DNA from: an uncultured Oscillospiraceae bacterium
Lineage (GTDB): Bacteria > Bacillota > Clostridia > Christensenellales > Aristaeellaceae
Direction: 5' to 3'
Length of the DNA: 58,070 nucleotides
NCBI GenBank assembly: GCA_964553125.1
Contig: CAZKJW010000001.1
Coordinates: 31,316-89,385, forward strand
Positions 1 through 58,070 of this stretch are shown here, piece after piece. How positions within the stretch are numbered: the stretch's first letter is position 1; every line of letters starts with the position of its first letter. The notes under the pieces were generated by a model, which did not search any database, was not told the DNA's origin, and was given only the letters and a program-made list of their open reading frames with translations. Made by a program: the position numbers and the translations under genes.

Positions 1-2
1 CG

Positions 3-272
3 TTTGTCATCAAGCCATTCAAATTATGGGAAAACTTTGAACTGGACTTAAAAGTGATTGCGCCTTATGTTGAGGAAGGCGAGATTGAGCGACTTCGCTC
101 GGAATGGGTTTTGATGAAGTACCGAAGCGACTATGACGCAATTTACGAGGATATTCGTGAAGTCCAAGAGCGTCAGGGAATATATTGCGTTGAATATAGT
201 CTTGCAGGGATCCTTGAGAAAGGGCCTGATGGAGTTGCGCCAACGCCGATACGTGGCGGCGACGGTTTATGA
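3..272 (+). CDS. 3' end of a gene outside the prophage (host flank), truncated by the window start; product unknown
   Basis: Frame 3 is open from base 3 to TGA 270-272 (FVIKPFKLWENF...IRGGDGL*). It lies left of the att repeat and has no recognisable motif. Confidence 0.4.
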   Translation, partial: FVIKPFKLWENFELDLKVIAPYVEEGEIERLRSEWVLMKYRSDYDAIYEDIREVQERQGIYCVEYSLAGILEKGPDGVAPTPIRGGDGL

Positions 273-403
273 ACGGCAGCTGTGTTGCCATATTTATCCG
301 GCGACGGTAGATTCGGCGGAATTTGCTGCATTCCAGAAACGTCCGCATTGCAGGGCGTGATAACAGCCCCGCGAAGCCGTATCCTGCGGAGCAGATACAG
401 AAA

Positions 404-435
404 TAAAAAGAAAGGACTCCAATGCAGAGTCCTTT
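404..435 (-). terminator. Rho-independent terminator-like hairpin (distal of two, downstream of the tRNA fragment)
   Basis: AAAGGACTC-caatgca-GAGTCCTTT (411-435), preceded on + by an A-run (a T-run on the - strand). Confidence 0.45.
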
Positions 436-446
436 CAAAATTGTCT

Positions 447-477
447 GAAAACAAAAACCAGTCATTTCTGACTGGTT
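447..477 (-). terminator. Native terminator of the tRNA gene (host side)
   Basis: AACCAGTCA-tttc-TGACTGGTT (456-477), with an A-run at 447-455 on + (a T-run on -). It sits 2 nt from the tRNA 3' end. Confidence 0.65.
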
Positions 478-479
478 CA

Positions 480-524
480 TGGAGCTGATAGCCAGATTCG
501 AACTGGCGACCTCATCCTTACCAA
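480..524 (-). repeat. attL core: 45-nt 3' fragment of tRNA-Thr(GGU), anticodon loop to CCA
   Basis: The reverse complement reads TTGGTAA-GGATG-AGGTC-GCCAG-TTCGAAT-CTGGC-TATCAGC-T-CCA. That is anticodon loop (GGT), 3' anticodon stem, variable loop, T-arm, acceptor 3' strand and CCA. Bases right of 524 supply no matching 5' anticodon stem, D-arm or acceptor strand. Confidence 0.75.
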
Positions 525-654
525 TTATCCGTTATGGCAAATCATTTTAATACTATTGTATGAAAGAGCGCGATCTTTTCTCAAGGGTATGCTTTGAATA
601 AAGCTCCGTATCAAGCGAAGTTTTATTCAGAGTATAGAAGGCGACTGCGTTCTC

Positions 655-681
655 CGCGAAAGAAACAGGCACTATTATGAA
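655..681 (+). promoter_or_regulatory. Phage-specific promoter-like motif, copy 1/9 (CGCGAAA-N3-WCA-N7-TTATGAA)
   Basis: CGCGAAAGAAACAGGCACTATTATGAA, 32 nt upstream of the ATG at 713. Confidence 0.5.
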
Positions 682-712
682 AACCTGATGATATTTCAAA
701 GGAGATGGAACA

Positions 713-787
713 ATGGTAGGAATTGTAGGTTGTGTGTTTATTGCTGTTGGAGCCATGCTGGTGGCGAAATGGATTAAGGACGTCTGA
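713..787 (+). CDS. 24-aa hydrophobic peptide
   Basis: AAAGGAGA SD 7 nt before the ATG. Product MVGIVGCVFIAVGAMLVAKWIKDV. A terminator follows immediately. Too short for the ORF track. Confidence 0.4.
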   Translation: MVGIVGCVFIAVGAMLVAKWIKDV

Positions 788-792
788 CGGAC

Positions 793-822
793 AGAGCCCG
801 ATTGCAAGGGCTCTTTCTTTTT
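793..822 (+). terminator. Rho-independent terminator
   Basis: AGAGCCC-gattgcaa-GGGCTCT plus TTCTTTTT. A 24-nt stretch is identical to the terminator at 5715-5745. Confidence 0.75.
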
Positions 823-867
823 GCCGCTATGCGCGCTATTCTAAGATAGAAGGGCTATTCTAAATTA

Positions 868-960
868 AGGGAGTTCGAAGAAACGACTAAGGGCGAGGAC
901 ACTCCAAAGGAGTACCGTAGCCTTGTATCCAGCGCCGCTTGCAAATCGGTGATGGGCGCA
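868..960 (+). ncRNA. Conserved structured element, copy 1/3 (candidate cis-regulatory RNA, class unknown)
   Basis: AGGGAG-N11-GACTAAGGGCGAGGAC, hairpin ACTCC-AAA-GGAGT, CCGTAGCCTTGTATCCA, hairpin CCG-CTTGCAAAT-CGG, TGATGGGCGCA. See findings for the compensatory changes relative to copies 2 and 3. Confidence 0.45.
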
Positions 961-1087
961 AAAAGAATCGGGGTGGCAGATGTGGCCTTCTTGTGTTTCG
1001 AAGGAGGGCATCGAGGGCGCGTGAGCCGCCTTCTTTATGGTCGAATTCTATATTAGCAAATGCTCACTAAGAAATGGAGGTACTCAT

Positions 1088-1507
1088 GTGGGTGCAGCGA
1101 TTCGTCCTGAAATCTCTGTGAAAAACCGTTATTGGCTTCCTAAGCATCGTTATTACGAGCTGTATCATTTCTGCTTGCAATACCCGGAATGGAATAAGAA
1201 CTATCTTTCGCTTGATGGATATTCTGCAAAATCCGGAAGCGTGGTTGAGCAACAGTGTTCATATGAAACGGTAGACCCAACCGTAGTTTATGCAGAAGCA
1301 CGGCTATATTATCGTGAACGGATAGAGATGATCGAGAATGCGGCAAAGGAGGCCGCGGCAGATCTATATTTACCGATGCTTCGGGCAGTAACCGAAGGGA
1401 TTTCTTACGAGCATCTGAACGCTCAGAGCAGAATACCGTGTTGCAAAGACGTATGGTATACGATCTACAGGCGATTCTTTTGGCTTCTTGACAAGGCGCG
1501 TAAATAA
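1088..1507 (+). CDS. Putative phage transcription regulator (sigma-70 region-4-like / RinA-ArpU-like HTH); tentative
   Basis: GTG at 1088 lies 6 nt after a GGAGGT SD (the track starts at 1037). RYYELYHFCLQYPEWNK near the N-terminus. C-terminal HTH-like TEGISYEHLNAQSRIPCCKDVWYTIYRRFFWLLDKAR. The family call rests on memory of similar phage proteins. Confidence 0.35.
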   Translation: MGAAIRPEISVKNRYWLPKHRYYELYHFCLQYPEWNKNYLSLDGYSAKSGSVVEQQCSYETVDPTVVYAEARLYYRERIEMIENAAKEAAADLYLPMLRAVTEGISYEHLNAQSRIPCCKDVWYTIYRRFFWLLDKARK

Positions 1508-1523
1508 CATCGCTCCTTATGAA
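1497..1523 (+). promoter_or_regulatory. Phage-specific promoter-like motif, copy 2/9
   Basis: CGCGTAAATAACATCGCTCCTTATGAA. It overlaps the stop of the upstream gene, and AAAGGAG follows directly. Confidence 0.45.
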
Positions 1524-1536
1524 AGGAGCTGGTAAA

Positions 1537-1713
1537 ATGGGACAAACAATTTGGACGGGTTTTCTGCTAACGATCGGCTGGTTTTTATCCAGAGTTTGTA
1601 TTAGCTTTGTTGTAGGGTTTATGAATGCTCTGCTGTACAGCGTATGGCCCTGGTATCGAAAAATCATCGACGCATATGAGAGCAGAAGGTGTAATTGGAA
1701 GCGGAAATACTAA
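1537..1713 (+). CDS. 58-aa two-TM membrane protein
   Basis: ATG 9 nt after AAAGGAG. Product MGQTIWTGFLLTIGWFLSRVCISFVVGFMNALLYSVWPW... Confidence 0.55.
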   Translation: MGQTIWTGFLLTIGWFLSRVCISFVVGFMNALLYSVWPWYRKIIDAYESRRCNWKRKY

Positions 1714-1725
1714 GTAACTTCGGAT

Positions 1726-1762
1726 AGGGGTCATGTGACGTAAGCATGGCCTCTTTCTTTTT
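1726..1762 (+). terminator. Rho-independent terminator
   Basis: AGGGGTCATG-tgacgtaag-CATGGCCTCT plus TTCTTTTT. Confidence 0.7.
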
Positions 1763-1815
1763 CAGCACGCAGGTGACAGCGAACTGTGGTAAAATCATAG
1801 TATCGGAGGGTGAAA

Positions 1816-2061
1816 ATGATATTGTATATCGTATTGGCGATTGCTTTAGGTACAGTTGCAGGAATTGTAGGATACGAAATAACAGCCAGAATCAGGCGGC
1901 GAAACTGTATCGGAGCGCTTCGAATGGATCGATCGGATCCGGACGAGGCGCCTTATTTATTTCTGGAACTGGACCCGGACGGGATGCAGAAGATTCACAG
2001 GTATAAAACCGTGACACTGCGGGTAAGGATCGAGAACTATCTTCCAAACTCATCAAAATGA
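1816..2061 (+). CDS. 81-aa protein with an N-terminal TM helix
   Basis: GGAGG 6 nt before the ATG at 1816 (the track uses GTG 1810). Product MILYIVLAIALGTVAGIVGY... Confidence 0.6.
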   Translation: MILYIVLAIALGTVAGIVGYEITARIRRRNCIGALRMDRSDPDEAPYLFLELDPDGMQKIHRYKTVTLRVRIENYLPNSSK

Positions 2062-2064
2062 AGG

Positions 2065-2091
2065 CGCGAAACTAACATCGGCTATTATGGA
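2065..2091 (+). promoter_or_regulatory. Phage-specific promoter-like motif, copy 3/9
   Basis: CGCGAAACTAACATCGGCTATTATGGA. Confidence 0.45.
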
Positions 2092-2123
2092 GAAAACCAT
2101 AAAAACTGAAAGGAGAACAGAGG

Positions 2124-2501
2124 ATGGATGAGATGAGAGAAATGCTGGATCGGGCATATGCGGACACGCTTCAGGCGGTTGCCGATGCCAGAAACGGTAG
2201 CGAAGAAGCAAAGTGGCAGTTGCAAAAACTGAGCGAACTCCACAAGCAGCGGATGAGCGTGAAGCAGTCTGAAGACGAAACCTATGCGCGTTATGAAGAA
2301 CTGCGCATGAAGGAAGAACAACTTAAGGACGGCAAAAAGGATCGCATCATCAAGATTGTGCTGGACGGAGCAGGCATTATTGTACCTGTCGCGGTGTCGA
2401 GCTACTGGATGGCGAAGGGACTGACTTTTGAAGAAAAGGGGACGTTTACATCCCGAACCGGTCAATGGCTGTCGAGTCATCTGCGACTGTTCAGAAAGTG
2501 A
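2124..2501 (+). CDS. Coiled-coil protein with a C-terminal TM segment
   Basis: AAAGGAGAA SD. Charged heptad-like N-terminus, then IVLDGAGIIVPVAVSSYWMA. Confidence 0.6.
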   Translation: MDEMREMLDRAYADTLQAVADARNGSEEAKWQLQKLSELHKQRMSVKQSEDETYARYEELRMKEEQLKDGKKDRIIKIVLDGAGIIVPVAVSSYWMAKGLTFEEKGTFTSRTGQWLSSHLRLFRK

Positions 2502-2517
2502 ATGGAAGCTCAAAGCG

Positions 2518-2553
2518 AGAGTTCGTGTGAAATACACGGGCTCTTTCTTTTTA
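2518..2553 (+). terminator. Rho-independent terminator
   Basis: AGAGTTCGTGT-gaaat-ACACGGGCTCT plus TTCTTTTTAT. Confidence 0.75.
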
Positions 2554-2554
2554 T

Positions 2555-2581
2555 CGCGGAAAACACATGGGCTATTATGAA
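2555..2581 (+). promoter_or_regulatory. Phage-specific promoter-like motif, copy 4/9
   Basis: CGCGGAAAACACATGGGCTATTATGAA, 2 nt after the terminator T-run. Confidence 0.5.
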
Positions 2582-2609
2582 AAACCAAACACGAAAGGAC
2601 GGGTTTAAC

Positions 2610-2879
2610 ATGACGAGACGAGTGTATCTGTATGCGTTTGATTCTTTGTTTAAGATCGTGGATTGCAAGTTTCTTCAGGACGATGCAATTACAGTGACGA
2701 ACATGGTGCGGCTTGCTGACTGGATGGCGGAGAGGATTCCTGCCAACCTGAAGGTATATGCCGTTGATAACAGACCGAAACTGTACGCGGATTTTCGGGA
2801 AGCGACTAAGACCCACGATTTTACGAAGCAATTGGAGTTTGCGGACATGGTAAGTCATGAAGGCATTCGGTTGAAATGA
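2610..2879 (+). CDS. Hypothetical protein (89 aa)
   Basis: The ATG at 2610 follows AAAGGA. The track's N-terminal extension from 2502 runs through a terminator and a promoter motif. Confidence 0.6.
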   Translation: MTRRVYLYAFDSLFKIVDCKFLQDDAITVTNMVRLADWMAERIPANLKVYAVDNRPKLYADFREATKTHDFTKQLEFADMVSHEGIRLK

Positions 2880-2888
2880 TTTGGATGA

Positions 2889-2922
2889 GAAGGACGAGGT
2901 TTGCAAAGCCTCTTCCTTTTTG
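2889..2922 (+). terminator. Rho-independent terminator
   Basis: GAAGGACGAGG-tttgcaaag-CCTCTTCCTT plus TTT (one mismatch). Confidence 0.6.
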
Positions 2923-2936
2923 CGAGGGAGGACGGT

Positions 2937-3296
2937 ATGCGATACCATTTTACAAAACCTGAATTCTATGCGAGCCAATATGGGAGAATTTATATTTGCG
3001 AGCATCCGGTCTACAGCCGCTGCACGCTCTATGAAATCGGAGATAGCGGGCTTGCAGTGATTCAACAAAGATTCGATGCGAACGCTAAAACGACATGGTG
3101 GACGGAGATTGATCCGTGGCTGACGGATGCAATCTATCTACATGCAGAGTTTCGGAGCTTCTTTGACGAGCGAGCGAAGCCGGGTAAGGACGGGGTTTAT
3201 CCCACGGTTACCGTTCGCCAGATTATGTGGGCGCTCAAGATGAAGCCGATTCCCAAAGAACGCTGGGAGACAGTGTTCGATCGGAAAGATATTTGA
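2937..3296 (+). CDS. Hypothetical protein (119 aa)
   Basis: GGGAGGA SD before the ATG at 2937. Product MRYHFTKPEFYASQYGRIY... Confidence 0.65.
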   Translation: MRYHFTKPEFYASQYGRIYICEHPVYSRCTLYEIGDSGLAVIQQRFDANAKTTWWTEIDPWLTDAIYLHAEFRSFFDERAKPGKDGVYPTVTVRQIMWALKMKPIPKERWETVFDRKDI

Positions 3297-3298
3297 AG

Positions 3299-3325
3299 CG
3301 CGAAAAATTCAACGGTCTTTATGAA
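3299..3325 (+). promoter_or_regulatory. Phage-specific promoter-like motif, copy 5/9
   Basis: CGCGAAAAATTCAACGGTCTTTATGAA, followed directly by AGGAG. Confidence 0.5.
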
Positions 3326-3338
3326 AGGAGTGGAGACA

Positions 3339-3605
3339 ATGTTTGATTGGTTCTACAGGCATTTCAGCAAAGAGCATCGTGAGTGTGTGACATATGAAGT
3401 GAATCTTTTGAAACGATGGATATTTGAGTGGAGGACTCAGCCGGGTTTAAGGCAGTACTACGCCCCGCGTGTCTATTCTACGCTTGGTATCATACGTGAA
3501 CTCGATCCACATGTCGCAAAGCAGATCGAGGAGCGTAATGCTGAATTGCTGAAGAAAATCCGAGCAGATATTCCTGCGCGTTACTTTCAAGACGAAGAGC
3601 ATTGA
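3339..3605 (+). CDS. Hypothetical protein (88 aa)
   Basis: ATG 8 nt after AGGAG. Product MFDWFYRHFSKEHRE... Confidence 0.6.
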   Translation: MFDWFYRHFSKEHRECVTYEVNLLKRWIFEWRTQPGLRQYYAPRVYSTLGIIRELDPHVAKQIEERNAELLKKIRADIPARYFQDEEH

Positions 3606-3634
3606 GTCCACACAAGGGCTCTTGCTTTTTTCTT

Positions 3635-3661
3635 CGCGAAATTTACAATCCGTATTATGAA
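3635..3661 (+). promoter_or_regulatory. Phage-specific promoter-like motif, copy 6/9
   Basis: CGCGAAATTTACAATCCGTATTATGAA. Confidence 0.5.
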
Positions 3662-3695
3662 ACGACGGAATCTAAATTTGAGGAGGAATAGATAA

Positions 3696-3827
3696 ATGGC
3701 GATGTTGAGCACGATTTTCTATGCGTTTCTGAGCATGTGTGCAATGGTTGGATGCATCAGAGCGGCGAAGTTGGTGATCAAATCGATCAACAGTCTTTTC
3801 GACAAGATTGAGGATAAACTGGGGTAA
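3696..3827 (+). CDS. 43-aa hydrophobic peptide
   Basis: GAGGAGGAA SD. Product MAMLSTIFYAFLSMCAMVGCIRAAKLVIKSINSLFDKIEDKLG. A terminator follows. Confidence 0.45.
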   Translation: MAMLSTIFYAFLSMCAMVGCIRAAKLVIKSINSLFDKIEDKLG

Positions 3828-3830
3828 TTC

Positions 3831-3870
3831 AAAGAGCGGAGGCGAGCAAGGCCTCTTGCTCTTTGTTTTG
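3831..3870 (+). terminator. Rho-independent terminator
   Basis: AAAGAGC..GAGGC-gagcaag-GCCTC..GCTCTTT plus GTTTTG. Confidence 0.65.
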
Positions 3871-3876
3871 CTGTTG

Positions 3877-3960
3877 GGGGAGGCTAAAGGCCGACTAAGG
3901 ACGAGGACATTTATCCGCAGCCCTATACCCGAAGCCGGTTGAAGACCGGATACGGGCGAA
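3877..3960 (+). ncRNA. Conserved structured element, copy 2/3
   Basis: GGGGAG-N10-GACTAAGGACGAGGA-CATTTA-TCCGCAGCCCTATACCCG-AAG-CCGG-TTGAAGA-CCGG-ATA-CGGGCGAA. It ends 20 nt before the ATG at 3981. Confidence 0.45.
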
Positions 3961-3980
3961 AATGAAAGGAGAATGGAAAG

Positions 3981-4403
3981 ATGAAAAGTTTTCTGGAAAC
4001 CGTGATCGGGGGCGCAATCGGCATGATCGCGCTCTATGTGGTGGGCAAGGTTGCCTATCAGGCCGGCAAGGAAGTAGCAAAGGCGGAATGCGAATATGAG
4101 GCGCTTCGCAAGGATGTCAATAAGGATGGTTCTGGCACAACCGTCGCTCATGGGGTAAACCAGGACGGCGAGGAAGTGAGCGTCGTTTGGGAACGGACGG
4201 ACGCTGATTCCAAGCAAACCCCCGGTTCGTGTTCCAAGCGTTCTGGCAAGCTGTCCATGGCGCTAAATGCGATGAAGCTCTTCAGGCGCAAGGATTCTGT
4301 GATTGGGGATTTGGTGAAACACCCCGAGGCCCACAAGATCGAGGCATTTGTGGAAGGGAATGATTTGCACATCAACGTATCGAAACGACCAGCATTCGCG
4401 TAA
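3981..4403 (+). CDS. Membrane-anchored protein (N-terminal TM, 140 aa)
   Basis: AAAGGAGAA SD. Product MKSFLETVIGGAIGMIALYVVGKVAY... Confidence 0.65.
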   Translation: MKSFLETVIGGAIGMIALYVVGKVAYQAGKEVAKAECEYEALRKDVNKDGSGTTVAHGVNQDGEEVSVVWERTDADSKQTPGSCSKRSGKLSMALNAMKLFRRKDSVIGDLVKHPEAHKIEAFVEGNDLHINVSKRPAFA

Positions 4404-4450
4404 ATTGCAAGTTCTTCTATGGAAAAGTACCTATTTAGGAGGACGAAAAC

Positions 4451-4642
4451 ATGAAAAGGCGAGCTTTGACTTGGAACGAGAAAATGGCATGCAGAAGGTT
4501 GGCACGACTGAAGTGGAACGCACAAGGCGAGTTTTATAGCTGTCCGCATAATGACGCTATATTACTGGCGGTGTGGATTCTGACTCTCGGGCGTAATCCT
4601 GCGGAATTTAGCAGATGGGTTCTGGGACTTGACGAAACGTAA
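4451..4642 (+). CDS. Hypothetical protein (63 aa)
   Basis: TAGGAGGA SD 7 nt upstream. Confidence 0.55.
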   Translation: MKRRALTWNEKMACRRLARLKWNAQGEFYSCPHNDAILLAVWILTLGRNPAEFSRWVLGLDET

Positions 4643-4664
4643 GGCGTCGGAAAAGGTGATTCCA

Positions 4665-4706
4665 AAGCGAGGAGACTTTAGCAAGGTCTCTTCGCTTTTA
4701 TATTTT
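4665..4706 (+). terminator. Rho-independent terminator
   Basis: AAGCGAGGAGAC-tttagcaag-GTCTCTTCGCTT plus TTATATTTT. Confidence 0.7.
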
Positions 4707-4724
4707 CGAAAGGAGAGATGATGA

Positions 4725-5507
4725 ATGACGAACTGGCTGAAACGAAATGCTTCCACCATTCTGACGTGTTTGGGTGCGCTGGGCTTGGTGGGTACGGTGG
4801 TGCTGGCGGTGAGGGACACGCCCAAGGCCATGCGGGCGCTGACGGACGCCAAGGTGGAGAAGGGCTCCACAGAACTGACCAAGCTGGAGGCGGCGAAAGC
4901 GGCTGTACCTGCCTATCTGCCAACGATTGCTGCCGGAACAGGGACGCTGATCTGTTTGTTCGGTGCGAACGTACTCAGCCGCAAGCAGCAGGCATCACTC
5001 ATCAGCGCGTATGTGACACTGGATCAGGCGTTTGCGGATTATCGGGCGAAGGTAATCTCGTTCGGTGGAAAGGAACTGGACAAGGCGGCTCAGGATGCGG
5101 TAGAAGCCGAGCAGAAGGATAAGGACGAGGAACGTCCGCCGTGGGACGAAAAGCAGACCTTCTACCTGCAAGGGTATCCGAAGTTCTTTGAGGCGACCAT
5201 GGAACAGGTGCGATGTGCAGAATATGTACTGAATCGCAACTTTGTGCTTCGGGGAACCGTAACCTTCAATGAATTCCTGCGCTTTCTGGGCTTGGATGAC
5301 ATAGGCGAAAAAGGCGAAAAGATCGGCTGGGAGAGCTATATCGGCGAGGCATTCTACGGCTACTCATGGATCGATTTCGACCATATTTACCGCGTTACGG
5401 ACGATGGTTTGGCGATTTGCGAAATCTCCATGCCCTTCCTGCCCCACGGCTTTGACGAGGAGGAATGGAACGCTGAGGATAGTGTTCAAACCTGTGGTGC
5501 GGAGTGA
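4725..5507 (+). CDS. Membrane protein, paralog A of a 3-member family (unknown function)
   Basis: N-terminal TM (ILTCLGALGLVGTVVLAVRDTPKA), a second TM, then AYV..DYRAKV and NEFLRFLGL..GW blocks shared with 6082 and 8231. Confidence 0.7.
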   Translation: MTNWLKRNASTILTCLGALGLVGTVVLAVRDTPKAMRALTDAKVEKGSTELTKLEAAKAAVPAYLPTIAAGTGTLICLFGANVLSRKQQASLISAYVTLDQAFADYRAKVISFGGKELDKAAQDAVEAEQKDKDEERPPWDEKQTFYLQGYPKFFEATMEQVRCAEYVLNRNFVLRGTVTFNEFLRFLGLDDIGEKGEKIGWESYIGEAFYGYSWIDFDHIYRVTDDGLAICEISMPFLPHGFDEEEWNAEDSVQTCGAE

Positions 5508-5509
5508 GC

Positions 5510-5536
5510 CGCGAAAAAATCAGCCGGTATTATGAA
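5510..5536 (+). promoter_or_regulatory. Phage-specific promoter-like motif, copy 7/9
   Basis: CGCGAAAAAATCAGCCGGTATTATGAA, followed by AGGAGG. Confidence 0.5.
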
Positions 5537-5550
5537 AGGAGGCGAATGCG

Positions 5551-5706
5551 ATGAAAAAGATGGACGGTGTAAAAGCATTGGGTCTGATTGCGACCGTTGG
5601 AGGCCTTGCTCTGAGTTTGCTGAGCGGCTTCGTCGAGGACAAAAAGACCGATGCGAAGATCGAAGAAAAGGTTCGAAAAGCATTGGCTGAAGCGAAGAAA
5701 AACTAA
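5551..5706 (+). CDS. 51-aa single-TM protein
   Basis: AAAGGAGG 9 nt before the ATG. Product MKKMDGVKALGLIATVGGLALSLLSGFVEDKK... Below the ORF-track size cutoff. Confidence 0.5.
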   Translation: MKKMDGVKALGLIATVGGLALSLLSGFVEDKKTDAKIEEKVRKALAEAKKN

Positions 5707-5714
5707 AAAGGTTG

Positions 5715-5745
5715 AGAGCCCGATTGCAAGGGCTCTTTTCTTTTT
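5715..5745 (+). terminator. Rho-independent terminator (near-duplicate of 793-822)
   Basis: AGAGCCC-gattgcaa-GGGCTCT plus TTTCTTTTT. Confidence 0.75.
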
Positions 5746-5765
5746 GAAAGGGTGATGGCGGTTAT

Positions 5766-6095
5766 ATGACGCGAGAAGAAGCCGTATCGTGTCTGCGGGA
5801 ATATCGAAGAAAAAGCATGTGCAGGTCGTCTAAACAGCTATTTGGGTGGAGGCCGAATTATGATTTCAACAAAACCGTATACGAACGATACCTGATCCTT
5901 GAATTGATCGAACGAATCAATCAATCGTCTATGCCGCCGGTTGAAGTGATTCGTCAGTTTTATTATGAAATGGACGACATGTTGTGCGAGAGCGAATGCT
6001 CAAAGACGTGGGCATTTGCGTCTACAATGGAAAACTGTGCCGGAGATATATTGAGATATCTCCGTGGAAGGGAGAAAGAGAATGAACAAAATTGA
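5766..6095 (+). CDS. Hypothetical protein (109 aa)
   Basis: ORF-track frame. Overlaps the next gene start by 14 nt. Confidence 0.6.
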   Translation: MTREEAVSCLREYRRKSMCRSSKQLFGWRPNYDFNKTVYERYLILELIERINQSSMPPVEVIRQFYYEMDDMLCESECSKTWAFASTMENCAGDILRYLRGREKENEQN

Positions 6096-6852
6096 CTGGA
6101 AAGCAACGTGCGGCCGGGTTTCGCTGATGCTGAAAAAACATAGCCCGGAAATTTTGACCGGCATTGGTATCAGCGGCATGATTACCACAACCGTTCTGGC
6201 GGTACGCGCCACGCCTGAAGCCCTGCGCCGCATTGAAGAAAAGAAGGCAGAGCGGCATCGGAAGCTGACGGCAAAGGAGACGATTCAGGCAGCAGGGCGC
6301 TGCTATATTCCCTCTGCCATTACGGGAACGCTCTCGGCAGGCTGTCTGATTGGCGCAAGCGCCGTGAACGGACGCAGAAACGCGGCGCTGGCAACCGCAT
6401 ATAGTCTTGCAGAAACGGGCCTCCGGGATTATAGAGCCAAGGTAGTCGAAACGATTGGCGAACGCAAGGAAACAGCTATTCTGGAAGCGATGGACCGGGA
6501 GCGAGTGGAGAAGAATCCACCAGCAGCAAGCGATGTTGCTTATGTGGAAGGCAGTGGGCAGACGCTGTGCTATGACGCCATGTTTGGGCGATATTTCTAC
6601 TCGGACATCGAGAAGCTGAACCGCGCTGTGAATAAGCTCAATCGTCAGATGAGTACGATGAGCGAGCCTTATATTTCCTTGAATGAATTTTACATGGAGA
6701 TCAATCTGCCAACGGTGGAGATTGGCGATTCGCTGGGATGGAATGTGAATAAGGGAATGATCGAACTGCGATTCTCATCCCAGCTGGCTGGCGGCCGTAC
6801 ACCGTGCCTTGTGATGAGTTATGCCATTGCGCCGGAGTACGATTACTTTTGA
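6082..6852 (+). CDS. Membrane protein, paralog B
   Basis: GGGAGAAAGAG SD before the ATG at 6082. LKKHSPEILTGIGISGMITTTVLAVRATPEA, AYS..DYRAKVVE and LNEFYMEINL..GW. Confidence 0.7.
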   Translation: MNKIDWKATCGRVSLMLKKHSPEILTGIGISGMITTTVLAVRATPEALRRIEEKKAERHRKLTAKETIQAAGRCYIPSAITGTLSAGCLIGASAVNGRRNAALATAYSLAETGLRDYRAKVVETIGERKETAILEAMDRERVEKNPPAASDVAYVEGSGQTLCYDAMFGRYFYSDIEKLNRAVNKLNRQMSTMSEPYISLNEFYMEINLPTVEIGDSLGWNVNKGMIELRFSSQLAGGRTPCLVMSYAIAPEYDYF

Positions 6853-6894
6853 AGCGTAGGCTGGCTGGTGCTGTAACTCGGAAAATCGCACGAC

Positions 6895-6921
6895 CGCGAA
6901 AAATACAAGCGGCTTTATGAA
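6895..6921 (+). promoter_or_regulatory. Phage-specific promoter-like motif, copy 8/9
   Basis: CGCGAAAAATACAAGCGGCTTTATGAA. Confidence 0.5.
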
Positions 6922-6956
6922 GGGATAACCCCCGAATTTGAAAGGAGAAATGAGCA

Positions 6957-7232
6957 ATGGAAAACATGGAAATGAACGAGATCATCACCACGGAAGCAAT
7001 GGAAGATACGATGACGGAAGCGGTTGCTTCGGGCAAGTCTGGCGTAAAGACCGGTTTGGTGGTCGGTGGATCGATGGTTCTGGGAGCGGTGCTCTACGAA
7101 CGGGTTGTGAAGCCGGTCGGACGGAAGATTGGCGCAAAGATTGCCAGTAAGGTAGCTGCCAAGAAGGCGAAGAAGGCTGAAGCGGTGGATCTGTGTGACA
7201 TGGACATTGAGGACATTCCCGATATCGAATGA
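6957..7232 (+). CDS. 91-aa protein with a central TM and an acidic C-terminus
   Basis: AAAGGAGAA SD. Contains KTGLVVGGSMVLGAVLYERVV. Confidence 0.6.
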   Translation: MENMEMNEIITTEAMEDTMTEAVASGKSGVKTGLVVGGSMVLGAVLYERVVKPVGRKIGAKIASKVAAKKAKKAEAVDLCDMDIEDIPDIE

Positions 7233-7243
7233 GGAATCCCAAC

Positions 7244-7287
7244 AAGGCGAGAGCGCTGAATGCAAGGCGCTTTCGCCTTTTCTTTTT
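7244..7287 (+). terminator. Rho-independent terminator
   Basis: AAGGCGAGAGCGC-tgaatgcaag-GCGCTTTCGCCTT plus TTCTTTTT. Confidence 0.75.
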
Positions 7288-7316
7288 AATAAGAACGGCA
7301 AAGGAGTATGAAAGAG

Positions 7317-7913
7317 ATGGAAGAATATAAATCCAATTCGAACCGTTCGAAAGAGCAGGAAAAGCCTGCTGAGCGCAGGACGGGCAAGGTGATTTCCGGC
7401 GAAGCGCATCGGCGCAAAAAGAGCAATCTGAGCAAGGCGGGCAGCGTATTCATGCCGGGCGATGTGGACAGTGTAAAGAACTATATTTTGATGGACGTGC
7501 TGGTGCCCTCTATCAAGCGCGCTATTTCAGATATCGTTTGCAACGGCATCAATATGCTGCTGGGCGAACCGCCCCGTTCGAAATCGGGCGGACAGGCTGC
7601 GAAGGTAAACTATCGCTCCTATTACGAGCAGCAGAATGAGCGCCGGGACTACAATCGCCCCAGGGCACAGGCGGTCTACACCTATGATGATATTGTGTTC
7701 CCTACCCGCGGGGATGCGGAGGAAGTGCTGTACCGAATGGAAGAATTGTTGGAACGATTCGACGTGGTAAGTGTTGCTGATTTATTCGATATGGCGGGCA
7801 TCAGCTGCAATTATACTGATAATAAATATGGCTGGACGAACCTGCGCGACGCTCATGTGGAGCATGTCAGCGACGGCTATATCATTCGTCTTCCAAGGGC
7901 AACGGCATTATAA
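7317..7913 (+). CDS. Hypothetical protein (198 aa)
   Basis: The ATG at 7317 is 10 nt after GGAG. The track ATG at 7308 is only 1 nt after it. Confidence 0.6.
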   Translation: MEEYKSNSNRSKEQEKPAERRTGKVISGEAHRRKKSNLSKAGSVFMPGDVDSVKNYILMDVLVPSIKRAISDIVCNGINMLLGEPPRSKSGGQAAKVNYRSYYEQQNERRDYNRPRAQAVYTYDDIVFPTRGDAEEVLYRMEELLERFDVVSVADLFDMAGISCNYTDNKYGWTNLRDAHVEHVSDGYIIRLPRATAL

Positions 7914-7925
7914 GGAGACATCATA

Positions 7926-8231
7926 ATGAAAGACAATATTAACCATCCGGAGCATTATAAAACCAAAAACGGTTTGGAGACAATTGATGTGATCGAAGCG
8001 TTTACGCAAGGGCTTTCGGGCGGCGAAGCGACCAACACGGGCAACGTCCTCAAGTATATGTGTCGCTGGAAGAAAAAGAACGGTTTGGAGGATCTGAAGA
8101 AGGCGCAGTGGTATCTGAATCGTCTGATCGATTCGGTCGAGAGCAAGCAGAAAGAAGAAATGCTTTCTGCGTGTTCCGCGCTGAGCGCCACGACAGCGCA
8201 TAACGAAACAGAGAACGGGAGGTTCTATTGA
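7926..8231 (+). CDS. DUF3310-family phage protein
   Basis: NHPEHYK...IDVIEAF...GNVLKYMCRWKKKNGLEDLKKAQWYLNRLI matches my recollection of the DUF3310 signature. Confidence 0.75.
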   Translation: MKDNINHPEHYKTKNGLETIDVIEAFTQGLSGGEATNTGNVLKYMCRWKKKNGLEDLKKAQWYLNRLIDSVESKQKEEMLSACSALSATTAHNETENGRFY

Positions 8232-9139
8232 TGAAAATGGATATTTCGAATTTTACCAGCAAGGCAAAGCTGGTTTTGAAGAAACACAGCCCGGAAATTC
8301 TGGTGTTTCTGGGCATTGGGGGCACGGTAACAGGCGCGGTGATGGCCTGCAAGGCAACACGCAAGATGGATGATGTGCTGGCTGATCACGCTGAACGTGT
8401 GGAAACGGTCAAAAAACGGGATCCGGACGATAAAAAGGAACTGACAAAGGCATATGCGCACACTGGCGTTCAGCTTGTGAAGCTGTACGGTCCGTCGATC
8501 ACGGTGGGTGCGCTGTCTGTCAGCAGCATTCTGGCGGGCAACAGTATTCTGCGCAAGCGCAACGTGGCGCTGGCTGCGGCTTATGCGGCGGTGGATCAGG
8601 GATTTAAGGACTACCGGGGCCGTGTGGTGGAACGCTTCGGCGCGGAAACGGATAACGAACTTCGCCACAATCTGCATAAGGAAAAGATTGACGAAACGGT
8701 TGAGGATGAGAACGGCAAGAAAAAGAAGGTTAAGCGCGAGATTACAGTGGTCGGTGACGACGCGCCCAGCGATTACGCACGGTACTTTGTGAAGGGCGAG
8801 GCCAAGGCCGCAGAAGGAAACGATAGCTACGATCTCTTTTATCTCCGTTCCCAGCAAGAATTGGCGAATCATATGCTGCGCGCCAGAGGCTTCGTTACGT
8901 TGAACGACGCGTATGAACTGCTGGGCATCGATCCTTCTGTTGCCGGACAAATGGTCGGCTGGGTCTACGATAAGAACGACGATGCCCACGGCGACAACTA
9001 TATTGACTTCCGGATTCAGGAGGTTTATCGCAAACGCAGTGACACGCCCGGTGATTACGAGAAGGTATTTCTCATTGATCCCAATGTGGACGGCGGCATT
9101 CTGGATCATGCAGTGGCAAAGGGTCTGATCACAATGTGA
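8231..9139 (+). CDS. Membrane protein, paralog C
   Basis: GGGAGG 8 nt before the ATG at 8231. LKKHSPEILVFLGIGGTVTGAVMACKATRK, AAYA..DYRGRVVERFG and LNDAYELLGI..GW. Confidence 0.7.
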   Translation: MKMDISNFTSKAKLVLKKHSPEILVFLGIGGTVTGAVMACKATRKMDDVLADHAERVETVKKRDPDDKKELTKAYAHTGVQLVKLYGPSITVGALSVSSILAGNSILRKRNVALAAAYAAVDQGFKDYRGRVVERFGAETDNELRHNLHKEKIDETVEDENGKKKKVKREITVVGDDAPSDYARYFVKGEAKAAEGNDSYDLFYLRSQQELANHMLRARGFVTLNDAYELLGIDPSVAGQMVGWVYDKNDDAHGDNYIDFRIQEVYRKRSDTPGDYEKVFLIDPNVDGGILDHAVAKGLITM

Positions 9140-9158
9140 CGGCCCTTTTTTCTTTTGG
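9119..9158 (+). terminator. Terminator-like hairpin overlapping the gene end
   Basis: AAGGGTC-(14 nt)-GGCCCTT plus TTTTCTTTT. Confidence 0.5.
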
Positions 9159-9184
9159 ATTCCGATGAAAAGGAGGTTGACAGC

Positions 9185-9295
9185 GTGGATACCGCATTGA
9201 AGGCTGCAACGGGCATTATGTTTGCGGCGATGGCCGGCGTTTGTCTGCTTGGCGGCGTGGCTGTGCTGAAGAAAGGCAAAAAGCAAGCGAGGTAA
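9185..9295 (+). CDS. 36-aa TM peptide
   Basis: AAAGGAGG before the GTG. Product VDTALKAATGIMFAAMAGVCLLGGVAVLKKGKKQAR. Confidence 0.4.
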   Translation: MDTALKAATGIMFAAMAGVCLLGGVAVLKKGKKQAR

Positions 9296-9302
9296 TGTGC
9301 AG

Positions 9303-9452
9303 ATGGAAACTATGGACGCATTGATATTTGCGCTGGACAGCATTCTGGACACCAGACGAAAACGCCATATTGTGAGCGGCATGCTGCTGAGCGCGTCCGC
9401 TCTCTTTGGCGGATTGGCAATCACTGTGCTCACAATCCGGGGAGATGTGTGA
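9303..9452 (+). CDS. 49-aa TM peptide
   Basis: Product METMDALIFALDSILDTRRKRHIVSGMLLSASALFGGLAITVLTIRGDV. Weak SD. Confidence 0.35.
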   Translation: METMDALIFALDSILDTRRKRHIVSGMLLSASALFGGLAITVLTIRGDV

Positions 9453-9484
9453 GACCATCGAACTTAGTGTTAACTTAGATTAGA

Positions 9485-9577
9485 AGGGAGCCCGTAGGGT
9501 GACTAAGGGCGAGGACATTCTGAAAGAGTGCCGCAGCCCTGTACCCGAAGCCGGTTGAAGACCGGATGCGGGCGAGA
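9485..9577 (+). ncRNA. Conserved structured element, copy 3/3
   Basis: AGGGAG-CCCGTAGGG-T-GACTAAGGGCGAGGA, hairpin CATTC-TGAAA-GAGTG, CCGCAGCCCTGTACCCG-AAG-CCGG-TTGAAGA-CCGG-ATG-CGGGCGAGA. AAAAGGAGGG follows. Confidence 0.45.
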
Positions 9578-9614
9578 CAGAAAAGGAGGGAGCGCCTCTG
9601 CGGCGCGCAATGGT

Positions 9615-9917
9615 ATGTTTTGGGCAATTATTCTGACTTTCGTAATGACGGTGCTGGCAATGCTGGTGCTGTTTCTTCGTGACGGCAACATGAAGCAGGC
9701 GAAGGAGAACCATCGTCTTCACAGTGAAAACGATGATTTGAAGCGTCAGATTTCCGGCTATTACGATCAGGATCAGCGTCGCAGGGAACGCTCCGCTTAT
9801 GATCGCGGGCTTTATGACGGACGGCAGACAGACGCGCTGTATCGCAATGTACTCAAGCGATATTCTGTGCGGGAGCAGGCGGACGTGATGATGAACGGCG
9901 AGGAGGCGAAGCAATGA
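9615..9917 (+). CDS. Membrane-anchored protein (100 aa)
   Basis: Product MFWAIILTFVMTVLAMLVLFL... The track start at 9528 would translate through the structured element. The start is uncertain because the SD is 27 nt away. Confidence 0.5.
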   Translation: MFWAIILTFVMTVLAMLVLFLRDGNMKQAKENHRLHSENDDLKRQISGYYDQDQRRRERSAYDRGLYDGRQTDALYRNVLKRYSVREQADVMMNGEEAKQ

Positions 9918-10483
9918 ACAAAGGAACAGTTGGATTGATATTCTTTGCCGCCGGTTCGGCAGCGGGTTTTATGGCAGCGCAAAAGCTGCTCAAGGATAAA
10001 TACGAACAGCTTGCACAGGCCGAGATTGATTCGGTGAAGGCGGTTTTCCGCAAGCATGAAACGGCGAAAGGGGAGAAACCAACGGAGACTAAAACGGATC
10101 CCGCCCCCGAGGCAAGTGAACGTGAGCGGATCAGCTATCGAAAATACGGAGAATCGCTGAAATATATCCAAAAGCAGGAGGAACCGCAGGTGGAGATGAA
10201 GCCCCGCATTATTTCGCCGGATGAATTCGGCGAGCAGGATGGCTATGATGAGATCAGCTTGACATATTATGCGGACAGGACGCTTACGGACGATCATGAC
10301 CATCCGATGAGTGACGACGAGATCGAGGAAACAGTGGGGAAAGAAAGCCTTCGTCATTTCGGGGAATACGAGCCGGATTCGGTCTTTGTGCGCAATGACA
10401 GGCTGAAGGCGGACTATGAGATTTTGATGGATCAGCGCGCCTATGCGCAGGTATTAGAAGAGAAACCGTGGCTGGCACGATAA
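9914..10483 (+). CDS. Membrane-anchored protein (189 aa)
   Basis: GAGGAGG SD and an ATGA overlap. Contains GLIFFAAGSAAGFMAA. Confidence 0.65.
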   Translation: MNKGTVGLIFFAAGSAAGFMAAQKLLKDKYEQLAQAEIDSVKAVFRKHETAKGEKPTETKTDPAPEASERERISYRKYGESLKYIQKQEEPQVEMKPRIISPDEFGEQDGYDEISLTYYADRTLTDDHDHPMSDDEIEETVGKESLRHFGEYEPDSVFVRNDRLKADYEILMDQRAYAQVLEEKPWLAR

Positions 10484-10501
10484 CGAGGAGGAATTGATAT
10501 T

Positions 10502-11089
10502 TTGCATGCGAACGTGAGAGGAGTGAAGCGAAGCAACCGAATCAGACAGGAATATTTAGACTGGATGACCCGACTCGTCTGCGAAAACGGGTATGGCGGC
10601 AATGGATCGTGGAATTGCCTTTTCGCTATGCTTTACGAAACAGAATTTACTTATCTGATGGACATGGACGAAAACCGGGCGATTGACGGATGCGATCTGC
10701 GGTACCGGTTCGGCTACGAATGCGGCTATTCCGGTCAGATAATCGAAGATGAACTGGACGGGCGGCCATGCAGCGTTCTGGAAATGATGGTAGCGCTGGC
10801 TATGCGATGCGAAGAACATATCATGGATGATCCGGACAGCGGAAACCGAACGGGCAAATGGTTCTTTGACATGATTGACAGCCTGGGACTCATCGATATG
10901 CACGACAGCCGCTTTGACTCGCTTTGCGCCCAAGCGGTTGTTTCACGTTTTCTCAGGCGCGAATATGGCGAGAATGGCTGTGGCGGTTTGTTTACCCTCA
11001 AGTACCGCAGCGCTGATATGCGGCGGATTGAGATTTGGTATCAGGCAATGTGGTATTTAGACGAAATGATCTATGGAGAAAGGATGTGA
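10502..11089 (+). CDS. Hypothetical protein (195 aa)
   Basis: ORF-track frame with a TTG start after GAGGAGG. The start is uncertain. Confidence 0.55.
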   Translation: MHANVRGVKRSNRIRQEYLDWMTRLVCENGYGGNGSWNCLFAMLYETEFTYLMDMDENRAIDGCDLRYRFGYECGYSGQIIEDELDGRPCSVLEMMVALAMRCEEHIMDDPDSGNRTGKWFFDMIDSLGLIDMHDSRFDSLCAQAVVSRFLRREYGENGCGGLFTLKYRSADMRRIEIWYQAMWYLDEMIYGERM

Positions 11090-11094
11090 TCCAA

Positions 11095-11283
11095 ATGCCC
11101 GATCATGTGGTATTTGTGACGACGGAACTGCAGGAGCGGAGAATCCTTCAGCTTGAAGCAGCGCTGCGCAGACAAAATAAGCAGATTCGCCGCCTTGCGA
11201 ATGCGGGTCTTTTGCTGGTGGGGATGGGGCTGGTTCTGCAAAGGCAGATTGATATCTTGAACAATAAGGAACAGAAAAAATAA
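11095..11283 (+). CDS. 62-aa coiled-coil/TM protein
   Basis: The ATG at 11095 follows GGAGAAAGGA. Product MPDHVVFVTTELQERRILQLEAALRR...LLLVGMGLVL. Confidence 0.5.
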   Translation: MPDHVVFVTTELQERRILQLEAALRRQNKQIRRLANAGLLLVGMGLVLQRQIDILNNKEQKK

Positions 11284-11303
11284 ATGAAAGAGCGGGTTGA
11301 GGC

Positions 11304-14300
11304 ATGATCGATTTTCTGATGATTTCCACCCGCCCGACCAAGCGCGGGATCATTGAAATCTACCCCAAATTCATCATACGAAATCCCAGCGAGCATCTGA
11401 TGATCCGCGGCAGCGATTTCTATGCGATTTGGCTGGAGGAAAAGGGATTGTGGTCGACCAACGAGCAGGACGCCATTGATATCATTGACAGAGAACTGGA
11501 CGCTTACGCTAAGGAAAACGCTGCGCGCTTCGAAGGCGGGTTCCGGGTACTCCATATGTGGGATGCGGAAAGCGGCATGATCGACGCATGGCACAAATAT
11601 TGCCAGCGGCAGATGCGCGATTCGTTTCACATGCTGGACGAAAAATTGATATTTTCCAACACGCAGACCACCCGGAAAGACTATGCCTCCAAACGGCTTC
11701 CCTATCCTTTGGAGAAGGGTGAATGCAACGCGTGGAACAGGCTGATAAGCGTTTTATATTCTCCCGAGGAAAGGAGGAAAATCGAATGGGCCATCGGGTC
11801 TATCGTCTCGGGCGACAGCAGAAAGCTGCAGAAATTCATGGTGTTTTACGGCGCGGCTGGTACGGGCAAATCCACAATTATTAACGTGATCCAGCAGCTC
11901 TTCGAGGGGTATACCAGTGTGTTTGACGCAAAAGCGCTGGGCAGCGCCAGCAACAGCTTTGCGCTGGAAGCGTTTAAGACCAATCCGCTGGTGGCGATTC
12001 AGCACGATGGCGACCTGAGCCGCATCGAGGATAACACACGGCTGAACTCTCTGGTCAGTCACGAAATGATGACGGTGAACGAAAAGTTCAAAAGCACTTA
12101 TGCCAACCGGTTTAAGTGCTTTCTCTTTATGGGTACCAACAAGCCGGTCAAGATAACGGACGCAAAGAGCGGTCTGATCAGACGACTGATCGACGTAACC
12201 CCAACGGGCGAAAAGCTGAACCCCAGTGAATATCGTCAGCTCATGAAGCAGATTAGTTTTGAATTGGGAGCAATCGCCAGTCACTGCATGGAAGAGTACC
12301 TGGATCACCCGGATGCTTACGACGATTATATTCCTATCAGTATGTTGGATGCGAGCAACGATTTCTACAACTTCGTAGTAGATTCGTGGCATGTATTCAG
12401 CAAGGAGAATGAGACCACGCTGAAGGCTGCATGGGAGATGTACAAGACGTATTGTGACGATGCGAAGGTCTCCTATCCCTATCCCAAGCGCGCATTCAAG
12501 GAAGAGCTGAAGAACTACTTCCGGGAATACGAGGAGCGCAAGCTGCTTCCAGATGGCAGCCGCGTTCGGAATTATTACTCCGGTTTCCAAACAGAGAAAT
12601 TTGAAACCGACCATCCGAAAGATTCGGCGCCTGCACTTGCGCCCAAGATTGATTTGAAGACTCAACCGTCCCTGCTGGATGAGATTCTGGCCGACTGCCC
12701 GGCGCAATATTCCAACGAAGCGGGCACGCCTTGCCGGAAATGGGAAAACGTGAAAACCACCCTGCGGGAGCTGGACACAAGCCGGGAGCACTACGTAAAA
12801 TCCCCCGAGAAGCTCATCGTGATCGACTTTGATATTCCGGGTAAGGATGGGCAAAAGGATTTCGCCAAGAATCTGGAGGAAGCGAGTAAATGGCCGCCGA
12901 CCTACGCTGAGGTGAGCAAGAGCGGCAAAGCGGTTCATTTGCACTATTGGTACGAGGGCAACGTTTCACAACTCAGCCGTATTTACGCCGAGCACATTGA
13001 GATTAAAGTGTTCAGCGGCAACAGCAGCCTGCGAAGAAAGCTGACGCTGTGCAACAATTTGCCTGTGGCGACCATCTCTCATGGTTTGCCTTTGAAAGAG
13101 GTGAAGAAAACGGTTCATTTCGATTCGGTTCAAAGCGAAAAGGGGTTGCGGGAGCTTATCAAACGGAATTTGGGCAAGGAGATTCATCCGGCAACCAAAC
13201 CAAGTATCGATTTCATTGCAAAGATTTTAGACGATGCCTATAAGAGTGGCTTGAGTTATGACGTAAGCGACATGAAGAACGCGGCGATTCGCTTCGCTTC
13301 GATGAGCACACATCAGGCGGAATACTGCCTGAAACAGGTGGTGCAGATGAAATTCAAGAGCGAAGATCACTTGCATGGCGAGCTGCTGGACGACAGCCTC
13401 ATGATATTTTACGATGTGGAGGTTTTTCCGAACCTGTTCCTGGTAAACTGGAAAACCGCCGAGGACTATTCGCCAAAGGATTTTAAGACGTGGGATGAGT
13501 ACGTCCACAAGCTGCAATCCGATCACAAACCCGTGGTGCGGATGATTAACCCAAAGCCTACTGAAATTGAGGAGCTGATGCGTCATAAGCTGGTGGGTTT
13601 CAACTGCCGTCGCTACGACAACCACATTCTCTATGCTCGCCTGATGGGTTACTCGAACGAGATGCTTTACACCCTCAGTCAGAAGATCGTTTGCGGCGGC
13701 AAGCGCTCGGACGCGTTTCTTGGCGAAGCCTACAACGTGAGCTACACGGACGTATACGACTTTGCTTCGGCGGCGAACAAAAAGAGCCTAAAGAAATTCG
13801 AGATTGAATTGGGCATTCACCACCAGGAGCTGGGGCTGCCGTGGGACAAGCCGGTTCCTGAGGAACTTTGGGGAAGGGTCGCCGAATACTGCGACAACGA
13901 CGTCCTGGCAACGGAGGCGGTGTTCAACCATCTTTCCGGCGACTGGACGGCGCGTCAGATTCTGGCGGACATCGCGGGCATGACGGTGAACGACACCACC
14001 AACAGTCTGACTACCCGTATTATATTTGACCGCAACCGCAAGCCGCAGGGAGACTTTAACTACCGCGACCTATCCCAGCCTGTGCGGGAACTGACAGAGG
14101 AAGTGCTCGATTTCCTCAAGACTGCTGCGCCCTCTATGATGGAAAAGCTCCACGGCGAGGAAGAAAGTCTGCTGCCTTATTTTCCAGGCTATCAATACAA
14201 CAGGGGCGTATCCACCTATCGCGGAGAAGAAGTTGGGGAAGGCGGCTATGTGTACGCGCAGCCCGGTATTCACGGCAATGTGGCCTTGCTGGATATTGCA

Positions 14301-15479
14301 TCCATGCATCCGCACAGCGTGATTGCAGAGTGTCTGTTCGGGCCGGAATTTACCGAACGGTTCAAGGAAATTGTGGATGGGCGCGTAAGCATCAAACACG
14401 AGGCGTGGGATCAAATCAATGATATTCTGGGCGGAAAGCTGGCTCCCTACATCAAAAAAGTGCAAAATGGCGAATTGACCGCCAAGGAGCTTGCCAACGC
14501 CCTGAAAACCGCGATCAACTCCGTTTACGGCTTGACCTCTGCGGCATTTGAGAACGCTTTCCGCGACCCGAGAAACCGTGACAACATCGTTGCCAAGCGC
14601 GGTGCGCTGTTTATGGTGAACCTGAAAAATGAGGTGCAGAAGCGCGGCTTCACCGTAGCGCACATCAAGACCGACTCCATCAAGATTCCCGACGCAACGC
14701 CTGAGATCATCCAATTCGTGATGGATTATGGCAAGCAGTTCGGCTACACCTTTGAGCATGAAGCCACCTACGACAAGATGTGTCTGGTGAACGACGCCGT
14801 ATACATTGCCAAATACGATACGCCAAACGACTGCATGAACAAATACGGCTATGTTCCGGGCGATATCAAGGATCACCCCGGACAGTGGACGGCAACTGGC
14901 AAGCAGTTTGCGGTACCCTATGTATTCAAGACCCTCTTCAGCCGTGAACCGATTGAATTTTCTGACATGTGCGAAACATTTTCCGTCAGCGGCGCGCTGT
15001 ATCTGGATATGAACGAGACGCTGCCAGATGTGGAGGAGACGGAGAAGGCGCTTTCCAAGCTCATGAAGGAAAACAACTTGAGCCATGAACAGTTAATGGA
15101 CTTTCAGGAATCGGGCGAACTGCCGGAGCACTGCAACAGCGCATCATTGGCGATGAATCTGCGCGCCATGCTGGATGACATCGCGAGAGGGCACGACTAT
15201 CACTTTATCGGCAGAGTCGGGCAGTTTACGCCGGTAAAGCCGGGAATGGGCGGGGGCGTGCTGCTGCGCGAATCCGGAGGAAAGTATTCCGCAGCGACGG
15301 GCAGCAAGGGCTACCGCTGGATGGAATCCGAGATGGTGAAAACCCTCGGAATGGAAGACTGTATTGACCGAAGTTACTACAACAAACTGGTGGATGACGC
15401 GATTGCGGCCATCGGAAAATACGGAGACTTTGAATGGTTTCAGTCCGAAGACCGCTATGACGTACCACTCGAAAGCTAA
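11304..15479 (+). CDS. Replicase fusion: SF3 (D5/P4-type) helicase NTPase + archaeo-eukaryotic primase (AEP) + 3'-5' exonuclease + family B DNA polymerase
   Basis: Walker A: YGAAGTGKST; motif C: FMGTNKP. AEP: VIDFDI ... SKSGKAVHLHYW. Exonuclease: FYDVEVFPN ... YCDNDV. PolB motif A: LDIASMHPHS; motif B: KTAINSVYG; motif C: IKTDSI. Confidence 0.85.
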   Translation: MIDFLMISTRPTKRGIIEIYPKFIIRNPSEHLMIRGSDFYAIWLEEKGLWSTNEQDAIDIIDRELDAYAKENAARFEGGFRVLHMWDAESGMIDAWHKYCQRQMRDSFHMLDEKLIFSNTQTTRKDYASKRLPYPLEKGECNAWNRLISVLYSPEERRKIEWAIGSIVSGDSRKLQKFMVFYGAAGTGKSTIINVIQQLFEGYTSVFDAKALGSASNSFALEAFKTNPLVAIQHDGDLSRIEDNTRLNSLVSHEMMTVNEKFKSTYANRFKCFLFMGTNKPVKITDAKSGLIRRLIDVTPTGEKLNPSEYRQLMKQISFELGAIASHCMEEYLDHPDAYDDYIPISMLDASNDFYNFVVDSWHVFSKENETTLKAAWEMYKTYCDDAKVSYPYPKRAFKEELKNYFREYEERKLLPDGSRVRNYYSGFQTEKFETDHPKDSAPALAPKIDLKTQPSLLDEILADCPAQYSNEAGTPCRKWENVKTTLRELDTSREHYVKSPEKLIVIDFDIPGKDGQKDFAKNLEEASKWPPTYAEVSKSGKAVHLHYWYEGNVSQLSRIYAEHIEIKVFSGNSSLRRKLTLCNNLPVATISHGLPLKEVKKTVHFDSVQSEKGLRELIKRNLGKEIHPATKPSIDFIAKILDDAYKSGLSYDVSDMKNAAIRFASMSTHQAEYCLKQVVQMKFKSEDHLHGELLDDSLMIFYDVEVFPNLFLVNWKTAEDYSPKDFKTWDEYVHKLQSDHKPVVRMINPKPTEIEELMRHKLVGFNCRRYDNHILYARLMGYSNEMLYTLSQKIVCGGKRSDAFLGEAYNVSYTDVYDFASAANKKSLKKFEIELGIHHQELGLPWDKPVPEELWGRVAEYCDNDVLATEAVFNHLSGDWTARQILADIAGMTVNDTTNSLTTRIIFDRNRKPQGDFNYRDLSQPVRELTEEVLDFLKTAAPSMMEKLHGEEESLLPYFPGYQYNRGVSTYRGEEVGEGGYVYAQPGIHGNVALLDIASMHPHSVIAECLFGPEFTERFKEIVDGRVSIKHEAWDQINDILGGKLAPYIKKVQNGELTAKELANALKTAINSVYGLTSAAFENAFRDPRNRDNIVAKRGALFMVNLKNEVQKRGFTVAHIKTDSIKIPDATPEIIQFVMDYGKQFGYTFEHEATYDKMCLVNDAVYIAKYDTPNDCMNKYGYVPGDIKDHPGQWTATGKQFAVPYVFKTLFSREPIEFSDMCETFSVSGALYLDMNETLPDVEETEKALSKLMKENNLSHEQLMDFQESGELPEHCNSASLAMNLRAMLDDIARGHDYHFIGRVGQFTPVKPGMGGGVLLRESGGKYSAATGSKGYRWMESEMVKTLGMEDCIDRSYYNKLVDDAIAAIGKYGDFEWFQSEDRYDVPLES

Positions 15480-15504
15480 TTGATATTTCAGGAGGAAGAA
15501 AATC

Positions 15505-16035
15505 ATGATTGGCAAGACCATTGCAATTGACAACACCCGCTTTATCTATCAGACCCAGTTTTCGGGCGACCCCACAAAGGATCGCTTTGGCGACGCTCGG
15601 CGCAAGTGCAATATCCTGATTCCCGATATGGACCAGGTGCGCGACCTCATGAAGGCAGGCTTTACGGTGCGTGAGACCAAGCCGCGTCAGGACGAGGATC
15701 TCAGCGAATTCGAGCCGGAATACTTTGTGACGGCGATTCTGAAGTATCGCAACCGCAACGGCATGCCGGTGAAGTATCCGCCCAAGGTGTATCTGGTGAA
15801 CGAGAACGACGAGCCGGTGCTTCAAAGTGAAGAAACCATTGCGTTGCTGGATGATATGCGCATCCGCAATGTGAACGTCATTCTCAACCCCTATGAATAC
15901 GACCCGGCAAATCACGCCATGAGCCTCTACATCCGCACAATGTATGTAGAGCAGGATACGGATGATGATCCCTATGCTGCCCTGTACCGCCGTCGCCGTG
16001 AAGAAGCGGATGAGGGCGAGGAGGATCCGTTCTAA
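15505..16035 (+). CDS. Putative phage single-stranded DNA-binding protein
   Basis: Sits directly after the replicase. Acidic C-terminal tail ending in an aromatic residue (EEADEGEEDPF), as in SSB and T7 gp2.5 tails. Confidence 0.5.
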   Translation: MIGKTIAIDNTRFIYQTQFSGDPTKDRFGDARRKCNILIPDMDQVRDLMKAGFTVRETKPRQDEDLSEFEPEYFVTAILKYRNRNGMPVKYPPKVYLVNENDEPVLQSEETIALLDDMRIRNVNVILNPYEYDPANHAMSLYIRTMYVEQDTDDDPYAALYRRRREEADEGEEDPF

Positions 16036-16096
16036 GGCAAGACTGGGAGGAGGGTCGAAAGGGCTTCCTTCCTATTGATATTCGGAGGTGCGTTGA

Positions 16097-16327
16097 ATGG
16101 ACAACCATAACCAGATGTTGATTGAATGTGTGAAACGCTGTGCGCAGAACCTGATTGATCACGCCGAAGAGCTGATAGGGAACGGAAAATACACAACAGA
16201 TCTCATGATCGAGATTCGTATTCCCATAGGTTCAGGGTTTTGCATGCCGGAGATCGAAGTGCGAAGTGAATCCCGGCTCGGATGCACCGATGCCATCATG
16301 AACTTGTCAGGCGGTAGGAAGGATTGA
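16097..16327 (+). CDS. Hypothetical protein (76 aa)
   Basis: GGAGGTG SD; ORF-track frame. Confidence 0.5.
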   Translation: MDNHNQMLIECVKRCAQNLIDHAEELIGNGKYTTDLMIEIRIPIGSGFCMPEIEVRSESRLGCTDAIMNLSGGRKD

Positions 16328-16334
16328 TATCTTC

Positions 16335-17561
16335 ATGGCTGGAATTCGTCTCTTTGATTATCAGCTGGATGCCATCCGTCGAATGAAGAACGGCTGCATC
16401 TTGTGTGGGGGCGTAGGCAGCGGCAAGAGCCTGACGGCGATCAGCTACTACTACCTGCAAAATGGCGGCGAGGCGGAAAGCGTGTCCGGCGGCGAGTACT
16501 TCCCGATGGACGACCCGCCCAAGGATTTGTACATCATCACCACGGCGCGCAAGCGGGATACGTTCGAATGGGAAAAGGAGATCGCGCCTTTCCTGCTCTC
16601 CACTGCCAAAGAGACGAATCTCTATCAGAACCGCGTGGTTGTGGACAGCTGGAACAACATCGCCAAGTATACGGAAGCGGAGAATGCGTTCTTTATATTT
16701 GATGAGCAGAGAGTGGTTGGGAGCGGTGTGTGGGTAAAGAGCTTTCTGAAAATCGCCAGGCGAAACGAATGGATATTGCTCTCGGCAACGCCGGGCGACA
16801 CATGGAGCGAATACATTCCCGTGTTCGTTGCCAACGGGTTTTACAAAAACCGCACACAGTTCATCCGTGAGCATGTGGTGTATTCCCATGCGGCGAAGTT
16901 TCCCAAGATCGACCGGTATCTGGGGGAACAGAAGCTGGAACGGCTGCGGAATTCCATCCTTGTGGATATGGATTTCAAGCGCAGTACCGCGCAGCATCAC
17001 GAGGACGTGTATGTCCAGTACGACATGGCGCAGTATCGGGAGATCATGCGCAATCGCTGGGATATTTGGAAGAACGAGCCGATTGAGAACGCGGGCGGGC
17101 TTTGCTACGCTCTGCGCAAATGTGTCAATCTGGACGACAGCCGGCAGCGGATGGCGCTGGAAATCGCAGAGAACCACCCGAAGATAATTCTCTTCTACAG
17201 CTTCGACTACGAGTTGGAAGCACTCAAGAGGCTCGGCTGGCTGCCGGGGACAGTGCTGGCGGAGTGGAACGGGCATAAGCATGAGCCGATTCCGGACAGC
17301 GAGCGCTGGGTATATCTGGTGAACTACAGCGCGGGCGCGGAGGGGTGGAACTGTACGAAAACGGACACGATTCTGTTTTACTCTCAGCACTATTCCTACA
17401 AGGTCATGGTGCAGGCGAGCGGCCGAATTGACCGGCTGAATACGCCCTACCATGACCTTTACTATTACCATCTGAAAAGCCGCAGCGGCATTGATATTGC
17501 CATTGGACGCGCGCTCAAGGAGAAAAAGACCTTTAACGAAAGCAGGTTTGTAAAATGGTGA
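16335..17561 (+). CDS. SF2 (DEAD/SNF2-like) helicase
   Basis: YQLDAI, motif I: GGVGSGKS, motif II: IFDEQR, motif III: LLSATPG, and a C-terminal QASGRIDR arginine-finger-like motif. Confidence 0.75.
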   Translation: MAGIRLFDYQLDAIRRMKNGCILCGGVGSGKSLTAISYYYLQNGGEAESVSGGEYFPMDDPPKDLYIITTARKRDTFEWEKEIAPFLLSTAKETNLYQNRVVVDSWNNIAKYTEAENAFFIFDEQRVVGSGVWVKSFLKIARRNEWILLSATPGDTWSEYIPVFVANGFYKNRTQFIREHVVYSHAAKFPKIDRYLGEQKLERLRNSILVDMDFKRSTAQHHEDVYVQYDMAQYREIMRNRWDIWKNEPIENAGGLCYALRKCVNLDDSRQRMALEIAENHPKIILFYSFDYELEALKRLGWLPGTVLAEWNGHKHEPIPDSERWVYLVNYSAGAEGWNCTKTDTILFYSQHYSYKVMVQASGRIDRLNTPYHDLYYYHLKSRSGIDIAIGRALKEKKTFNESRFVKW

Positions 17562-17573
17562 AAGGAGAAAAAG

Positions 17574-17852
17574 ATGATGAATTTTGAAATCGTTGGGGAT
17601 GGCGCGTCAACGTATACGCATGACGAAGCCGCGCGAATTGTCGATTTGTTTGAATCTCTGCTCGATAAGCATGGCATCCGGATTCCCAGCCCGGAAGATG
17701 ACGAACGGGAAGCAGACAACGAAGCGAAACTCTATGGAAGCGTTTACAGCGAACTCCTTGATTCCGTAGAGGATGAACTGATTGATATTCTGCACCGCTA
17801 TTCCCACACGGATGGGAAGATCGTAATGGGCGTCTTTTCGGGGACGATTTGA
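17574..17852 (+). CDS. Acidic hypothetical protein (92 aa)
   Basis: AAAGGAG SD; ORF-track frame. Confidence 0.55.
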   Translation: MMNFEIVGDGASTYTHDEAARIVDLFESLLDKHGIRIPSPEDDEREADNEAKLYGSVYSELLDSVEDELIDILHRYSHTDGKIVMGVFSGTI

Positions 17853-17865
17853 GGAGGCAACGAAG

Positions 17866-18072
17866 ATGAACAAAATTCCAAAAGCTAACATTCTGCCGAC
17901 GGACACGTTGCTGGTCGGCTTCGATTTTACCCACGGCGAGGATAACAAAATTCTGATCGTCGGCAAAAAAGAAGGCAAGATGCTGACGATTGTCAATGCC
18001 TTTGAGGGGGCAAGGGCAGAGGAGATTTTCAAGCTGCTGACGACGGTTGAAGAAAGGACGAACGAATCATGA
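17866..18072 (+). CDS. Hypothetical protein (68 aa)
   Basis: GAGGAGG SD. Confidence 0.5.
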   Translation: MNKIPKANILPTDTLLVGFDFTHGEDNKILIVGKKEGKMLTIVNAFEGARAEEIFKLLTTVEERTNES

Positions 18073-18263
18073 TCGATTGGAAATTTGTATGGATGGCGAC
18101 TCTGATTGCGCTCAGCGCGCACGTGATTGTGTGCATGCTCTATTCGGCTTTGGTTGATATTTACTTCAGGGCCAAGCTGGAATACACGACGAAGGTGATG
18201 GCGGGTCTCGGGAAGACCCTAACGGAGGCCGGCAGACGGATTGGAGGGAAAGAAAAAGAATGA
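18069..18263 (+). CDS. Small TM protein (64 aa)
   Basis: ATGA overlap with the upstream gene. Contains WMATLIALSAHVIVCMLYSALV. Confidence 0.5.
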   Translation: MIDWKFVWMATLIALSAHVIVCMLYSALVDIYFRAKLEYTTKVMAGLGKTLTEAGRRIGGKEKE

Positions 18264-18543
18264 GTTTGAACTGGGAACGGTCTATCTGACGCGCGGCGCG
18301 GCTGAATTGCAGGAAAGCGACTGCGGATTTGCGGCATTTATTAACGCGTGTCTTCTGCGGTACATCTCCTGCGACTGGGGAGATACGTGCCCTGAAGACA
18401 GCGAAGCGAACAACGATGCGCTTATCAGCGGGGAGCGGATTCTCGCCGAATACCGGCAGCCCAACCACCCCGACTGGCGCATCTGGATTATTACGGAATG
18501 GGATCGGAGCGTGACGACGATTCTCTTCCCGGAGGAATATTGA
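18241..18543 (+). CDS. Conserved phage/plasmid protein of unknown function
   Basis: The pattern CDWGD...ED...ND..L..GERIL.EY...IWIITEWDRSVTTILFPEEY recalls a family common on plasmids and phages (recollection only). TTG start. Confidence 0.5.
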   Translation: MEGKKKNEFELGTVYLTRGAAELQESDCGFAAFINACLLRYISCDWGDTCPEDSEANNDALISGERILAEYRQPNHPDWRIWIITEWDRSVTTILFPEEY

Positions 18544-18566
18544 TATTTGGGGAGGAACGGAGAAAT

Positions 18567-19103
18567 ATGGGCGATATCGAATTTAACTACGATGGAAGCA
18601 ACACGATTGGAATTGTGACGAACCGGACAGAGATGCTGGATGGATTTCATTACTATGGGTCATGCGTCGACCCCTTTTGCCAAGGCGGCGGGGGCGGTCT
18701 GCCGCAGATTTATGGGAGAAGCTATTGGATGCCCAAATGCATTAAACGACGCGGAACGGCGACTATCGTGGAGTGGAAAGACGGAACACAGACAAAAATT
18801 GTCCGCCCCGCGGAGGAGGCGGACGGAGGAATTTACACCGCTTTCTGCATTGCGCTGGGAAAGAAGCTCTTCGGCAATAATTCGGCGTTGAAGCGTGCTG
18901 TTCACAAGGCGGACGAAAGCGTTTTGCTCAAAGCGGAGCAGGAGCGAAAAGAAAAACGCACGCGCGAGCATAACGCTCGAATGCGCCGTCAGCTCAAACG
19001 AGCCGTGAAACGCATTGAAAAGGCGGCGCGCCGACAGCTGAACCGCGAAATTATCGGACAGCAGACCGTTGAGAGAATCGCAGCGGAAGCTGATGAGGCT
19101 TGA
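18567..19103 (+). CDS. Hypothetical protein (178 aa), basic coiled-coil C-terminus
   Basis: The ATG at 18567 follows GGAGGAACGGAG. Confidence 0.55.
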   Translation: MGDIEFNYDGSNTIGIVTNRTEMLDGFHYYGSCVDPFCQGGGGGLPQIYGRSYWMPKCIKRRGTATIVEWKDGTQTKIVRPAEEADGGIYTAFCIALGKKLFGNNSALKRAVHKADESVLLKAEQERKEKRTREHNARMRRQLKRAVKRIEKAARRQLNREIIGQQTVERIAAEADEA

Positions 19104-19128
19104 ACGCAGCGGGAAAAGGCAGTATAAT
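19100..19128 (+). promoter_or_regulatory. Sigma-A-type promoter of the brnTA cassette
   Basis: TTGAAC-17 nt-TATAAT. Confidence 0.6.
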
Positions 19129-19154
19129 AGAAATTGCAAAAGGAGATGACGGGC

Positions 19155-19433
19155 ATGAGGTTTGAATGGGACGAGGAGAAAAACGCGATTAACAAGAAGA
19201 AGCACGGCATTTCTTTTGAAACGGCGGCGTATGTGTTCAGAGATGAAAACTACATTGAAATGTATGACTTTGAGCATAGTACGGAAGAAGACAGATATAT
19301 TGCGATTGGGCGTGTGGGCGAGGTCCTCTTTGTGGTGTTCACGGAGCGGAAAGAAAACATTCGCCTCATCTCGGCCAGACTGGCGACAGACGCAGAAAGG
19401 AGACTGTACTATGACCAAAACATTCACTATTAA
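19155..19433 (+). CDS. brnT: BrnT-family toxin (DUF497, RelE-like ribonuclease fold)
   Basis: MRFEWDEEKNAINKKKHGISFETAAYVF.D....MYD.EHS..EDRYIAIG......LFVVFTER....RLISAR is the BrnT pattern. Confidence 0.8.
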   Translation: MRFEWDEEKNAINKKKHGISFETAAYVFRDENYIEMYDFEHSTEEDRYIAIGRVGEVLFVVFTERKENIRLISARLATDAERRLYYDQNIHY

Positions 19434-19590
19434 CCCGGGGCAGATGCCCGGCGAAGAACAGCTGCGCGAAGTGGCAGAGGCGAAAAAGCGTCCCATTACC
19501 TTTGACGAGGATTCTCCGCAAATGTCTCCTGCAATGGAAAAAGCGTTTCGCTGCGCGGTAATCCAGCGGAACCGCCGCAAAGCGGAATAG
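19411..19590 (+). CDS. brnA: BrnA-like antitoxin (short, DUF4415-like)
   Basis: Overlaps brnT by 23 nt. KKRPITFDEDSPQMSPAMEKAF resembles the BrnA/DUF4415 region. No clear RHH domain at only 59 aa. Confidence 0.5.
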   Translation: MTKTFTINPGQMPGEEQLREVAEAKKRPITFDEDSPQMSPAMEKAFRCAVIQRNRRKAE

Positions 19591-19617
19591 CGGCAGAAAA
19601 CTGCATACACAAAGAGC

Positions 19618-19654
19618 AAGACGTTCAGCGCGGTGTTGAACGTCTTTTCTTTTA
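19618..19654 (+). terminator. Rho-independent terminator
   Basis: AAGACGTTCA-gcgcggtgt-TGAACGTCTT plus TTCTTTTA. Confidence 0.75.
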
Positions 19655-19691
19655 TAGCCGACCAAGCGAGAGGAGGAAGCCAACGAAGCAC

Positions 19692-21587
19692 ATGAACGAT
19701 GAACTTTTTGGCAGAAAAATAAAAAAGATATTTGACGACATCACAGCGGCAGCGGACTGCAACCTGAAGCGGGACAACGCCAACATCAACGGCGACACCG
19801 CCATGGGCGCGATGCTGCAATACGGCGCCAACAGCGCCAAGGAATACTATCTGGACACCATGGTGCGCCCGGAAATTGCCGCACTGCACAGAAACGGGGA
19901 TATTCACATTCACGATCTGGATTTTTACGGCTGGACAACCACCTGCACGCAGATTGAGCTGCGAAAGCTATTCAAAGGCGGCTTTAACACCGGTCATGGA
20001 TATTTGCGCGAACCCAAATCCATTGGCAGCTATGCGGCGCTGGCAGCGATCGCCATTCAGTCAAACCAGAACGACCAGCACGGCGGACAGAGTATTGTGG
20101 ATTTTGATTATGCCATGGCGGACGGAGTGCGGCTGACGTATAACCGATACCTGACTGAGGCATTCGAGCTGCAGGCAAATCTGGGCGGGAAGACGGATTC
20201 CCACTGGCGCGAAGAATATGCGCTGGAAAAAACCACCCGCGACACCTATCAGGCGATGGAGGGACTCATTCACAACCTGAACACCATGCACAGCCGCGCT
20301 GGCGCGCAGGTGCCGTTCTCATCCTTGAACTATGGAACGTGTTCTTCGTGGGAAGGCAGACTGGCCATCGAGCAGTTACTTCTGGCAACGGAAGCGGGTC
20401 TGGGCAATGGCGAAACGCCCATCTTCCCCATTCAGATATTCCGCGTAAAGGAGGGCGTGAACTACAATCCTGGCGACCCGAACTATGACCTGTTCAAGCT
20501 GGCGATGCGGGTAAGCGCCAAGCGTCTGTTCCCGAACTTCTCCTTCATCGACGCGCCGTTCAACCTGCAATACTACAAGCCGAACCATCCGGAAACAGAG
20601 GTGGCGTACATGGGCTGCAGAACGCGGGTGATGGGGAACGTATGCGGCGAAGAAGTCGCGCCCGGACGGGGAAATCTGAGCTTCACCTCGATCAACCTGC
20701 CAAGACTGGCCATCAAAGCCGGAGGGCATGAGCGATTCTTCTGGATGAATCTCAATGATATTCTTGTCTCTGTCCGTACTCAGCTTCTGGATCGTTACAA
20801 GGTGCAATGCGCCCGTACCGCGCGGAACTTTCCCTTCCTGATGGGCGAAGGCGTGTGGATGGATTCGGAAAAGCTGGGTTCAAATGACACGCTGGAAGAA
20901 GTGCTCAAGCACGGTACGCTCTCCATTGGTTTCATCGGTTTAGCGGAGACGCTGAAGGTGCTATGCGGCAAGCACCATGGCGAGAGCAGCGAGGCGCAGG
21001 AGCTGGGGCTTAGGATTGTGAGGCGCGTTCGCGACTTCTGCGACGCTGCAAGCGAAGAAACCGGACTGAACTTTACCTGTCTGGCGACGCCTGCTGAAAG
21101 TCTTTCCGGGAGGTTCGTCAAGCTGGACCGGGAGAAGTACGGCGTGATCGAAGGCGTAACCGACCGGGAATACTACACCAACAGCTTCCACATTCCCGTG
21201 TACTATCCCATTTCAGCGGCAAGGAAGATCGAGCTGGAAGCGCCGTACCACGCGCTGGCCAATGCCGGGCACATTACTTACGTGGAGATGGACGGCGATC
21301 CGAGCCGAAATCTGGAAGCGTTTGAAACCATCATCCGCCATATGAAGGAATGCGGCATCGGGTACGGCAGCATCAACCACCCGGTGGATCGCGATCCCGT
21401 GTGCGGGTACAACGGCATCATCAACGACGTATGCCCCGGTTGCGGACGCATGGAAACGCCGGACGCCCCCTTTGAACGCATTCGGCGCATCACTGGATAT
21501 CTGGTTGGAACTTTGGACAAATGGAATGACGCCAAGCGCGCTGAAGAAAAAGAAAGGGTGAAGCATGATGTGCGAGAGAATGCCTGA
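19692..21587 (+). CDS. nrdD: Anaerobic ribonucleoside-triphosphate reductase (class III)
   Basis: C-terminal glycyl-radical motif RIRRITGYLVG, preceded by a CPGCG zinc site. 631 aa, with nrdG downstream. Confidence 0.9.
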   Translation: MNDELFGRKIKKIFDDITAAADCNLKRDNANINGDTAMGAMLQYGANSAKEYYLDTMVRPEIAALHRNGDIHIHDLDFYGWTTTCTQIELRKLFKGGFNTGHGYLREPKSIGSYAALAAIAIQSNQNDQHGGQSIVDFDYAMADGVRLTYNRYLTEAFELQANLGGKTDSHWREEYALEKTTRDTYQAMEGLIHNLNTMHSRAGAQVPFSSLNYGTCSSWEGRLAIEQLLLATEAGLGNGETPIFPIQIFRVKEGVNYNPGDPNYDLFKLAMRVSAKRLFPNFSFIDAPFNLQYYKPNHPETEVAYMGCRTRVMGNVCGEEVAPGRGNLSFTSINLPRLAIKAGGHERFFWMNLNDILVSVRTQLLDRYKVQCARTARNFPFLMGEGVWMDSEKLGSNDTLEEVLKHGTLSIGFIGLAETLKVLCGKHHGESSEAQELGLRIVRRVRDFCDAASEETGLNFTCLATPAESLSGRFVKLDREKYGVIEGVTDREYYTNSFHIPVYYPISAARKIELEAPYHALANAGHITYVEMDGDPSRNLEAFETIIRHMKECGIGYGSINHPVDRDPVCGYNGIINDVCPGCGRMETPDAPFERIRRITGYLVGTLDKWNDAKRAEEKERVKHDVRENA

Positions 21588-21729
21588 TATGGAGATTCGG
21601 CATGAGCCGCAGGGATATTACAGCCTTTACGTGGACGGGATTTTTGAAGGAAACTATGACAACCAGATGGAAGCCGTTCTGGCGGCGGACGCATTGATGC
21701 ATCCGCGGGAGGCAGCGGAAACGGCGTGA
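21565..21729 (+). CDS. Possible 54-aa protein
   Basis: ATG after AAGGGTGA, overlapping the nrdD end. Product MMCERMPDMEIRHEPQGYYSLYVDG... Not in the ORF track. Confidence 0.3.
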   Translation: MMCERMPDMEIRHEPQGYYSLYVDGIFEGNYDNQMEAVLAADALMHPREAAETA

Positions 21730-21890
21730 ACGGTTGGAAGAGAATCTCGCAGGGGCTGGTTTTCCTGCTGACGGCCATTGCCGCCACGGTTGCAGGTCTT
21801 TTGATCGCTGGAAAACCGGCATGGTTTGCCATCATCATTTACTGGGTGGTGCTGACGCTCAAAAACCTTTGCGACTGGCTGGGGCGATGA
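21726..21890 (+). CDS. Possible 54-aa two-TM protein
   Basis: GTGA start/stop overlap. Product VNGWKRISQGLVFLLTAIAATVAGLLIAGKPAWFAIIIYWVVLTL... Preferred over the track ORF 21734-21937. Confidence 0.4.
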   Translation: MNGWKRISQGLVFLLTAIAATVAGLLIAGKPAWFAIIIYWVVLTLKNLCDWLGR

Positions 21891-21895
21891 CGGAA

Positions 21896-21935
21896 GAAGA
21901 GCTTGCGGAGAAAAAACGCAGGCTCTCTTCTTTTT
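21896..21935 (+). terminator. Terminator-like hairpin
   Basis: GAAGAGCTTGCG-gagaaaaaa-CGCAGGCTCTCTTC plus TTTTT (imperfect). Confidence 0.55.
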
Positions 21936-21952
21936 AGAAAGGGGAAAGAACG

Positions 21953-22156
21953 ATGATAGCTAAAAAATGCGATCGGTGCGGGGCTTATTACGACCCGTAT
22001 GGAAAACAGTCGGACGAAACACAGGCGAATGGTTGTGTGCTGCTCAATGTTGACAAGTGTCAGCCGCACTTTTGCAGTGATGTGTTCGATTTATGCCCTT
22101 CGTGCATGGCTGGTTTATATTCATTTATACAAAATAAAGAGGAGGGAGCAAAATGA
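21953..22156 (+). CDS. Zinc-ribbon protein (67 aa)
   Basis: CDRCG ... CPSC cysteine pairs. Confidence 0.55.
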   Translation: MIAKKCDRCGAYYDPYGKQSDETQANGCVLLNVDKCQPHFCSDVFDLCPSCMAGLYSFIQNKEEGAK

Positions 22157-22653
22157 AGACACGGATTTACGGGCTGGTACAGAATTCTTATGTGGACGGG
22201 CCGGGAATTCGCATGGCGGTGTTTTTTCAGGGCTGTCTGCTGCATTGCCCGGGGTGTCACAATCGTGGATCATGGGATCCTAACGCCGGCATAGAGATGG
22301 ACACGGAGGAAATCAAGCGGCGGATGGCAATTGATCCTCTGCTGGCGGGTATCACGCTTTCGGGCGGCGAACCGTTTTTGCAGCCGGAAGCGGCGCTGGA
22401 TCTGGCAAAATTCGCGCATTCGCTGGGGCTGAACGTCTGGTGTTACACAGGCTACCGCATGGGCGATATTCTCTACAAAAGCGGCGATACGGCCCAGATT
22501 GCCCTGCTGAGGGAAACGGACGTGCTGGTGGACGGGCCGTTCAAGCAAAACGAGGCCTCGTTGGAATTGAAATGGCATGGAAGCAGGAACCAGCGGATTA
22601 TCGATGTGAAAAAAACTTTGGAGAAAGGAATGACGATTTGCTATGACAATTAA
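22153..22653 (+). CDS. nrdG: Anaerobic RNR activating enzyme (radical SAM)
   Basis: YVDGPGIRMAVFFQGCLLHCPGCHN (CxxxCxxC cluster) and GGEPFLQ. Confidence 0.9.
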   Translation: MKTRIYGLVQNSYVDGPGIRMAVFFQGCLLHCPGCHNRGSWDPNAGIEMDTEEIKRRMAIDPLLAGITLSGGEPFLQPEAALDLAKFAHSLGLNVWCYTGYRMGDILYKSGDTAQIALLRETDVLVDGPFKQNEASLELKWHGSRNQRIIDVKKTLEKGMTICYDN

Positions 22654-22984
22654 CGAATATCAGAAAGAGACGCTGAGGACGGAGCCGGCCGTGGCAAAAG
22701 GAACGCGGCTCAAGCGGCTCATCAATGGGTTGATGGGACTCAACGGCGAGGCGGGCGAGGCAATTGATATTCTCAAGAAGCATCTGTTTCAGGGACACGA
22801 ACTTGAAAGCGAGCATCTTGCGAAGGAGCTGGGCGACGTAGCATGGTATCTGGCGGTGACGGCGGATGCGCTGGGCTATACGCTGGAGGAGATTCTGGAG
22901 ATGAATGTGGAAAAGCTGCGCGCGAGGTATCCGGACGGGTTTGATTCGGAGAGGAGCGCGCATAGAAAAAAGGATGATATTTAA
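22643..22984 (+). CDS. mazG: MazG-like nucleotide pyrophosphohydrolase
   Basis: INEYQ...GL.GEAGE...KK......E....ELGDV.WYL, the all-alpha NTP-PPase pattern. Confidence 0.85.
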   Translation: MTINEYQKETLRTEPAVAKGTRLKRLINGLMGLNGEAGEAIDILKKHLFQGHELESEHLAKELGDVAWYLAVTADALGYTLEEILEMNVEKLRARYPDGFDSERSAHRKKDDI

Positions 22985-22985
22985 T

Positions 22986-23295
22986 GCCCGCTTTTGCCGG
23001 GAAAAACGTCCACTGCCCACTTTTGTTTTTGAAAAAGCGGGCAAAACCGGGTGAGGTCGCGAAAAATGGCCAGAAAAAGTGGGCAAATGGCCACTTTTAC
23101 AAAACAAAAGTGGCCACGAAAAGCCCGAAAAATGGGCCGAAAATGGCATAAAAACGGCGTTTTTGGCCCGTTTTAAGGCGAAAATTGACGATTTTGAGGG
23201 TTCGTGGCCATTTGCCCACTTTTATTTCTATTTAATTGCGAAAAAGAAATAAATAGATATATAGTAATAGACGAAAAAAAGTGGGTTTTTGGCCA
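22986..23295. repeat. Iteron array plus AT-rich tract (candidate replication origin or protein-loading site)
   Basis: AAAGTGG(G/C)C at 23076-84, 23107-15 and 23278-86 (+), and at 23015-23, 23089-97 and 23214-22 (-). AAAATGG(G/C)C variants at 23063, 23129 and 23141. 10-bp inverted repeats GCCCGCTTTT/AAAAGCGGGC (22986/23033) and GGCCACTTTT/AAAAGTGGCC (23089/23106). AT-rich tract at 23221-23277. Confidence 0.6.
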
Positions 23296-23392
23296 CAAGT
23301 CATTTTGCAGGCCGCTTTTCGAGGCCGGCTGCGTGAAAAAGGAGGGACGGCATAAGACCAATCGTTGCTGCGAAGAATCATCCTGATTCGCC

Positions 23393-23421
23393 TTGTTCAT
23401 TTTTTCGTTCAAGGGTATAAT
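23393..23421 (+). promoter_or_regulatory. Sigma-A-type promoter
   Basis: TTGTTC-17 nt-TATAAT, 24 nt upstream of the ATG at 23445. Confidence 0.55.
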
Positions 23422-23444
23422 AGAATATGTGCGAGGTGAGAAGG

Positions 23445-23756
23445 ATGAAAGAGAACTCCTATTCCAAAATGTATCGAGTGGACGCTCGGGACGAATGGAT
23501 GAACGCGGCGTATGACGAAGAAGGAAACGCCGTCGTATGCGAGCGATGTTCTTGCGAAATGAAGTGGAACCCCGTGATGCAGGTATGGTATTGCCCGGAG
23601 TGCGAAGCCGAAATGGATCGCCCAACCTACTTTCTGCACATCGGCGCCCAGCCGCCCGGAAGCGAGTGCCTGACCAACTGCTGGGAGAACTACCCTTTCT
23701 GCAAGAAATATTGCGAGCGTTACGCCATTGACCCCAAGGATCCGATGCTTACTTGA
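23445..23756 (+). CDS. Cys-rich zinc-ribbon protein (103 aa)
   Basis: CERCSC...CPEC pairs plus further cysteines. GAGGTGAG SD. Confidence 0.55.
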   Translation: MKENSYSKMYRVDARDEWMNAAYDEEGNAVVCERCSCEMKWNPVMQVWYCPECEAEMDRPTYFLHIGAQPPGSECLTNCWENYPFCKKYCERYAIDPKDPMLT

Positions 23757-23774
23757 TATTCGCCAGAGAAGACG

Positions 23775-23804
23775 TTGACAGCTTTCGAAGGCGCATGATA
23801 TAAT
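23775..23804 (+). promoter_or_regulatory. Strong sigma-A promoter driving an RNA antisense to the toxin gene
   Basis: TTGACA-18 nt-(TGa)TATAAT, a consensus -35 and an extended -10. No SD or ORF follows. Confidence 0.65.
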
Positions 23805-23897
23805 AACGGCAGGAAGGGATGACGCTTTTGGCAGGGCTTCTCCCCTCTCGGAGTGGAAAAGCCGCTTTCCAGTTAGCGCTGGATGGCGGCTGTTGCT

Positions 23898-23984
23898 TTA
23901 TTTATCCTTCTTGTAGCTGAGAACAGCAAACACAAGCATGATAATCATGATAACAATGGACAACGTTTCGTAGTCGGTCATCAT
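23898..23984 (-). CDS. Hol-Tox-like small hydrophobic toxin (type I TA candidate), 28 aa
   Basis: Product MMTDYETLSIVIMIIMLVFAVLSYKKDK, with SD GGGAGGTG 4-7 nt upstream. Resembles the ~30-aa 'putative holin-like toxin' peptides of Firmicutes (..YEALSLM.....I.........KKK). Confidence 0.55.
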   Translation of the reverse strand: MMTDYETLSIVIMIIMLVFAVLSYKKDK

Positions 23985-24066
23985 GATCACCTCCCTTTTG
24001 TAGGGAGAGGTGAAAAGCCAAGCGCCATCTGTTTCCTTCCTGCCGGAAGCACAAAGCTTCGCGAAT

Positions 24067-24096
24067 ATTATACCATGCCATAAATAGACCCGCCAA
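24067..24096 (-). promoter_or_regulatory. Promoter of the toxin mRNA
   Basis: On the - strand: TTGGCG-18 nt-(TGg)TATAAT. The ~75-nt 5' UTR contains CACCTCTCCCT-acaa-AAGGGAGGTG (23988-24012), which pairs with the SD. Confidence 0.5.
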
Positions 24097-24123
24097 ATGA
24101 TATTCTGGCGGCGTTTGTGTTTC

Positions 24124-24150
24124 CGCGAAAAATACATGCCCTTTTATGAA
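24124..24150 (+). promoter_or_regulatory. Phage-specific promoter-like motif, copy 9/9 (orphan)
   Basis: CGCGAAAAATACATGCCCTTTTATGAA. The only copy outside the left arm. It runs straight into a terminator hairpin. Confidence 0.4.
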
Positions 24151-24190
24151 GAGAGAAGACAATACGCCTTCTCTCTTTTCATTTTGTTTG
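24149..24190 (+). terminator. Rho-independent terminator
   Basis: AAGAGAGAAG-acaatacgc-CTTCTCTCTT plus TTCATTTTGTTTG. Confidence 0.65.
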
Positions 24191-24226
24191 CGTTGCCGGA
24201 TGATGAAAGAATTTTGAATAGGCGAT

Positions 24227-24412
24227 TCATTCTTTTAGCTGCGGAGCTTGATATTTCGCCGCGGGAGATGCGTTCTTGAATTCAAGACGGAAGTCCCGCT
24301 CCGGAATGTCGTTCAGTTCCGTTTTGTAGCCGGCAACCAAGCCGCACCTCGGACATTTCCGAGAGGCAAAATTGATATTGCACCGATAGCAGGTATATAG
24401 ATATCGATTCAT
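24227..24412 (-). CDS. Zinc-ribbon protein (61 aa)
   Basis: Product MNRYLYTCYRCNINFASRKCPRCG..., with a GAAAGGAAAC SD. One of only two convincing - strand genes. Confidence 0.5.
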   Translation of the reverse strand: MNRYLYTCYRCNINFASRKCPRCGLVAGYKTELNDIPERDFRLEFKNASPAAKYQAPQLKE

Positions 24413-24467
24413 GTGTTTCCTTTCTCGACAATCAGTTCCGAAGAGACTGCGATTCTCTTTGGCGCAT

Positions 24468-24496
24468 CTTTTACCATGAAATCGGTGCAATGTCAA
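24468..24496 (-). promoter_or_regulatory. Sigma-A-type promoter for the - strand zinc-ribbon gene
   Basis: On the - strand: TTGACA-17 nt-(TGg)TAAAAG. Confidence 0.55.
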
Positions 24497-24535
24497 GCGG
24501 CATTCTGTGAAAACAAAATCAAGGAGGTCAGCGTC

Positions 24536-24868
24536 ATGAAACGAGGCTCAAAGGAAGCGAAGTTTCAGAGCGCTCTGATTCGCGAACTGAAAAAGCGGTT
24601 CCCCGGCTGCATCGTGACGAAGCTGGACTCCGGCCACATACAGGGCATACCGGATTTGCTTCTTCTCTGGGGAAGACGCTGGGCTGCGCTGGAATGCAAG
24701 CGAAACAAAAGCGCGCATCATCAGCCCAATCAGGAGTATTACGTAAGCCGGATGAACGAGATGTCCTTTGCGAGATTTATATTCCCGGAGAACAAGGAGG
24801 AAGTCCTGAATGAACTGGAACAGGCATTCGGAGGTGGAGGGAACGCACGCGCTCCTCTCTCCAAGTAA
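24536..24868 (+). CDS. VRR-NUC domain nuclease
   Basis: AAGGAGG SD. E..FQ..LI..L....... then GIPDLLLLWGRRWAALECK (the G-x-PD ... E-x-K motif). Confidence 0.75.
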   Translation: MKRGSKEAKFQSALIRELKKRFPGCIVTKLDSGHIQGIPDLLLLWGRRWAALECKRNKSAHHQPNQEYYVSRMNEMSFARFIFPENKEEVLNELEQAFGGGGNARAPLSK

Positions 24869-25373
24869 TTATCACTGGATTGGCTACGACGAAACCAAAC
24901 TGGCGGAGACCTACAAGCGCAAACAGGCGATTGCAAAGGGCACAGAGCTTCACGAGTTTGCCGCCCGGTGCATTCGGCTGGGGCAGAAGCTGCCCAAGAG
25001 CCAGAAAACGCTCAACATGCATGTCAACGACGCCATCGGCTACAAGATGACGGCCGAGGTTCCTTTATATTATTCCCCCAATTGCTACGGGACGGCAGAC
25101 GCTATTTCCTTTCGGAACGGCATGCTGCGCATTCATGATTTGAAAACAGGCGAAACCCCGGCGCACATGGAGCAGCTGATGATCTATGCGGCGCTTTTTT
25201 GTTTGGAATACCGCGTGAAGCCCGCCGACATCAAGATGGAGCTTCGCCTGTATCAGAACGACCAGATCATTTATCATAACCCCGAGGTGGATGAGATTGT
25301 GCCAGTGATGGACAAGATTGTCAGCTTCGACAAAATCATCAACCGCATCAGAGAAGAGGAGGGCGAAGCATGA
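24810..25373 (+). CDS. PD-(D/E)XK (RecB/Cas4-like, DUF2800-like) nuclease
   Basis: THALLSPSNYHW, GTELHEF, GTADAISF..GMLRIHDLKTGE, QLMIYAALF. No Cys cluster. Confidence 0.65.
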   Translation: MNWNRHSEVEGTHALLSPSNYHWIGYDETKLAETYKRKQAIAKGTELHEFAARCIRLGQKLPKSQKTLNMHVNDAIGYKMTAEVPLYYSPNCYGTADAISFRNGMLRIHDLKTGETPAHMEQLMIYAALFCLEYRVKPADIKMELRLYQNDQIIYHNPEVDEIVPVMDKIVSFDKIINRIREEEGEA

Positions 25374-28141
25374 ACCGGGTCGGTGACGAAATTTTGATGC
25401 ACTACGGCGTGAGCGCCAAGGACGGCGCACCGGGGCGCGGTTCAGGCCGGTACCCTCTGGGAAGCGGCGAAGACCCAAACCAGCATCGCGGGGATTTTGC
25501 CAGCCGCGTACAGGAGCTGCGCAAGGCCGGCATGAGCGAAAAAGATATTGTGACGGCGCTGGGACTGAAAAGCACCTCTGAGCTGCGCGCAAGATATTCC
25601 ACGGCGGTGAACGAGCAGCGGACGCAGAAGATTGCCCGCGCCCGGCAGATGCTGGACGAGGGACGGAGCCGGGCGGAGATTGCCCGCGAAATGGGCATTA
25701 ACGAATCGACCCTGCGATCTCTTTTGAACGAGCGAAGCGCAGAGCGTACGCGGGCAGCACAGATCACCGCCGATTTTCTTCGGGCGCAAATCGAAGAAAA
25801 GGGAATGATCGACGTGGGCACCGGGGTGGAGCTGGAGCTGGGCGTGAGCAAGGAAAAGCTGAACCAGGCGCTGGCCATGCTGGAAGAGGAAGGCTATGTG
25901 CTCTATGGCGGCGGCGTGCCGCAGGTGACAAACCCCGGCAAGCAGACGAACATTAAGGTCATCTGCCCGCCCGGCACAGAACACAGGGAAATTTATGACT
26001 TTGAAAATGTCCACACGATTACGGATTACAAGATGCGGGTGGATGAGAACGGCGAGGAGCATTTTGAAAAGGGGTTTGAATACCCCGCTTCGCTGGACTC
26101 CAGCCGCTTGCAGATTCGCTATCGCGATGACGTAACGCCCGATGGCCACGCCGCCATTGAAAAGGACGGAACCATTGAGATTCGCCGCGGCTGCGCAGAC
26201 CTTGACCTTGGCGAAAGCCATTACGCGCAGGTGCGGATTCTGGTGGACGGGGACAAGTACCTCAAAGGCATGGCGTTCTACTCGGACGACCTGCCGGACG
26301 GCATCGATGTGGCGTTCAACACCAACAAATCGCCCGGACAGGAAGCGCTGAAGAAAGCCAAGACGGACGACCCGAACAATCCCTTCGGCGCGCTGATCAA
26401 GGAAGAGGGCGGACAGTACCACTACACCGATGAAAATGGAGAGCGCAAGCTGGGCCTCATCAACAAGACCCGCGCTGAAGGCGACTGGGGCGAATGGGCG
26501 GACGCGCTTCCTTCGCAGTTTCTTTCCAAGCAGAGCCAGCAGCTGATTAACAAGCAGCTTGGTTTGGCGATTGCGGACAAGCAGATGGAGTTTGACGAGA
26601 TTTGCGCGCTGACCAACCCCACGGTGAAGAAGCAGCTACTGGAGACCTTTGCCAACGACTGCGATTCGGCGGCGGTGCATTTGCAGGCGGCGGCCCTGCC
26701 GCGGCAGAAGTATCAGGTGATCCTGCCTATCGCTTCTCTCAAGGACAACGAGGTATACGCGCCCAACTATCAGGACGGCGAAACGGTGGCGCTGATCCGC
26801 TATCCTCACGGCGGCACGTTTGAGATTCCGATCCTGACGGTGAACAACAAGCAGGCGGATGGACGGCGCATTCTGGGGACGAACCCTGCAGATGCCATTG
26901 GCATCAATGCAGAGGTGGCGGCCCGCCTGTCTGGCGCCGACTTTGACGGCGACACCGTGATGGTCATTCCCTGCAACTCCTCCTCAAGCAAGGTGAAGAT
27001 CACTTCGACCCGTGCGCTGGAAGGCTTGAAGGACTTTGACAACAAGATGGAGTATGGCTCGACGGTGAAGGTAGACGCGGACGGTACGGAACACTACTAC
27101 CACAACGGCCATGAATTCAAGCGCATGACCAAGAGCCAGACCCAGATGGAGATGGGCAAGATCTCCAATCTGATTACCGACATGACGCTCAAGGGCGCGA
27201 CCACGGAAGAGCTGACCAAAGCCGTGCGGCACAGCATGGTTGTCATCGATGCGGAGAAGCACAAGCTGGACTGGAAGCAGAGCGAGATTGACAACGACAT
27301 CCCGGCGCTGAAAAGGAAGTACCAGATGCGCGTCGACGAGGACGGCAGCGTTCACACCGGGGCATCCACACTGATCTCGCGCGCCAAATCCCCCGTCGCG
27401 GTGCTCAAGCGCAAGGGCAGCCCAAAGATCGACCCCGACACCGGCGAGCTGGTCTACAAGGAGGTCGTGGAGGAATACACCGACAAGCACGGAAAGACCC
27501 GCGTGCGCACACAGGACTCCACGCAGATGGCGGAGACGCGGGATGCGCGGACGCTTTCCAGCGGGACTCCGCAGGAAGAAGCTTATGCTGCTTATGCCAA
27601 CAAGATGAAGGCTTTGGCGAACGAAGCGCGCAAGGAGATCATCTCCACAGGACGCATCCAGTACAGCGCGTCCGCCAGAGCCGCCTATGCGGAGGAGGTC
27701 GATTATCTGACCGCCCAACTGAATGTGGCGCTGAAGAACGCCCCGCGCGAGAGACAGGCGCAGCTTGCTGCTAACAGCGAGGTGAAGGCGATGAAAAAAG
27801 CGAACCCTGGAATGACCCAAAAAGAGGTCAAGAAACAGGCGCAGCTGGCGCTGTCGAGGGCGCGGACAAGGTACGGCGCGAAGCGCAATCCCGTCAACAT
27901 CACTGCCCGCGGATGGGAAGCGATTCAGGCAGGGGCAATCAGCGAGAACGTACTGAGCCAGATTCTCCGCTTTGCAGACACCGATCAGGTGAGAGCCTAC
28001 GCGACACCGCGCACAACCACGGCATTGTCCACAGGAAAACAGGCTCGCATTAAAGCGATGCGCGCTTCTGGCTACACAAACAGCGAGATTGCGCAGGCGC
28101 TTGGCATCTCGGCCTCAACCGTGTCGAAATACAGCAATTGA
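25370..28141 (+). CDS. YonO/QDE-1-like single-subunit two-barrel RNA polymerase with N- and C-terminal HTH motifs
   Basis: ETVALIRYPHGG...LSGADFDGDTVMVIP, then ~65 aa later MGKISNLITD (the DxDGD ... GxISN catalytic signature). HTH-like GRSRAEIAREMGINESTLRSLL and GYTNSEIAQALGISASTVSKY. N-terminal MHYGV...GSGRYPLGSGEDP. Confidence 0.6.
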   Translation: MNRVGDEILMHYGVSAKDGAPGRGSGRYPLGSGEDPNQHRGDFASRVQELRKAGMSEKDIVTALGLKSTSELRARYSTAVNEQRTQKIARARQMLDEGRSRAEIAREMGINESTLRSLLNERSAERTRAAQITADFLRAQIEEKGMIDVGTGVELELGVSKEKLNQALAMLEEEGYVLYGGGVPQVTNPGKQTNIKVICPPGTEHREIYDFENVHTITDYKMRVDENGEEHFEKGFEYPASLDSSRLQIRYRDDVTPDGHAAIEKDGTIEIRRGCADLDLGESHYAQVRILVDGDKYLKGMAFYSDDLPDGIDVAFNTNKSPGQEALKKAKTDDPNNPFGALIKEEGGQYHYTDENGERKLGLINKTRAEGDWGEWADALPSQFLSKQSQQLINKQLGLAIADKQMEFDEICALTNPTVKKQLLETFANDCDSAAVHLQAAALPRQKYQVILPIASLKDNEVYAPNYQDGETVALIRYPHGGTFEIPILTVNNKQADGRRILGTNPADAIGINAEVAARLSGADFDGDTVMVIPCNSSSSKVKITSTRALEGLKDFDNKMEYGSTVKVDADGTEHYYHNGHEFKRMTKSQTQMEMGKISNLITDMTLKGATTEELTKAVRHSMVVIDAEKHKLDWKQSEIDNDIPALKRKYQMRVDEDGSVHTGASTLISRAKSPVAVLKRKGSPKIDPDTGELVYKEVVEEYTDKHGKTRVRTQDSTQMAETRDARTLSSGTPQEEAYAAYANKMKALANEARKEIISTGRIQYSASARAAYAEEVDYLTAQLNVALKNAPRERQAQLAANSEVKAMKKANPGMTQKEVKKQAQLALSRARTRYGAKRNPVNITARGWEAIQAGAISENVLSQILRFADTDQVRAYATPRTTTALSTGKQARIKAMRASGYTNSEIAQALGISASTVSKYSN

Positions 28142-28158
28142 AAGGAGTGAACAGTTGT

Positions 28159-28410
28159 ATGACCAAAGGCTGCATGCTGACGACGTTTGACAATCCTTAC
28201 AATCCGTTCACTCAGTTTGAGAAGTGGTTTCTGTTTGACACGGAAAAAGGATACAACACTTGCGCGTACCTGGGGCGAATCGTCCGGACGAGCGACGAAT
28301 TCACCGAGGAAGAAAACGATTTGGCGAATGAGCGCGCAATTGACGAGATCATTAAGTATGATTTCAGAAACATTTACAGGAAAGTCTGCTCGAATGCGAA
28401 GAGAACATAA
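28159..28410 (+). CDS. Conserved phage protein of unknown function (83 aa)
   Basis: TTFDNPYNPFTQFEKWFLFD..KGYNTCAYLGR is a pattern I recall from many Firmicutes phages. Confidence 0.55.
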   Translation: MTKGCMLTTFDNPYNPFTQFEKWFLFDTEKGYNTCAYLGRIVRTSDEFTEEENDLANERAIDEIIKYDFRNIYRKVCSNAKRT

Positions 28411-28702
28411 GGAAACATCCGCTGAGAGCCATAGGGGGAGGGTAGCGAAAATGCACCCCCTCCCTGCATCGCCGGCCTCCTTGGAAATTCTCCGGAGGGA
28501 AGTTTTTGCGAAATGTTTTTTAGGCGGTCGTGGTGTTTAGACGAGCTTATGGGGTGGTTGAGGGGGATGCTCGGTCAAGTTTGCGGGCATTGTTGGTCTG
28601 TTCTTTGGATTTCTTCATCTCTTTCTCCTTTCGGCAGACCAATCAAGTACCTCATAAGTTCATCTAAGCATCATGATTAACACGGAAAAGGAGGGCAAAG
28701 TC

Positions 28703-29062
28703 ATGCCACGAAGAGCGAAAATGGCAGAGTCCTCCGGGGCTACGCCGAAAATGCGTCCTGCGCTTACACCTGAAGCGCGAGAGGGGCAAATGATTTCGCT
28801 GGCGATGGATCTCGTGGAGGAACGGCTGCGCAACGGTACCGCTTCTTCGCAGGAAACCACGCATTTTCTCAAGATCGCTGCCAACAAGAAGATTGATGAA
28901 CTGAATATTCAGTTGGCACAGAAAGACCTTGAACTGAAGGAAGCAAAGAAACAGGCGATTTATTCTGCGGAGCGCATGGAACAGCTTTACAGCGAAGCGA
29001 TTCGGGCGATGCAGAGATACAGCGGACATGGTGATGAGGATGAAGAGAACATCGACTATTAA
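28703..29062 (+). CDS. Possible terminase small subunit / packaging-associated protein
   Basis: The ATG at 28703 follows AAAAGGAGGG. LRNGTASSQETTHFLKI plus a coiled coil resembles small proteins found upstream of HNH/terminase in Firmicutes phages (recollection). No direct proof. Confidence 0.3.
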   Translation: MPRRAKMAESSGATPKMRPALTPEAREGQMISLAMDLVEERLRNGTASSQETTHFLKIAANKKIDELNIQLAQKDLELKEAKKQAIYSAERMEQLYSEAIRAMQRYSGHGDEDEENIDY

Positions 29063-29471
29063 AACCTACAGTGAGTTGAATCGGCTGCCTACGTTTCTTG
29101 AACGCTTCGAATATTTGAAGCTGTCTGGTCAGGTGGGGCAGGAAACCTTTGGCTTTGATCGATATTTGAATCAGAGTTTCTACCATTCCAGCGAATGGCG
29201 ACCGATACGGGACTACGTTATTGCACGTGATTTGGGTTGCGACCTTGGTATGGAAGGATACGAGATTCATGGGCGGATTTATATTCACCACATGAATCCG
29301 GTTACTGCAGACGATATTAAACGAGCAACGGAGTTTCTGACAAATCCGGAGTATTTGATCTGCACAACCCACAACACGCATAACGCGATTCACTATGGCG
29401 ATGCCTCATTGCTCATTACCGAGCCGGCGGAGCGAACGCCTTATGATACCTGCCCATGGAAGAGAAGGTGA
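29028..29471 (+). CDS. HNH endonuclease
   Basis: SSEWRPIRDYVIARDLGCDLG ... IHHMNP ... THNTHNAIH. Adjacent to the packaging genes. Confidence 0.8.
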   Translation: MVMRMKRTSTIKTYSELNRLPTFLERFEYLKLSGQVGQETFGFDRYLNQSFYHSSEWRPIRDYVIARDLGCDLGMEGYEIHGRIYIHHMNPVTADDIKRATEFLTNPEYLICTTHNTHNAIHYGDASLLITEPAERTPYDTCPWKRR

Positions 29472-29477
29472 GGACTT

Positions 29478-30035
29478 ATGATTCAGTGGTTTGAGTATAG
29501 AGACGTATGGCCCAAGGTGAAACGTTCTGCACGAACGACCGTCAGCAGGGAGGGTGAGGGGACTTATCCCAGCGACACATGGAAGAAGACGATTCTGTTG
29601 GCAGAGCACAGTCCTATCCGTAGAATTCGCTTTTCATGGAAGTGGAAAGATCTGAAAAGCTGGATTTCCGTTCACTTTGTGCGCCACAAGATCGGCATTG
29701 AGCATTGGGTGTCGACCCAGCGGAGCGACCGCACCGGTGTTCCGCGCGACAAATTACCCCAGGATGCCTTAGTCAGCCACGAATGCGAAGCGGATGCACA
29801 GGCGCTGATCTTTATCAGCCGTCGCAGGCTCTGCAATCAAGCGGCAAGCGAAACTCGCGCCGCTTGGCGAGAAGTGAGAGACAGAGTGGCTGAGGCAGAC
29901 CCGGTGCTCGCATCCGTCATGGTGCCAGAGTGTATCTATCGTGGATTCTGTCCGGAGTTCCATTCCTGCGGGTATGCTGACACACCTGAATACGCTACAG
30001 CACTTGCTGAATATCGAAAGAAAGAGGTTTCGTGA
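29478..30035 (+). CDS. Divergent ThyX-like (flavin-dependent thymidylate synthase fold) protein
   Basis: AEHSPIRRIRFSWKWKDLKSWISVHFVRHKIGIEHWVSTQRSDR parallels the ThyX H-S-x-x-E-H...F.F...S...S.QLVRHR-x7-S-x-RY block. It has RHK instead of RHR, no RY, and is only 185 aa. Confidence 0.4.
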   Translation: MIQWFEYRDVWPKVKRSARTTVSREGEGTYPSDTWKKTILLAEHSPIRRIRFSWKWKDLKSWISVHFVRHKIGIEHWVSTQRSDRTGVPRDKLPQDALVSHECEADAQALIFISRRRLCNQAASETRAAWREVRDRVAEADPVLASVMVPECIYRGFCPEFHSCGYADTPEYATALAEYRKKEVS

Positions 30036-30373
30036 TGGAGAGTATTCTCAACGCAGTGAAGAAAGCTTCAAATATTGGGATAGACAACAGAGACTTTGAC
30101 GCAGAGGTTATTCTTTATACTAATGGTGTATTGTGGAGAATCGCCGAAGCAGGTGTTGGCCGAACGGGTTTTTCAATCCATGATGAAAACCAAACATGGA
30201 GCGATTTTGTTGGCGAGCAGACAGATTGCATGGAAGGGGTAAAGACATACGTCTGTATTAAAGTGAAACTCATTTTTGATCCTCCGACATCCACCGCCGT
30301 TCTGGAAAGTATGAATCGAATTGTTAATGAATACGAATGGCTTTTGAATGCAAGAGGCGATAAAACTTGTTAG
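30035..30373 (+). CDS. Hypothetical protein (112 aa)
   Basis: The ATG at 30035 overlaps the upstream stop (GTGATG). Confidence 0.5.
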   Translation: MESILNAVKKASNIGIDNRDFDAEVILYTNGVLWRIAEAGVGRTGFSIHDENQTWSDFVGEQTDCMEGVKTYVCIKVKLIFDPPTSTAVLESMNRIVNEYEWLLNARGDKTC

Positions 30374-30409
30374 AATTAACAAAGATGTAACCGATGGTAA
30401 TCGAAAATT

Positions 30410-30440
30410 CAATCTTCGGCAACAGCTGACATGCTATAAT
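30410..30440 (+). promoter_or_regulatory. Extended -10 promoter of the AT-rich moron
   Basis: TGcTATAAT at 30432-30440. Weak -35. Confidence 0.45.
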
Positions 30441-30580
30441 TAAACAGGAATTTCGTGGAATGTATAAAGAACTTGCGGAAGGCCCCTATTTGTTGGCTTT
30501 GATGGTATTCTGGTTTGGACAGAGGTAAGTATTCCAGCTTCTCAGAGAAGTATATTTATCGCCGACAGGAGGATGAGCGA

Positions 30581-31033
30581 GTGAAAAAGTTTCTTGCGGT
30601 TCTGATAACGTGTATACTGCTGATTGTCCCCGCATTTGCTGAAACTATTGACCTATCCTTAATGAGTTTGGACGAGCTGATTCAACTGCAGGATGCTGTA
30701 AATACTGCAATTAGCGAACGACTCGGTTTTGGATTTGACGATTCGAAAATTGGGATGGGATATTACGATGTTGGTGTAGACATCAAGCCTGGCAAGTATG
30801 ATTTGATTTGTACTTTCGCGGAAATGGAGTATTTGGCGTACAGTAATTCCGAACAGAGTAAATGTATGGTCGCAGTTATCTCTGACGGAACCGATGACGC
30901 AGAAGCAATCAGCGAGTTTTATTACATTGCCGCCGGACAGCAGATTTCAGTTGAACTTGAAGAAGGAAACGTGTTGGTTATTGCACGCGGCAATTTTCTG
31001 ATTCGGACCAGCGAACATAGCTGGGCACCATAA
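30581..31033 (+). CDS. Secreted protein (signal peptide), 150 aa
   Basis: The GTG follows GGAGGATGAGCGA. Product VKKFLAVLITCILLIVPAFA/ETID... Confidence 0.6.
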   Translation: MKKFLAVLITCILLIVPAFAETIDLSLMSLDELIQLQDAVNTAISERLGFGFDDSKIGMGYYDVGVDIKPGKYDLICTFAEMEYLAYSNSEQSKCMVAVISDGTDDAEAISEFYYIAAGQQISVELEEGNVLVIARGNFLIRTSEHSWAP

Positions 31034-31053
31034 CAAGGGAAGGAGAATGTGAT

Positions 31054-31212
31054 ATGGGATGCTTGATTGTGGTCGCGGGTGTCCTGTATATTCTGTCTCC
31101 AATTGATCTATGGCCAGGAATTATCGATGATGTAATTTGCCTTGTGCTGATGATACTGTTGTGCGCCAGAAATGGAATTAACCCCTTTGACCATGACGAA
31201 TCAGATGAATAA
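31054..31212 (+). CDS. DUF1232 (YkvA)-like small membrane protein (52 aa)
   Basis: GAAGGAGAA SD. YILSPIDLWPGIIDDVICLVL matches the SPxDLIPD..P..G..DD motif. Confidence 0.5.
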   Translation: MGCLIVVAGVLYILSPIDLWPGIIDDVICLVLMILLCARNGINPFDHDESDE

Positions 31213-31233
31213 CTAAAGCACGGAGTGATGCTT

Positions 31234-31749
31234 ATGGCTACGGAACGCTTTTGTAAAAACTGTGGTGCTGAACTCGATGCTAAAGCAAAATTCTGTTCCG
31301 GATGTGGAACGCGTGTTGAGAGTGTTTCGCTGACAAAACCGCTTATTGATCTGATTTGTGAAAATTGTGGGAGTTCTTTGAAAGTGTCACACGACGATCA
31401 AACAATGGCAATATGTCCGCATTGTGGCCATAATCATATGATTCCGTCAAATCGAAGCGTGAAAATTCAGCAAATCAAAAGCGATACACATAAAGCGATC
31501 GAATTAGACAGACAGAAAACCCTGCGACTCATTTCTGAGCGCGAACAGACCAACAAAGAAAAAGAAAATGAAACCTCTTTTCTAAAATGGCTGGTTGAAA
31601 GTTTGCTTGCACGGAGTGGCACCGTTATCGGAACCCTATTCTGCTTATTGGCGCTCCTATTCGAGAATATACGGGGTCTGTTGCTATTTGGGCTCATTCT
31701 TTTATTTGTCGACACAATCGCATCTAAATTAAAAAAAAACAATCATTGA
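31234..31749 (+). CDS. Double zinc-ribbon protein with C-terminal TM helices
   Basis: CKNCG..CSGCG and CENCG..CPHCG pairs. C-terminal GTVIGTLFCLLALLF...LLLFGLILLFV. Confidence 0.6.
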   Translation: MATERFCKNCGAELDAKAKFCSGCGTRVESVSLTKPLIDLICENCGSSLKVSHDDQTMAICPHCGHNHMIPSNRSVKIQQIKSDTHKAIELDRQKTLRLISEREQTNKEKENETSFLKWLVESLLARSGTVIGTLFCLLALLFENIRGLLLFGLILLFVDTIASKLKKNNH

Positions 31750-31754
31750 TTCAA

Positions 31755-31789
31755 AACCTCTGAGTTCAATACTCGGAGGTTCTTTTTTT
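31755..31789 (+). terminator. Rho-independent terminator
   Basis: AACCTCTGAG-ttcaata-CTCGGAGGTT plus CTTTTTTT. Confidence 0.8.
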
Positions 31790-31817
31790 ATACTTGCAGG
31801 AAAGGAGTGATGGACAT

Positions 31818-32387
31818 TTGAGCAATGAATTGACCCATCATGGTATCAAGGATCAAAAGTGGGGATTGCGCCGATTTCAAAACCCCGATGGCAGCTTAAC
31901 TCCGGCAGGACGCGAGCGGTACGGCGTGGGAAAAAAACGTGGGGTAGCAGGTGCAGAAGGAGAAAGCAAGAGTGGCGAAAGCGCTTCTTCTCAGAAAAGC
32001 GGCGTTAGCAAAACGCCTGGCAAATCGAGGCGAAGGACTGCCGCAATGAGTGATGATGAACTCCGTTCCCGCATTAACCGCCTGAATATGGAAGAACAGT
32101 ATTCAAATCTTGTGGCGCGGCAGAAGCAGCGAAATACTGGCGTTGTAAAAAGGCTGCTCGGTAATGCTGCTAAACAGCTTGCAGAACAGTCACTTAGCAG
32201 GCTTGTGTCCAAAGTCATGAGTAAGGCTTTTGATAAGAAAGACAGCTTCGACATCGGTGATTACAAGGATATGGACGTCTATAAGATGGACGCCGAAACG
32301 ATCAAGAAGGTCGCGGATTGGTATACCAAAGCGAGTATGATCGAGCGCCAGCGTTCTGTGATATCCTCCGACAAGAAAAGGGACTGA
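31818..32387 (+). CDS. Phage protein with an N-terminal HHGIK..KWGxRR motif (189 aa)
   Basis: TTG 10 nt after AAAGGAG. Product LSNELTHHGIKDQKWGLRRFQNPDGSLTPAGRERYG... Confidence 0.55.
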   Translation: MSNELTHHGIKDQKWGLRRFQNPDGSLTPAGRERYGVGKKRGVAGAEGESKSGESASSQKSGVSKTPGKSRRRTAAMSDDELRSRINRLNMEEQYSNLVARQKQRNTGVVKRLLGNAAKQLAEQSLSRLVSKVMSKAFDKKDSFDIGDYKDMDVYKMDAETIKKVADWYTKASMIERQRSVISSDKKRD

Positions 32388-32393
32388 TAGCCT

Positions 32394-34136
32394 ATGCTAT
32401 CGAACACGGCAGTCCCACGCTACTATGGCGAGTTTCGTGATGCAGTGATCGCCGGACAGATTCCGATTTGCGAAACGATTGAGATGCAGATGCATCGCAT
32501 TGACGAGAAGATTGCGAACCCGGAATTCTATTACGACGATCAGGCGGTGGAGGGATTCGTTTCCTACTGCAACAACGAATTGACGCTGACCGATGGTTCG
32601 GATTTGAAACTGTTGGATAGCTTCAAACTGTGGGCGGAGGATATTTTCGGGTGGTATCGCTTCGTGGAACAGGTTGTTCCGATTCCCAGTGAGGATAGAA
32701 CAAGAATGCGCTATGTGCGAAAACGAATCAAGAAGCGCCTGTGCAACAAGCAATACCTGATCGTAGCGCGCGGCGCAGCAAAGACAATGTACGGAAGCAG
32801 TTTGCACAGTTATTTTCTGAACATCGATACGACCACGACCCATCAGATTGCCACGGCATTCACCATGCGACAGGCTGATGAAACCCTCTCTCCTATTCGC
32901 ACGTCTATTACCCGCGCCAGAGGCCCACTGTTTAAGTTCCTAACAGAGGGCAGCTTGCAGAACACGACTGGCAGCAAGGCTGCGAGGGTGAAGCTGGCCA
33001 GCACGAAAAAGGGCATCGAAAATTTCATTACCAACAGCCGCATCGAAACCGTGCCGATGAGCGTGGACAAGCTGCAAAGTATGCGAACGAAATTTGCCAC
33101 GATTGATGAATGGTTGAGCTGCGATGTACGCGAGGACGTTGTAGGGGCGATTGAGCAGGGTTCTTCCAAGATTGACGACTACTTGATAGTCGCCATCAGT
33201 TCCGAGGGGACGGTTCGCAACGCCATTGGCGATACGATCAAAATGAAGCTGATGAAGATTCTTCGCGGCGAGATCGACGCCCCATGGGTGAGCATCTGGT
33301 ACTACCAGTTGGATAGCATAGACGAAGTGAACCATCCGGAGATGTGGCTGAAGGCCAACCCAAACCTCGGCAAGACCGTAAGCTATGAAACCTACCAACG
33401 AGACGTGGACATGATTGAAAAATCGCCAAGCGAAAAGAACGACGTGCTGGCAAAGCGATTCGGCATTCCCATGGAGGGCAGCACCTATTTCTTCACCTAC
33501 GAAGAAATTCAGCCGCACACCAAAAAGAGTTTCTGGCAGATGCCCTGCGCGATGGGGTGCGACCTTTCGCAGGGCGACGACTTCTGTGCATTTACGTTCC
33601 TGTTTCCGCTGGGTGACGGACGCTTCGGGGTGAAGACGCGAAACTATATTTCTGATCTGACATTTTATAAGCTGCCTGCAGCCATGCACAGCAAATACGA
33701 GGAATTTATTGCCGAGGGCAGCCTTGTGGTGATGGATGGAACAGTGCTGGACATGATGACGGTTTACGATGATTTGGATAGCTTTATCACAGAGCATGAA
33801 TACGACGTGCGCTGTGTGGGCTACGACCCTTACAACGCTAAAGAATTCATTGCACGGTGGGAAAACGAAAATGGACCGTTCGGCATTGAAAAAGTGATAC
33901 AGGGAAGCAAGACAGAGTCCGTTCCTTTGGGTGAGCTGAAGAAGCTATCTGAGGAACGGATGCTTTTGTTTGACGAGGCACTGATGAGCTTCGCCATGGG
34001 GCACTGCATCGCTGTTCAGGACACCAACGGCAACCGAAAGTTGATGAAGAAGCGCTACGATCAGAAGATCGACGCGGTGGCGGCCATGATGGACGCGTAC
34101 GTCGCTTACAAAACCAATAGGGAGGCATTTGACTAA
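32394..34136 (+). CDS. terL: Terminase large subunit
   Basis: IVARGAAKT (Walker A-like), ATIDEW (Walker B) and a C-terminal nuclease region GYDPYN ... IDAVAAMMDAY. 580 aa, upstream of the portal. Confidence 0.85.
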   Translation: MLSNTAVPRYYGEFRDAVIAGQIPICETIEMQMHRIDEKIANPEFYYDDQAVEGFVSYCNNELTLTDGSDLKLLDSFKLWAEDIFGWYRFVEQVVPIPSEDRTRMRYVRKRIKKRLCNKQYLIVARGAAKTMYGSSLHSYFLNIDTTTTHQIATAFTMRQADETLSPIRTSITRARGPLFKFLTEGSLQNTTGSKAARVKLASTKKGIENFITNSRIETVPMSVDKLQSMRTKFATIDEWLSCDVREDVVGAIEQGSSKIDDYLIVAISSEGTVRNAIGDTIKMKLMKILRGEIDAPWVSIWYYQLDSIDEVNHPEMWLKANPNLGKTVSYETYQRDVDMIEKSPSEKNDVLAKRFGIPMEGSTYFFTYEEIQPHTKKSFWQMPCAMGCDLSQGDDFCAFTFLFPLGDGRFGVKTRNYISDLTFYKLPAAMHSKYEEFIAEGSLVVMDGTVLDMMTVYDDLDSFITEHEYDVRCVGYDPYNAKEFIARWENENGPFGIEKVIQGSKTESVPLGELKKLSEERMLLFDEALMSFAMGHCIAVQDTNGNRKLMKKRYDQKIDAVAAMMDAYVAYKTNREAFD

Positions 34137-34138
34137 GG

Positions 34139-34621
34139 ATGAAAGATGACCGGCATTTGGGCGAGATTTATCACCACGGCATCAAAGGTATGAAATGGGG
34201 CGTCAGACGATCTCCTGAACAATTGGGGCATGTGGTGAAAGGAACAGTTGCCAAATCTTCGGATGATGTTACAATAAAAGGAGAATTCTATCGCAGCAGG
34301 AAGGGGTTCTCAATTCACCGGAACAAGCTGAGCGGTTTTTGCCTGAAGCCCGGCGCAAAGCATTCGGCGGAGTTCTTCAAAATGGGCTATACTGAGGGCG
34401 ACGAGAAGAGGCTGTTCCGTGATATCGAAAAAGGATACGACCCTTCAAGGAAGACTATTGAGGGCGTTCTTGCTTCTGGCAAAACAAAATTCAGTATACC
34501 CATGAAGCTTGGCGTGACATCGACTCAGCTATTCCGCACAGTTTGGCAAGAAGACGGCCCTGACGATACAAGCCGATTCATTACGGCCTACATCGATCGG
34601 CGGTTGAAGGAGGATGATTAG
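34139..34621 (+). CDS. Phage protein with an N-terminal HHGIKGMKWGVRR motif (160 aa)
   Basis: EIYHHGIKGMKWGVRRSPEQ. The C-terminal KLSGFCLKPGAKHSAEFFKMGY resembles an adaptor domain seen on MuF-type head cargo proteins (recollection). Confidence 0.5.
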   Translation: MKDDRHLGEIYHHGIKGMKWGVRRSPEQLGHVVKGTVAKSSDDVTIKGEFYRSRKGFSIHRNKLSGFCLKPGAKHSAEFFKMGYTEGDEKRLFRDIEKGYDPSRKTIEGVLASGKTKFSIPMKLGVTSTQLFRTVWQEDGPDDTSRFITAYIDRRLKEDD

Positions 34622-34622
34622 T

Positions 34623-34826
34623 ATGGACGCTTTTGAACTGTATGATCACGTCCACATGATCCATAAAAACATCAATGGGATCATCGTTGATGTTTGCAAT
34701 GGAATCGACGGTGAAACCTATTACATTGTGGAAAGTGACGTACAGGGATATGTTGATGACCCCGACGCTTATCCGGGTGAATGGCCGCTATACGACTGCA
34801 CTGCCGACCAGATTGAAAAGATTTGA
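34623..34826 (+). CDS. Hypothetical protein (67 aa)
   Basis: The ATG at 34623 is 10 nt after GGAGG. The track ATG at 34614 is too close to the SD. Confidence 0.5.
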   Translation: MDAFELYDHVHMIHKNINGIIVDVCNGIDGETYYIVESDVQGYVDDPDAYPGEWPLYDCTADQIEKI

Positions 34827-34840
34827 CATTTCCCATACCC

Positions 34841-34874
34841 GACCGTAGGCAAAAGCGTCTGCGGTCTTTTTTTT
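34841..34874 (+). terminator. Rho-independent terminator
   Basis: GACCGTAG-gcaaaagcgt-CTGCGGTC plus TTTTTTTT. Confidence 0.75.
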
Positions 34875-34909
34875 ATACCCCATTTTAGACATCAGGAGGA
34901 AGCTTGCTT

Positions 34910-36157
34910 ATGAGCGTAATGAACAGGCTCAAAAATGCCTGGAATGTGTTTAAGAACAAAGACCCCACTGAAAGTTATAATCTCGGCCCATCCTATGGGT
35001 ATCGACCGGATCGCATGCGGTTCAGCCGCGGTAACGAGCGCTCTATTGTGACATCCGTTTATAACCGAATCGCCATGGACGTGGCCGCCGTGGATATTTT
35101 GCATGTAAAAACTGATGAGGACGGGCGATTTATCGATAATGTCAATTCGGGGCTGAACAACTGCCTGACATTGGAGGCCAACATTGACCAGACCGGGCGG
35201 GCGTTCCGTCAGGATATTGTGCAGAGCATGCTGGACGAGGGCTGTGTGGCGATCGTACCCGTAGATACGGATGACGAGCCAGAGGCATCCGGAAATTTCA
35301 AGATTTATACCATGAGAACAGGGCAGATACGGGATTGGTATCCGGAACATGTTCGAATCAATCTCTACAACCAGGATGAGGGACAGCGCAGAGAGGTTAT
35401 TCTGCCAAAAGCGGCAGTAGCGATTGTTGAAAATCCGCTGTTCGCAGTGGTAAACGAACCTAACTCCACCATGCAGAGGCTGATTCGAAAGCTGAACCTG
35501 CTGGACGCGATCGATGAGCAGGCCAGCAGCGGTAAGCTCGATCTGATCATCCAGCTTCCTTACATCATTAAAACGGAGGCACGCCGGGAACAGGCGGAAA
35601 AGCGCAGGCAGGATATTGAACGGCAGTTGTCTGATGGAAAATACGGCATTGCCTATACGGACGGCACGGAGCGGATTACGCAGTTGAACCGCCCTGTGGA
35701 GAACAATCTGATGAAGCAGATTGAATACCTGACGAGCATGCTATATAGCCAGTTGGGGATCACTCAGTCGATATTGGATGGTTCTGCAGATGATAAGACG
35801 ATGCTGAATTATTATAGCCGGACGATTGAGCCCATTCTTGCGGCAATTGTCGATGAGATGAAGCGCAAGTTCCTAACAAAAACAGCGCGCTCGCAAGGTC
35901 AGACGATCATGTTCTTCCGAGATCCCTTCAAGTTAGTGCCAGTCAGTGAGGTTGCCGAGATCGCTGATAAGCTGACGCGAAACGAAATTATGACGGGTAA
36001 TGAAGTCCGCCAGAAACTTGGCATGAAGCCCAGCGGAGACCCGGCCGCGGACGAGCTTCGCAACAAAAACCTGAGCGCATCCGCTGCAGACTTTACGAAG
36101 AAACCGATTCCCGCAGCTGAACCGCTCGAAGAGGAGGATACAGGTCAAAATGGATAA
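34910..36157 (+). CDS. Portal protein
   Basis: 415 aa, between terL and the protease-capsid gene. AGGAGGA SD. The call rests on position and size. Confidence 0.6.
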   Translation: MSVMNRLKNAWNVFKNKDPTESYNLGPSYGYRPDRMRFSRGNERSIVTSVYNRIAMDVAAVDILHVKTDEDGRFIDNVNSGLNNCLTLEANIDQTGRAFRQDIVQSMLDEGCVAIVPVDTDDEPEASGNFKIYTMRTGQIRDWYPEHVRINLYNQDEGQRREVILPKAAVAIVENPLFAVVNEPNSTMQRLIRKLNLLDAIDEQASSGKLDLIIQLPYIIKTEARREQAEKRRQDIERQLSDGKYGIAYTDGTERITQLNRPVENNLMKQIEYLTSMLYSQLGITQSILDGSADDKTMLNYYSRTIEPILAAIVDEMKRKFLTKTARSQGQTIMFFRDPFKLVPVSEVAEIADKLTRNEIMTGNEVRQKLGMKPSGDPAADELRNKNLSASAADFTKKPIPAAEPLEEEDTGQNG

Positions 36158-37964
36158 CAATTTCGATTTCAGTGGCTGGGCGACACGCGCAAATCTGCGC
36201 TGCACTGACGGCCGCACGATCATGCCGGGAGCCTTTAAGGATTCCGACCACAAGGTGCCTTTGGTGTGGCAGCACCGGCACGATGAACCGGGCGCGGTGC
36301 TGGGGCACGCCATTCTGGAACATCGGGATGAAGGTACTTACGCCTACGGCTATTTCAATGAAACTGAGAACGGAAAGAACGCAAAGATGCTGCTCAAGCA
36401 TGGCGACATTACCGCTCTTTCTATTTATGCGAACCAGCTTCAGGAACGTGGAAAGAACGTGATTCATGGCCTGATTCGCGAGGTGAGTCTGGTGCTGGCG
36501 GGCGCCAATCCCGGCGCATTCATCGATTCGGTGATCGTCCACAGTGACGGTACGACGGAAGAGGTGCTCGATCAGGGCGTTATTTACACTGGCGAGCCGA
36601 TTGAGTTTGAATTGGAGCATGGGGATCGGGCCGATGGTAAGACGGACGACGAACACAAAGAGGAAACCGTACAGGATATTCTTGACTCGATGAGCGACAA
36701 GCAGAAGGTTGTTATGTATGCCGTGCTTGAGGAAGCCATCAAAGAGAACATTGAGAACGATGATTCCGAAAAGGAAGAGGAGGAAACTGACATGAAACAT
36801 AACGTCTTCGATAAGGACACCGACAAGAAGGAAAATGTGATCTGCCATGCTGATCAGCAGGAGATTCTGAAGGTTGCCAGGAGCAATTCTGTAGGTAGCT
36901 TTAAGGCGGCGCTGGAAATGTACGCCGCTGAACATCAGGATGAGCTGGCGCATGCCTATCAACCCCTGGGCATTACCGGCATCAATGCGCTGTTCCCTGA
37001 GTACAAGGACGTGCGTCCCGGTGCGCCCGAGCTGCTGACCGACGATCAGGGGTGGATTACCAAGGTGTTGGCGAAGGTCCACAAGAGCCCGATTTCCCGC
37101 ATCCGTACCCGTCAGGCAGACGCTCGCGACATTTCCCAGATGCGTGCACAGGGCTACAGCAAGGGCAGGGAGAAGAAGTTCCGCGGTAATCTGAGTCTGC
37201 TGAGCCGTACCACGGATCCGCAGACGATTTACGTTAAGAGCAAGCTGGATCGCGACGATATGGTGGACATCACTGACTTTGATGTGGTGCAGTATATGTA
37301 CAACATTGACCGCATGAACATCAACGAGGAACTGGCCCGCGCCATTGTGGTGGGCGACGGCCGCGTTTCCGGCGCAGAGGGCAAGATCGACGAAACCAAG
37401 ATTCGCCCGATCTGGACGGATGACGAGCTGTACACCATCCACGCCGACGTGGATATCAAGGGCATGAAGGAATCTCTGCAGGGTACGAACACTGCTGGCA
37501 ACTTTGGCGAGAATTATATTTACGCCGAGGCGGTGATCCAGAGTCTGCTCTATGCTCGCGAGAAGTACAAGGGCAGCGGTAACCCTGACTTCATTTGCAC
37601 TCCGCATCTGGTGAACGTGATGCTGCTGGCCCGCGATCTGAACGGCCGCCGAATTTACGATAATGTGAATGAGCTGAAGGCCGCGCTGAACGTGCGCGAG
37701 ATCATCACCGCCGAGCAGTTCGAGGGCCTGACCCGAACCGCTGAAGGCAGCAGGACCAAGAAGCTGCTGGGCATCATGTATAACTTTGCCGACTATTCTC
37801 TGGGCGCAACCAAGGGCGGCGAGCTGACTCACTTTACCGATTTCGACCTGAACTTCAACCAGCAGATCAGCCTGCTTGAGACCCGCGTTTCCGGTGCGAA
37901 CACCCGTGTACTCTCCGCCATTGCGCTGGAAGAGGATGTAACGCCCGGCAGTGACGTGGAGTAA
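36150..37964 (+). CDS. Prohead protease (HK97 S78 type) - acidic scaffold-like linker - major capsid protein fusion
   Basis: N-terminus: VPLVWQHRHDEPGAVLG...SIYA...REVSLVLAGANPGAFI. Acidic linker DDEHKEE...DDSEKEEEETD. The ~370-aa C-terminal part has HK97-like capsid size. Confidence 0.7.
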   Translation: MDNNFDFSGWATRANLRCTDGRTIMPGAFKDSDHKVPLVWQHRHDEPGAVLGHAILEHRDEGTYAYGYFNETENGKNAKMLLKHGDITALSIYANQLQERGKNVIHGLIREVSLVLAGANPGAFIDSVIVHSDGTTEEVLDQGVIYTGEPIEFELEHGDRADGKTDDEHKEETVQDILDSMSDKQKVVMYAVLEEAIKENIENDDSEKEEEETDMKHNVFDKDTDKKENVICHADQQEILKVARSNSVGSFKAALEMYAAEHQDELAHAYQPLGITGINALFPEYKDVRPGAPELLTDDQGWITKVLAKVHKSPISRIRTRQADARDISQMRAQGYSKGREKKFRGNLSLLSRTTDPQTIYVKSKLDRDDMVDITDFDVVQYMYNIDRMNINEELARAIVVGDGRVSGAEGKIDETKIRPIWTDDELYTIHADVDIKGMKESLQGTNTAGNFGENYIYAEAVIQSLLYAREKYKGSGNPDFICTPHLVNVMLLARDLNGRRIYDNVNELKAALNVREIITAEQFEGLTRTAEGSRTKKLLGIMYNFADYSLGATKGGELTHFTDFDLNFNQQISLLETRVSGANTRVLSAIALEEDVTPGSDVE

Positions 37965-37982
37965 TTAAGGAGCGAGGTCAAA

Positions 37983-38312
37983 ATGGCGAAGTTTTACGGC
38001 GCAGTCGGCTATGCTGAAACGATAGAAAGCCGTCCCAGTATATGGCAGGAGAGAGTGATTGAGCGACTGTATTACGGTGACATCATTCGTAATGCACGGC
38101 GGCTGGAGAGCGGCGAAAGCGTGAACGATAACATTACGATCAACAATAGTATCAGTATTGTTGCGGATCCGTATGCTCGGGAGCATTTCTTCGCCATTCG
38201 CTATGTGAAGTGGATGGGGATTGCATGGAAGGTGACGAATGTCGAAGTCCAGAGCCCCCGTCTGCTTCTGACGATCGGGGGTGTATACAATGGACAGACG
38301 GCTGGCGCTTGA
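37983..38312 (+). CDS. Head-tail joining protein candidate (109 aa)
   Basis: Lies between the capsid and tail genes. AAGGAG SD. Confidence 0.4.
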   Translation: MAKFYGAVGYAETIESRPSIWQERVIERLYYGDIIRNARRLESGESVNDNITINNSISIVADPYAREHFFAIRYVKWMGIAWKVTNVEVQSPRLLLTIGGVYNGQTAGA

Positions 38313-38586
38313 TGAAGTCCTTCGCAGGATTGCTCCCAACGTATACTTTCAGCCGCCAGAAAACCTGAAGTTAGTCTACCCGTGCATTGTATATGAATTG
38401 GAGCAGATCATAGCGCTTTATGCTAACAATCTGCCATACACAGATCGTGCTCGCTACAGCGTAATCGTGATTGACCGCGATCCCGAGAGCAGCATAACAA
38501 GCCAGATTGCCGCGCTGCCCATGTGCCGGCACGAGCGGCACTTTGTAAATGACAATCTGCATCACGACGTATTTACCATCTACTGA
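38290..38586 (+). CDS. Head-tail joining / tail terminator candidate (98 aa)
   Basis: Called on position. Overlaps the upstream gene by 23 nt. Confidence 0.4.
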   Translation: MDRRLALDEVLRRIAPNVYFQPPENLKLVYPCIVYELEQIIALYANNLPYTDRARYSVIVIDRDPESSITSQIAALPMCRHERHFVNDNLHHDVFTIY

Positions 38587-38606
38587 TATGAAGGAGGAAT
38601 TCTGAA

Positions 38607-39278
38607 ATGGCAAGCAGTGATAATATTGTGATTAGTTGGGACGAAATTGAAAATCGTTTGTATGAAATGGGGGTATCCAAGGGTGTTATCTACCGCCCCG
38701 ACGCAAGCGGTGCGTATAACCGCGCTGAGGCATGGAATGGCCTGATTAACGTGACTGAGAACCCCTCCGGTGCGGACACCACCAAGATGTGGGCGGACAA
38801 CATCGAATACGCTGCCCTGCGCGCGGCAGAAACCTATGGTGGTAGTATTGAGGCATACATGTACCCGGATCTGTTTGCAGAATGCGACGGTCAGAAAGAG
38901 ATCGCCAAGGGTGTATGGATCGGTCAGCAGAACCGCGAGGTGTTCGGACTGTGCTACCGCAGTGAGATCGGCAGCGCTGCCAAGGGTCAGGATGCGGGCT
39001 ACAAGCTGCATCTGGTGTACGGTCTGACTGCATCTCCCAGCGAAAAGAGCCATGACACGATTAACGACTCGCCTGACGCGGCGACAATGAGTTGGGATGT
39101 GGAGGCCACTCCGGTAACCGTTACGGGCTTTAAGCCTACTGCATGTCTGACTATCAGCAGCTTGGATTTTGAGACGACCAAGATGGAGGCGTTGGAGAAG
39201 GTGCTCTATGGTTCGGAAACTGCAAGCGCCAAGCTGCCCATGCCTGATGAAGTGAAGACTCTGATGGCGACTGAATAA
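38607..39278 (+). CDS. Major tail protein
   Basis: AAGGAGG SD. 223 aa, directly upstream of the chaperone pair and the tape measure. W.GL..VTE.PSGA....WADN..Y pattern. Confidence 0.65.
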   Translation: MASSDNIVISWDEIENRLYEMGVSKGVIYRPDASGAYNRAEAWNGLINVTENPSGADTTKMWADNIEYAALRAAETYGGSIEAYMYPDLFAECDGQKEIAKGVWIGQQNREVFGLCYRSEIGSAAKGQDAGYKLHLVYGLTASPSEKSHDTINDSPDAATMSWDVEATPVTVTGFKPTACLTISSLDFETTKMEALEKVLYGSETASAKLPMPDEVKTLMATE

Positions 39279-39383
39279 GGATTACTTTTCCAAACGGAAT
39301 GGATGCGCCGCGCGAAACGGCGGGATTTGGAGTGCATCGGTGGGGATGCTCTCCTTCTTTGAATTTGAAAGGAGCAAATGAGG

Positions 39384-39791
39384 ATGCTTAAAAAGACGAT
39401 TGTTTACCAGGACTACGACGGCAACGAACGCAGCGAGAATTTCTACTTCAACCTTTCCAAGGCAGAAGTGATGGAGATGGAATTCAGCTTCAGCGGCGGC
39501 ATGACCAACGTAATTGAGCAGATGGTGAATACGCAGGACACCGCGCGCATTATGGAGATGTTCAAGAAGATCATCATGATGGCCTACGGCGAAAAGAGCG
39601 CGGACGGCAAGCGATTCATGAAGACCGGGCCGGACGGCAGACGGCTGGCCGAGGGCTTCGTGGAGACAGAAGCCTACAGCGAACTGTTTATGGAGCTGGT
39701 GAGCGACCCGAAGAAGTTTGCGGATTTTATCGCCGCAGTGATTCCTGCGCTCCCAGCGGACGCGAAGGCCGCCCTTGCCGCAGCAGAGTAA
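39384..39791 (+). CDS. Tail assembly chaperone
   Basis: YQDYDGNERSENFYFNLSKAEVMEME ... FMELVSDP. Position before the tape measure. Confidence 0.7.
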   Translation: MLKKTIVYQDYDGNERSENFYFNLSKAEVMEMEFSFSGGMTNVIEQMVNTQDTARIMEMFKKIIMMAYGEKSADGKRFMKTGPDGRRLAEGFVETEAYSELFMELVSDPKKFADFIAAVIPALPADAKAALAAAE

Positions 39792-39822
39792 ATGAAAATA
39801 AATATGGAAAGGAGGCGGGCGT

Positions 39823-40365
39823 ATGCTGCAGGTGACCATTCCGGCGTCGGAGTATTTCGATGAGAAAACCGGCGAATTCAACTCGATTCGAGAAATGACT
39901 TTGCAGCTTGAGCACTCGCTCGTTTCCGTTTCCAAATGGGAGTCAAAATGGTGTAAGCCTTTCCTTGGACCAAATGAAAAAACGGCAGAGGAATGCATTG
40001 ATTATGTGCGCTGTATGACAATTACCCAGCATGTAGATCCAACAGTCTACCAGTTCCTGACGCAGAAAAACTTTCAGGAAATCAACGCTTACATTGAAGC
40101 GCCCATGACGGCGACGACATTCAGCGAGCGGGAGAACAAGCGGTTCAGTCGCGAGGTGGTCACTGCCGAAATTATCTATTACTGGATGGTAGCGCTGAAC
40201 ATTCCCTTCGAGTGTCAGAAGTGGCATTTGAACAAGCTGATTGCACTGGTGCGGGTTTGCAACATCAAGAACACGCCACAGAAGAAAATGAGCAGGCGCG
40301 AAGTGACGGAGCGCAATCGGGCGTTGAATGAAGCACGAAGAAAGAAAATGCATTCGAACGGATGA
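39823..40365 (+). CDS. Second tail assembly chaperone-like protein
   Basis: LEHSLVSVSKWESKWCKPFL ... IYYWMVALNIPFECQKWHLNKL. A separate ORF with no frameshift overlap. Confidence 0.55.
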   Translation: MLQVTIPASEYFDEKTGEFNSIREMTLQLEHSLVSVSKWESKWCKPFLGPNEKTAEECIDYVRCMTITQHVDPTVYQFLTQKNFQEINAYIEAPMTATTFSERENKRFSREVVTAEIIYYWMVALNIPFECQKWHLNKLIALVRVCNIKNTPQKKMSRREVTERNRALNEARRKKMHSNG

Positions 40366-40381
40366 AAGGAGGCGGCAGGAG

Positions 40382-40759
40382 ATGATCCAATTCAAGCACA
40401 GCGGAGATTTCAAACATACGGAGAAGCTGTTCGAGAATGTAAACAAACGATCCTACATCAGGATTCTCAAGAAATACGGACAAGCAGGCGTAGACGCTCT
40501 TGCCGCCGCTACCCCAAAGAATACGGGCGAAACCGCCGCTTCATGGAGCTATGAGATTGCAGAAAACAGGGGCGGATATTCAATTTATTGGAGCAATTCA
40601 CACGAGAATCAGGGCGTAAACATCGCGTTGATTTTGCAATATGGACACGGAACGGGAACGGGCGGATACGTAAAGGGTATTGACTACATCAACCCTGCGA
40701 TCCGCCCGATTTTTGATGAAATTGCAAATGCGGCATGGAAGGAGGTAACAGCCCGGTGA
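40382..40759 (+). CDS. HK97 gp10-like virion protein
   Basis: GVDALAAATPKNTGETAASWSYEI. The ATG follows AAGGAGG. Confidence 0.45.
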   Translation: MIQFKHSGDFKHTEKLFENVNKRSYIRILKKYGQAGVDALAAATPKNTGETAASWSYEIAENRGGYSIYWSNSHENQGVNIALILQYGHGTGTGGYVKGIDYINPAIRPIFDEIANAAWKEVTAR

Positions 40760-43700
40760 GCAACAACGTCGACAGACGGATTGTAGAAATGCAATTCGAC
40801 AACAAGCAATTCGAGAGTCATGCGCAGACCAGCATTGAAACGCTGGACAAGCTGAAAAAGAGCCTTGATCTGAAGGATTCTGCAAAGGGCTTCTCCGAGC
40901 TTGACAAGGCGGCCAAATCGGTGAATCTGGATTCGCTGGTGGGCGCTGTCGAAGCGGTAAGCAGCAAGTTCTCCATTATGGGCACCGTTGCCGACCAGGT
41001 ATTCAGGCGGATTACCGACGCTGCGCTGAACGCCGCTGCCAAGGTAAAGGGCTTTATCGAAGAACTGACGATTAAACCGGTCTCCACAGGCTTTGGGGAA
41101 TACGAAACCCAGATCAACGCGATCCAGACCATCATGTCCAACACCCGCGACAAGCTGACCGCCGCCGGATATTCCGAGGCAGAACGGCTGGAAATTGTGA
41201 ACGACCGACTGGATCAGCTAAACCATTACGCGGATAAAACCATTTACAACTTCACTGAAATGACCCGCAACATCGGTACCTTTACTGCCGCAGGTGTAGA
41301 ACTGGATACGGCGGTGAACTCCATTCAGGGTATCGCTAATCTTGCGGCTGTTTCCGGTTCCACCAGCGAGCAGGCCAGTCGGGGCATGTATCAGCTTTCC
41401 CAGGCGATTTCCACCGGTACAGTGAAACTGATGGACTGGAACTCTGTTGTTAATGCCGGTATGGGCGGCGAATTGTTTCAGAAAGCGTTGATGCGAACGG
41501 CAGACACAATGGGCGTGACCGGCGAGGAAGCGCAGACAATGTTCGCAAAACTCCAAGCTGGAGAGGTGAGCTTTCGTGACAGCTTGTCCTCTGGATGGCT
41601 GAGTTCTAAAGTGTTGACAACAACACTTGAGCAGTTTTCATGGGATTTCGAGCAGATGGCCAAAGAAATGGGTTATACCGCCGCCAACATGGAGGAAGGC
41701 ATCGCTAAAGCGATGGAAAAAAAGTGGGCAGATCTGCTCTCTGAAGGCTACAGTATTGAGGAAGCCGAGGAAATTCTCCAGCTTGCGAAGGATGCGACAG
41801 AAGCCGCGACCAAGGTAAAAACCTTCACACAACTTTTTGACACGTTGAAAGAAGCGGCACAAAGTGGTTGGACACAGACGTGGGAATATATCATTGGCGA
41901 CTTTGAAGAAGCAAAGGCTCTGCTAACCAGCATCAGTGATTTTTTCGGCGATATAATTAACGCCTCGGCAGAGACAAGAAACCAGATTGTGAGCGGGTGG
42001 AAAAATCTGGGCGGACGCAACGAGTTGATTCAAAGCTTCTGGAATATTGTCTATACGATTCAAAATGTCGCCAACGTAATTCGTGACGAATTTCAGAAAT
42101 TCTTTCCTCCGACAACAAGCAAGCAACTCTATGACATGACGAAAAAATTCAAAGAGTTTACCGAAAGGCTGAGAAGCTTTACGGAAAACTCCGAGATAAT
42201 GGAAAAGTTCCGGCGCATTGTTGCAGGTGTGGCTGCCGCATTCGATTTAGTGAAGAAGGGCGTTTCGTGGGTATGGAATGGCTTTAAGAAGCTGCTGGGC
42301 GTAACGGGATCGGCTGCCGGTGGGCTGCTGGATGTTGCAGCTGGAGTCGGCGATTTCTTTGTGAATGCACGCAACTCCATCGGCGAATCAAAGATCCTGC
42401 AATCAATGCTGGCGAGCCTTGGCGAAGCGGCAACGGCTGTGAAAAGTCTTTTTAGCAAGGCGTTTGCAAAAATCAGCGGCGTATTCAGCAGCCTGTGGGC
42501 AAAGGTAAAGGAATCCGGTGTTTTCACGACGATTGGTGTTCGGATGAGCGAGTTCGTTGGGAAAATCCCGGCGTTTATTCAAAAGATTCAGTCCTGGGGT
42601 AAGGCGATTATTGACTATGTAAAGAACTCCGAAACGCTGAAAAAGGCATGGAACAACGTGAAGGGGTTCTTCAGCTCTACATTCGAAAAAATCTCTGATT
42701 TTTCTGGAAAGATTAAAGAGGCGATTCAGGAATTCTTCAGCGCGGATACCAGCGGCAAGGAAGGCTTCTGGGAGAAGTTGAAGGCGCGGTTCAGCGCGGG
42801 TTTTTCTGCGTTTTCCGGCTGGTTCGATGAAGCAAAGGCAAAGCTGCTGGGAGCATGGGCAAAAATCAAGAGTGTATTTGCAACCTTCTTTACACAGACG
42901 GTTCCGAGTTTCTTTAGTGAACTCGGCGGTAAGACCACCGCCGTGGTAAGCGCCATTGCAGGTGTAGACTGGGCGAGAATTATCAGCACGGTCGTTGGGG
43001 CGTTTGCTGCAATAAAATTCGCTTCATTTCTCGGCAGCTTTTCCAAGATTGGCAAAGGCTTTAAGAGTATCGGTAAAGGGCTCAAAAACATTGGTGAAAG
43101 CTTGAAAGATGTCGCCAAGGATGGCATCCGAATCACGAAGCAGAACAAGGATTCTATCGGTACCACACTGCTCAAAATTGCTGCGTCCATCGGTATTCTG
43201 GTGGCATCTATGCTGGCGCTTTCCAAGATGGATACTGGAGATATTCTAAAATCACTTCTGGTGATCGGCGCGTTGGGCGCGGAACTGGCGATTATCGCCG
43301 GTATCTTTAAGGCGGGCGCAGCAGACGGAAAGTCGTTCCTGATGATGGCGGCTGCGATCAGCCTGATGATTATTCCCATAAAGATGCTGGCCAAGATGGA
43401 TACTGCGGATGCGCTCAAAGGGATTCTTGGAATCGGTCTCATCATGACAGAAATGGCGCTGTTTACTCGAATCGCTGGAGAAGGATTCAGCGGTAAAACA
43501 GCCTTCCTTTCTCTTGCTATCGGCATCAACTTACTGGTGATTGCTGTGAAGCAGCTTGCGGATGTGAATACGGGCGGGCTTATCAAAAGCGTTGCTGCGC
43601 TTGGTGTGATATTCTTAGAACTGTCGCTGTTCACCAAGAAAGCCGGCAATAAGCAGGTCAAGGGCCTCATCAGTATGGCGTTAGCGCTGAACCTGATGGT

Positions 43701-46700
43701 GATCGCAGTAAGAAGTCTTGGAAAGATAAAAACAGGGACATTGGCTAAGGGGATTATTGCCATTGGCGGCGTTGTTGCATCCTTTGCAGTGCTCGCTAAG
43801 ACTGCCGGTGGAATAAGCTTTGGTAAATCGCTTGCGATGCTGCTGACCATTGCTGGAACACTGGCACTGTTTGCCGCTGCATTCAAAGAAATCGATGGGC
43901 TGAACATCGGTTCTATGCTGAGCTTTTCTGGGTCGCTTTCGGCGGTTCTGCTGTCGTTGGCTATATCTATGACGCTGCTTGGGAACATGCCAATTACCGG
44001 GGCGCTAATGGGTGTTGCAAATCTTGCAATTGCCATCGCCGGTATCAGCGCGATTATCATCGGACTGGGCGCGCTGAAGGACAACTGGAACGGTATGACG
44101 GGACTTCTGGAAAGCGGTGGTGAGGTATTTCGCCTGATCGGAAGCGCCATTGGTAAATTTATTGGCGGTATCGGCGGCGGTATCGTAGACGGCCTTGATC
44201 TGCCGAACATGGGTACACAGCTTTCTGACTTCATGACGAACGCGCAAGGATTCCTTGACGGAGCCAAGAGTGTAGACGAAAGCGTGAAAACCGGTGCAAG
44301 TAATCTGACAGCCGTGATCACAAAGATCGCTGGAGCGGAGTTCACTTCTGCTTTGGTCGGACTCTTCGCCGGCGAAAACCCGGTGACGAGATTTGCCGAG
44401 GATTTGAAAACGCTGGGCATAGCGCTCAGTACATATGGACTTTCCATTTTGCCGCTGGGAAAAGTTCCGTCAGAATTGCTTGACCGATCCGTTTCTGTAG
44501 CAAGTGCGCTTGCAGACGTTGCTGGGAAAATTCCGGCAACAGGCGGCATTGTAGGATTCTTTAATGGCGTAGGCGATATGGCCACATTCAGCAGTAATGT
44601 TGAAACATTAGGGACAGCGCTGACCGGATTCGCAACAAGCATCTCTGATATTGACGATGAGAAGTTCGATCAAACGAAGATCGATGCAGTGATATCTGTT
44701 GCGAGTGGTCTTGCAACATTGGAAAAGAATCTGGAAGGTCAAGGCGGATTAGAAGATCTGCTTGAAGGCCAAAAATTTCTTGGGGCATTTAGTAAGGGCT
44801 TTGCGCCATTTGCAGAGGGACTCAACGGTTTTATTTCTCAAATCAGCGAAGTTGATACCCTTAATGCGAAAGGCAAGAAAAAGCTGGACACCGTTATTTC
44901 CGTTGGTACGGCGCTCGCAACGCTGGAAAAGAATCTGGAAGCGCAAGGCGGTTTGGAAGACTTGATTGAAGGACGAAAATTTCTTGGAACCTTCAGCAAA
45001 GGATTCAAGCCGTTTGGAGAAGGGCTTAACGGTTTTATCGAACAGGTTCGCCTCATCACCTACGACCCTAACGGGGACGACGCGGTCAAAATGGCGGCGG
45101 TTATCGCCATTGCCGAATCTCTCAGTGCACTGGAAAAGGGGATTGAAGGTCAAGGAGGCTGGGAAGATGATTTTGCAGGGATACAGTCGCTGGCGACCTT
45201 CGGAGGAGAGTTTCCAGACTTTGCGACAGCGTTGAACAGCTTTATCGAAACCGTATCAACCCTTGAAGATGAAAAGTACGACCAGACCAAAATCGACAAC
45301 GCACTTGCCGTTGCACAGGCAATCAGCGATTTCGAGGGCAAGCTACCCAAGACGGATGGCTGGTGGCAAAGCGTTGTGGGCAACAAGGATTTGTCTCTGT
45401 TTTCAACCAATGTGACTCGGTTGGGCACGGCGCTTGCTTCCTTTGCCGGAGACATTTCAGCGGTTGATATGAGCAATTCCGAAAATGCGATCAACGTCAT
45501 GGGACTGATTGGCGATTTTATCGGCAGTCTGGATAAAACCGGCGGCGTGTGGGACAACATCGGCAAATGGTTTGGCGGTTCGAGCGAAAACAACCTGCTG
45601 TCTACCACTGAAACGATGGCACGGGTCGGCACGAATCTGAATATGTTTGCAACAAGCCTGACAGGAATTTCGTTTGGCGGACAGGTGGATGACGCATCCA
45701 AGGTCTTTACGGATATGGAAGCCTTCGTGTCAAACCTTGACCCAAGTGGGAGCGTCTGGCAGAGAATTGGTAAAGTATTTGGGAAAGGCGATACTTCCGC
45801 AACACTGAACATGATCACTGCTAACATGGCTACCTTCGGAACCAGCATACGCACGTTTTCTGATGGAATCAGCAACGCTGAGGGGGCTTCGGCAAACTTT
45901 GAAACGGCGAAGATGGTATTTGAAAAATTCAAAGAATTTGGAAACGCGTTTGCCGGAGAAGATGGAAACCTTATTAATGGCTGGACGTTCGACGATATTG
46001 GCGAAGGACTTGCTGATTTCGGTACCTATCTGAACACGTTTGCTGCGAACATTTCCGGCGTAAATGTATCCGACCTTTCTGGTGCTGTAAGCACAATCGA
46101 CAGTTTGATGTCCATTGCGAGCGCCGCAGGTGGAATTGACCCGACAAACGTGCAGAATCTTGCCGCTATTCTTGAAGTGTACGCAAAGACGGATTTTTCA
46201 ACCGCCGGCAATACGCTGGGCGGAGACCTCGTTACGGCGATTGTTCAGGCGATTCAAAATGGTCAAACGCAGGTGGGAACGTCTGCAAAACAGCTCTCTG
46301 CTGCCGGTTCAGCGGCGATGAACGCAACGTACTCTACATGGAATAGCGCAGGACGATATCTGGGCTCCGGCCTGGCAAACGGCATTGCAGCGATGGCAGG
46401 CAGCGTGAGACGCGCTGCTATAAACGCTGCGGCTGGCGCAACACGAGCGATTCAGATTACATGGTCGGTACATTCTCCGTCGAGAGTGGGAAAAGACCTG
46501 GGTATGAACTTCGATTTGGGGATTGCGGGCGGCATTGGCGAATACTCGCGCGTAGTCAGCAGTAAGGCAACCGGCATGGGCGAAAGTGCTGTGGAAGCGG
46601 CGAAAAGCATGCTGCATGGCGTAGATTCAAGTATATTTGACAATTTGGATCCCAACCCGACAATTCGCCCCGTGCTTGACCTAAGCAATGTCCAGCACGG

Positions 46701-47004
46701 TGTGAGTGCAATTGGAGGCATGTTTGCCAATAGTTCTGCGCTGAACGCAGACTTATTTCATGGGATGAACTTTAATCATAATGCCAGAATGCTTAACTTC
46801 GATGGCGCGCAAATTCTGGGCAGTCAAAGCAACAAAGATGTCGTTTCTGAGCTGCGTACCTTGACGGATAAATTCAATCGTTTAAGCGAATCTGTATCCA
46901 ACATGAAGTTGGTGCTCGACACCGGCGTGCTGGTGGGGCAGACTTCAGCAAAGATTGACAGTCAGCTTGGTATGTTGATGATGCGACGCGAAAGGGGGAA
47001 TTAA
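40756..47004 (+). CDS. Tape measure protein (about 2083 aa)
   Basis: The largest ORF, downstream of the chaperones. Central block of repeated TM helices (about nt 43150-44060) and ~60-aa tandem repeats (about nt 44650-45300). Confidence 0.9.
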   Translation: MSNNVDRRIVEMQFDNKQFESHAQTSIETLDKLKKSLDLKDSAKGFSELDKAAKSVNLDSLVGAVEAVSSKFSIMGTVADQVFRRITDAALNAAAKVKGFIEELTIKPVSTGFGEYETQINAIQTIMSNTRDKLTAAGYSEAERLEIVNDRLDQLNHYADKTIYNFTEMTRNIGTFTAAGVELDTAVNSIQGIANLAAVSGSTSEQASRGMYQLSQAISTGTVKLMDWNSVVNAGMGGELFQKALMRTADTMGVTGEEAQTMFAKLQAGEVSFRDSLSSGWLSSKVLTTTLEQFSWDFEQMAKEMGYTAANMEEGIAKAMEKKWADLLSEGYSIEEAEEILQLAKDATEAATKVKTFTQLFDTLKEAAQSGWTQTWEYIIGDFEEAKALLTSISDFFGDIINASAETRNQIVSGWKNLGGRNELIQSFWNIVYTIQNVANVIRDEFQKFFPPTTSKQLYDMTKKFKEFTERLRSFTENSEIMEKFRRIVAGVAAAFDLVKKGVSWVWNGFKKLLGVTGSAAGGLLDVAAGVGDFFVNARNSIGESKILQSMLASLGEAATAVKSLFSKAFAKISGVFSSLWAKVKESGVFTTIGVRMSEFVGKIPAFIQKIQSWGKAIIDYVKNSETLKKAWNNVKGFFSSTFEKISDFSGKIKEAIQEFFSADTSGKEGFWEKLKARFSAGFSAFSGWFDEAKAKLLGAWAKIKSVFATFFTQTVPSFFSELGGKTTAVVSAIAGVDWARIISTVVGAFAAIKFASFLGSFSKIGKGFKSIGKGLKNIGESLKDVAKDGIRITKQNKDSIGTTLLKIAASIGILVASMLALSKMDTGDILKSLLVIGALGAELAIIAGIFKAGAADGKSFLMMAAAISLMIIPIKMLAKMDTADALKGILGIGLIMTEMALFTRIAGEGFSGKTAFLSLAIGINLLVIAVKQLADVNTGGLIKSVAALGVIFLELSLFTKKAGNKQVKGLISMALALNLMVIAVRSLGKIKTGTLAKGIIAIGGVVASFAVLAKTAGGISFGKSLAMLLTIAGTLALFAAAFKEIDGLNIGSMLSFSGSLSAVLLSLAISMTLLGNMPITGALMGVANLAIAIAGISAIIIGLGALKDNWNGMTGLLESGGEVFRLIGSAIGKFIGGIGGGIVDGLDLPNMGTQLSDFMTNAQGFLDGAKSVDESVKTGASNLTAVITKIAGAEFTSALVGLFAGENPVTRFAEDLKTLGIALSTYGLSILPLGKVPSELLDRSVSVASALADVAGKIPATGGIVGFFNGVGDMATFSSNVETLGTALTGFATSISDIDDEKFDQTKIDAVISVASGLATLEKNLEGQGGLEDLLEGQKFLGAFSKGFAPFAEGLNGFISQISEVDTLNAKGKKKLDTVISVGTALATLEKNLEAQGGLEDLIEGRKFLGTFSKGFKPFGEGLNGFIEQVRLITYDPNGDDAVKMAAVIAIAESLSALEKGIEGQGGWEDDFAGIQSLATFGGEFPDFATALNSFIETVSTLEDEKYDQTKIDNALAVAQAISDFEGKLPKTDGWWQSVVGNKDLSLFSTNVTRLGTALASFAGDISAVDMSNSENAINVMGLIGDFIGSLDKTGGVWDNIGKWFGGSSENNLLSTTETMARVGTNLNMFATSLTGISFGGQVDDASKVFTDMEAFVSNLDPSGSVWQRIGKVFGKGDTSATLNMITANMATFGTSIRTFSDGISNAEGASANFETAKMVFEKFKEFGNAFAGEDGNLINGWTFDDIGEGLADFGTYLNTFAANISGVNVSDLSGAVSTIDSLMSIASAAGGIDPTNVQNLAAILEVYAKTDFSTAGNTLGGDLVTAIVQAIQNGQTQVGTSAKQLSAAGSAAMNATYSTWNSAGRYLGSGLANGIAAMAGSVRRAAINAAAGATRAIQITWSVHSPSRVGKDLGMNFDLGIAGGIGEYSRVVSSKATGMGESAVEAAKSMLHGVDSSIFDNLDPNPTIRPVLDLSNVQHGVSAIGGMFANSSALNADLFHGMNFNHNARMLNFDGAQILGSQSNKDVVSELRTLTDKFNRLSESVSNMKLVLDTGVLVGQTSAKIDSQLGMLMMRRERGN

Positions 47005-47709
47005 ATGTACCATTCCATTACATTCGGAGAGAAAAACACGTGGGACGATTGGCATTTGATTCCCGCTTCGCGCCCGTTATTCAATCCGCCTGCGGTAAAA
47101 ACCAATGTGATTGAAATTCCTGGCGGGGACGGCGTTCTTGATTTAACGTCCGCCCTCGCAGGACGCGTTGTGTTTAAGAACCGGACGGGCTCATGGGATT
47201 TCTATGTGGAGAATGGTTTCAGAGAGTGGACTTTGCTTTACAGTGAAATTATGAGCTATCTTCACGGCAAGAAGCTGAGAGCAATATTGGAAGATGACCC
47301 GGACTACTACTACGAAGGAAGGTTTTCTGTAAACAACTGGAAAAGCGATCCAAACTGGTCGCTTATTACAATTGACTACGACGTGAAGCCTTACAAAAAG
47401 AGCATTCGTGCTCCAGGAGAAGACTGGCTATGGGATACGTTTAACTTCGAAACGGATGTCATCCAGTGCTATGAAAACCTTCCTGTTAGCGGTTTGCGGA
47501 CGGTGATTGCAGTTGGAGACGATATGCCTGTCCCCGCGACTATTATTGCATCCGCAGGTGGTATGACTCTTACCTTCAACGGCAATGTTTACAACTTGAA
47601 CAAAGGTATAAATTACAGCAGTGAATTTACAATTTCACAAGGGGAGAATGTATTCGTTTTCGAAGGTGAAGGCGACATAACTATTAAATACGAAAGAGGG
47701 CGGCTGTAG
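47005..47709 (+). CDS. Distal tail protein (Dit)
   Basis: ITFGEKNTWDDWHLIP...IEIPGGDG, immediately after the tape measure. Confidence 0.75.
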   Translation: MYHSITFGEKNTWDDWHLIPASRPLFNPPAVKTNVIEIPGGDGVLDLTSALAGRVVFKNRTGSWDFYVENGFREWTLLYSEIMSYLHGKKLRAILEDDPDYYYEGRFSVNNWKSDPNWSLITIDYDVKPYKKSIRAPGEDWLWDTFNFETDVIQCYENLPVSGLRTVIAVGDDMPVPATIIASAGGMTLTFNGNVYNLNKGINYSSEFTISQGENVFVFEGEGDITIKYERGRL

Positions 47710-49769
47710 TGTTTTATGTGTACGCAGACGGAAAGTCAATTTACTATCCAATGGACGAAACGCTGCTCATTTCATCGCCCCGGATGACGCTGGAGCAGGG
47801 AAAAGCAGGAACATTTGAATTCAGTCTTCCATCAAACAACAGATATTACAACTTGCTCCAGCGGCTCAAAACAAGAATAACGGTAGAAATCGATGGCACT
47901 GAGATATTCAGAGGACGTGTGTTTTCTGAAGAAAGAGATTTCCAAAACACAAGAAGAGTTATCTGTGAAGGTGATCTGGCTTATCTGACGGATAGCGTAC
48001 AGAAGGGCGAACGTTATGTTGGTACTACCCATGATCTTTTCCGTAAGATTATCGCGGCGCATAATGCACGGGTTGAAGAGGAGAAACGATTCGAAGTAGG
48101 GATAATTGATATTGAAGATCGTGAAGTGGTTCTGGCGGGACAATCCGACGAGACGGAAGATTTGGATACTGATTTATTTGATTATAAACAAATAGCCATC
48201 AATTCAATCGTGAACCAATGGAAAACGACCTACGATTATATTCAGACGTGTCTGATCGATTATTGCGGCGGGTATTTGCGAACCCGCCATGAAAACGGAA
48301 TTACATATATCGACCTTTTGGAAGAATTTGGGAGTGTTTCCTCTCAAAGGATTGAGTTTGGTATCAATTTGCTCGATCTGTCAGAGAATGCTACAGCCGA
48401 GGAGTTGTTTACCGTTTTGATTCCTCTTGGGGACGATAATATGACCATCGAAAGCGTAAACGGGGGCAGCGACGAGCTCGTTGACGCTGACTTGGTTGAA
48501 CTCTATGGGCGGATTGTAAAAACACATGTTTTCAGCAACGTGACTGATCCGTCAACACTGTTGGAAAATGGTCTTCGGTTTCTTGCCGCACGCGCAAATG
48601 TGCCTACAACGCTGACTCTGCGCGCAGTAGATATGCATTTGCTGGATTATGAAATACCGGGAATTCAACTGGGGGATTCTGTTCCGGTGAAATCAACGCC
48701 GCATGGAATCGAGCAGAGCTTGACCTGCACGAAAATCGAATATGATTTCGAAAATCCGGCAAACTGCCAGTTCACCTTTGGAACGCCACATCAAACGCTC
48801 ACCGAACGCTACCGCAAAGACAGAACCGCGAGCGAAGAAGAAAACTCCGACGCAAATGCAGCAGCAGCAAGCGCAGCTGGGGCGGCGGGCGGGAGAGCGG
48901 GTGCGGCAGCAGCCGAGAAGGCCGCCAATGAAATGCAGGAGAAAATTTATGATGCATGGATCAATGTGGATCCCGAACTGGGCCATGTTGACCTTGGCGC
49001 GCTGTATCAGGAACTGAAAGACACAAAAGTGGTTCTTGAAAACCAGGTTGGAATCGAGTTGGATGCCCCAAGTGGAAATGTAAACATTAAGTCCCTCAAA
49101 AAGAAATCAGACGAGCAAGAAAACACGCTACTGGAGCAGGCAGCCAGAATTGAGATGATCAACGACGACAACCATGCCCGAATCGAATTGGTGGCAGCCA
49201 GGACGACGGCCTTGGAAGCGAATACGGCAGAGATCGTTATGCAGGTGAATGATCTGGAAAGCACCATTGCACTGAAAGCGGACAAAGTAACGATAAATTC
49301 AAAAATCACAACGATAAATTCTGAAATCACTAACATCAACAGCGAGATTACCAACCTTAAAACTCTGGTTGCTGAAAAGGTTTCGGCAGAGCAAGTGGAA
49401 TCTGCCCTGACTGAAGCTTTGACAGTAAAGGCACTGAACATTAACGGCGCACGCATTACGGCGCTTCGTATCGATTCCGGGCTTATTTGCCAAGGCGGAG
49501 AAGAAGTCGCAACGCAGACATGGGTTGAATCTTTGATTGAGAGCAAACTATCTAATTATGCGCGCAAAAGTCATGTGCACAGTTGGAATGATCTTAGTGG
49601 AAAACCGGTACGGTTCGCACCGACATCACACACCCATTCCTTCAGCGGTTCGACAACTATTGGTATTGGCCATACGCATTATGTATCTGCGGTGCAGTCA
49701 AACACAGGCGGGATGAGCACCAATTATACGAAAACTGTCAGTATTTCGGGAACAACAGGTTCTAATTAA
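47709..49769 (+). CDS. Tail-associated protein (Tal / phage minor structural protein N-terminal domain) with coiled-coil and fibre-like C-terminus
   Basis: The N-terminal ~350 aa are typical of siphovirus Tal. Ala-rich linker, heptad region INSKITTINSEITNINSEITNLK, then HVHSWNDLSGKP..FAPTSHTHS. Confidence 0.75.
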   Translation: MFYVYADGKSIYYPMDETLLISSPRMTLEQGKAGTFEFSLPSNNRYYNLLQRLKTRITVEIDGTEIFRGRVFSEERDFQNTRRVICEGDLAYLTDSVQKGERYVGTTHDLFRKIIAAHNARVEEEKRFEVGIIDIEDREVVLAGQSDETEDLDTDLFDYKQIAINSIVNQWKTTYDYIQTCLIDYCGGYLRTRHENGITYIDLLEEFGSVSSQRIEFGINLLDLSENATAEELFTVLIPLGDDNMTIESVNGGSDELVDADLVELYGRIVKTHVFSNVTDPSTLLENGLRFLAARANVPTTLTLRAVDMHLLDYEIPGIQLGDSVPVKSTPHGIEQSLTCTKIEYDFENPANCQFTFGTPHQTLTERYRKDRTASEEENSDANAAAASAAGAAGGRAGAAAAEKAANEMQEKIYDAWINVDPELGHVDLGALYQELKDTKVVLENQVGIELDAPSGNVNIKSLKKKSDEQENTLLEQAARIEMINDDNHARIELVAARTTALEANTAEIVMQVNDLESTIALKADKVTINSKITTINSEITNINSEITNLKTLVAEKVSAEQVESALTEALTVKALNINGARITALRIDSGLICQGGEEVATQTWVESLIESKLSNYARKSHVHSWNDLSGKPVRFAPTSHTHSFSGSTTIGIGHTHYVSAVQSNTGGMSTNYTKTVSISGTTGSN

Positions 49770-49785
49770 CGTTTGGAGGAAGGAA

Positions 49786-50010
49786 ATGAAAACGTATGGG
49801 GAATTCGGGAAAATCATTGAACAGATTCGTGAGGCGTCAGATCGGATTGAAGTAAAAGGGCGCGTCAACCGGGCATACGCGGATTTTATTTTCGACAAAT
49901 GCAATGAGCTTATTCGGATACTGAATGAAGCGGCAGAACGCGCTAATGATCATGGAAAAGAGGGGGAGAGGGATGGCAAGCCAGATCAAGATATGGCTGG
50001 ACAAGATTAA
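49786..50010 (+). CDS. Hypothetical protein (74 aa)
   Basis: GGAGGAAGGA SD. Overlaps the fibre gene start. Confidence 0.4.
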   Translation: MKTYGEFGKIIEQIREASDRIEVKGRVNRAYADFIFDKCNELIRILNEAAERANDHGKEGERDGKPDQDMAGQD

Positions 50011-52120
50011 GACAGCTGTCTATGGTGTTGAAGTGCGTGATGCGATACATGACAGTATTGCAGAATGCTATGATAATGTTACCGATGCAAAAACCCTTGC
50101 GGAGGATGCCACGACAGGAGCAAACATCGCGGCTCAAAATGCACAGGCAAAAGCTGCGCTTGCCGATGCTGCCGCCCAAAATGCTGATGTAAAAGCGGCA
50201 CTGGCAGAGGAAAAAGCAACACTTGCCGATGAAAAAGCGACGGCCGCAAGCGCTGCGGCGGAGAGTGCGGAAACGGCGGCAGAAAATGCCAATACGGCAA
50301 AAGAGAAAGCTGCTGCAGCAGCGACAAATGCCGAGGAAAAAGCTGCACTGTCGGAAACCGCGGCTGCAAACGCTAATGCAAAGGCTGCGTTGGCAGGAGA
50401 GAAAGCGGAACTGGCTGATACGGCCGCAAAGAATGCAGATACGAAGGCTGACATGGCTGATGGAGCGGCAAAGAATGCCGATACAAAAGCTGCCCTTGCC
50501 GATTCTGCGGCAACCAACGCTGATACGGCCAGCGCTTCGGCAGAAACTGCGGCAGCAAATGCTGAGGCGGCAGCAGCAAAAGCGAATACAGCAGCAGACA
50601 ACGCGGATACTAAGGCGAGTCTTGCAGCAACGGCTGCGGGAAATGCAAATATAGCGATAACGGCGGCAAATGATGCGGCGGCAAACGCAAATGCTGCCAA
50701 GAGCGCATGCGAAAAAGCCACCACCAATGTGCAAACTGCCATTACAAATGCGAATGATAAAGCCGCATTGGCAGAGAGCGCCGCACAGAACGCTGACGAC
50801 AAAGCAGCCCTTGCAAATGGAGCAGCGGCAAACGCGGAGGAGAAAGCGGCCCTTGCGAACACCAAAGCCAGTTTGGCAGACGAACGAATTGCCGTTATCA
50901 ACAGCAAAATTGAGAGCGCCGACGCAGCTGTGGCCAAGGCAGAGAAGGCTGCCGCAGATGCCAATCAAGCTGCGGACAATGCGTCAAAGGGAATCATCGG
51001 CCAAGCAAGCAGCAACGCATTAGGCGGGGTAAAAGCCGACACCAAAACCGAGAATGATACGCAGGCTGTTCGCATTGATACGGAAAGCGGCAAGCTTTAC
51101 ACCGCCGGACTTCCAACAGCGAGCAGTGATGTACTGGGCGGAGTGAAAGTTGGCGAGAATTTGCTTGTCGATACCAATGGGGTTATGAAGGTCGACACAA
51201 CTGATGAAGTGGCGGAAACGGAGAAACCCATTGCTGCTAATGCTGTCTATGCTGTTATGCAGAACACACAGCAAAAAATTGTTGCTTCTGGTTTGCTTAA
51301 GGGAGATGGTGCCGGCGGCGTGAACACGGCTGTCGCAGGGGAGGACTATGTTGCGCCGCAGGAAGGAAAAAACCTTTCGACAAATGATTACACCAATGAA
51401 GAGAAACAGAAGCTGAGCGGGATCGAGACAGGGGCAAACGCTTATAATCATCCCACTCATTCACCTTATGAATCGGGATTTTATAAGATGACAGTGGACG
51501 AGAAGGGGCATGTGACTGCTGCTGTTGGCGTAGAAAAAGCGGATATCACCGCATTGGGAATCCCGGCGCAGGACACAACGTACCAACTGGCATCGGCTGA
51601 TGAGGCGGGACTTCTCTCTGCTGCAGATAAAACGAAGCTGGATAGTGTTGAAAGCGGAGCGGAGAAAAATATACCACCCACATGGACGGCACTTGAGGGA
51701 AAGCCGGAAGCGTTTACACCGGTATCTCATGAGCATGCGATAGGGAATATTTCCGGCCTGGAGGAAGCGTTGGCGGGAAAAGTGGATATAGAGGCTGGAA
51801 AAGCCCTTTCCACCAACGACTACACCACCGTTGAGAAGAACAAGCTGGCCGGGCTTTCCGCGCCCGTCGCCGTGACCGTCACGCTGGCGGCTGCGTCATG
51901 GACGGAGGGTACGGACAGCGCGACGCAGACGGTCAACGTGACCGGCGTGACGGCGACGAACAGCGTTATTGTACAGGCTGCGCCCGCAAGCCGTGAAGCG
52001 TGGCTGGAAGCGGACGTGTACTGTTCTGCGCAGGGCGCGGGGACGCTGACGTTCACCTGCGAAGCCGCCCCTGAAAGCGCGCTGACCGCGAACGTGCTCA
52101 TTTTGGAGGTGTCCGGATGA
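49973..52120 (+). CDS. Tail fibre with a long Ala-rich repeat stalk
   Basis: The ATG at 49973 follows GGGGGAGAGGG. About 300 aa of A-(x)-NA-(D/E)-xKAALA-type repeats. Repeated LGGVK and STNDYT..EK.KL motifs. Confidence 0.7.
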   Translation: MASQIKIWLDKIKTAVYGVEVRDAIHDSIAECYDNVTDAKTLAEDATTGANIAAQNAQAKAALADAAAQNADVKAALAEEKATLADEKATAASAAAESAETAAENANTAKEKAAAAATNAEEKAALSETAAANANAKAALAGEKAELADTAAKNADTKADMADGAAKNADTKAALADSAATNADTASASAETAAANAEAAAAKANTAADNADTKASLAATAAGNANIAITAANDAAANANAAKSACEKATTNVQTAITNANDKAALAESAAQNADDKAALANGAAANAEEKAALANTKASLADERIAVINSKIESADAAVAKAEKAAADANQAADNASKGIIGQASSNALGGVKADTKTENDTQAVRIDTESGKLYTAGLPTASSDVLGGVKVGENLLVDTNGVMKVDTTDEVAETEKPIAANAVYAVMQNTQQKIVASGLLKGDGAGGVNTAVAGEDYVAPQEGKNLSTNDYTNEEKQKLSGIETGANAYNHPTHSPYESGFYKMTVDEKGHVTAAVGVEKADITALGIPAQDTTYQLASADEAGLLSAADKTKLDSVESGAEKNIPPTWTALEGKPEAFTPVSHEHAIGNISGLEEALAGKVDIEAGKALSTNDYTTVEKNKLAGLSAPVAVTVTLAAASWTEGTDSATQTVNVTGVTATNSVIVQAAPASREAWLEADVYCSAQGAGTLTFTCEAAPESALTANVLILEVSG

Positions 52121-53415
52121 TATTCAACCTGATGGACAACGTGCGGCGTGCATCTGGGCTTGAGCTTGCGTACACCGGCACGATGACGCAGAGTAACATC
52201 ACCGTGAGCGGGGCGCTGTACACGCTCTATACGCTCACCACGTCCGGCACGCTGACGGTAACCGGAAATGGAACAGCCGACATTTGGTGCTGCGGAGGTG
52301 GCTCTGGCGGTAAATTCACCTATTCGTATATTCGCGGTTTTGACGGCGGCGCAGGAGCTTACTGCGCCAACCTGACCGCGAAGAATTTGAAAGGTGCATA
52401 CACTGTTACTATCGGCACGGGCGGCGCGGGTGGTTCGACTGGTGGCGCAGGAAGTGCAACATCTATCATGCAAGGAGAAACGTCGATTCTCACCGCAAAT
52501 GGCGCATCGGGCAAAAATGGCGGCACGGGCGGTGGCGCAGGCAACTACACGACGGCGGATCTTAAACCCGTCCCCACCGTCGGCGGCACCGGCGACGGCG
52601 TAACCAAATACCCCTTCTCCGACAGCACGAACTTCTTTTGCCATTGTGCGGGCGGTGGCGGCGGCGCGGCCTATGGGTCGAGCAACGCGGCAATGGGCTA
52701 CCACACCGACGGCGGCGCAGGCGGCACGAACGGCGGCAACGGTTCCGCCAACAAGGTGAGTACCGACACCGACTCTCAGCCGGGCGGCGCAGGCGGCAAC
52801 AGGGGTGGCGGCGCAGGTGGTCTGGTTGTCTGGCATTCGACCGCCGCGGGCGGCGGCTCGGCAACGTTCTACGGTTCCGGAGGTGGTGGCGGTGGTTTGC
52901 GCATCACCGACGATTCAGCCAGAGGAACTGCCGGTGCTGGCTATCAAGGCGTGATGTACATCCGCGTCCCACAGGCCTCTACGCCCGGCGGCACGGCTTA
53001 CAAATACTACCGCCTGAACATGACAGGCATGATGCGTGGCAGTACGGCGAGTACCTATTTCTCCGTCGCTGAACTCGCGCTCTACAACGGCAGTACAGCC
53101 GTGAGCTATACCGGCGCAACCTACTCCGCGAGTTCCAGCCTGAGCGGCTATGCAGTGGGAAATGCGTTCGACGGCAGCACGTCCACAATCTGGCATACGG
53201 ACGGCGCGCCAGAATCGGCATGGATACAGGTGCAGCTTGCATCGGCGAGCAAAATCACGTCTTTTGCAATCACCCCGCGCACCGACCAGAACGACCGGTT
53301 GAACGCTTTCACACTCCAAGGCTCGAACGACGGCTCCACATGGACAACGCTCTACACCGGCACGAACACGGCTTCCGGCTGGGCGCAGGGCGCGACGAAA
53401 ACATTTACTATTTGA
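52117..53415 (+). CDS. Glycine-rich tail protein with a C-terminal F5/8 type C (discoidin) carbohydrate-binding domain
   Basis: GGGSGG/GGAGG runs. The C-terminus AVGNAFDGSTSTIWHT...WIQVQL...ITPRTD...FTLQGSNDGSTWTTL is a discoidin pattern. Confidence 0.65.
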   Translation: MIFNLMDNVRRASGLELAYTGTMTQSNITVSGALYTLYTLTTSGTLTVTGNGTADIWCCGGGSGGKFTYSYIRGFDGGAGAYCANLTAKNLKGAYTVTIGTGGAGGSTGGAGSATSIMQGETSILTANGASGKNGGTGGGAGNYTTADLKPVPTVGGTGDGVTKYPFSDSTNFFCHCAGGGGGAAYGSSNAAMGYHTDGGAGGTNGGNGSANKVSTDTDSQPGGAGGNRGGGAGGLVVWHSTAAGGGSATFYGSGGGGGGLRITDDSARGTAGAGYQGVMYIRVPQASTPGGTAYKYYRLNMTGMMRGSTASTYFSVAELALYNGSTAVSYTGATYSASSSLSGYAVGNAFDGSTSTIWHTDGAPESAWIQVQLASASKITSFAITPRTDQNDRLNAFTLQGSNDGSTWTTLYTGTNTASGWAQGATKTFTI

Positions 53416-53436
53416 CCAGAGAAAGGAGGATTTTAG

Positions 53437-53697
53437 ATGAAATTCGCAGTTTTGAGCGTCGATAACCAGTTTGTCGATAACGTAATCATCGCCCGCGAAT
53501 CGCAGAAAGCGGAGTTGGAAGCGTCGCTCGGGCGCACGCTCATGGACGCTGCGCCGCTCGGGCTGACCGTCGGCGACTACTACAACGGCAGCGCATGGAC
53601 GCGCAACGTGGACGGCGAGCAGGTTGCCTTGCCGCTCGGCGATAACGCCGACGTGGCGGAAGCGATTGCAATCCTCGACGGGGAGGTGGACGAGTAA
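53437..53697 (+). CDS. Hypothetical protein (86 aa)
   Basis: AAAGGAGG SD. Confidence 0.5.
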   Translation: MKFAVLSVDNQFVDNVIIARESQKAELEASLGRTLMDAAPLGLTVGDYYNGSAWTRNVDGEQVALPLGDNADVAEAIAILDGEVDE

Positions 53698-54155
53698 TGG
53701 CGATGAGCGAAAATCAGCGCCTTGCGCTGAAATCCATCCGAAACACGCACCTTCGCGTGCTCGCCGAGGGCGCGCGCATGGTGGCGGAATCGGGCGCGGA
53801 ACCCGCCGCGACAGCGGGCGTGCTGACGGCGGGCTTTGACGAGTGGCAGCCTGGCAAAAGCTACGCGCTCAACGAGCCGTTCCGCTACGGCGGCATGACA
53901 GGCTTTGCGCGCCAGCAGCTCACGGCGCAGGAGATTTACCCGCCGTTTTCGGCGGGAACCGAAGCGCTCTACGGCGTGCGCCCCGCGCCCGACGCAGACG
54001 GCGTGTATCCGTATGTGTACAGCATGGCGGTCGCGCCCGGAATGCGCGTGCGCGACGGCGGCACGGTCTATCGCTGCATCCAGCCGGCGAATCCGCTGCT
54101 CTACGCCCCCGGCGACGCGCCCGCGCTGTTTGTGAAGGAGGAAGAAACCGCGTGA
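53697..54155 (+). CDS. Hypothetical protein (152 aa)
   Basis: GGGAGGTGG SD and a TAATG overlap. Confidence 0.5.
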   Translation: MAMSENQRLALKSIRNTHLRVLAEGARMVAESGAEPAATAGVLTAGFDEWQPGKSYALNEPFRYGGMTGFARQQLTAQEIYPPFSAGTEALYGVRPAPDADGVYPYVYSMAVAPGMRVRDGGTVYRCIQPANPLLYAPGDAPALFVKEEETA

Positions 54156-54970
54156 CAAAACCACAAAAGCTGGCGGTTGATCAGGCGATTGCGCTTCTTG
54201 GCGACGGTTATATTTATGGTGCGACGGGATGGACGTGCAGCCTTTCCCGACGATTGCAACAGGCGGAGCAATATCCTCAATACCGTAGCCAAATCATGGG
54301 AGTAGGAGCCAAATGGGATGGAAAGCGCTGCTGGGACTGTGCGCAGCTGACCAAAGCGTGTGCCAAAGCAGCGGGTTTTCAGCTGCCATCCGGTGCGACG
54401 AACCAATGGACGCAAACGGCGTGGAAAGCATCAGGAACAATCGACACACTTCCGGCAGATACGCCGGTTTTTCTTTATCGGAGAAGTACATCAACCCGTG
54501 CCATAACTATGGCGCACACAGGTCTTGCATTGGGCGACGGCACGTTCATCCATGCACGGGGGCATGCCTACGGCGTTGTGCGTCAGGGTATGGCTGAATA
54601 TGCTTGGACGCATTGGGCCACTCCATGGGAAGCGCAGAACGATACGGGAGAGGAGGACAACGAAGCAGTGGCTTTGAACGTACTCTACAAAGCAACCGTT
54701 ACGGCGACGAGCGGAGCGACCGTTAACATGCGGAGTGAACCGAACGGAATGATTCTAAAAAGGGTATCTATTGGAACTGTGGTGGACGTGCTCAGTGAGA
54801 ATACTGGCTGGTCGAGAATTGCACTTGATGGGAAAATCGGATGGATGCATGGGGCGTATCTGACACGCAGGGAGGCGGAAGAAACTGAAAGCCCCCAGCG
54901 CCTTGCTGCTCTTGAAGAACGCGTAACTGCGCTCGAACAAATCCTTGGCACGGCAACCGAAACTGCATGA
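54152..54970 (+). CDS. Endolysin: NlpC/P60-type cysteine peptidase + SH3b domain
   Basis: GTG at 54152, 8-9 nt after AAGGAGGAAG (GTGA overlap). CWDCAQLTKACAKAAG (catalytic Cys) and HTGLALGDGTFIHA (His). SH3-like VNMRSEPNG...VVDVL...GWSRI..DGKIGWMHGAYL. Confidence 0.8.
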   Translation: MTKPQKLAVDQAIALLGDGYIYGATGWTCSLSRRLQQAEQYPQYRSQIMGVGAKWDGKRCWDCAQLTKACAKAAGFQLPSGATNQWTQTAWKASGTIDTLPADTPVFLYRRSTSTRAITMAHTGLALGDGTFIHARGHAYGVVRQGMAEYAWTHWATPWEAQNDTGEEDNEAVALNVLYKATVTATSGATVNMRSEPNGMILKRVSIGTVVDVLSENTGWSRIALDGKIGWMHGAYLTRREAEETESPQRLAALEERVTALEQILGTATETA

Positions 54971-54984
54971 GCGGGAGGGAAAAG

Positions 54985-55293
54985 ATGGAAGAATGGCTTC
55001 GAATGGCGGGGACTGTGATTTGTGCCGTGATCGCCTCATCCGGGTTTTGGGCGTATCTCCAGAAGCGGAGCGAGAAGAAAGACATAAAAACTCAAATGCT
55101 GGTGGGGCTGGCGCATGATCGGATTCTCTTTTTGGGTATGAGTTATGTTGAACGGGGATACATTACCCGCGATGAGTATGAAAACTTGTATGAGTATCTT
55201 TATCGACCTTACGAGAAAATGGGCGGGAACGGTTCAGCAAAGCGTGTAATGCAGGAAGTGAACAAACTGCCCATTCATAATGGACCGGTTTAA
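54985..55293 (+). CDS. Single-TM protein next to the endolysin (holin/antiholin candidate)
   Basis: The ATG at 54985 is 6 nt after GGAGG. Product MEEWLRMAGTVICAVIASSGFWAYL... Confidence 0.4.
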   Translation: MEEWLRMAGTVICAVIASSGFWAYLQKRSEKKDIKTQMLVGLAHDRILFLGMSYVERGYITRDEYENLYEYLYRPYEKMGGNGSAKRVMQEVNKLPIHNGPV

Positions 55294-55302
55294 GGAGGGC
55301 AT

Positions 55303-56094
55303 ATGTTTTGTGTAACGGCAAACTATCCCTCTGAATGGAAGGAAGCGAGGGTCTACATTCTGTCCGATCTACATATCGGCGACCCGAATACGGATATGAA
55401 TGCTGTTCGCGAGCGGATCCGGATGATCGCAGAGGATGACCGAGGACTCTGCGTGCTCAACGGCGATTTGCTGAATACAGCTGTCCGCAACAGCGTGTCT
55501 GATATCTACACGGAGATTGTGCCGCCTATGGAGCAGATCAAAATGGCAGTAGGGCTGCTGAAGCCTATCAAGCATCGTATCATTGTTGGCGACACGGGCA
55601 ATCATGAAAACCGCGTGTACAAGACGGACGGCATCGACATGATGCGGCTGGTATGCAGAGAACTGGGGGCGGAAGATCGCTACGCGCCCGAAGGTGTACT
55701 GTGTTTTCTGCGTTTTGGAGAAAAATCCGCGTCCGAACGCTCCGGCAGACGGAAGAAGCAGCCATATATTTACACCATCTACGCCACGCATGGCACTGGC
55801 GGCGGACGCAAGGAAGGCGCGAAGGCGATTCGACTGGCGGACATGGCGAGCATTGTGGACGCTGACTGCTACATTCACAGTCACTCACATATGCCGATGA
55901 TTATGAAGCAGTCCTTCTACCGCGTGGATATTCAGAACCAGAAGGCGGTATCAGTGGACAAACTCTTTGTCAACGACGCTTCGGCAATCAGCTACGGCGG
56001 CTACGGTCAGAGCGGCGAATTCAAACCTTCATCCAAGCAAAGCCCTGTCATTCATCTGAGTGGCGAGGCCAAATTTATGAAAGCGACTTTGTAA
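55303..56094 (+). CDS. Calcineurin-like metallophosphoesterase
   Basis: SDLHIGD, NGDL, GNHE, THGTGGG and HSHSH motifs in canonical order. Confidence 0.85.
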   Translation: MFCVTANYPSEWKEARVYILSDLHIGDPNTDMNAVRERIRMIAEDDRGLCVLNGDLLNTAVRNSVSDIYTEIVPPMEQIKMAVGLLKPIKHRIIVGDTGNHENRVYKTDGIDMMRLVCRELGAEDRYAPEGVLCFLRFGEKSASERSGRRKKQPYIYTIYATHGTGGGRKEGAKAIRLADMASIVDADCYIHSHSHMPMIMKQSFYRVDIQNQKAVSVDKLFVNDASAISYGGYGQSGEFKPSSKQSPVIHLSGEAKFMKATL

Positions 56095-56107
56095 GGGGGC
56101 GTTACCA

Positions 56108-56431
56108 ATGCAGAAGGCGATGCTGAGTCAACCTATGGCGGGAAAAACCGAGGAGGAAATCATCCAAACCCGGAAAAAAGCGATTCAGGTGCTGAAGAAT
56201 CAGGGATTTGAAATCGTGAATACCCTGTTTACGGACGAGTGGTATAGCAAGGAGGCAATGGCAGAACGCGGCGTTGTGCAGATTCCGCTCTGTTTCCTTG
56301 CGAAATCTCTGGAAAATATGAGCCTATGCCATGCTGCTTATTTTTGTAAGGGATGGGAAAATGCACGTGGATGCAGAATTGAGCACGAAGCGGCAAAGGC
56401 TTATGGACTTGAAATCATTTATGAAGAATAG
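56108..56431 (+). CDS. DUF4406-like (nucleoside 2-deoxyribosyltransferase-like fold) protein
   Basis: SQPMAG....I..R......L...G..IVN ... CHAAYFCKGWENARGCRIEHEAAKAYGLEI resembles DUF4406 (recollection). Confidence 0.45.
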   Translation: MQKAMLSQPMAGKTEEEIIQTRKKAIQVLKNQGFEIVNTLFTDEWYSKEAMAERGVVQIPLCFLAKSLENMSLCHAAYFCKGWENARGCRIEHEAAKAYGLEIIYEE

Positions 56432-56444
56432 AGGAGAGGAAACT

Positions 56445-56654
56445 ATGCTCAGCAACAAGACTTACGATGTTCTCAAGTGGATTGCGCTGTATCTTCTGCC
56501 CGCTTTGGGTACCCTGTACTTCGCACTGGCGGGTATCTGGGCGTTCCCTTACGGCGAGGAAGTTGTCGGTACCATTACGGCGATTGACACCTTCCTTGGG
56601 GTGCTGCTGGGGATCAGCACGGCGCAGTATAACAAGGAGAACAAGGCGGAGTAA
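56445..56654 (+). CDS. Holin (Dp-1 family-like)
   Basis: NKTYDVLKWIALYLLPALGTLYFALAGIWAFPYGEEVVGTITAIDTFLGVLLGIS..QY, 69 aa with two TM segments. GAGGAGAGGA SD. Confidence 0.7.
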   Translation: MLSNKTYDVLKWIALYLLPALGTLYFALAGIWAFPYGEEVVGTITAIDTFLGVLLGISTAQYNKENKAE

Positions 56655-56664
56655 ATGCAAAATG

Positions 56665-56703
56665 GCGCTCGTCCACGCGGCGGGCGCTTTCTCTTTTGTT
56701 TTT
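56665..56703 (+). terminator. Rho-independent terminator ending the late/lysis operon
   Basis: GCGCTCG-tccacgcgg-CGGGCGC plus TTTCTCTTTTGTTTTT. Confidence 0.7.
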
Positions 56704-56722
56704 AACCCAAACGCGGCGGAGG

Positions 56723-56752
56723 TTGACAATGAACGTGTTTTTCTCCTATACT
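56723..56752 (+). promoter_or_regulatory. Sigma-A-type promoter of the integrase gene
   Basis: TTGACA-18 nt-TATACT. Confidence 0.6.
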
Positions 56753-56836
56753 TTGAATAAGATTGGAAAAGCTATCCAATCGATGAACCTTGAAAACAAA
56801 AGATCGCGCTCTTCTTATACAGAAAGCGAGGAGAGC

Positions 56837-57886
56837 ATGTCCATTAACAAGAAGAAAATCAGGCGCGAAATAACGCTGCACGGCGTTAAGGTTTGGGTTA
56901 CGGCTGATACTGAGCAGGAGTATGCAGATAAACTGCTGCGGTTGGCGGGGGTAACTGCGTCAAGCAAAGAAAAGCACGCCTTCAAAGCTTATGCCGAGGA
57001 ATGGTTTGAAGTGTTTGCAAAACCGAACATTGCCAATGTAACTGCTATCACTTATGCACGGCAACTTAACAGGTATATTTACCCCGTGCTTGGCGACAAG
57101 GCGGTTGAAAACGTGTCTCCAACCGATGTACAAAAGATATTCAATAGTATGCCAGGTGACGCAAAGCAGGAGAGTAAAAACAAGGTTAAGATTGTTTTGA
57201 ATCAGATCTTTGAAAAGGCCGTAGACGACGGGCTGATCATTAAAAATCCATTGCGCTCTCCGTCGGTGAAAGTCAAAGGGGCTGCCGCAAGCGTAACGGA
57301 GCCGTACTCAATCGAACAAATGCGTTATTTGGCAATGCATTTGGCTGATGTAAAGCGGCCGACAGATCGTGCATGGTTGGCGATTTCGTTGAGCTTGCCG
57401 CTCAGACCGGAAGAAGTGTTGGGCTTGAAATGGGAAAATGTAGACGTAGATAACTGTGTGCTCCGCATCCGAAACACTGTCACACATCCAACGCGAAACG
57501 AGCCCGAATTCAAGCCTTACACCAAGACTGCATCGAGTATACGCGACCTGACGTTTCCAAAGGAAATACTGGCGTACTTACCCGAGCCGGGAGCGCCTAA
57601 CGAATTTGTGGTTGGCGGAGAACGCCCTGTCAGCTATACCCAACTGCGGGGAATACGCAAGCGCATAAACTTGGACACTAAGTTTGGCGAGACGATCACA
57701 CCAAGGCGATTCCGAACAACTGTCGCGACCGATATATCCGCAACGACCCACGACCTCAAGCTGGTTCAGCAAATGCTTGGCCACGCAACTCCGCAAATGA
57801 CGCTAAAGCATTACGACAAAGGTCGAAGCGGAGCACTTGATGCCTCTAATGCTATTGAAAAGTGCTACGGCTTGAGTGCCAACTGA
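56837..57886 (+). CDS. int: Tyrosine integrase (phage integrase family)
   Basis: The ATG at 56837 follows GAGGAG. RPEEVLGLKWENVD (Arg I), TPRRFR, LGHATPQMTLKHY (His-x-x-Arg region and catalytic Tyr). Adjacent to the att end. Confidence 0.9.
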   Translation: MSINKKKIRREITLHGVKVWVTADTEQEYADKLLRLAGVTASSKEKHAFKAYAEEWFEVFAKPNIANVTAITYARQLNRYIYPVLGDKAVENVSPTDVQKIFNSMPGDAKQESKNKVKIVLNQIFEKAVDDGLIIKNPLRSPSVKVKGAAASVTEPYSIEQMRYLAMHLADVKRPTDRAWLAISLSLPLRPEEVLGLKWENVDVDNCVLRIRNTVTHPTRNEPEFKPYTKTASSIRDLTFPKEILAYLPEPGAPNEFVVGGERPVSYTQLRGIRKRINLDTKFGETITPRRFRTTVATDISATTHDLKLVQQMLGHATPQMTLKHYDKGRSGALDASNAIEKCYGLSAN

Positions 57887-57971
57887 CGGATACCTGACGG
57901 AAAAAGAGGCAGAAAATCTTTGTGAATCAAAGGTTTTCGGGCAGCGCTAACTGACGGATTGCTGACGGAAA
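57881..57971 (+). repeat. Arm-type integrase binding site candidates: two 23-bp direct repeats, each with two CTGACGGA boxes 11 bp apart
   Basis: AACTGACGGATACCTGACGGAAA (57881-57903) and AACTGACGGATTGCTGACGGAAA (57949-57971). A further CTGACGGA lies at 784-791 near attL. Confidence 0.55.
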
Positions 57972-58035
57972 TACAGATGAGGTCACGGTTTTGCAGGGAA
58001 CGATCATGAAAACCTGCATATTCGACCGAAATACA

Positions 58036-58061
58036 ACAAAAAAGACTTGCATCTCTGCAAG
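58036..58061 (-). terminator. - strand terminator, probably serving the tRNA reconstituted just beyond the window
   Basis: CTTGCA-tctc-TGCAAG, preceded on + by ACAAAAAAG (a T-run on -). It lies 5 nt from the terminal TGGA. Confidence 0.5.
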
Positions 58062-58070
58062 CCTTATGGA

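Follow-up and report, generated by a model that had tools for sequence, protein, structure and literature searches.

A 27-base signal that is repeated ten times in a prophage of a gut bacterium is most likely the promoter read by the phage's own unusual RNA polymerase. The same signal recurs in related phages with hosts from two bacterial phyla, which gives an uncharacterised polymerase family a testable promoter. We found no published description of this promoter class. The sequence analysed (hereafter, the window) was the whole stretch of 58,070 nucleotides (GenBank assembly GCA_964553125.1; contig CAZKJW010000001.1, positions 31,316 to 89,385, forward strand), which is an Oengusvirus-like temperate siphophage with an integrase gene at 56696-57886.

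The motif in the window

The motif CGCGAAA-N3-WCA-N7-TTATGAA was searched in the window, and 6 exact matches were obtained (655, 3299, 3635, 5510, 6895, and 24124), whereas none was expected from 100 dinucleotide-preserving shuffles. When up to 3 mismatches were allowed, exactly nine sites were obtained (the additional sites at 1497, 2065, and 2555 had one mismatch each), whereas 0.42 +/- 0.67 were expected. All nine sites were on the + strand with invariant internal spacing. Thus, the nine copies described in the earlier note were confirmed. A position weight matrix was then built from the copies of the window and of Faecalibacterium phage FP_oengus. The nine sites scored 26.8-42.4 bits, and one more, degenerate copy was found at 4397 (22.7 bits; CGCGTAAATTGCAAGTTCTTCTATGGA), whereas the next best site in the window scored only 10.6 bits. 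The motif end was located 13-35 nt from the start codon (14-45 nt in the earlier note).

Terminator-like hairpins were enriched in the region of 1-10 kb (29 found; 9.1 +/- 2.9 expected), and two of them directly abutted motif copies. No sigma-70-type -35/-10 pair coincided with any copy, and no -35 element was located at 16-18 bp. The textbook promoters that had been noted at 19100, 23775, and 56723 were present. However, the description of the array as autonomous minicassettes held for only half of the genes: about every second gene (starting at 1816, 2937, 3981, 4725, 5766, and 7308) had no motif of its own, and most of these genes sat directly behind a terminator. The features are summarized in Table 1.

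Table 1. Motif copies and associated features in the window (all on the + strand)
Position	Feature	Gene that the copy would drive	Remarks
655..681	Motif copy 1 (exact)	ORF 712-786 (24-aa membrane ORF)	Predicted +1 at G679
1497..1523	Motif copy 2 (1 mismatch)	ORF 1537-1713	Overlaps the stop codon of gp1088; Shine-Dalgarno AGGAG starts 1 nt after the motif
2065..2091	Motif copy 3 (1 mismatch)	ORF 2124-2501	
2555..2581	Motif copy 4 (1 mismatch)	ORF 2610-2879	Directly after terminator 2517-2545
3299..3325	Motif copy 5 (exact)	ORF 3339-3605	Shine-Dalgarno sequence abuts the motif
3635..3661	Motif copy 6 (exact)	ORF 3696-3827	Directly after terminator 3604-3621
4397..4423	Degenerate tenth copy, not listed in the earlier note		Upstream of ORF 4451-4642; 3 mismatches in a further search
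5510..5536	Motif copy 7 (exact)	ORF 5551-5706	Shine-Dalgarno sequence abuts the motif
6895..6921	Motif copy 8 (exact)	ORF 6957-7232	
24124..24150	Motif copy 9 (exact)	Endonuclease-exonuclease-RNA polymerase operon	Conserved copy upstream of the operon; keeps its position in almost all relatives, 0.9-1.3 kb upstream of the polymerase gene
24148..24187	Leader hairpin (stem 24148-24178) followed by a U-rich tract		Starts exactly at the predicted +1 (G25 of the motif); z = -3.64; read as an attenuator, a small RNA, or a 5' stabiliser
793..7279	Set of intrinsic-terminator-like hairpins punctuating the array		Stems at 793-814, 1726-1754, 2517-2545, 2896-2912, 3604-3621, 3844-3861, 4664-4698, 5714-5737, and 7244-7279; genes starting directly behind them (1816, 2937, 4725, 5766, 7308) have no motif and must depend on read-through
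24536..25373	VRR-Nuc-type endonuclease (24536-24868) and Cas4-like exonuclease (24810-25373)		First genes of the conserved operon that ends with the polymerase
25370..28141	Candidate reader, 923-aa single-chain RNA polymerase (activity inferred)		Invariant SGADFDGD motif at about residues 521-528; helix-turn-helix motifs at about residues 55-80, 98-120 (sigma-70 region-4-like), and 890-921
28174..28410	Small protein (phrog_4303)		Immediately downstream of the polymerase gene in all six reference phages; possible cofactor

Distribution of the motif and geometry of the start site

Failure of the motif to recur in relatives had been named in advance as grounds for rejecting the promoter reading; however, the same bipartite motif (family consensus CGCR-N4-WTACA-N5-TATAAT-purine) was found in every relative examined, including FP_oengus, about 80 IMG/VR contigs, Lactococcus phage 1706, and Arthrobacter, Gordonia, and Streptomyces phages. 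Across 82 related loci, 140 matches were on the gene strand and 0 on the other, and a looser family pattern gave 136:1 over 1.45 Mb. The copies clustered in the array of small membrane-protein genes, and the motif was conserved with the same layout in every clade that has the polymerase. FP_oengus had 14 copies, Arthrobacter phage Circum had 8 (CGCGTAAATTACAnGGGnTATAATAGA), Lactococcus 1706 had 12, Gordonia phage Schwartz33 had 8, and Streptomyces phage Scarif had 9 or more. The core TWCA-N5-TATWRT-RR gave 8:0 in Schwartz33 (0.02 expected) and 12:0 in 1706 (1.2 expected). In Circum, Schwartz33, and Scarif, as in the Firmicutes-type relatives, one copy was located just upstream of the endonuclease-exonuclease-polymerase genes. 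As for 1706, the equivalent copy was located upstream of the annealing-protein, helicase, endonuclease, and exonuclease genes, and no copy was found in the gap before its polymerase gene.

No sigma-70-type geometry fitted the motif. Shine-Dalgarno sequences started 1-5 nt after the AT-rich hexamer in at least 12 independent instances, and a tRNA-like gene started at motif position 26 in FP_oengus, although the latter is weak evidence because its anticodon loop is aberrant. The leader hairpin started at position 25 in most of the Firmicutes-type loci folded; it was conserved as a structure with different stem sequences in these relatives, but was weak and not significant in the actinophages. 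Thus, with these elements beginning at motif positions 25-29, the start must lie inside the motif, around G25, as at T7-type promoters, and not 5-10 nt downstream of TTATGAA as predicted in the earlier note; the absence of starts at the latter position, which was taken there as grounds against a promoter, would wrongly reject the promoter reading. All 14 FP_oengus copies had T or C, not A, at hexamer position 2. The copies were located between a terminator and a Shine-Dalgarno sequence with nothing else in the gap, so that no other promoter was available.

The candidate reader

The conservation across hosts from two phyla argues for a phage-encoded reader. Non-structural genes shared by all five reference clades were two DUF6353 proteins, phrog_4079, the DNA polymerase, a helicase, an endonuclease, an exonuclease, the RNA polymerase, and phrog_4303. 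Only the RNA polymerase, the only conserved DNA-binding protein in all clades, carries helix-turn-helix domains, and key residues of these helices were invariant across the clades. Note that the co-occurrence cannot separate the polymerase from the co-conserved proteins phrog_4303 and phrog_4079. The protein looks like an RNA polymerase: the SGADFDGD motif was invariant, it matched phrog_4291 with E = 0, a weak Pfam RdRP hit fell on the catalytic loop, and RdRP hits were precomputed for some homologues. The same view was reached by Koert et al. with HHpred (bioRxiv 10.1101/842583). However, polymerase activity of this family has never been shown, the structure model was only moderate (pLDDT 70.6, pTM 0.47), and its Foldseek matches to beta-prime/Rpb1 chains were not significant (E >= 0.1). 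The label YonO-like, used in the earlier note, was not supported: the protein carries the beta-prime-type DFDGD motif, but profile comparison with YonO itself was negative. The sigma-like product of 1088-1507 (gp1088), the other candidate of the earlier note, was not supported as the reader. It had no Pfam family and fell in a PHROG of unknown function, its homologues occurred only in 4 Faecalibacterium-type phage records, and a profile search found none in the parts examined of the Lactococcus, Arthrobacter, Gordonia, or Streptomyces phage genomes that carry the same motif. Thus, the interpretation in the earlier note was partly supported, namely in that the motif behaves as a distinct, non-sigma-A promoter class read by a phage-encoded factor, with the polymerase of 25370-28141 as the best candidate.

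With moderate confidence, we propose that the motif is a phage-specific promoter of about 27 bp read by this single-chain polymerase. The motif, its conservation, orientation, and position, and the geometric limits on the start site were established by the sequence comparisons, whereas the polymerase activity, the identity of the reading protein, and the exact +1 are inferred, no transcript or biochemical evidence of any kind having been obtained here. In this view, the fused helix-turn-helix domains would bind the upstream duplex boxes (CGCG(A/T)AA at about -24 to -18 and W-C-A at about -14 to -12), the AT-rich hexamer (yTTTAT in this window, TATAAT in the family) at about -6 to -1 would be melted, and RNA would start at the conserved purine right after it (G25), giving 16-38-nt leaders that begin at or just before the Shine-Dalgarno sequence. 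The promoters would drive the array of small membrane-protein genes at the left end of the prophage, and leaky hairpin terminators would let every second gene be expressed at a lower level. The copy at 24124, followed at once by a hairpin and U-tract, would drive the polymerase operon as a damped positive-feedback loop, and may also feed the late genes because almost all downstream genes are co-oriented with few terminators. In the lysogen, the array would stay silent until the polymerase is made, since it has no host-type promoter. However, no motif copy preceded the structural genes or most replication genes, and the full regulon of the polymerase and the source of its first expression are therefore unexplained. 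If the enzyme is not packaged in the virion, host polymerase must make it first; virion proteomics recorded in the Lactococcus 1706 annotation do not flag it as structural. A precedent is found in Thermus phage P23-45, in which two single-chain two-barrel polymerases each have their own conserved promoter motif, which is absent from relatives lacking the enzyme (PMC10770324).

Alternative readings and related promoter systems

A possible but less likely reading is that host RNA polymerase is redirected by a phage factor, with the hexamer as a sigma-A -10 element and the CGCG...ACA boxes, 5-11 bp upstream, bound by an activator that replaces -35 recognition, as in T4 MotA/AsiA sigma appropriation; gp1088 or the helix-turn-helix domains of gp25370 would then act only as a transcription factor. 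The hexamer is TATAAT in the Arthrobacter, Gordonia, and Streptomyces phages and TATAGT or TATAAT in Lactococcus 1706, and in these perfect or near-perfect versions a host -10 reading cannot be excluded. The gap of about 11 bp between the upstream box and the hexamer resembles that of T4 middle promoters, and gp25370 is annotated in many records simply as a helix-turn-helix DNA-binding protein. However, with a -10 element at motif positions 19-24, the start would fall near position 31, inside or beyond the Shine-Dalgarno sequence in at least 12 instances, inside the FP_oengus tRNA-like gene, and inside the 5' arm of the leader hairpin. The FP_oengus hexamers lack the A at position 2 that sigma-A needs, gp1088 is absent from most motif-bearing clades, and a 27-bp signal conserved across hosts with very different base composition and sigma-A preferences is hard to explain through host sigma. 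The invariant SGADFDGD motif would have no purpose in a mere activator.

Operator sites for a repressor or another DNA-binding regulator that silences or coordinates the left arm, with transcription coming from elsewhere by read-through (the main alternative in the earlier note), are unlikely and were not supported. The sites are repeated, of fixed sequence, and next to gene starts, the phage is temperate, and half of the array genes must be read through terminators anyway. However, the motif has no dyad symmetry, is strictly co-oriented with the genes (140:0; 136:1 with the looser pattern), and keeps a fixed short distance to the Shine-Dalgarno sequence or RNA start, and no sigma-70-type promoter exists in the gaps that it occupies. 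It also occurs with the same layout in phages described or classed as lytic, such as Lactococcus 1706, which is described as virulent, and in the Arthrobacter and Gordonia phages; no integrase was annotated in the parts of those records that were read. A signal acting in the transcript (processing site, translational enhancer, or protein-binding site) is the least likely. Strand specificity fits it as well as it fits a promoter, the sequence downstream of the hexamer (GAGACCCCTACGAAAGGA) is also conserved in the Gordonia and Streptomyces phages, and the spacer of copy 1497 pairs with the Shine-Dalgarno sequence. However, the copies share no RNA fold (z-scores from -1.8 to +1.2, with differing structures), the conserved upstream half often lies directly behind a terminator or overlaps the preceding stop codon, where little RNA would be present, and the motif also precedes non-coding products (the tRNA-like gene and the hairpin with a U-tract).

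Among known systems, the promoters of P23-45 (gp96 virion enzyme, AT-rich motif; gp64 non-virion enzyme, GC-rich motif) share a single-chain polymerase related to cellular beta/beta-prime, a conserved motif of about 15-30 bp directly upstream of start sites that is present only in relatives that encode the enzyme, and a polymerase gene under a phage-specific promoter (PMC10770324). However, the motif sequences are unrelated, the P23-45 enzymes are not reported there to carry fused helix-turn-helix domains, their promoters were mapped by ONT-cappable-seq and ChIP-seq whereas nothing was mapped here, and one enzyme is fused to the tape-measure protein, which is ordinary here. YonO of Bacillus prophage SPbeta is, like the enzyme proposed here, a single-chain polymerase with a DxDGD catalytic loop, encoded by a temperate siphophage of Firmicutes, which transcribes a long co-oriented block of phage genes from a phage-specific start site (PMC5467207). 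The sequence of its promoter, P_yonO, is undetermined, the yonK-yonN gap contained nothing resembling our motif, and YonO uses one known start site whereas this phage has 10 motif copies.

T4 middle promoters (MotA box plus sigma-70 -10 element) are likewise bipartite, with an upstream box about 11-13 bp from a -10-like hexamer and no -35 element; however, the start-site constraints here place the hexamer at about -6 to -1, not -12 to -7, no MotA or AsiA homologues were seen, and our motif is conserved across phyla. Sigma-A/sigma-70 housekeeping promoters share only the resemblance of the hexamer to TATAAT, and the A at hexamer position 2 is missing in many copies. T7/T3/SP6-class promoters of Pol-I-like single-subunit polymerases are, like the promoter proposed here, continuous promoters of about 23-27 bp with an upstream duplex recognition part, an AT-rich melted part ending at -1, initiation at a purine directly after it, many identical co-oriented copies in one genome, and hairpin plus U-tract terminators. 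The enzyme here is of the two-barrel (beta-prime-like DFDGD) type without sequence relationship to these polymerases, and the local resemblance of the Lactococcus 1706 and Scarif versions (ACTATAG) to SP6/T7 was not conserved across the family.

Motif copies and gene content of the window

The window was searched with the pattern CGCGAAA-N3-WCA-N7-TTATGAA, and six exact matches were found, whereas none was found in 100 shuffles. When up to three mismatches were allowed, exactly the nine sites reported in the earlier note were obtained, all on the + strand (0.42 expected); the observation made in that note holds. A weight matrix built from the copies in the window and in Faecalibacterium phage FP_oengus scored the nine sites at 27-42 bits and added one degenerate copy at 22.7 bits, against 10.6 bits for the best background site. 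Eight copies plus the degenerate one lie in 655-6921, and each ends 13-35 nt before the start codon of a small gene, often one with a predicted membrane helix. Intrinsic-terminator-like hairpins are three-fold enriched in the same 10 kb (29 found against 9.1 +/- 2.9). Sigma-70-type promoter matches are not enriched: a scan of 1-10 kb for a -35-like hexamer 16-18 bp upstream of a -10 hexamer gave 14 matches against 9.9 +/- 2.3 in the shuffles, and no + strand promoter-like site was found at any motif copy. However, the picture of minicassettes given in the earlier note needs one correction, because six genes of the array have no motif (see the table below); most of them begin right behind a terminator, so they must be expressed by read-through.

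Family scans identified the genes listed in the table. Gene order and content match those of FP_oengus. This phage belongs to a group that unites Faecalibacterium and Lactococcus phages with Arthrobacter, Gordonia, Streptomyces, Microbacterium and Rhodococcus phages (250 phage records), and the helix-turn-helix-bearing putative polymerase is the signature gene of the group (bioRxiv 10.1101/842583). Direct DNA similarity was not detected when the first 12 kb were compared with phage genomes by megablast. No complete tRNA gene is present in the window, only a 3' fragment, which is probably the left attachment site; the repeated words behind the integrase gene at the far right may be arm-type sites, and no matching att repeat lies within the window. 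Rfam gave nothing at gathering thresholds over the whole window. The three-copy non-coding element could be an RNA leader or riboswitch-like element, although Rfam finds nothing for it at gathering or permissive thresholds (with permissive thresholds on 800-1100, only a meaningless miRNA hit was returned). Host-type promoters are present, but only for accessory cassettes and the integrase (19100, 23775, 30436 and 56723). Of these, the promoter at 23775 and the small ORF on which it converges look like a type I toxin (holin-like toxin type) with an antisense RNA, and the first product of the gene pair at 19100 looks, by eye and without a family scan, like a BrnT/BrnA-type toxin-antitoxin moron.

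Positions of the genes and sequence elements in the window and in related phages
Genome	Coordinates	Strand	Feature
Window	480-524	-	3' 45 nt of a tRNA gene, ending in CCA, about 130 nt left of the first motif copy
Window	884-1030, 3892-3960, 9500-9545		Three copies of a non-coding element, (C/T)GACTAAGGRCGAGGACAyy...CCGyAGCC, each in the leader of a gene that lacks the promoter motif (starts at 1088, 3981 and about 9550)
Window	1512-1529		Promoter spacer (GCTCCTT) of motif copy 1497, complementary to the Shine-Dalgarno sequence that follows it, giving a 7-bp hairpin (z = -1.8, not significant)
Window	1816, 2937, 3981, 4725, 5766, 7308		Starts of genes without a motif
Window	4397		Degenerate motif copy
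Window	4725, 6064, 8228		Three DUF6353 paralogues
Window	11304		Primase-polymerase
Window	16335		Helicase
Window	19100-19590		Sigma-A-like promoter (TTGAAC-17-TATAAT) driving a two-gene pair; first product MRFEWDEEKNAINKKKHGISFE...
Window	19692		NrdD
Window	23000-23230		Iteron-like direct repeats (AAAGTGGCCAC, AAAGTGGGCA, AAATGGSC), about 1 kb upstream of the motif copy that precedes the polymerase operon
Window	23775-23983	+ (promoter)	Perfect sigma-A promoter (TTGACA-17-TATAAT) converging on a minus-strand 28-aa hydrophobic ORF at 23983-23900 (MMTDYETLSIVIMIIMLVFAVLSYKKDK)
Window	24124	+	Motif copy before the endonuclease-exonuclease-polymerase genes
Window	24230-24413	-	Zinc-ribbon-like ORF of about 60 aa, between the 24124 promoter and hairpin and the endonuclease gene
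Window	24536		VRR-Nuc endonuclease
Window	24810		Cas4-like exonuclease
Window	25370-28141		923-aa 'RNA-dependent RNA polymerase' (phrog_4291)
Window	28174-28410		Small protein of about 80 aa (phrog_4303, MLTTxDNPYNPF...W..D...GYN)
Window	30436-30444		Extended -10 promoter-like sequence (TGCTATAAT) in the 141-nt gap before gene 30515; the only obvious host-type promoter between the polymerase gene and the terminase gene
Window	32394		Terminase
Window	34904		Portal
Window	36150		Capsid-protease fusion
Window	40735		Tape-measure protein
Window	56696		Integrase
Window	56723-57886		Integrase with its own sigma-A-like promoter (TTGACA at 56723)
Window	57885-57975		Repeated CTGACGGA words
FP_oengus	2910-3006		Motif copy followed, with no leader, by a tRNA-like gene
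FP_oengus	18490		Second, weaker motif copy about 40 nt upstream of tRNA-Met
FP_oengus	22540		Motif copy
Lactococcus 1706	31060		Motif copy about 22 nt upstream of a tRNA-like sequence
Lactococcus 1706	51640-52050		AAAACTTCGGGA repeats at the place equivalent to the iteron-like repeats of the window
Gordonia phage (locus L086)	11802-16840		Leader after the hexamer (GAGACCCCTACGAAAGGA) conserved between copies
Streptomyces phage (locus L087)	7301-15060		Leader after the hexamer (GAGACCCCTACGAAAGGA) conserved between copies
Streptomyces phage Scarif (locus L087)	32340-32560		AAAGTGGCA repeats, very similar to the iteron-like repeats of the window and at the equivalent place

Recurrence of the motif and constraints on the start site

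Recurrence in relatives had been named in the earlier note as a condition that the promoter reading had to satisfy, and the motif did recur. FP_oengus has 14 copies, all on the gene strand, of which twelve lie in the small-gene array after the integrase, one lies at 22540, and one lies 0.9 kb upstream of the polymerase gene. In 80 IMG/VR loci fetched around polymerase homologues, together with the two phage records, 140 matches were found on the gene strand and none on the other, and in most of these loci one copy sits 0.9-1.3 kb upstream of the polymerase gene. Arthrobacter phage Circum, in which the polymerase is gp98, has eight copies of CGCGTAAATTACAnGGGnTATAATAGA. By de novo word counting, the equivalent was then found in three further phages, namely Lactococcus 1706 (CACAwsTTTTACAnnnnCTATAGTAG, 12 copies), Gordonia Schwartz33 (TCGCAnnWWTTACACGTCCTATAATGAGACCCC, 8 copies), and Streptomyces Scarif (9 or more copies). 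The shared core TWCA-N5-TATWRT-RR gives 8:0 in Schwartz33 against 0.02 expected, and 12:0 in 1706 against 1.2 expected. The family consensus is CGCR-N4-WTACA-N5-TATAAT-purine, and the version of the window has yTTTAT as the hexamer; the first box varies as CGCG, TCGCA and CACA. The motif thus co-occurs with the polymerase gene in all six reference genomes and in most of the IMG/VR loci that encode the enzyme; whether phages lacking the enzyme also lack the motif was not examined systematically. An incomplete scan of bacterial genomes with the exact pattern is of little use: it returned mostly single chance hits in unrelated taxa, and same-strand clusters were seen only in Clostridia-type contigs.

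The layout is the same everywhere. A cluster lies in the array of small membrane-protein genes, an array already noted for Arthrobacter clusters AM and AU (PMC5513430), and one further copy lies before the endonuclease-exonuclease-polymerase genes; in Lactococcus 1706 it lies before the annealing-protein, helicase, endonuclease and exonuclease genes. The iteron-like repeats upstream of this further copy in the window, with their counterparts in Scarif and 1706, may mark a replication origin or another protein-binding array conserved across phyla. In the window, transcription from the 24124 copy towards the polymerase operon would be antisense to the zinc-ribbon-like ORF; relatives such as L003 (one of the related loci) lack this insert, and their hairpin is followed directly by the Shine-Dalgarno sequence.

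The position of the transcription start was constrained from the features that follow the motif. In three window copies (1497, 3299 and 5510) TTATGAA runs straight into AGGAG, and among 85 non-identical instances, at least 12 have a correctly spaced Shine-Dalgarno sequence that begins 1-5 nt after the last T of the hexamer. In FP_oengus one copy is followed at motif position 26 by the tRNA-like gene, which ARAGORN calls 'tRNA-???' because of an abnormal anticodon loop; since ARAGORN gave only three tRNAs over all loci, the tRNA-adjacency argument rests on this single, atypical case. The copy before the polymerase operon is followed by a hairpin and U-tract whose 5' arm begins at motif position 25, in the window (24148-24187, z = -3.64) and in most of the Firmicutes-type loci folded, with different stem sequences in different clades. 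A sigma-70-type -10 element at positions 19-24 would put the start near position 31 and would cut off all of these features. The start is therefore placed at or before about position 25-27, with the conserved purine at position 25 as the natural candidate (in the window G679 for the first copy, G1521 for copy 1497 and G24148 for the copy at 24124), and the expectation in the earlier note of starts 5-10 nt beyond TTATGAA should be dropped. The -10 hexamer of sigma-A promoters, with A at position 2 and T at position 6, does not fit either, because position 2 is T or C in all 14 FP_oengus copies and in 4 of the 9 window copies. The inferred geometry is that of T7-type promoters, in which the AT-rich melted segment ends at -1, and not that of sigma promoters; it rests only on the positions of the Shine-Dalgarno sequences, the tRNA-like gene and the hairpin, no start site having been mapped, so that the match to a continuous promoter of about 23 bp of the T7 kind is left undecided. 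In this view the motif would work like a T7 promoter without being a member of that family: among the ORFs scanned (not every ORF above 150 aa), the largest are a DNA primase-polymerase, a helicase, NrdD, the putative two-barrel polymerase, terminase, portal, capsid-protease, tape-measure and tail proteins, and none is T7-like. As for the spacer of copy 1497, several FP_oengus copies have CCTCC in the spacer, and read-through transcripts might mask the ribosome-binding site, while transcripts started at the motif would leave it free.

The putative polymerase as candidate reader

A 27-bp signal kept across phages of Lactococcus, Faecalibacterium-type Clostridia, Arthrobacter, Gordonia and Streptomyces points to a phage-encoded reader. 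The non-structural proteins shared by all five reference clades are two DUF6353 proteins, phrog_4079, the DNA polymerase, the helicase, the endonuclease, the exonuclease, the RNA polymerase, and the small phrog_4303 protein encoded right after it. The phrog_4303 gene is found immediately after the polymerase gene in all six reference phages (36-48% identity), and its product, of unknown function, is a possible polymerase cofactor. Of the shared proteins, only the RNA polymerase has DNA-binding domains, namely a sigma-70 region-4-like helix-turn-helix at residues 90-120 and another at 890-921, and key residues of these helices are invariant across the clades.

The single polypeptide carries the beta-prime-type metal-binding loop (DxDGD) of two-barrel single-chain polymerases (YonO / crAss-like gp66 / P23-45 type): SGADFDGD, the signature of the beta-prime active site, is invariant in six phages from five host genera and lies at residue 524, comparable to FDNDGD at residue 535 in YonO. 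Similarity to characterised two-barrel polymerases was sought in several ways, and the results point in different directions and do not settle the relationship. The protein matches phrog_4291 with E = 0, and HHpred gave 95.7% to RdRP (10.1101/842583). A hit to Pfam RdRP PF05183 (E = 0.0067, 15.6 bits) is below the 23.8-bit cut-off but is located on the catalytic region, and precomputed RdRP hits exist for some homologues. The structure model is moderate (pLDDT 70.6), and its top Foldseek matches are almost all beta-prime/Rpb1/Rpo147 chains, although none is significant (E >= 0.1). Sequence and profile searches against solved structures in the PDB hit only the helix-turn-helix motifs. Comparison with YonO itself by hhalign, with two different profiles, was negative (probability below 1%), so the label 'YonO-like' used in the earlier note is a loose one. 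A virion polymerase fused to the tape-measure protein, as in Thermus phage P23-45, was also considered, but the tape-measure protein shows only a TMP_3 domain.

The other candidate of the earlier note, the 'sigma-like' gp1088, has no Pfam family, no PDB relative and a PHROG of unknown function, and it is restricted to Faecalibacterium-type phages, with no homologue in the parts examined of the Lactococcus, Arthrobacter, Gordonia and Streptomyces phage genomes, so it cannot be the conserved reader. It may still be a clade-specific regulator, since its C-terminus looks helix-turn-helix-like by eye. The interpretation in the earlier note was thus partly supported: a promoter class distinct from sigma-A promoters and read by the phage polymerase remains the preferred reading, but not gp1088 as the conserved reader, the predicted start site or the operator alternative.

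Model, alternative readings and comparison with known systems

In the model that we propose, the polymerase binds the two upstream boxes through its helix-turn-helix domains, melts the hexamer and starts at the next purine. In the array, strong promoters would drive tiny membrane-protein genes, and leaky terminators would pass a fraction of the transcripts on to the next gene. The copy at 24124 would drive the polymerase's own operon through the immediate hairpin and U-tract as a damped positive loop, and, given the near-absence of gaps and terminators downstream, it may also feed the late genes. The motif, its recurrence, its strand bias and its layout were observed directly in the sequences, and they limit where transcripts can begin; the assignment of the reader, its polymerase activity and the exact start are deduced, and neither transcript 5' ends nor initiation or binding by the enzyme was measured here. 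What first expresses the polymerase, and who transcribes the replication genes at 7.3-23 kb, is unexplained in this model. A more far-reaching reading, which we consider possible but somewhat less likely than not, is that the 923-aa protein is a self-sufficient RNA polymerase with built-in sigma-like domains, i.e. a minimal two-barrel catalytic core whose fused sigma-region-4-like helix-turn-helix domains recognise a 27-bp duplex promoter (CGCR-N4-WTACA-N5-TATAAT, with +1 at the next purine) without any host factor. Enzyme and promoter would then have co-evolved as a portable, host-independent transcription module, which would explain why phages of Firmicutes and Actinobacteria share it.

Among the alternatives, host polymerase plus an activator is the most serious, because the hexamer is TATAAT in several clades; it conflicts, however, with the start-site constraints and with the T-rich hexamers of FP_oengus. 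In particular, T4-type sigma appropriation (MotA/AsiA middle promoter), with a host -10 element at -12 to -7, an activator box at about -30, and activator and co-activator genes, is not matched: the start-site constraints contradict that placement of the -10 element, and the only candidate small regulator, gp1088, is confined to one clade (homologues of MotA and AsiA were not searched for specifically). A repressor operator, with dyad symmetry, function independent of orientation and dependence on a lysogeny module, is contradicted by the asymmetry of the motif, by the strand bias of 140:0, and by its presence in phages described or classed as lytic; it is present in Lactococcus 1706, described as virulent, and in Arthrobacter and Gordonia phages, for which no integrase is annotated in the parts of the records examined. 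An RNA-level signal is disfavoured, because the copies share no fold and the conserved upstream half usually lies behind a terminator or over a stop codon.

The closest precedent is Thermus phage P23-45, in which two single-chain two-barrel polymerases each have a conserved promoter motif and the motif co-occurs with the enzyme (PMC10770324). How single-chain two-barrel phage RNA polymerases find promoters is unresolved. For YonO the start site is known, but the promoter is stated to be undetermined (PMC5467207), and no similar motif was found in the SPbeta yonK-yonN gap or elsewhere in the 64 kb of SPbeta examined. For the present helix-turn-helix-fused family even polymerase activity is only predicted (10.1101/842583), and no description of this motif or of promoters for the family was found in the literature searched, which did not extend to subscription journals such as the 2008 Virology paper on Lactococcus 1706, which may discuss repeated promoter-like sequences. 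Promoter classes of phage polymerases are already known; what is new here is that the class belongs, in our reading, to an uncharacterised, very abundant family of helix-turn-helix-fused polymerases (more than 8000 protein clusters at 90% identity, many from gut metagenomes) and that it is conserved across two bacterial phyla. A defined consensus of 27 bp, with a predicted +1, clade-specific variants and culturable model phages (FP_oengus, Lactococcus 1706, Arthrobacter Circum, and the Gordonia and Streptomyces phages), makes the question testable. If confirmed, it would show a polymerase that carries its own sigma-like DNA-reading heads, would explain how these phages keep a base composition far from that of their hosts (45% against 63% G+C in Arthrobacter, PMC5513430), would give annotation rules for a very common group of gut prophages, and might offer a new orthogonal expression system for Gram-positive bacteria.

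In the Gordonia and Streptomyces phages the conservation between copies is not confined to the promoter, since the whole leader after the hexamer is also conserved, which suggests a shared translation-initiation leader or recent copy homogenisation.

Follow-up and report, generated by a model that had tools for sequence, protein, structure and literature searches.

The window, i.e., the whole stretch of 58,070 nucleotides analysed here, is an almost complete prophage of a temperate siphophage; among named phages, Faecalibacterium phage FP_oengus is its nearest relative. The genes of the window include a primase-polymerase, a helicase, a single-strand annealing protein and an exonuclease, an anaerobic ribonucleotide reductase, terminase, portal and tail genes, an integrase and HNH endonucleases, and the 3' half of a tRNA found near position 500 probably marks the attachment site. 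The gene at 25370-28141 matches phrog_4291 and encodes HTH domains together with GADFDGD, the catalytic motif of two-barrel RNA polymerases, which makes it a YonO-like single-chain RNA polymerase; a PDB sequence search with this 923-aa polymerase returned nothing informative. The first 12 kb are a + strand run of small genes with intrinsic terminators between them, and contain 36 terminator-like sites where 11 are expected (among them, on the + strand, those at 1013, 1726, 2517, 3604, 3844, 4664, 5714 and 7244). A second repeated motif of this early region is CGCGAAA-N12-13-TATTATGAA. Gene 1088 (genes are named here by their start) had been labelled sigma-like in a previous sequence-only reading of this DNA, a label that is not supported: the gene has a match to phrog_11237 only, a family of unknown function, and none in Pfam or the PDB.

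Within the early region, the window carries three + strand copies of an element of approximately 90 nt with three hairpins (P1, P2 and P3), at 866-962, 3875-3962 and 9483-9578. The sequence-only reading had described three repeated, structured segments on the + strand at these places, and inspection and alignment confirm their positions, the gaps of 128, 20 and 38 nt that separate copies 1, 2 and 3 from the starts of genes 1088, 3981 and 9615, respectively, as well as the presence of the shared blocks and listed hairpins in all three copies. Mean column identity in the alignment of the three window copies is 74%. The copies and the signals that surround them are the following.

793..822, + strand: intrinsic terminator of a repeated terminator family (D6 and D11), upstream of copy 1
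838..866, + strand: two TATTCTAA(G) direct repeats, 22 nt apart, early promoter/operator-like, directly 5' of copy 1
866..962, + strand: copy 1 (site a), long form, covariance model 101 bits
869-888, + strand: P1 of copy 1 with tandem G·A extension
890-924, + strand: P2 of copy 1 including the extra apical hairpin A, with the UGUA linker next
928-956, + strand: P3 of copy 1, type II (UCCA-GCG-CCGC...CGG-UGA-UGGG), with the tail CGCAAAAAG
1013..1040, + strand: terminator-like hairpin with T tract, in the gene 1088 leader downstream of copy 1, kept in element-less relatives
3835..3868, + strand: intrinsic terminator, 13 nt upstream of copy 2
3875..3962, + strand: copy 2 (site c), short form, model searches 92 and 105 bits
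3878-3896, 3898-3924 and 3928-3956, + strand: P1, P2 and P3 (type I) of copy 2
9483..9578, + strand: copy 3 (site e), long form, 109 bits, fold z-score -4.7
9486-9504, 9506-9540 and 9544-9572, + strand: P1, P2 with hairpin A, and P3 (type I) of copy 3

The tail of copy 2, CGAAAAUGA, continues into the Shine-Dalgarno sequence of gene 3981. Searched with R1, a covariance model of the three copies, the window yields no further copy. The 15-mer GACTAAGGRCGAGGA likewise has three exact matches there; at up to three mismatches this 15-mer has 12 matches vs. 2.6 expected, the nine extra ones being coding or chance matches. A candidate fourth copy at 5117 was rejected as a chance match, comprising the 15-mer only and lying inside a DUF6353 gene.

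All copies follow a common plan, URA-GGGAG-P1-(Y)GACUAAG-P2-(Y)UGUA-P3-CGAAA(R), and measure about 88-97 nt. In P1, a stem of 4 bp carries a purine-rich loop (3-4 nt), and the helix is closed where GGGAG meets GACU, by a tandem G·A step as well as G-C and G·U pairs. The P1 stem occurs in seven different sequences, each of them paired; this best-covarying helix of the element is the stretch that the sequence-only reading had represented as an N10-13 spacer, without naming it as a hairpin. In window-type copies, the lower stem of P2 has 5 bp and its upper stem 3 bp, separated by a GA/GYA internal loop; copies 1 and 3 add an extra apical hairpin of differing sequence, the hairpin A noted earlier. 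P3, a two-tier hairpin of 11-13 bp, is found in no fewer than three sequence versions, among which pairs 68-91, 70-89 and 75-84 show double changes; its 7-nt loop (UUGAAGA or UUGCAAA) bears a loose resemblance only to a T-loop. The diverged copies of IMG/VR contig L168 have altered P2 and P3 with the linkers kept: one of them shows the P2 lower stem AGGCG/CGCCU instead of AGGGC/GCCCU, a double compensatory change, and the other has an unrelated 7-bp hairpin at the P2 position. Both the outer part of P3 and the lower part of P2 are broken in the copies of contig L082, which look like decaying copies. In short-form copies, the P2 loop (CAUUUA) could pair with the A-rich tail (AAAUG or UAAAU) as a pseudoknot; the two partners are both of low complexity, and the long forms are without the loop.

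The compensatory stem changes seen earlier in the three copies are borne out by the larger family. In the model-based alignment, standard pairs occupy 91.5% of pair cells, vs. 25-47% when the 3' partners are slid, five pairs show changes on both sides, and the observed covariation score was reached by none of 500 shuffles. Cells with G·U outnumber those with A·C by 30 to 7 (five of the seven A·C are located in the two degenerate L082 copies), an excess that marks the + strand as the folding strand. Minimum-free-energy folds recover the three hairpins in most copies, with fold z-scores ranging from -1.5 to -4.7 on the + strand and from +0.3 to -2.7 on the - strand. As the family has few members, closely related to each other, few independent events underlie the covariation statistics, and the support they provide is good but small-sample.

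With respect to known classes of RNA, the whole window has no match in Rfam 15 at gathering thresholds; when the cut-off was relaxed to E up to 10 for the 12-kb region and for the isolated copies, scores stayed at noise level, at most 13 bits where 37-70 are required. This agrees with the sequence-only reading, which could assign the element to no riboswitch, ribozyme or leader class. Several more specific identities were considered and rejected. A terminator, on either strand, does not fit, as hairpin 3 is followed by an A-rich and not by a U-rich tail. A sigma-70 promoter inside the element was likewise discarded for want of a -35/-10 pair, inspection of TTGAAG plus spacer included; this TTGAAG, from the hairpin-3 loop, lacks a -10 partner that could be used, and L168 does not have it. 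ARAGORN found no tRNA or tmRNA gene in the window, and a tRNA-like fold was rejected on this result. The tandem G·A pairs are without the 3-nt bulge of a K-turn, and the guanidine-III riboswitch likeness, GGACGAGG...UACCCG, is confined to copy 2 and has no Rfam score. Protein coding was rejected because copies that differ by the hairpin-A indel (8 nt or more) are out of frame with each other, and because relatives without the whole element keep every gene. The sequence-only reading had argued against coding from the - strand ORFs 3895-4080 and 9503-9691, said to read the shared nucleotides in different frames; this is correct for the part 3' of the 8-nt indel, and the argument is in any case moot given the empty sites in relatives (see below). 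Note also that both of these ORFs overlap real + strand genes.

Syntenic relatives were reached via homologues of the protein encoded at 3981-4403 and of the 43-aa protein encoded at 3696-3827, and their contigs were then searched with the model. At least eight further distinct copies are present in related phage contigs, including the diverged subfamily of L168; full-length distinct copies number eleven, plus fragments at contig ends. These independent copies in other genomes (90.6 bits in L090, 45 and 29 bits for the two copies of L082) indicate that the repeat of the window is not a chance pattern: the structured element family is real and was previously undescribed. Copies lie directly after the stop codon of the gene 1088 homologue in six contigs (L090, L160, L162, L165, L167 and L094), the copy-2 site is filled in L082, L164 and L106-108, and in L160, L086, L087 and L167 copies follow the small ORF located after the third DUF6353 gene. 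The copy pairs of L249 and L252 are identical to those in L168. Relatives of the polymerase occur on 577 IMG/VR contigs, and among the 80 of them that were searched with the model only L168 carries copies (two, diverged); a linker regular expression run over 80 IMG/VR polymerase relatives revealed no further copies. Exact-pattern scans with window-type blocks over IMG/VR, 185,579 species-representative bacterial and archaeal genomes and JGI metagenomes gave chance coding matches only, blastn of copy 3 against GenBank phages gave chance 25-nt matches only, and FP_oengus and the other relatives of gene 1088 were without the element. The distribution is narrow, corresponding to a sub-clade of a very common gut-phage group, the Oengusvirus-like Faecalibacterium temperate phages. 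Several assembly contigs start or stop within the element, as is expected of a repeat.

Comparison of these relatives reveals how the element behaves. All three window positions exist as clean empty sites, with conserved flanks, in close relatives. Site a is empty in L083 and L090, where TATTCTAAGTTAGATT is directly followed by GGGGTGGCAG, and relative to these two contigs copy 1 is a clean insertion between TATTCTAA(G/A)TTA and GGGGTGGCAG; the repeats found at 838..866 are present at empty sites too. Site c is empty in L083, L085 and L081, in which the terminator is directly followed by the Shine-Dalgarno sequence. Site e is empty in L083, L082, L106 and L159 (with TTAACTTAGATT joined to AAAAGGAGGG in L083, L106 and L159), and L168 contains at this site a diverged copy with the same right junction as copy 3. 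Further sites are known from the relatives.

Site b: behind the gene 1088 homologue, following its stop codon; filled in relatives, empty in the window
Site d: following the second DUF6353 gene; filled in relatives, empty in the window
Site e': after the small ORF; filled in relatives, empty in the window
Site f: in L168, with the 201-aa gene on one side and the DUF3310 gene on the other; empty in the window

Filled and empty alleles could also be compared at sites b and e', and at least seven independent intergenic sites are known, with every copy in sense orientation. Relatives with empty sites keep the flanking genes, terminators and ribosome-binding sites. This bears upon the earlier proposal of a cis-regulatory RNA, of which one part stands (the element is structured, strand-specific and non-coding) and the other, control of the downstream gene, is not supported as it was put forward, because the downstream genes are unrelated (the phrog_11237 gene, 140-aa and 100-aa small proteins, a 58-aa protein, a 91-aa protein and DUF3310), because there is neither an expression platform nor an anti-SD sequence, and because the same sites are empty in relatives. 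The closeness of copies to gene starts is largely forced, as the empty intergenic gaps are only 10-60 nt long.

The junctions vary between sites. A perfect direct repeat of 13 nt, GGCGCGTAAATAA, lies on both sides of the site-b copy; its first four bases are the element's own 3' GGCG, leaving 9 nt beyond it. The flanks at site e', AAAATGA and AAAAATGA, form a repeat of 7-8 nt, with the same tail found after site-c copies; flanking repeats at sites a, c and e are degenerate or missing. At sites a and e alike, TTAGATT lies ahead of the insertion point, and the left flanks end in WTRA-like sequence (ATAA, ATGA, TTAA, TTGA and AGAA), a loosely fixed target only. Terminal inverted repeats are missing, as GGGAGG... 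at one end and ...ACGGGCG at the other are not reverse complements. Neither a transposase nor a reverse transcriptase was found in the window, and no TnpA/TnpB was seen there; hairpins lie near both element ends. Copies are also mosaic: the two copies of L160 are identical over ~70 nt 3' of P1 and have completely different P1 hairpins, and the L164 copy joins an L160-type 5' part to a type II P3. The element is, in short, a discrete, dispensable cassette that has been copied between sites. The variable lengths of the flanking repeats fit microhomology-mediated template switching better than a fixed target duplication, and copying by microhomology-guided template switching, or by relaxed recombination between copies, would be the simplest mechanism that fits these observations; the phage encodes a single-strand annealing protein and an exonuclease, and the pattern as a whole agrees with copy-choice or illegitimate recombination rather than with a transposase. 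Copies at site c in the window, L164 and L082 differ in a pair-preserving manner (G-C to A-U, U·G to C-G), which suggests selection after insertion. The uniform orientation of the copies is weak evidence for an RNA function, as it would also result, without selection, from copy-choice between collinear genomes.

The closest known system in behaviour is that of the PeSL "mobile regulatory cassettes" of T4-type phages, which consist of an early promoter and a terminator stem-loop and flank shuffled ORFs (Arbiol et al., 2010, PMC2839356; Comeau et al., 2014, PMC4122927). Like PeSL, the element is a short, repeated intergenic stem-loop module of single orientation, scattered among small early genes, located at the breakpoints of insertions, deletions or replacements between close relatives and spread by recombination rather than by a transposase. 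Differently from PeSL, it has no sigma-70-type promoter and is not a terminator, it contains three hairpins with conserved linkers, and it moves without an ORF. MITEs and PATEs, non-autonomous derivatives of insertion sequences (including IS200/IS605), are likewise multicopy elements of small size without coding content, which contain internal hairpins and whose sites occur in clean filled and empty states, and the two recent insertions with short direct repeats are a further point of resemblance. However, the lack of terminal inverted repeats, the variable or absent flanking repeats, the internal conservation and the failure to find a cognate transposase in the phage set the element apart, and it is not a MITE in the strict sense. 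For a PATE of IS200/IS605 type, hairpins near the ends and missing inverted repeats would fit, whereas sites b and e' speak against it by their perfect direct repeats.

Selection for pairing in three helices, conserved purine-rich linkers, folding of the + strand and positional tolerance fit an RNA module acting on its own transcript, and the element probably acts in cis on the transcript that carries it. The reading that we tentatively favour, at somewhat less than even confidence, is that of an accessory, strand-specific RNA module of early mRNAs with a role as 5' stabiliser or in processing. The element would be transcribed within early mRNAs, and a cut in the A/U-rich sequence immediately upstream (such sequence does adjoin its 5' side) would create a 5' end at a non-initiating, Shine-Dalgarno-like GGGAG(G) followed by three stable hairpins; this end may then resist 5'-to-3' decay, leading to higher expression of the downstream cistron. 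GGGAG(G) is present in every intact copy, and in copy 3 only is there an ATG, GTG or TTG within ~12 nt downstream. STAB-SD (cryIIIA) and the polypurine sequence of phage SP82 are 5' mRNA stabilisers of Bacillus that are short and need no conserved hairpins or linkers downstream. The element resembles them, in sequence features only, by its Shine-Dalgarno-like purine run without a start codon (copy 3 excepted), its untranslated 5' edge and the adjoining stable structure. It differs from them by its conserved hairpins and linkers, and also by its GGGAG, which in the model is partly paired (G·U, G-C and the tandem G·A closing P1) and in this respect would count against a stabiliser. The conservation of the GACUAAG, UGUA and CGAAA linkers goes beyond that of a generic stabiliser and suggests a specific partner. 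What also counts against a stabiliser is that close relatives do without the element at every site, and the decay of the L082 copies is also expected of a selfish repeat.

A selfish or neutral structured DNA repeat, the hairpins of which would matter as single-strand DNA (in replication stalling, template switching or recognition by a nuclease or recombinase) with no benefit at the RNA level, is a serious rival, if on the unlikely side. A repeat of this kind would agree with the fact that every site is polymorphic for presence or absence, with junctions that show direct repeats or microhomology, with mosaic copies, with the decay seen in L082 and with contigs breaking inside the element; DNA hairpins, moreover, tolerate G·T pairs, and the phage possesses a single-strand annealing protein, an exonuclease and HNH endonucleases. 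Such a repeat fits less well with the lack of terminal inverted repeats, with flanking repeats that measure 13 nt, 7-8 nt or nothing, and with a window devoid of transposase; conservation is also highest in the internal linkers and not at the ends, and copies at the same site differ by pair-preserving changes. As an RNA function, processive antitermination ranks next after the 5' stabiliser and must be called unlikely: the nascent element would bind its RNA polymerase and allow read-through of downstream terminators. Known processive antitermination RNAs are the put RNAs of phage HK022 and EAR of the Bacillus eps operon, with which the element shares a sense-strand location in early or long operons, a size of 70-120 nt and consecutive stem-loops. 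The terminator-rich setting of the early region, given above, would suit an RNA of this kind: copies 1 and 2 lie upstream of several terminators, three more follow copy 2, and copy 1 is placed between the promoter/operator-like repeats and the leader terminator. Serial stem-loops 1-4 nt apart and multiple sense copies per genome with compensatory differences are reminiscent of putL and putR, stem-loops that King et al. reportedly showed in 1996 to differ from each other by compensatory changes. Against antitermination, put consists of two hairpins and the element of three, neither put nor EAR resembles it in sequence or by model, and Rfam gives no match; the element is optional, relatives retain the terminators without it, and the copies at e, e' and f have no strong downstream terminator in the scanned region.

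Phage ribozymes typically occur in several copies, sporadically, in intergenic positions and in sense orientation. The element is distributed in the same way, and its short invariant linkers between variable helices would also suit a new class of self-cleaving ribozyme, by which polycistronic early transcripts would be cut between their cistrons; this is nevertheless very unlikely, as the models of the hammerhead, twister, twister-sister, pistol, hatchet and HDV ribozymes gave no match even at E up to 10 on short stretches, a closing helix or pseudoknot is without support, and three serial independent hairpins correspond to no known ribozyme architecture. The more inclusive idea of a new class of cis-acting phage RNA, which would confer terminator resistance on the host or YonO-like polymerase or would cleave itself, and would spread as a ~90-nt cassette, is doubtful. 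The sequence-only reading had offered as an alternative a DNA-level role such as a hairpin promoter for the phage RNA polymerase; more broadly, this would be a promoter or regulator-binding site, for instance for the YonO-like RNA polymerase or another phage factor. The phage does encode this single-chain, two-barrel enzyme fused to HTH domains, the promoter of YonO-type polymerases is not known (PMC5467207), and copy 2 occupies a terminator-to-gene slot that is held in other transcription units by the CGCGAAA...TATTATG motif. Such a site is most improbable, however, in view of covarying stems and a G·U excess that are unexpected for a duplex DNA site, a 3' part that is not conserved in the L168 subfamily, the lack of a sigma-70-type -35/-10 pair within the element, the location of copies in the early region and not before late genes, and the absence of the element from all but L168 of 80 relatives with 65-78% identical polymerase-primase genes. 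Equally improbable is a riboswitch or protein-binding translational operator for the next gene. The conserved single-stranded linkers between variable helices and the 3' tail that enters the Shine-Dalgarno sequence at sites c, e, e' and f would agree with it, but the genes downstream have nothing in common, no Rfam aptamer matches, neither an anti-SD sequence nor a terminator/antiterminator alternative can be drawn, and the element is dispensable in relatives and absent from orthologous leaders. The element is, at any rate, not a metabolite riboswitch.

What is new relative to the sequence-only reading is that the element is a dispensable mobile cassette, for which the evidence of recombination is clear. 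Its function, for which the accessory RNA module with a 5' stabiliser or processing role remains our preferred reading, is directly testable, because sibling phages supply exact filled and empty alleles at the same sites. We would like to point out that Faecalibacterium is among the most abundant bacteria of the human gut and that the phage group is common, as indicated by the number of IMG/VR contigs with a relative of the polymerase. Should the element turn out to act as an antiterminator or ribozyme, a very short list would gain a new class. A portable structured RNA module that can be placed before any gene would be a compact natural part for the tuning of expression in Clostridia, and would also be a clear example of a regulatory RNA that is spread by recombination and not by a transposase. 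If the element is indeed a new class of cis-acting phage RNA with an activity of its own, any early cistron of these phages may gain this activity through a single recombination event.

The region around gene 1088, the + strand gene downstream of the first copy of the ~90-nt element, carries the following features:

838-866, + strand: TATTCTAAG in direct repeat, two copies 22 nt apart
975-1040, + strand: two mutually exclusive hairpins in the gene 1088 leader
1496-1539, + strand: perfect 7-bp hairpin, GCTCCTT-ATGA-AAGGAGC

The TATTCTAAG repeat pair, lying directly 5' of the leader of the first early gene, is also present at 80-112 in L083 and 890-925 in L090, two related phage contigs, and is kept at element-filled and element-free sites alike; in more distant relatives the repeats take a palindromic form, CTATCTTAGAATAG. 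The pair is probably an early promoter or operator. Within the leader, CCTTC-N11-GAAGG competes with GAAGGAGGGC...GCCGCCTTC, the latter followed by a T tract, and this arrangement, which is kept in relatives without the element, looks like an attenuator. The gene next after gene 1088, of 64 aa, has its Shine-Dalgarno sequence sequestered in the 7-bp hairpin, which is likewise kept in relatives.

Besides the element, the window has another recurrent intergenic motif, CGCG(A/G/T)AA-N12-13-(T/C)WTTATG(A/G)A, confined to the + strand:

655, 1497, 2065, 2555, 3299, 3635, 5510, 6895 and 24124, + strand: CGCG(A/G/T)AA-type motif

Usually placed shortly 3' of a terminator and 20-45 nt 5' of a start codon, it looks like a phage-specific promoter, in which TATTAT would be the -10-like part and a further box would lie near -30, or else like an operator. 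Element copies adjoin this motif at sites b (after the stop codon of the gene 1088 homologue) and d (after the second DUF6353 gene), and the 3' end of the element (GGGCGAAAA) is similar to its 5' box.

Further features of the prophage are:

~407-512, - strand: tRNA 3' half (T arm and acceptor strand), then terminators
4725-5507, 6064-6852 and 8228-9139, + strand: three paralogous DUF6353 genes of the early region
25370-28141, + strand: 923-aa protein matching phrog_4291
50149-50799, + strand: nine 42-nt (14-aa) tandem repeats

The tRNA 3' half probably represents the core of the attachment site at the prophage's left end; a sub-threshold Rfam match to the 'rimP leader' there is an artefact of it. 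The DUF6353 triplet is common to all relatives, and the tandem repeats fall within a 731-aa protein (49925-52120) that is probably a tail fibre. The 923-aa protein, whose phrog_4291 match is annotated as 'RNA-dependent RNA polymerase', has a GADFDGD catalytic motif and HTH/sigma-region-4-like domains at both ends; sequence comparison detects no relative in the PDB. Apparently this is a YonO-like, two-barrel RNA polymerase made of a single chain, with DNA-binding domains fused to it.

The early region also holds a family of near-identical intrinsic terminators with a shared 3' end, GGCTCTTTCTTTTT:

793-822, 1733-1762, 2535-2557, 2892-2926, 3613-3635, 3835-3864 and 5715-5744: terminator family members

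Terminator-like sites number 36 in the first 12 kb of the window, against 11 expected, and therefore nearly every small early gene is a separate terminator-bounded unit.

Follow-up and report, generated by a model that had tools for sequence, protein, structure and literature searches.

A phage gene family member with a predicted two-barrel RNA polymerase core, flanking helix-turn-helix domains and an accompanying promoter-like DNA motif

Introduction

The YonO protein of phage SPbeta has been described as a processive DNA-dependent RNA polymerase (RNAP) that transcribes late genes (Forrest et al., 2017, PMC5467207). Two other two-barrel RNAPs, gp66 from phi14:2, a crAss-like phage, and gp96 of the Thermus phage P23-45, are virion enzymes with promoters of their own; P23-45 gp96 is fused to the tape measure protein, and gp64 of the same phage is a non-virion polymerase. 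The same polymerase prediction has been made for the protein family treated here, phrog_4291, whose members are flanked by helix-turn-helix (HTH) domains, carry a DxDGD loop and show an HHpred match to PF05183, the RdRP family of Pfam, at 95.7% (Koert et al., 2021, bioRxiv 10.1101/842583). That description consists of HHpred results and motifs, with no mention of promoters or repeats.

The present analysis concerns a member of this family encoded by a temperate Faecalibacterium-type gut siphophage and found in a window of 58,070 nucleotides, the whole stretch of DNA that was analysed. The polymerase idea is already published as a prediction for phrog_4291, the family which the window protein joins, and the findings on a repeated DNA motif are an addition to it. 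The conserved promoter-like motif would make the family prediction easy to test.

Family membership and gene neighbourhood

The gene and its operon partners are located as follows.

24413..24868, + strand: VRR-Nuc-type endonuclease, upstream operon partner (phrog_93/phrog_3953 matches across both upstream partners)
24810..25373, + strand: Cas4/PD-(D/E)XK exonuclease, upstream operon partner (same matches)
25370..28141, + strand: polymerase gene, 923 aa plus stop, phrog_4291 member (ORF, phrog_4291, Foldseek, phage homologs)
28138..28410, + strand: small partner ORF, phrog_4303 (6e-37), directly downstream of the polymerase

The polymerase ORF starts with an ATG that has a 4-nt overlap with the exonuclease gene's stop. 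This ORF and every peptide string quoted from it in the preliminary description have been located in the 923-aa translation: MHYGV (residues 10-14), GSGRYPLGSGEDP (24-36), GRSRAEIAREMGINESTLRSLL (98-119), VALIRYP (473-479), SGADFDGDTVMVIP (521-534), MGKISNLITD (595-604) and GYTNSEIAQALGISASTVSKY (901-921). In a PHROG search the whole length of the protein matched phrog_4291 (E = 0, 1211 bits). Approximately 250 full-length homologs are present in GenBank phages, and an exhaustive homolog search gave 1,264 clusters at 50% identity, the best 150 of which are nearly all 890-1,090 aa long with a core starting near residue 210-300. The family comprises proteins of Lactococcus phage 1706, Faecalibacterium phage FP_oengus (AUV56548.1/YP_009797581) and an actinophage supercluster. 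The window protein is 48-50% identical to the actinophage and FP_oengus proteins and 37% identical to 1706 orf75 (full-length, 3e-179), and it shares with them the HTH-core-HTH arrangement, an N-terminal peptide and the DxDGD loop. Unlike the published group, it belongs to a gut-metagenome subclade, with relatives 66-99% identical, and its N-terminal peptide differs by a seven-residue insertion and a W-to-L change.

Synteny is likewise common to the group, in the order VRR-Nuc endonuclease, Cas4-like exonuclease, polymerase and small ORF. The first three are also found in this order in FP_oengus, Mudcat, Scap1, ReqiPepy6 and Petito, and phrog_4303 orthologs (37-52% identical) lie directly 3' of the polymerase in six other phages. 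Among the large genes of the replication block the polymerase comes last, with the packaging and structural genes just downstream in the circularised genome.

The predicted polymerase core

The protein had been proposed from its sequence to be a two-barrel RNAP of the QDE-1/YonO type with flanking HTH domains, a reading which has since gained support from structural comparison, PF05183, invariant motifs and Pfam HTH matches. In the suggested Foldseek search of an AlphaFold model against the PDB, the eight best matches were all chains of Neurospora QDE-1 (5fsw_B, 1.1e-8; 7y7t_B; 7y7p_A; 7y7r_A) or plant RDR2 (7w82, 1.6e-7; 7eu1_M; 7roz; 7rqs), with E = 1e-8 to 1e-3 and probability 1.0, and with QDE-1 on top. 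The alignments span 555-981 columns, those to QDE-1 944-981, and are followed by about 30 chains of beta-prime, Rpb1 and vaccinia (poxvirus) RNAP. Global TM-scores against QDE-1 are only 0.25-0.31, and these best structural matches differ from the window protein in their low identity to it (10-13%), in being without HTH domains and in acting in eukaryotic RNA silencing. Against BFVD, phage "RdRP" proteins and one crAss-like phage protein (E = 4e-3) were retrieved. At the profile level, PF05183 matches seven of seven family members from the DxDGD loop onward (profile position 425/426); three of them score 24.5-24.8 bits, above the 23.8-bit cut-off, and the core of the window protein scores 15.9 bits (E = 0.005), below it. 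HMM searches of the polymerase against PDB sequences matched the HTH domains only, with no polymerase match.

The following elements have been assigned to the core.

26087..26479, + strand: beta-rich region, presumed first (beta-like) barrel (model strands, invariant columns, position within the Foldseek alignments)
26708..26971, + strand: second (beta-prime-like) catalytic barrel, with R477-x-P479-H480 and the metal loop D524-F-D526-G-D528 (invariance, PF05183, YonO alignment)
27131..27190, + strand: long helix past the catalytic barrel, with G596-x-I-S599-N600-L-I-T invariant (helix 588-607, YonO G593-E-I-S-N-N-I-T, PF05183)

The R-x-P, DxDGD and GxISN signature noted earlier proved invariant in two alignments, which cover four host genera and 63 metagenomic relatives, at R477, P479, H480, D524, D526, G527, D528, G596, S599 and N600. 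The MGKISNLITD string, placed about 65 aa beyond the DxDGD loop in the preliminary description, begins 67 residues after D528, and the spacing from R to D is 47 aa, against 45 in QDE-1. The helix at residues 588-607 may be bridge-helix-like. Residues 247-366, with strands modelled at pLDDT 80-90 in the full model and invariant S283-x-Y-A-Q-V-R289, K299-G-M-A and F316-N-T-N-K320, are presumed to form the first, beta-like barrel. In length the predicted polymerase is comparable to YonO (839 aa), likewise a phage enzyme of one chain; in both families some members touch PF05183, and the RSPH, DNDGD and GEISNNIT motifs of YonO are collinear and in register with R-x-P, DxDGD and GxISN (the RxPH, DxDGD and GxISNxIT pattern) in an alignment that is itself marginal. 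The profile-profile similarity is correspondingly marginal (hhalign E = 0.045, probability 1.2%), and the N-terminal halves do not align.

Conservation is highest in the 477-aa core (48-63% identity vs 37-50% overall), which indicates selection on enzymatic function. The 923-aa protein is very probably a two-barrel polymerase, one that shares the ancient fold of cellular RNAPs in a single chain. DNA-templated RNA synthesis would be expected by analogy with YonO, gp66 and P23-45 gp64/gp96, and a role as a phage DNA-dependent transcriptase is quite probable on the same ground. The RefSeq and PHROG name of the family, RNA-dependent RNA polymerase, suggests instead a genuine RdRP that would copy transcripts of the phage or the host into dsRNA or antisense RNA, with regulation or counter-defence as examples of its use. 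The closest structural and Pfam matches are indeed eukaryotic RNAi RdRPs, and QDE-1 has both RdRP and DNA-dependent activities; the name, however, merely follows the Pfam family title, and every phage enzyme of the single-subunit two-barrel kind that has been characterised (YonO, crAss gp66, P23-45 gp64/gp96) is DNA-dependent. The two dsDNA-type HTHs and a DNA motif that co-varies with the presence of the gene, both described below, also point to a DNA template, and an RdRP role is considered highly improbable.

Helix-turn-helix domains and N-terminal peptide

Outside the core, four regions have been recognised.

25394..25489, + strand: conserved N-terminal peptide, predicted disordered (pLDDT, homolog conservation)
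25622..25735, + strand: N-terminal HTH, sigma region 4/HTH_23/CENP-B type (Sigma70_r4_2 97-119, HTH_28 92-120, CENP-B_N 91-122)
25805..25969, + strand: possible winged-helix-like alpha/beta module, weak (sub-threshold Pfam GntR and Crp HTH; helix-strand pattern of the model)
28031..28135, + strand: C-terminal HTH, HTH_23/resolvase HTH_7/LuxR-GerE/sigma region 4 type (Pfam 890-921)

HTH motifs had been proposed at both ends of the protein, unlike YonO, and this distinction stands: Pfam detects HTHs at about residues 85-122 and 890-921 and none in YonO. Each of the leading profiles matches both stretches (HTH_23, 5e-11; HTH_7 of resolvase/Hin type, 2e-10; Sigma70_r4_2, 6e-9). The N-terminal HTH sits in a modelled helical region (residues 43-144), and residues 886-922 are matched by phrog_3855, an HTH DNA-binding protein. 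The GntR and Crp HTH matches at residues 156-180 are sub-threshold (E ~2e-3).

Residues 1-40 are modelled at pLDDT < 40, and the peptide within them (family consensus [LA]-x-HYG-[TI]-x-R-x-SGRYPWGSG...QH) is kept in the FP_oengus, Mudcat, 1706, Scap1, ReqiPepy6 and Petito homologs. A search with the peptide matched phrog_4291 alone. A resemblance to the N-termini of two packaging-module proteins had been suggested, and both proteins exist, each with an "HHGIK..WG" N-terminus.

31794..32387: packaging-module protein
34139..34621: packaging-module protein (Pfam DUF7211, 1.4e-9)

The likeness itself extends no further than H-[HY]-G-[IV] and falls short of significance, so that this part of the suggestion is statistically unsupported.

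A promoter-like motif ahead of early genes and the polymerase operon

A motif reported in nine copies has been found at nine positions, all on the + strand, together with a weaker tenth match.

654..683, + strand: copy 1, early cassette (SD/ATG at 699/713)
1496..1525, + strand: copy 2
2064..2093, + strand: copy 3
2554..2583, + strand: copy 4, directly past the terminator at 2517-2545
3298..3327, + strand: copy 5
3634..3663, + strand: copy 6, directly past the terminator at 3604-3621
4396..4425, + strand: weaker tenth match, TCGCGTAAATTGCAAGTTCTTCTATGGAAA (weight-matrix score 19.8)
5509..5538, + strand: copy 7
6894..6923, + strand: copy 8
24123..24152, + strand: copy ahead of the endonuclease-exonuclease-polymerase operon, CCGCGAAAAATACATGCCCTTTTATGAAGA (weight-matrix score 39.8, the highest in the window)

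The consensus spans about 30 bp and reads C-[G/A]-C-[G/A], N2-3, an A/T-rich stretch of 4-5 nt, ACA, N5 and (C)TAT[A/T][A/G]TG, the form in the window being CGCGAAAaa-N-ACA-N6-TTATGAAA. In the eight short early cassettes (0.65-7.2 kb), the motif lies about 45-65 nt upstream of start codons and is followed by an SD, a small ORF and a terminator; an SD and start codon are found downstream of eight of the nine window sites. Terminators are threefold enriched and bracket the cassettes, and sigma-70-type promoters occur at chance level.

Seven phages of Firmicutes and Actinobacteria that carry the polymerase have the motif conserved, with hosts in Clostridia, Lactococcus and four actinobacterial genera. 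Counts on the coding and opposite strands are 10/0 in the window, 14/0 in FP_oengus, 7/0 in Mudcat, 15/0 in ReqiPepy6, 10/0 in Petito, 2/0 in Scap1 and 12/0 in 1706, amounting to about 70 sites against none, with a shuffle expectation of at most 0.45. Across phages the sites precede early-gene cassettes and usually also the polymerase operon; in the window, FP_oengus, Mudcat, ReqiPepy6 and Scap1 a copy stands immediately 5' of the operon that encodes endonuclease, exonuclease and polymerase. An unrelated SPbeta locus and all structural-gene regions contained no match. The suggestion that the motif is the target of the HTH domains gains strong comparative backing from its occurrence on the same strand and at equivalent positions in seven phages from two phyla, a correlative link; the HTHs themselves are presumed to recognise it. 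That the motif is the promoter of the polymerase is the mildly favoured reading.

Repeated, strand-specific operator sites are known as the stoperators of Cluster A mycobacteriophages. A stoperator-like function would suit a protein acting mainly as a sequence-specific DNA-binding regulator, with an inactive or repurposed relic as its core; it has two good HTH domains, and many SEA-PHAGES records and most GenBank records name it a helix-turn-helix DNA-binding domain protein. Against this, R-x-P, the three Asp of DxDGD and GxISN are invariant over two phyla and 63 metagenomic relatives, the core is better conserved than the whole, and the motif stands at a promoter-like distance from SD and start codons, downstream of terminators. 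A regulator of this kind therefore appears very unlikely.

A more serious competitor, still improbable, is a non-virion YonO-like polymerase that would act in mid-infection and transcribe the late (structural/lysis) genes from another promoter, the motif being an early promoter of the host RNAP, possibly aided by a phage factor. Among the bacterial-virus relatives of this branch YonO alone has been characterised. Its targets are late genes and it is not known to occur in virions; it has one known start site, at one late operon, in contrast to the roughly ten motif copies before early cassettes in the window. The polymerase gene ends the replication block, with the packaging and structural genes following closely in the circular genome, and as the phage is temperate (integrase), its induction requires host-driven transcription. 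In addition, a perfect TATAAT occurs in the motif of the actinophages, through which host sigma-A could read it. The internal spacing (ACA to TAT 5-6 nt; CGCG to TAT about 12 nt), with CGCG/CGCA and ACA blocks at fixed positions, nevertheless does not fit the -35/-10 geometry of sigma-70, and the FP_oengus version, CTTTATGG, is without a usable -10. Host promoters by themselves do not easily account for conservation across such diverse hosts on one strand only. The search ahead of the structural genes gave neither the motif nor another repeated element, and the 20 early and replication proteins that were examined yielded no sigma factor and no other regulator.

Proposed mechanism and possible virion delivery

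Taken as a whole, the best explanation is a single-chain two-barrel RNAP that would recognise its promoters through its HTHs and be delivered by the virion, a model regarded as reasonably likely. Catalysis would most likely involve the D524-x-D526-G-D528 magnesium loop and R477/P479 of the beta-prime-like barrel, and the active site would be completed by the N-terminal beta-like barrel and the bridge-like helix (G596-x-I-S-N) that follows. The fused sigma-region-4/Hin-type HTHs may confer promoter recognition without a separate sigma factor, their target being the motif of about 30 bp before the eight early cassettes and the polymerase operon. The enzyme would be carried in the virion and ejected together with the DNA. 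The position of the motif before the earliest genes and the polymerase's own operon suggests that the enzyme is probably needed at the start of infection and would for this reason be virion-carried, a tentative step, given less confidence than the model overall.

The one hint of presence in the virion is the GenBank label "structural protein" of 1706 orf75, which also counts against a non-virion late-gene polymerase; the orf75 gene lies far from the morphogenesis module, and the ReqiPepy6 record repeats the label. Integrases are encoded by the window phage and FP_oengus, and since prophage induction brings no injected polymerase, host RNAP must likewise be able to read the polymerase operon at the least. 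The gp66, gp96 and gp64 enzymes resemble the window polymerase in being single-subunit two-barrel proteins with short phage-specific promoter motifs before (pre-)early genes. They differ in having no detectable sequence similarity to it and no fused HTHs, and virion location has been shown for gp66 and gp96.

A functional analogy is offered by the T7/SP6-type and N4 virion RNAPs, which are single chains using phage-specific promoters of about 20-30 bp with a TATA-like melting block. The SP6 promoter (...GACACTATAGAAG) resembles the 1706 motif (...ACACTATAGTAGAAAG). These enzymes have an unrelated, right-hand Pol I-like fold, so that any resemblance between promoters would be convergent or coincidental.

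The probable polymerase gene and its family

A 923-aa RNA polymerase had been placed at 25370-28141 of the + strand, and this reading frame is present, starting with an ATG that overlaps the stop codon of the upstream gene by 4 nt. All of the strings that the preliminary description quoted from the protein were located in the translation:

Strings located in the translated polymerase
VALIRYP: residues 473-479
SGADFDGDTVMVIP: residues 521-534
MGKISNLITD: residues 595-604
two helix-turn-helix (HTH) strings: residues 98-119 and 901-921
MHYGV...GSGRYPLGSGEDP: residues 10-36

A search of PHROGs has revealed a full-length match to phrog_4291 (E = 0, 1211.6 bits, residues 5-921 against profile positions 8-904 of 909), and full-length homologs with approximately 48% identity are found in about 250 GenBank phages, with Arthrobacter, Gordonia, Streptomyces, Rhodococcus, Microbacterium, Curtobacterium, Lactococcus and Faecalibacterium among their hosts, as well as thousands of metagenomic relatives. 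The full-length profile match and the many homologs indicate that the ORF and its motifs are no chance pattern. In an exhaustive search with the 477-aa core of the protein, 1,264 clusters at 50% identity were returned (E <= 1e-3). Of the best 150, nearly all measure 890-1,090 aa, with a core that starts near residue 210-300, which indicates that the extended architecture is the rule.

The interpretation of this family as a polymerase is already in the literature, and the window protein adds a member to it. HTH domains at both ends have been described for the protein of the Faecalibacterium phage FP_oengus and its actinophage and Lactococcus homologs, together with a DxDGD loop and an HHpred match to PF05183 (95.7%, 286 columns); RNA polymerase activity was suggested for the family, and the HTH-polymerase was recognized as a signature protein conserved across the whole phage group (Koert et al., bioRxiv 10.1101/842583). 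The paper on Lactococcus phage 1706 has also been cited under the YonO-like proteins of firmicute phages (Ruprich-Robert and Thuriaux, 2010; PMC2919709). No biochemical or structural study of any phrog_4291 member was found in the literature searched.

The naming of these proteins is uneven. RefSeq and PHROGs use 'RNA-dependent RNA polymerase', most SEA-PHAGES records use 'HTH DNA-binding domain protein', and 'hypothetical protein', 'structural protein' and 'putative transcription factor D5' also occur in GenBank/RefSeq for the same protein, with NC_047916 gp55, NC_031224 gp94 and PP758912 gp92 being examples of inconsistently named homologs. The first of these names would imply a true RNA-dependent polymerase, a reading that is very improbable considering that the name just follows the title of the Pfam family, from which it was probably taken; it is thus probably a misnomer for the family, and 'HTH DNA-binding protein' under-describes it.

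The predicted catalytic core

Two-barrel RNA polymerases are the universal transcription enzymes of cells, and their single-chain versions serve as models of the ancestor of these enzymes. A two-barrel core had been proposed for the window protein, and the assignment is supported by its predicted structure, the structural comparison being clear and sequence-only methods weak. An AlphaFold2 model of the full-length polymerase, built with 63 input sequences, has a mean pLDDT of 76 and a pTM of 0.58, with most of the core at 80-90. When this model was compared with the PDB using Foldseek, the eight best matches were QDE-1 and plant RDR2 (E = 1.1e-8 to 1.1e-3, probability 1.0), in alignments spanning 555-981 columns with a global TM of just 0.25-0.31, followed by bacterial beta-prime, eukaryotic Rpb1/A190 and poxvirus large-subunit chains. 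Among predicted viral structures, the best matches were metagenomic phage 'RdRP' proteins and one crAss-like phage protein. Pfam comparison of the whole polymerase gave HTH families alone among the 25 best matches. HMM searches of PDB chain sequences, with the single sequence and with the family profile, likewise gave HTH domains alone and no polymerase match, so that structural comparison was needed for the link to solved polymerases.

A match to Pfam PF05183 (RdRP) is nevertheless detected in seven of seven family members, in each case starting at profile position 425/426, at the DxDGD loop. Three relatives (P0092, P0101 and P0114) score 24.5-24.8 bits, above the curated threshold of 23.8, whereas the window core remains below this gathering threshold with 15.9 bits (E = 0.005). 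The window protein is thus related to PF05183, a family of the eukaryotic RNAi type, without formally being a member of it.

Ten residues (R477, P479, H480, D524, D526, G527, D528, G596, S599 and N600) are invariant both in a family alignment covering four host genera and in one of 63 sequences from metagenomic relatives, the metal loop D524-F-D526-G527-D528 being unchanged throughout. The invariance of the catalytic residues, as well as the finding that the core is the best-conserved part of the protein, contradicts the view that it is chiefly a DNA-binding regulator carrying a relic core, to which very little credence is given. The R-x-P motif and the DxDGD loop are separated by 47 residues, compared to 45 in QDE-1, and the R-x-P counterparts in the superfamily are R962/P964 in QDE-1 and R446/P448 in Rpb1 (PMC2919709). 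A candidate bridge helix (residues 588-607), carrying the invariant G596, S599 and N600, follows the catalytic barrel; it aligns to the GEISNNIT of YonO and falls inside the Pfam RdRP match.

Ruprich-Robert and Thuriaux (PMC2919709) list eight residues that are invariant in the superfamily, and five of these were identified in the polymerase, the count being limited by the beta-like barrel region, which could be assigned to no counterpart. This second barrel supplies one Asp and two basic residues, being D709, R738 and K743 in QDE-1. A well-modelled beta-rich region at residues 240-370 of the window protein contains the invariant residues D266, D277, R289, K299, D313 and K320; hhalign gave no significant alignment of the N-terminal half of the protein with that of YonO. 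A proposed equivalence of S283-H-Y-A-Q-V-R289 with the S-S-A-G-Q-I-R of YonO was dropped, as it was left unaligned in this comparison (E = 0.55). When residues 225-450 were modelled alone, the model was poor (pLDDT 56) and Foldseek returned only noise.

HTH domains and comparison with YonO

Both termini were expected to carry HTH domains, and Pfam places them at approximately residues 85-122 and 890-921, with HTH_23, HTH_7 (resolvase/Hin), Sigma70_r4_2, HTH_28, GerE and CENP-B_N each matching the two stretches. Identical domains are detected by Pfam in the homologs from FP_oengus, the Arthrobacter phage Mudcat and 1706. In contrast, YonO is a polymerase core without dedicated DNA-binding domains: it has no Pfam match at E <= 10, and an HTH domain occurs in none of the 120 YonO relatives listed, in agreement with the preliminary description. 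The RxPH, DxDGD and GxISNxIT motifs of the polymerase are in register with the YonO family in a profile-profile alignment that is statistically marginal (25-sequence YonO family alignment, E = 0.045, probability 1.2%, 129 columns); against the single YonO sequence, hhalign remained below significance (E = 0.39). A phmmer search with the core recovered its own family alone among the best 150 of the 1,264 clusters.

A conserved promoter-like motif

The genes of the window lie almost all on the + strand, in the following order:

Gene order in the window
first ~9 kb: small genes without assigned function, leftmost block
11304-15479: primase-polymerase, replication block
also in the replication block: single-strand annealing protein, helicase, anaerobic NrdD/NrdG
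starts at 24413, 24810, 25370 and 28138: VRR-Nuc endonuclease, Cas4-like exonuclease, polymerase and small ORF
after the small ORF: HNH endonuclease, terminase, portal, protease-capsid fusion, tail genes, integrase
56696-57886, + strand: tyrosine integrase (phrog_1, 1e-46), right end of the window

The succession of endonuclease, exonuclease, polymerase and small ORF is kept in FP_oengus, Mudcat, Streptomyces phage Scap1, Rhodococcus phage ReqiPepy6 and Gordonia phage Petito; in 1706, five ORFs lie between the homologs of the two nuclease genes (orf68, orf69) and the polymerase (orf75).

The preliminary description had noticed a motif in nine copies, and these are found at 654, 1496, 2064, 2554, 3298, 3634, 5509, 6894 and 24123, all on the + strand, having also been recovered as the window repeat families D2, D5 and D6. 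Their consensus is CGCGaAAaa-N-aCA-N6-TTATGAAa. Downstream of eight of the copies, a Shine-Dalgarno sequence and a start codon come within 45-65 nt; the ninth (24123) precedes the endonuclease-exonuclease-polymerase operon by approximately 290 nt. The motif units are bracketed by strong intrinsic terminators on the + strand, with 29 terminator-like sites compared to 9.1 +/- 2.9 expected.

The motif is shared with six other phages that carry polymerase homologs. They were scanned with a weight matrix made from the window sites and later widened with FP_oengus and Mudcat sites, while those of 1706 were counted by pattern in their own variant, CACAtgTTTTACA-N5-CTATAGTAGAAAG; shuffled sequences are expected to give no more than 0.45 sites per genome strand.

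Motif sites per genome, by strand
Window: 10 on +, 0 on -
FP_oengus: 14 on +, 0 on -
Arthrobacter phage Mudcat: 7 on +, 0 on -
Rhodococcus phage ReqiPepy6: 15 on +, 0 on -
Gordonia phage Petito: 10 on +, 0 on -
Streptomyces phage Scap1: 2 on +, 0 on -
Lactococcus phage 1706: 12 on +, 0 on -

A 50-kb SPbeta control gave no sites, nor did any region of structural genes. The window, FP_oengus, Mudcat, ReqiPepy6 and Scap1 each have one copy just 5' of the endonuclease-exonuclease-polymerase operon. The sites have in common the pattern C-[G/A]-C-[G/A], N2-3, an A/T-rich stretch of 4-5 nt, ACA, N5 and (C)TAT[A/T][A/G]T, with 5-6 nt from ACA to TAT and approximately 12 nt from CGCG to TAT. Conservation of motif and polymerase together across phyla appears to be undescribed in the literature searched, with no mention of promoters or repeats in the Koert preprint (bioRxiv 10.1101/842583).

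A sigma-70 promoter was considered and rejected as an explanation of the motif: its distances do not fit the -35/-10 geometry, the FP_oengus version (CTTTATGG) is without a usable -10, and sigma-70-type matches in the early region are at chance (14 compared to 9.9 +/- 2.3 expected). Among the 20 early and replication proteins examined, none was recognized as a sigma factor or another regulator. The polymerase is the only protein with a DNA-binding domain found to be common to the motif-bearing phages, and it is also their shared signature; the most economical reading, which is correlative, is therefore that the motif is the promoter of the polymerase and is read by its fused HTH domains.

Possible virion association and proposed mechanism

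It had been suggested that the polymerase is packaged in the virion, given a resemblance of its N-terminus to two packaging-module proteins. Both of these proteins exist, and the similarity is without statistical support. The polymerase N-terminus reaches E = 0.073 against DUF7211 (12.9 bits, compared to a cut-off of 27), and the N-termini of FP_oengus, Mudcat and 1706 have no match to this family; the two DUF7211 proteins were not recovered by an HMM built from polymerase N-termini (E = 0.67 and 6.5), searches within the window by strict regular expression and by BLAST came back empty, and among PHROGs the peptide matches phrog_4291 alone. On these results, the resemblance was rejected as evidence for packaging. 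All lineages have kept this peptide, [LA]-x-HYG-[TI]-x-R-x-SGRYPWGSG, which is predicted to be disordered. The two small proteins lie on either side of the terminase gene:

31794-32387, + strand: DUF7211 N-terminal motif (HHGIKDQKWGLRR), sub-threshold in Pfam
34139-34621, + strand: DUF7211 N-terminal motif (HHGIKGMKWGVRR), Pfam match at 1.4e-9

The Pfam family represents an N-terminal HxGxKGMKWG motif found in phage proteins, and the position of the two genes suggests that their products are virion or packaging accessory proteins.

Independently of this resemblance, the sole evidence pointing to a possible virion association is the GenBank label 'structural protein' on 1706 orf75, a full-length polymerase homolog (37% identity, 3e-179) encoded far from the morphogenesis genes despite this label, which the ReqiPepy6 record repeats. 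If the motif is the promoter of the polymerase, the enzyme must pre-exist at infection, as the motif precedes the earliest genes as well as its own operon. The window phage and FP_oengus are temperate, however, so that host RNAP must be able to start the programme upon prophage induction. A YonO-like late-gene polymerase that stays out of the virion, with host RNAP reading the motif, would accommodate this last point; it is considered unlikely, the sigma-70 geometry being a poor match to the motif. The reading that we regard as probable is that of a DNA-dependent transcriptase with two barrels in a single chain, the fused HTH domains of which would recognize the ~30-bp motif, and which would transcribe the early cassettes and its own operon from it after a delivery that may be by the virion.

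A stronger version, held tentatively and somewhat doubtful as a whole, is that of a self-sufficient transcription machine in one polypeptide, in which a two-barrel core with sigma-like HTH readers would be ejected from the virion and fire ~30-bp promoters that are recognizably alike across phages of Clostridia, Lactococcus and several Actinobacteria. If true, the family would provide the first case of a two-barrel RNA polymerase in which promoter specificity is covalently built in, as well as a minimal model of how promoters might have been located by an ancestral single-subunit RNAP at a time before the sigma, TBP and TFB factors; if orthogonal to host transcription, the enzyme would be a possible new expression tool for Gram-positive bacteria. 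The family is large, with more than 1,200 clusters at 50% identity and members in about 250 cultured phages, it is abundant in the human gut, and several of its hosts (Arthrobacter, Gordonia, Streptomyces and Lactococcus) are easily cultured. DNA-binding domains are fused to its core, and a candidate promoter is conserved across phyla. For YonO, the founding example from bacterial viruses, both the promoter that is read and the need for helper factors are still unsettled (PMC5467207), which makes the present family a directly testable model of how a minimal two-barrel RNAP recognizes promoters: given its clear and conserved candidate promoter, a test of recognition would take a single purified protein and an oligonucleotide of 30 bp.

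Other features of the window

The small ORF directly 3' of the polymerase (28138-28410, + strand, phrog_4303) encodes a protein of approximately 80-90 aa and holds this position in all seven phages examined, with 37-52% identity and a conserved MLTTxDNPYNPFTQ...W...D...GYNT; it has no Pfam match and could be a cofactor or partner of the polymerase. In the cultured actinophages and 1706, the polymerase gene stands next to last at the right end of the genome, and the ReqiPepy6 record places a 3' cos overhang approximately 290 nt beyond the small ORF. FP_oengus has a layout like that of the window, with an integrase in both.

A second motif, TTGATATT, occurs in 16 copies in the window, all on the + strand, compared to 2.0 +/- 1.2 expected. 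Fifteen of the 16 lie in 9321-24379, clustering in the replication block that immediately precedes the polymerase gene, and copies are also noted at 689 and 48106; TGATATT is found 27 times on + and once on -. Some copies separate a Shine-Dalgarno sequence from a start codon; others fall within genes, in several different frames. The strand bias is also seen in FP_oengus (positions 1-30000; 35 on +, 2 on -), is weaker in Petito (8 on +, 0 on -) and is absent in Mudcat, Scap1, ReqiPepy6 and 1706. The motif could be a Chi-like site, a middle promoter or a processing signal.

An element of approximately 100 nt is present in three early-region copies on the + strand, at 865-980, 3873-3980 and 9481-9596, each followed by a Shine-Dalgarno sequence and a start codon. 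It contains a conserved hairpin, CCCG..CCGGTTGAAGACCGG..CGGG, with two compensatory base-pair changes, has no Rfam match, and may be a cis-regulatory leader RNA.

Further genes and repeats are as follows, all on the + strand:

4725-5507, 6064-6852 and 8228-9139: three paralogous phrog_2152 genes, early region
19692-21587 and 22153-22653: NrdD-like large subunit and NrdG-like activase of an anaerobic ribonucleotide reductase
50129-50839: in-frame degenerate repeat inside ORF 49925-52120 (731-aa tail-region protein)

The region of FP_oengus corresponding to the phrog_2152 genes contains three ORFs annotated as DUF6353. The anaerobic ribonucleotide reductase fits a strictly anaerobic gut host. 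The repeat has a 21/42-nt periodicity with approximately ten copies of an Ala/Lys/Asn-rich unit, and is probably a coiled-coil or fibre repeat.

Scanning the whole window for tRNAs and Rfam families gave no matches. Near its left end, the reverse complement of approximately 480-512 (- strand) resembles the 3' third of a tRNA (GGTCGCCAGTTCGAATCTGGCTATCAGCTCCA), with no tRNA called there by ARAGORN or Rfam. It is possible that the window follows the prophage (att-to-int) order and has a tRNA-type att core.
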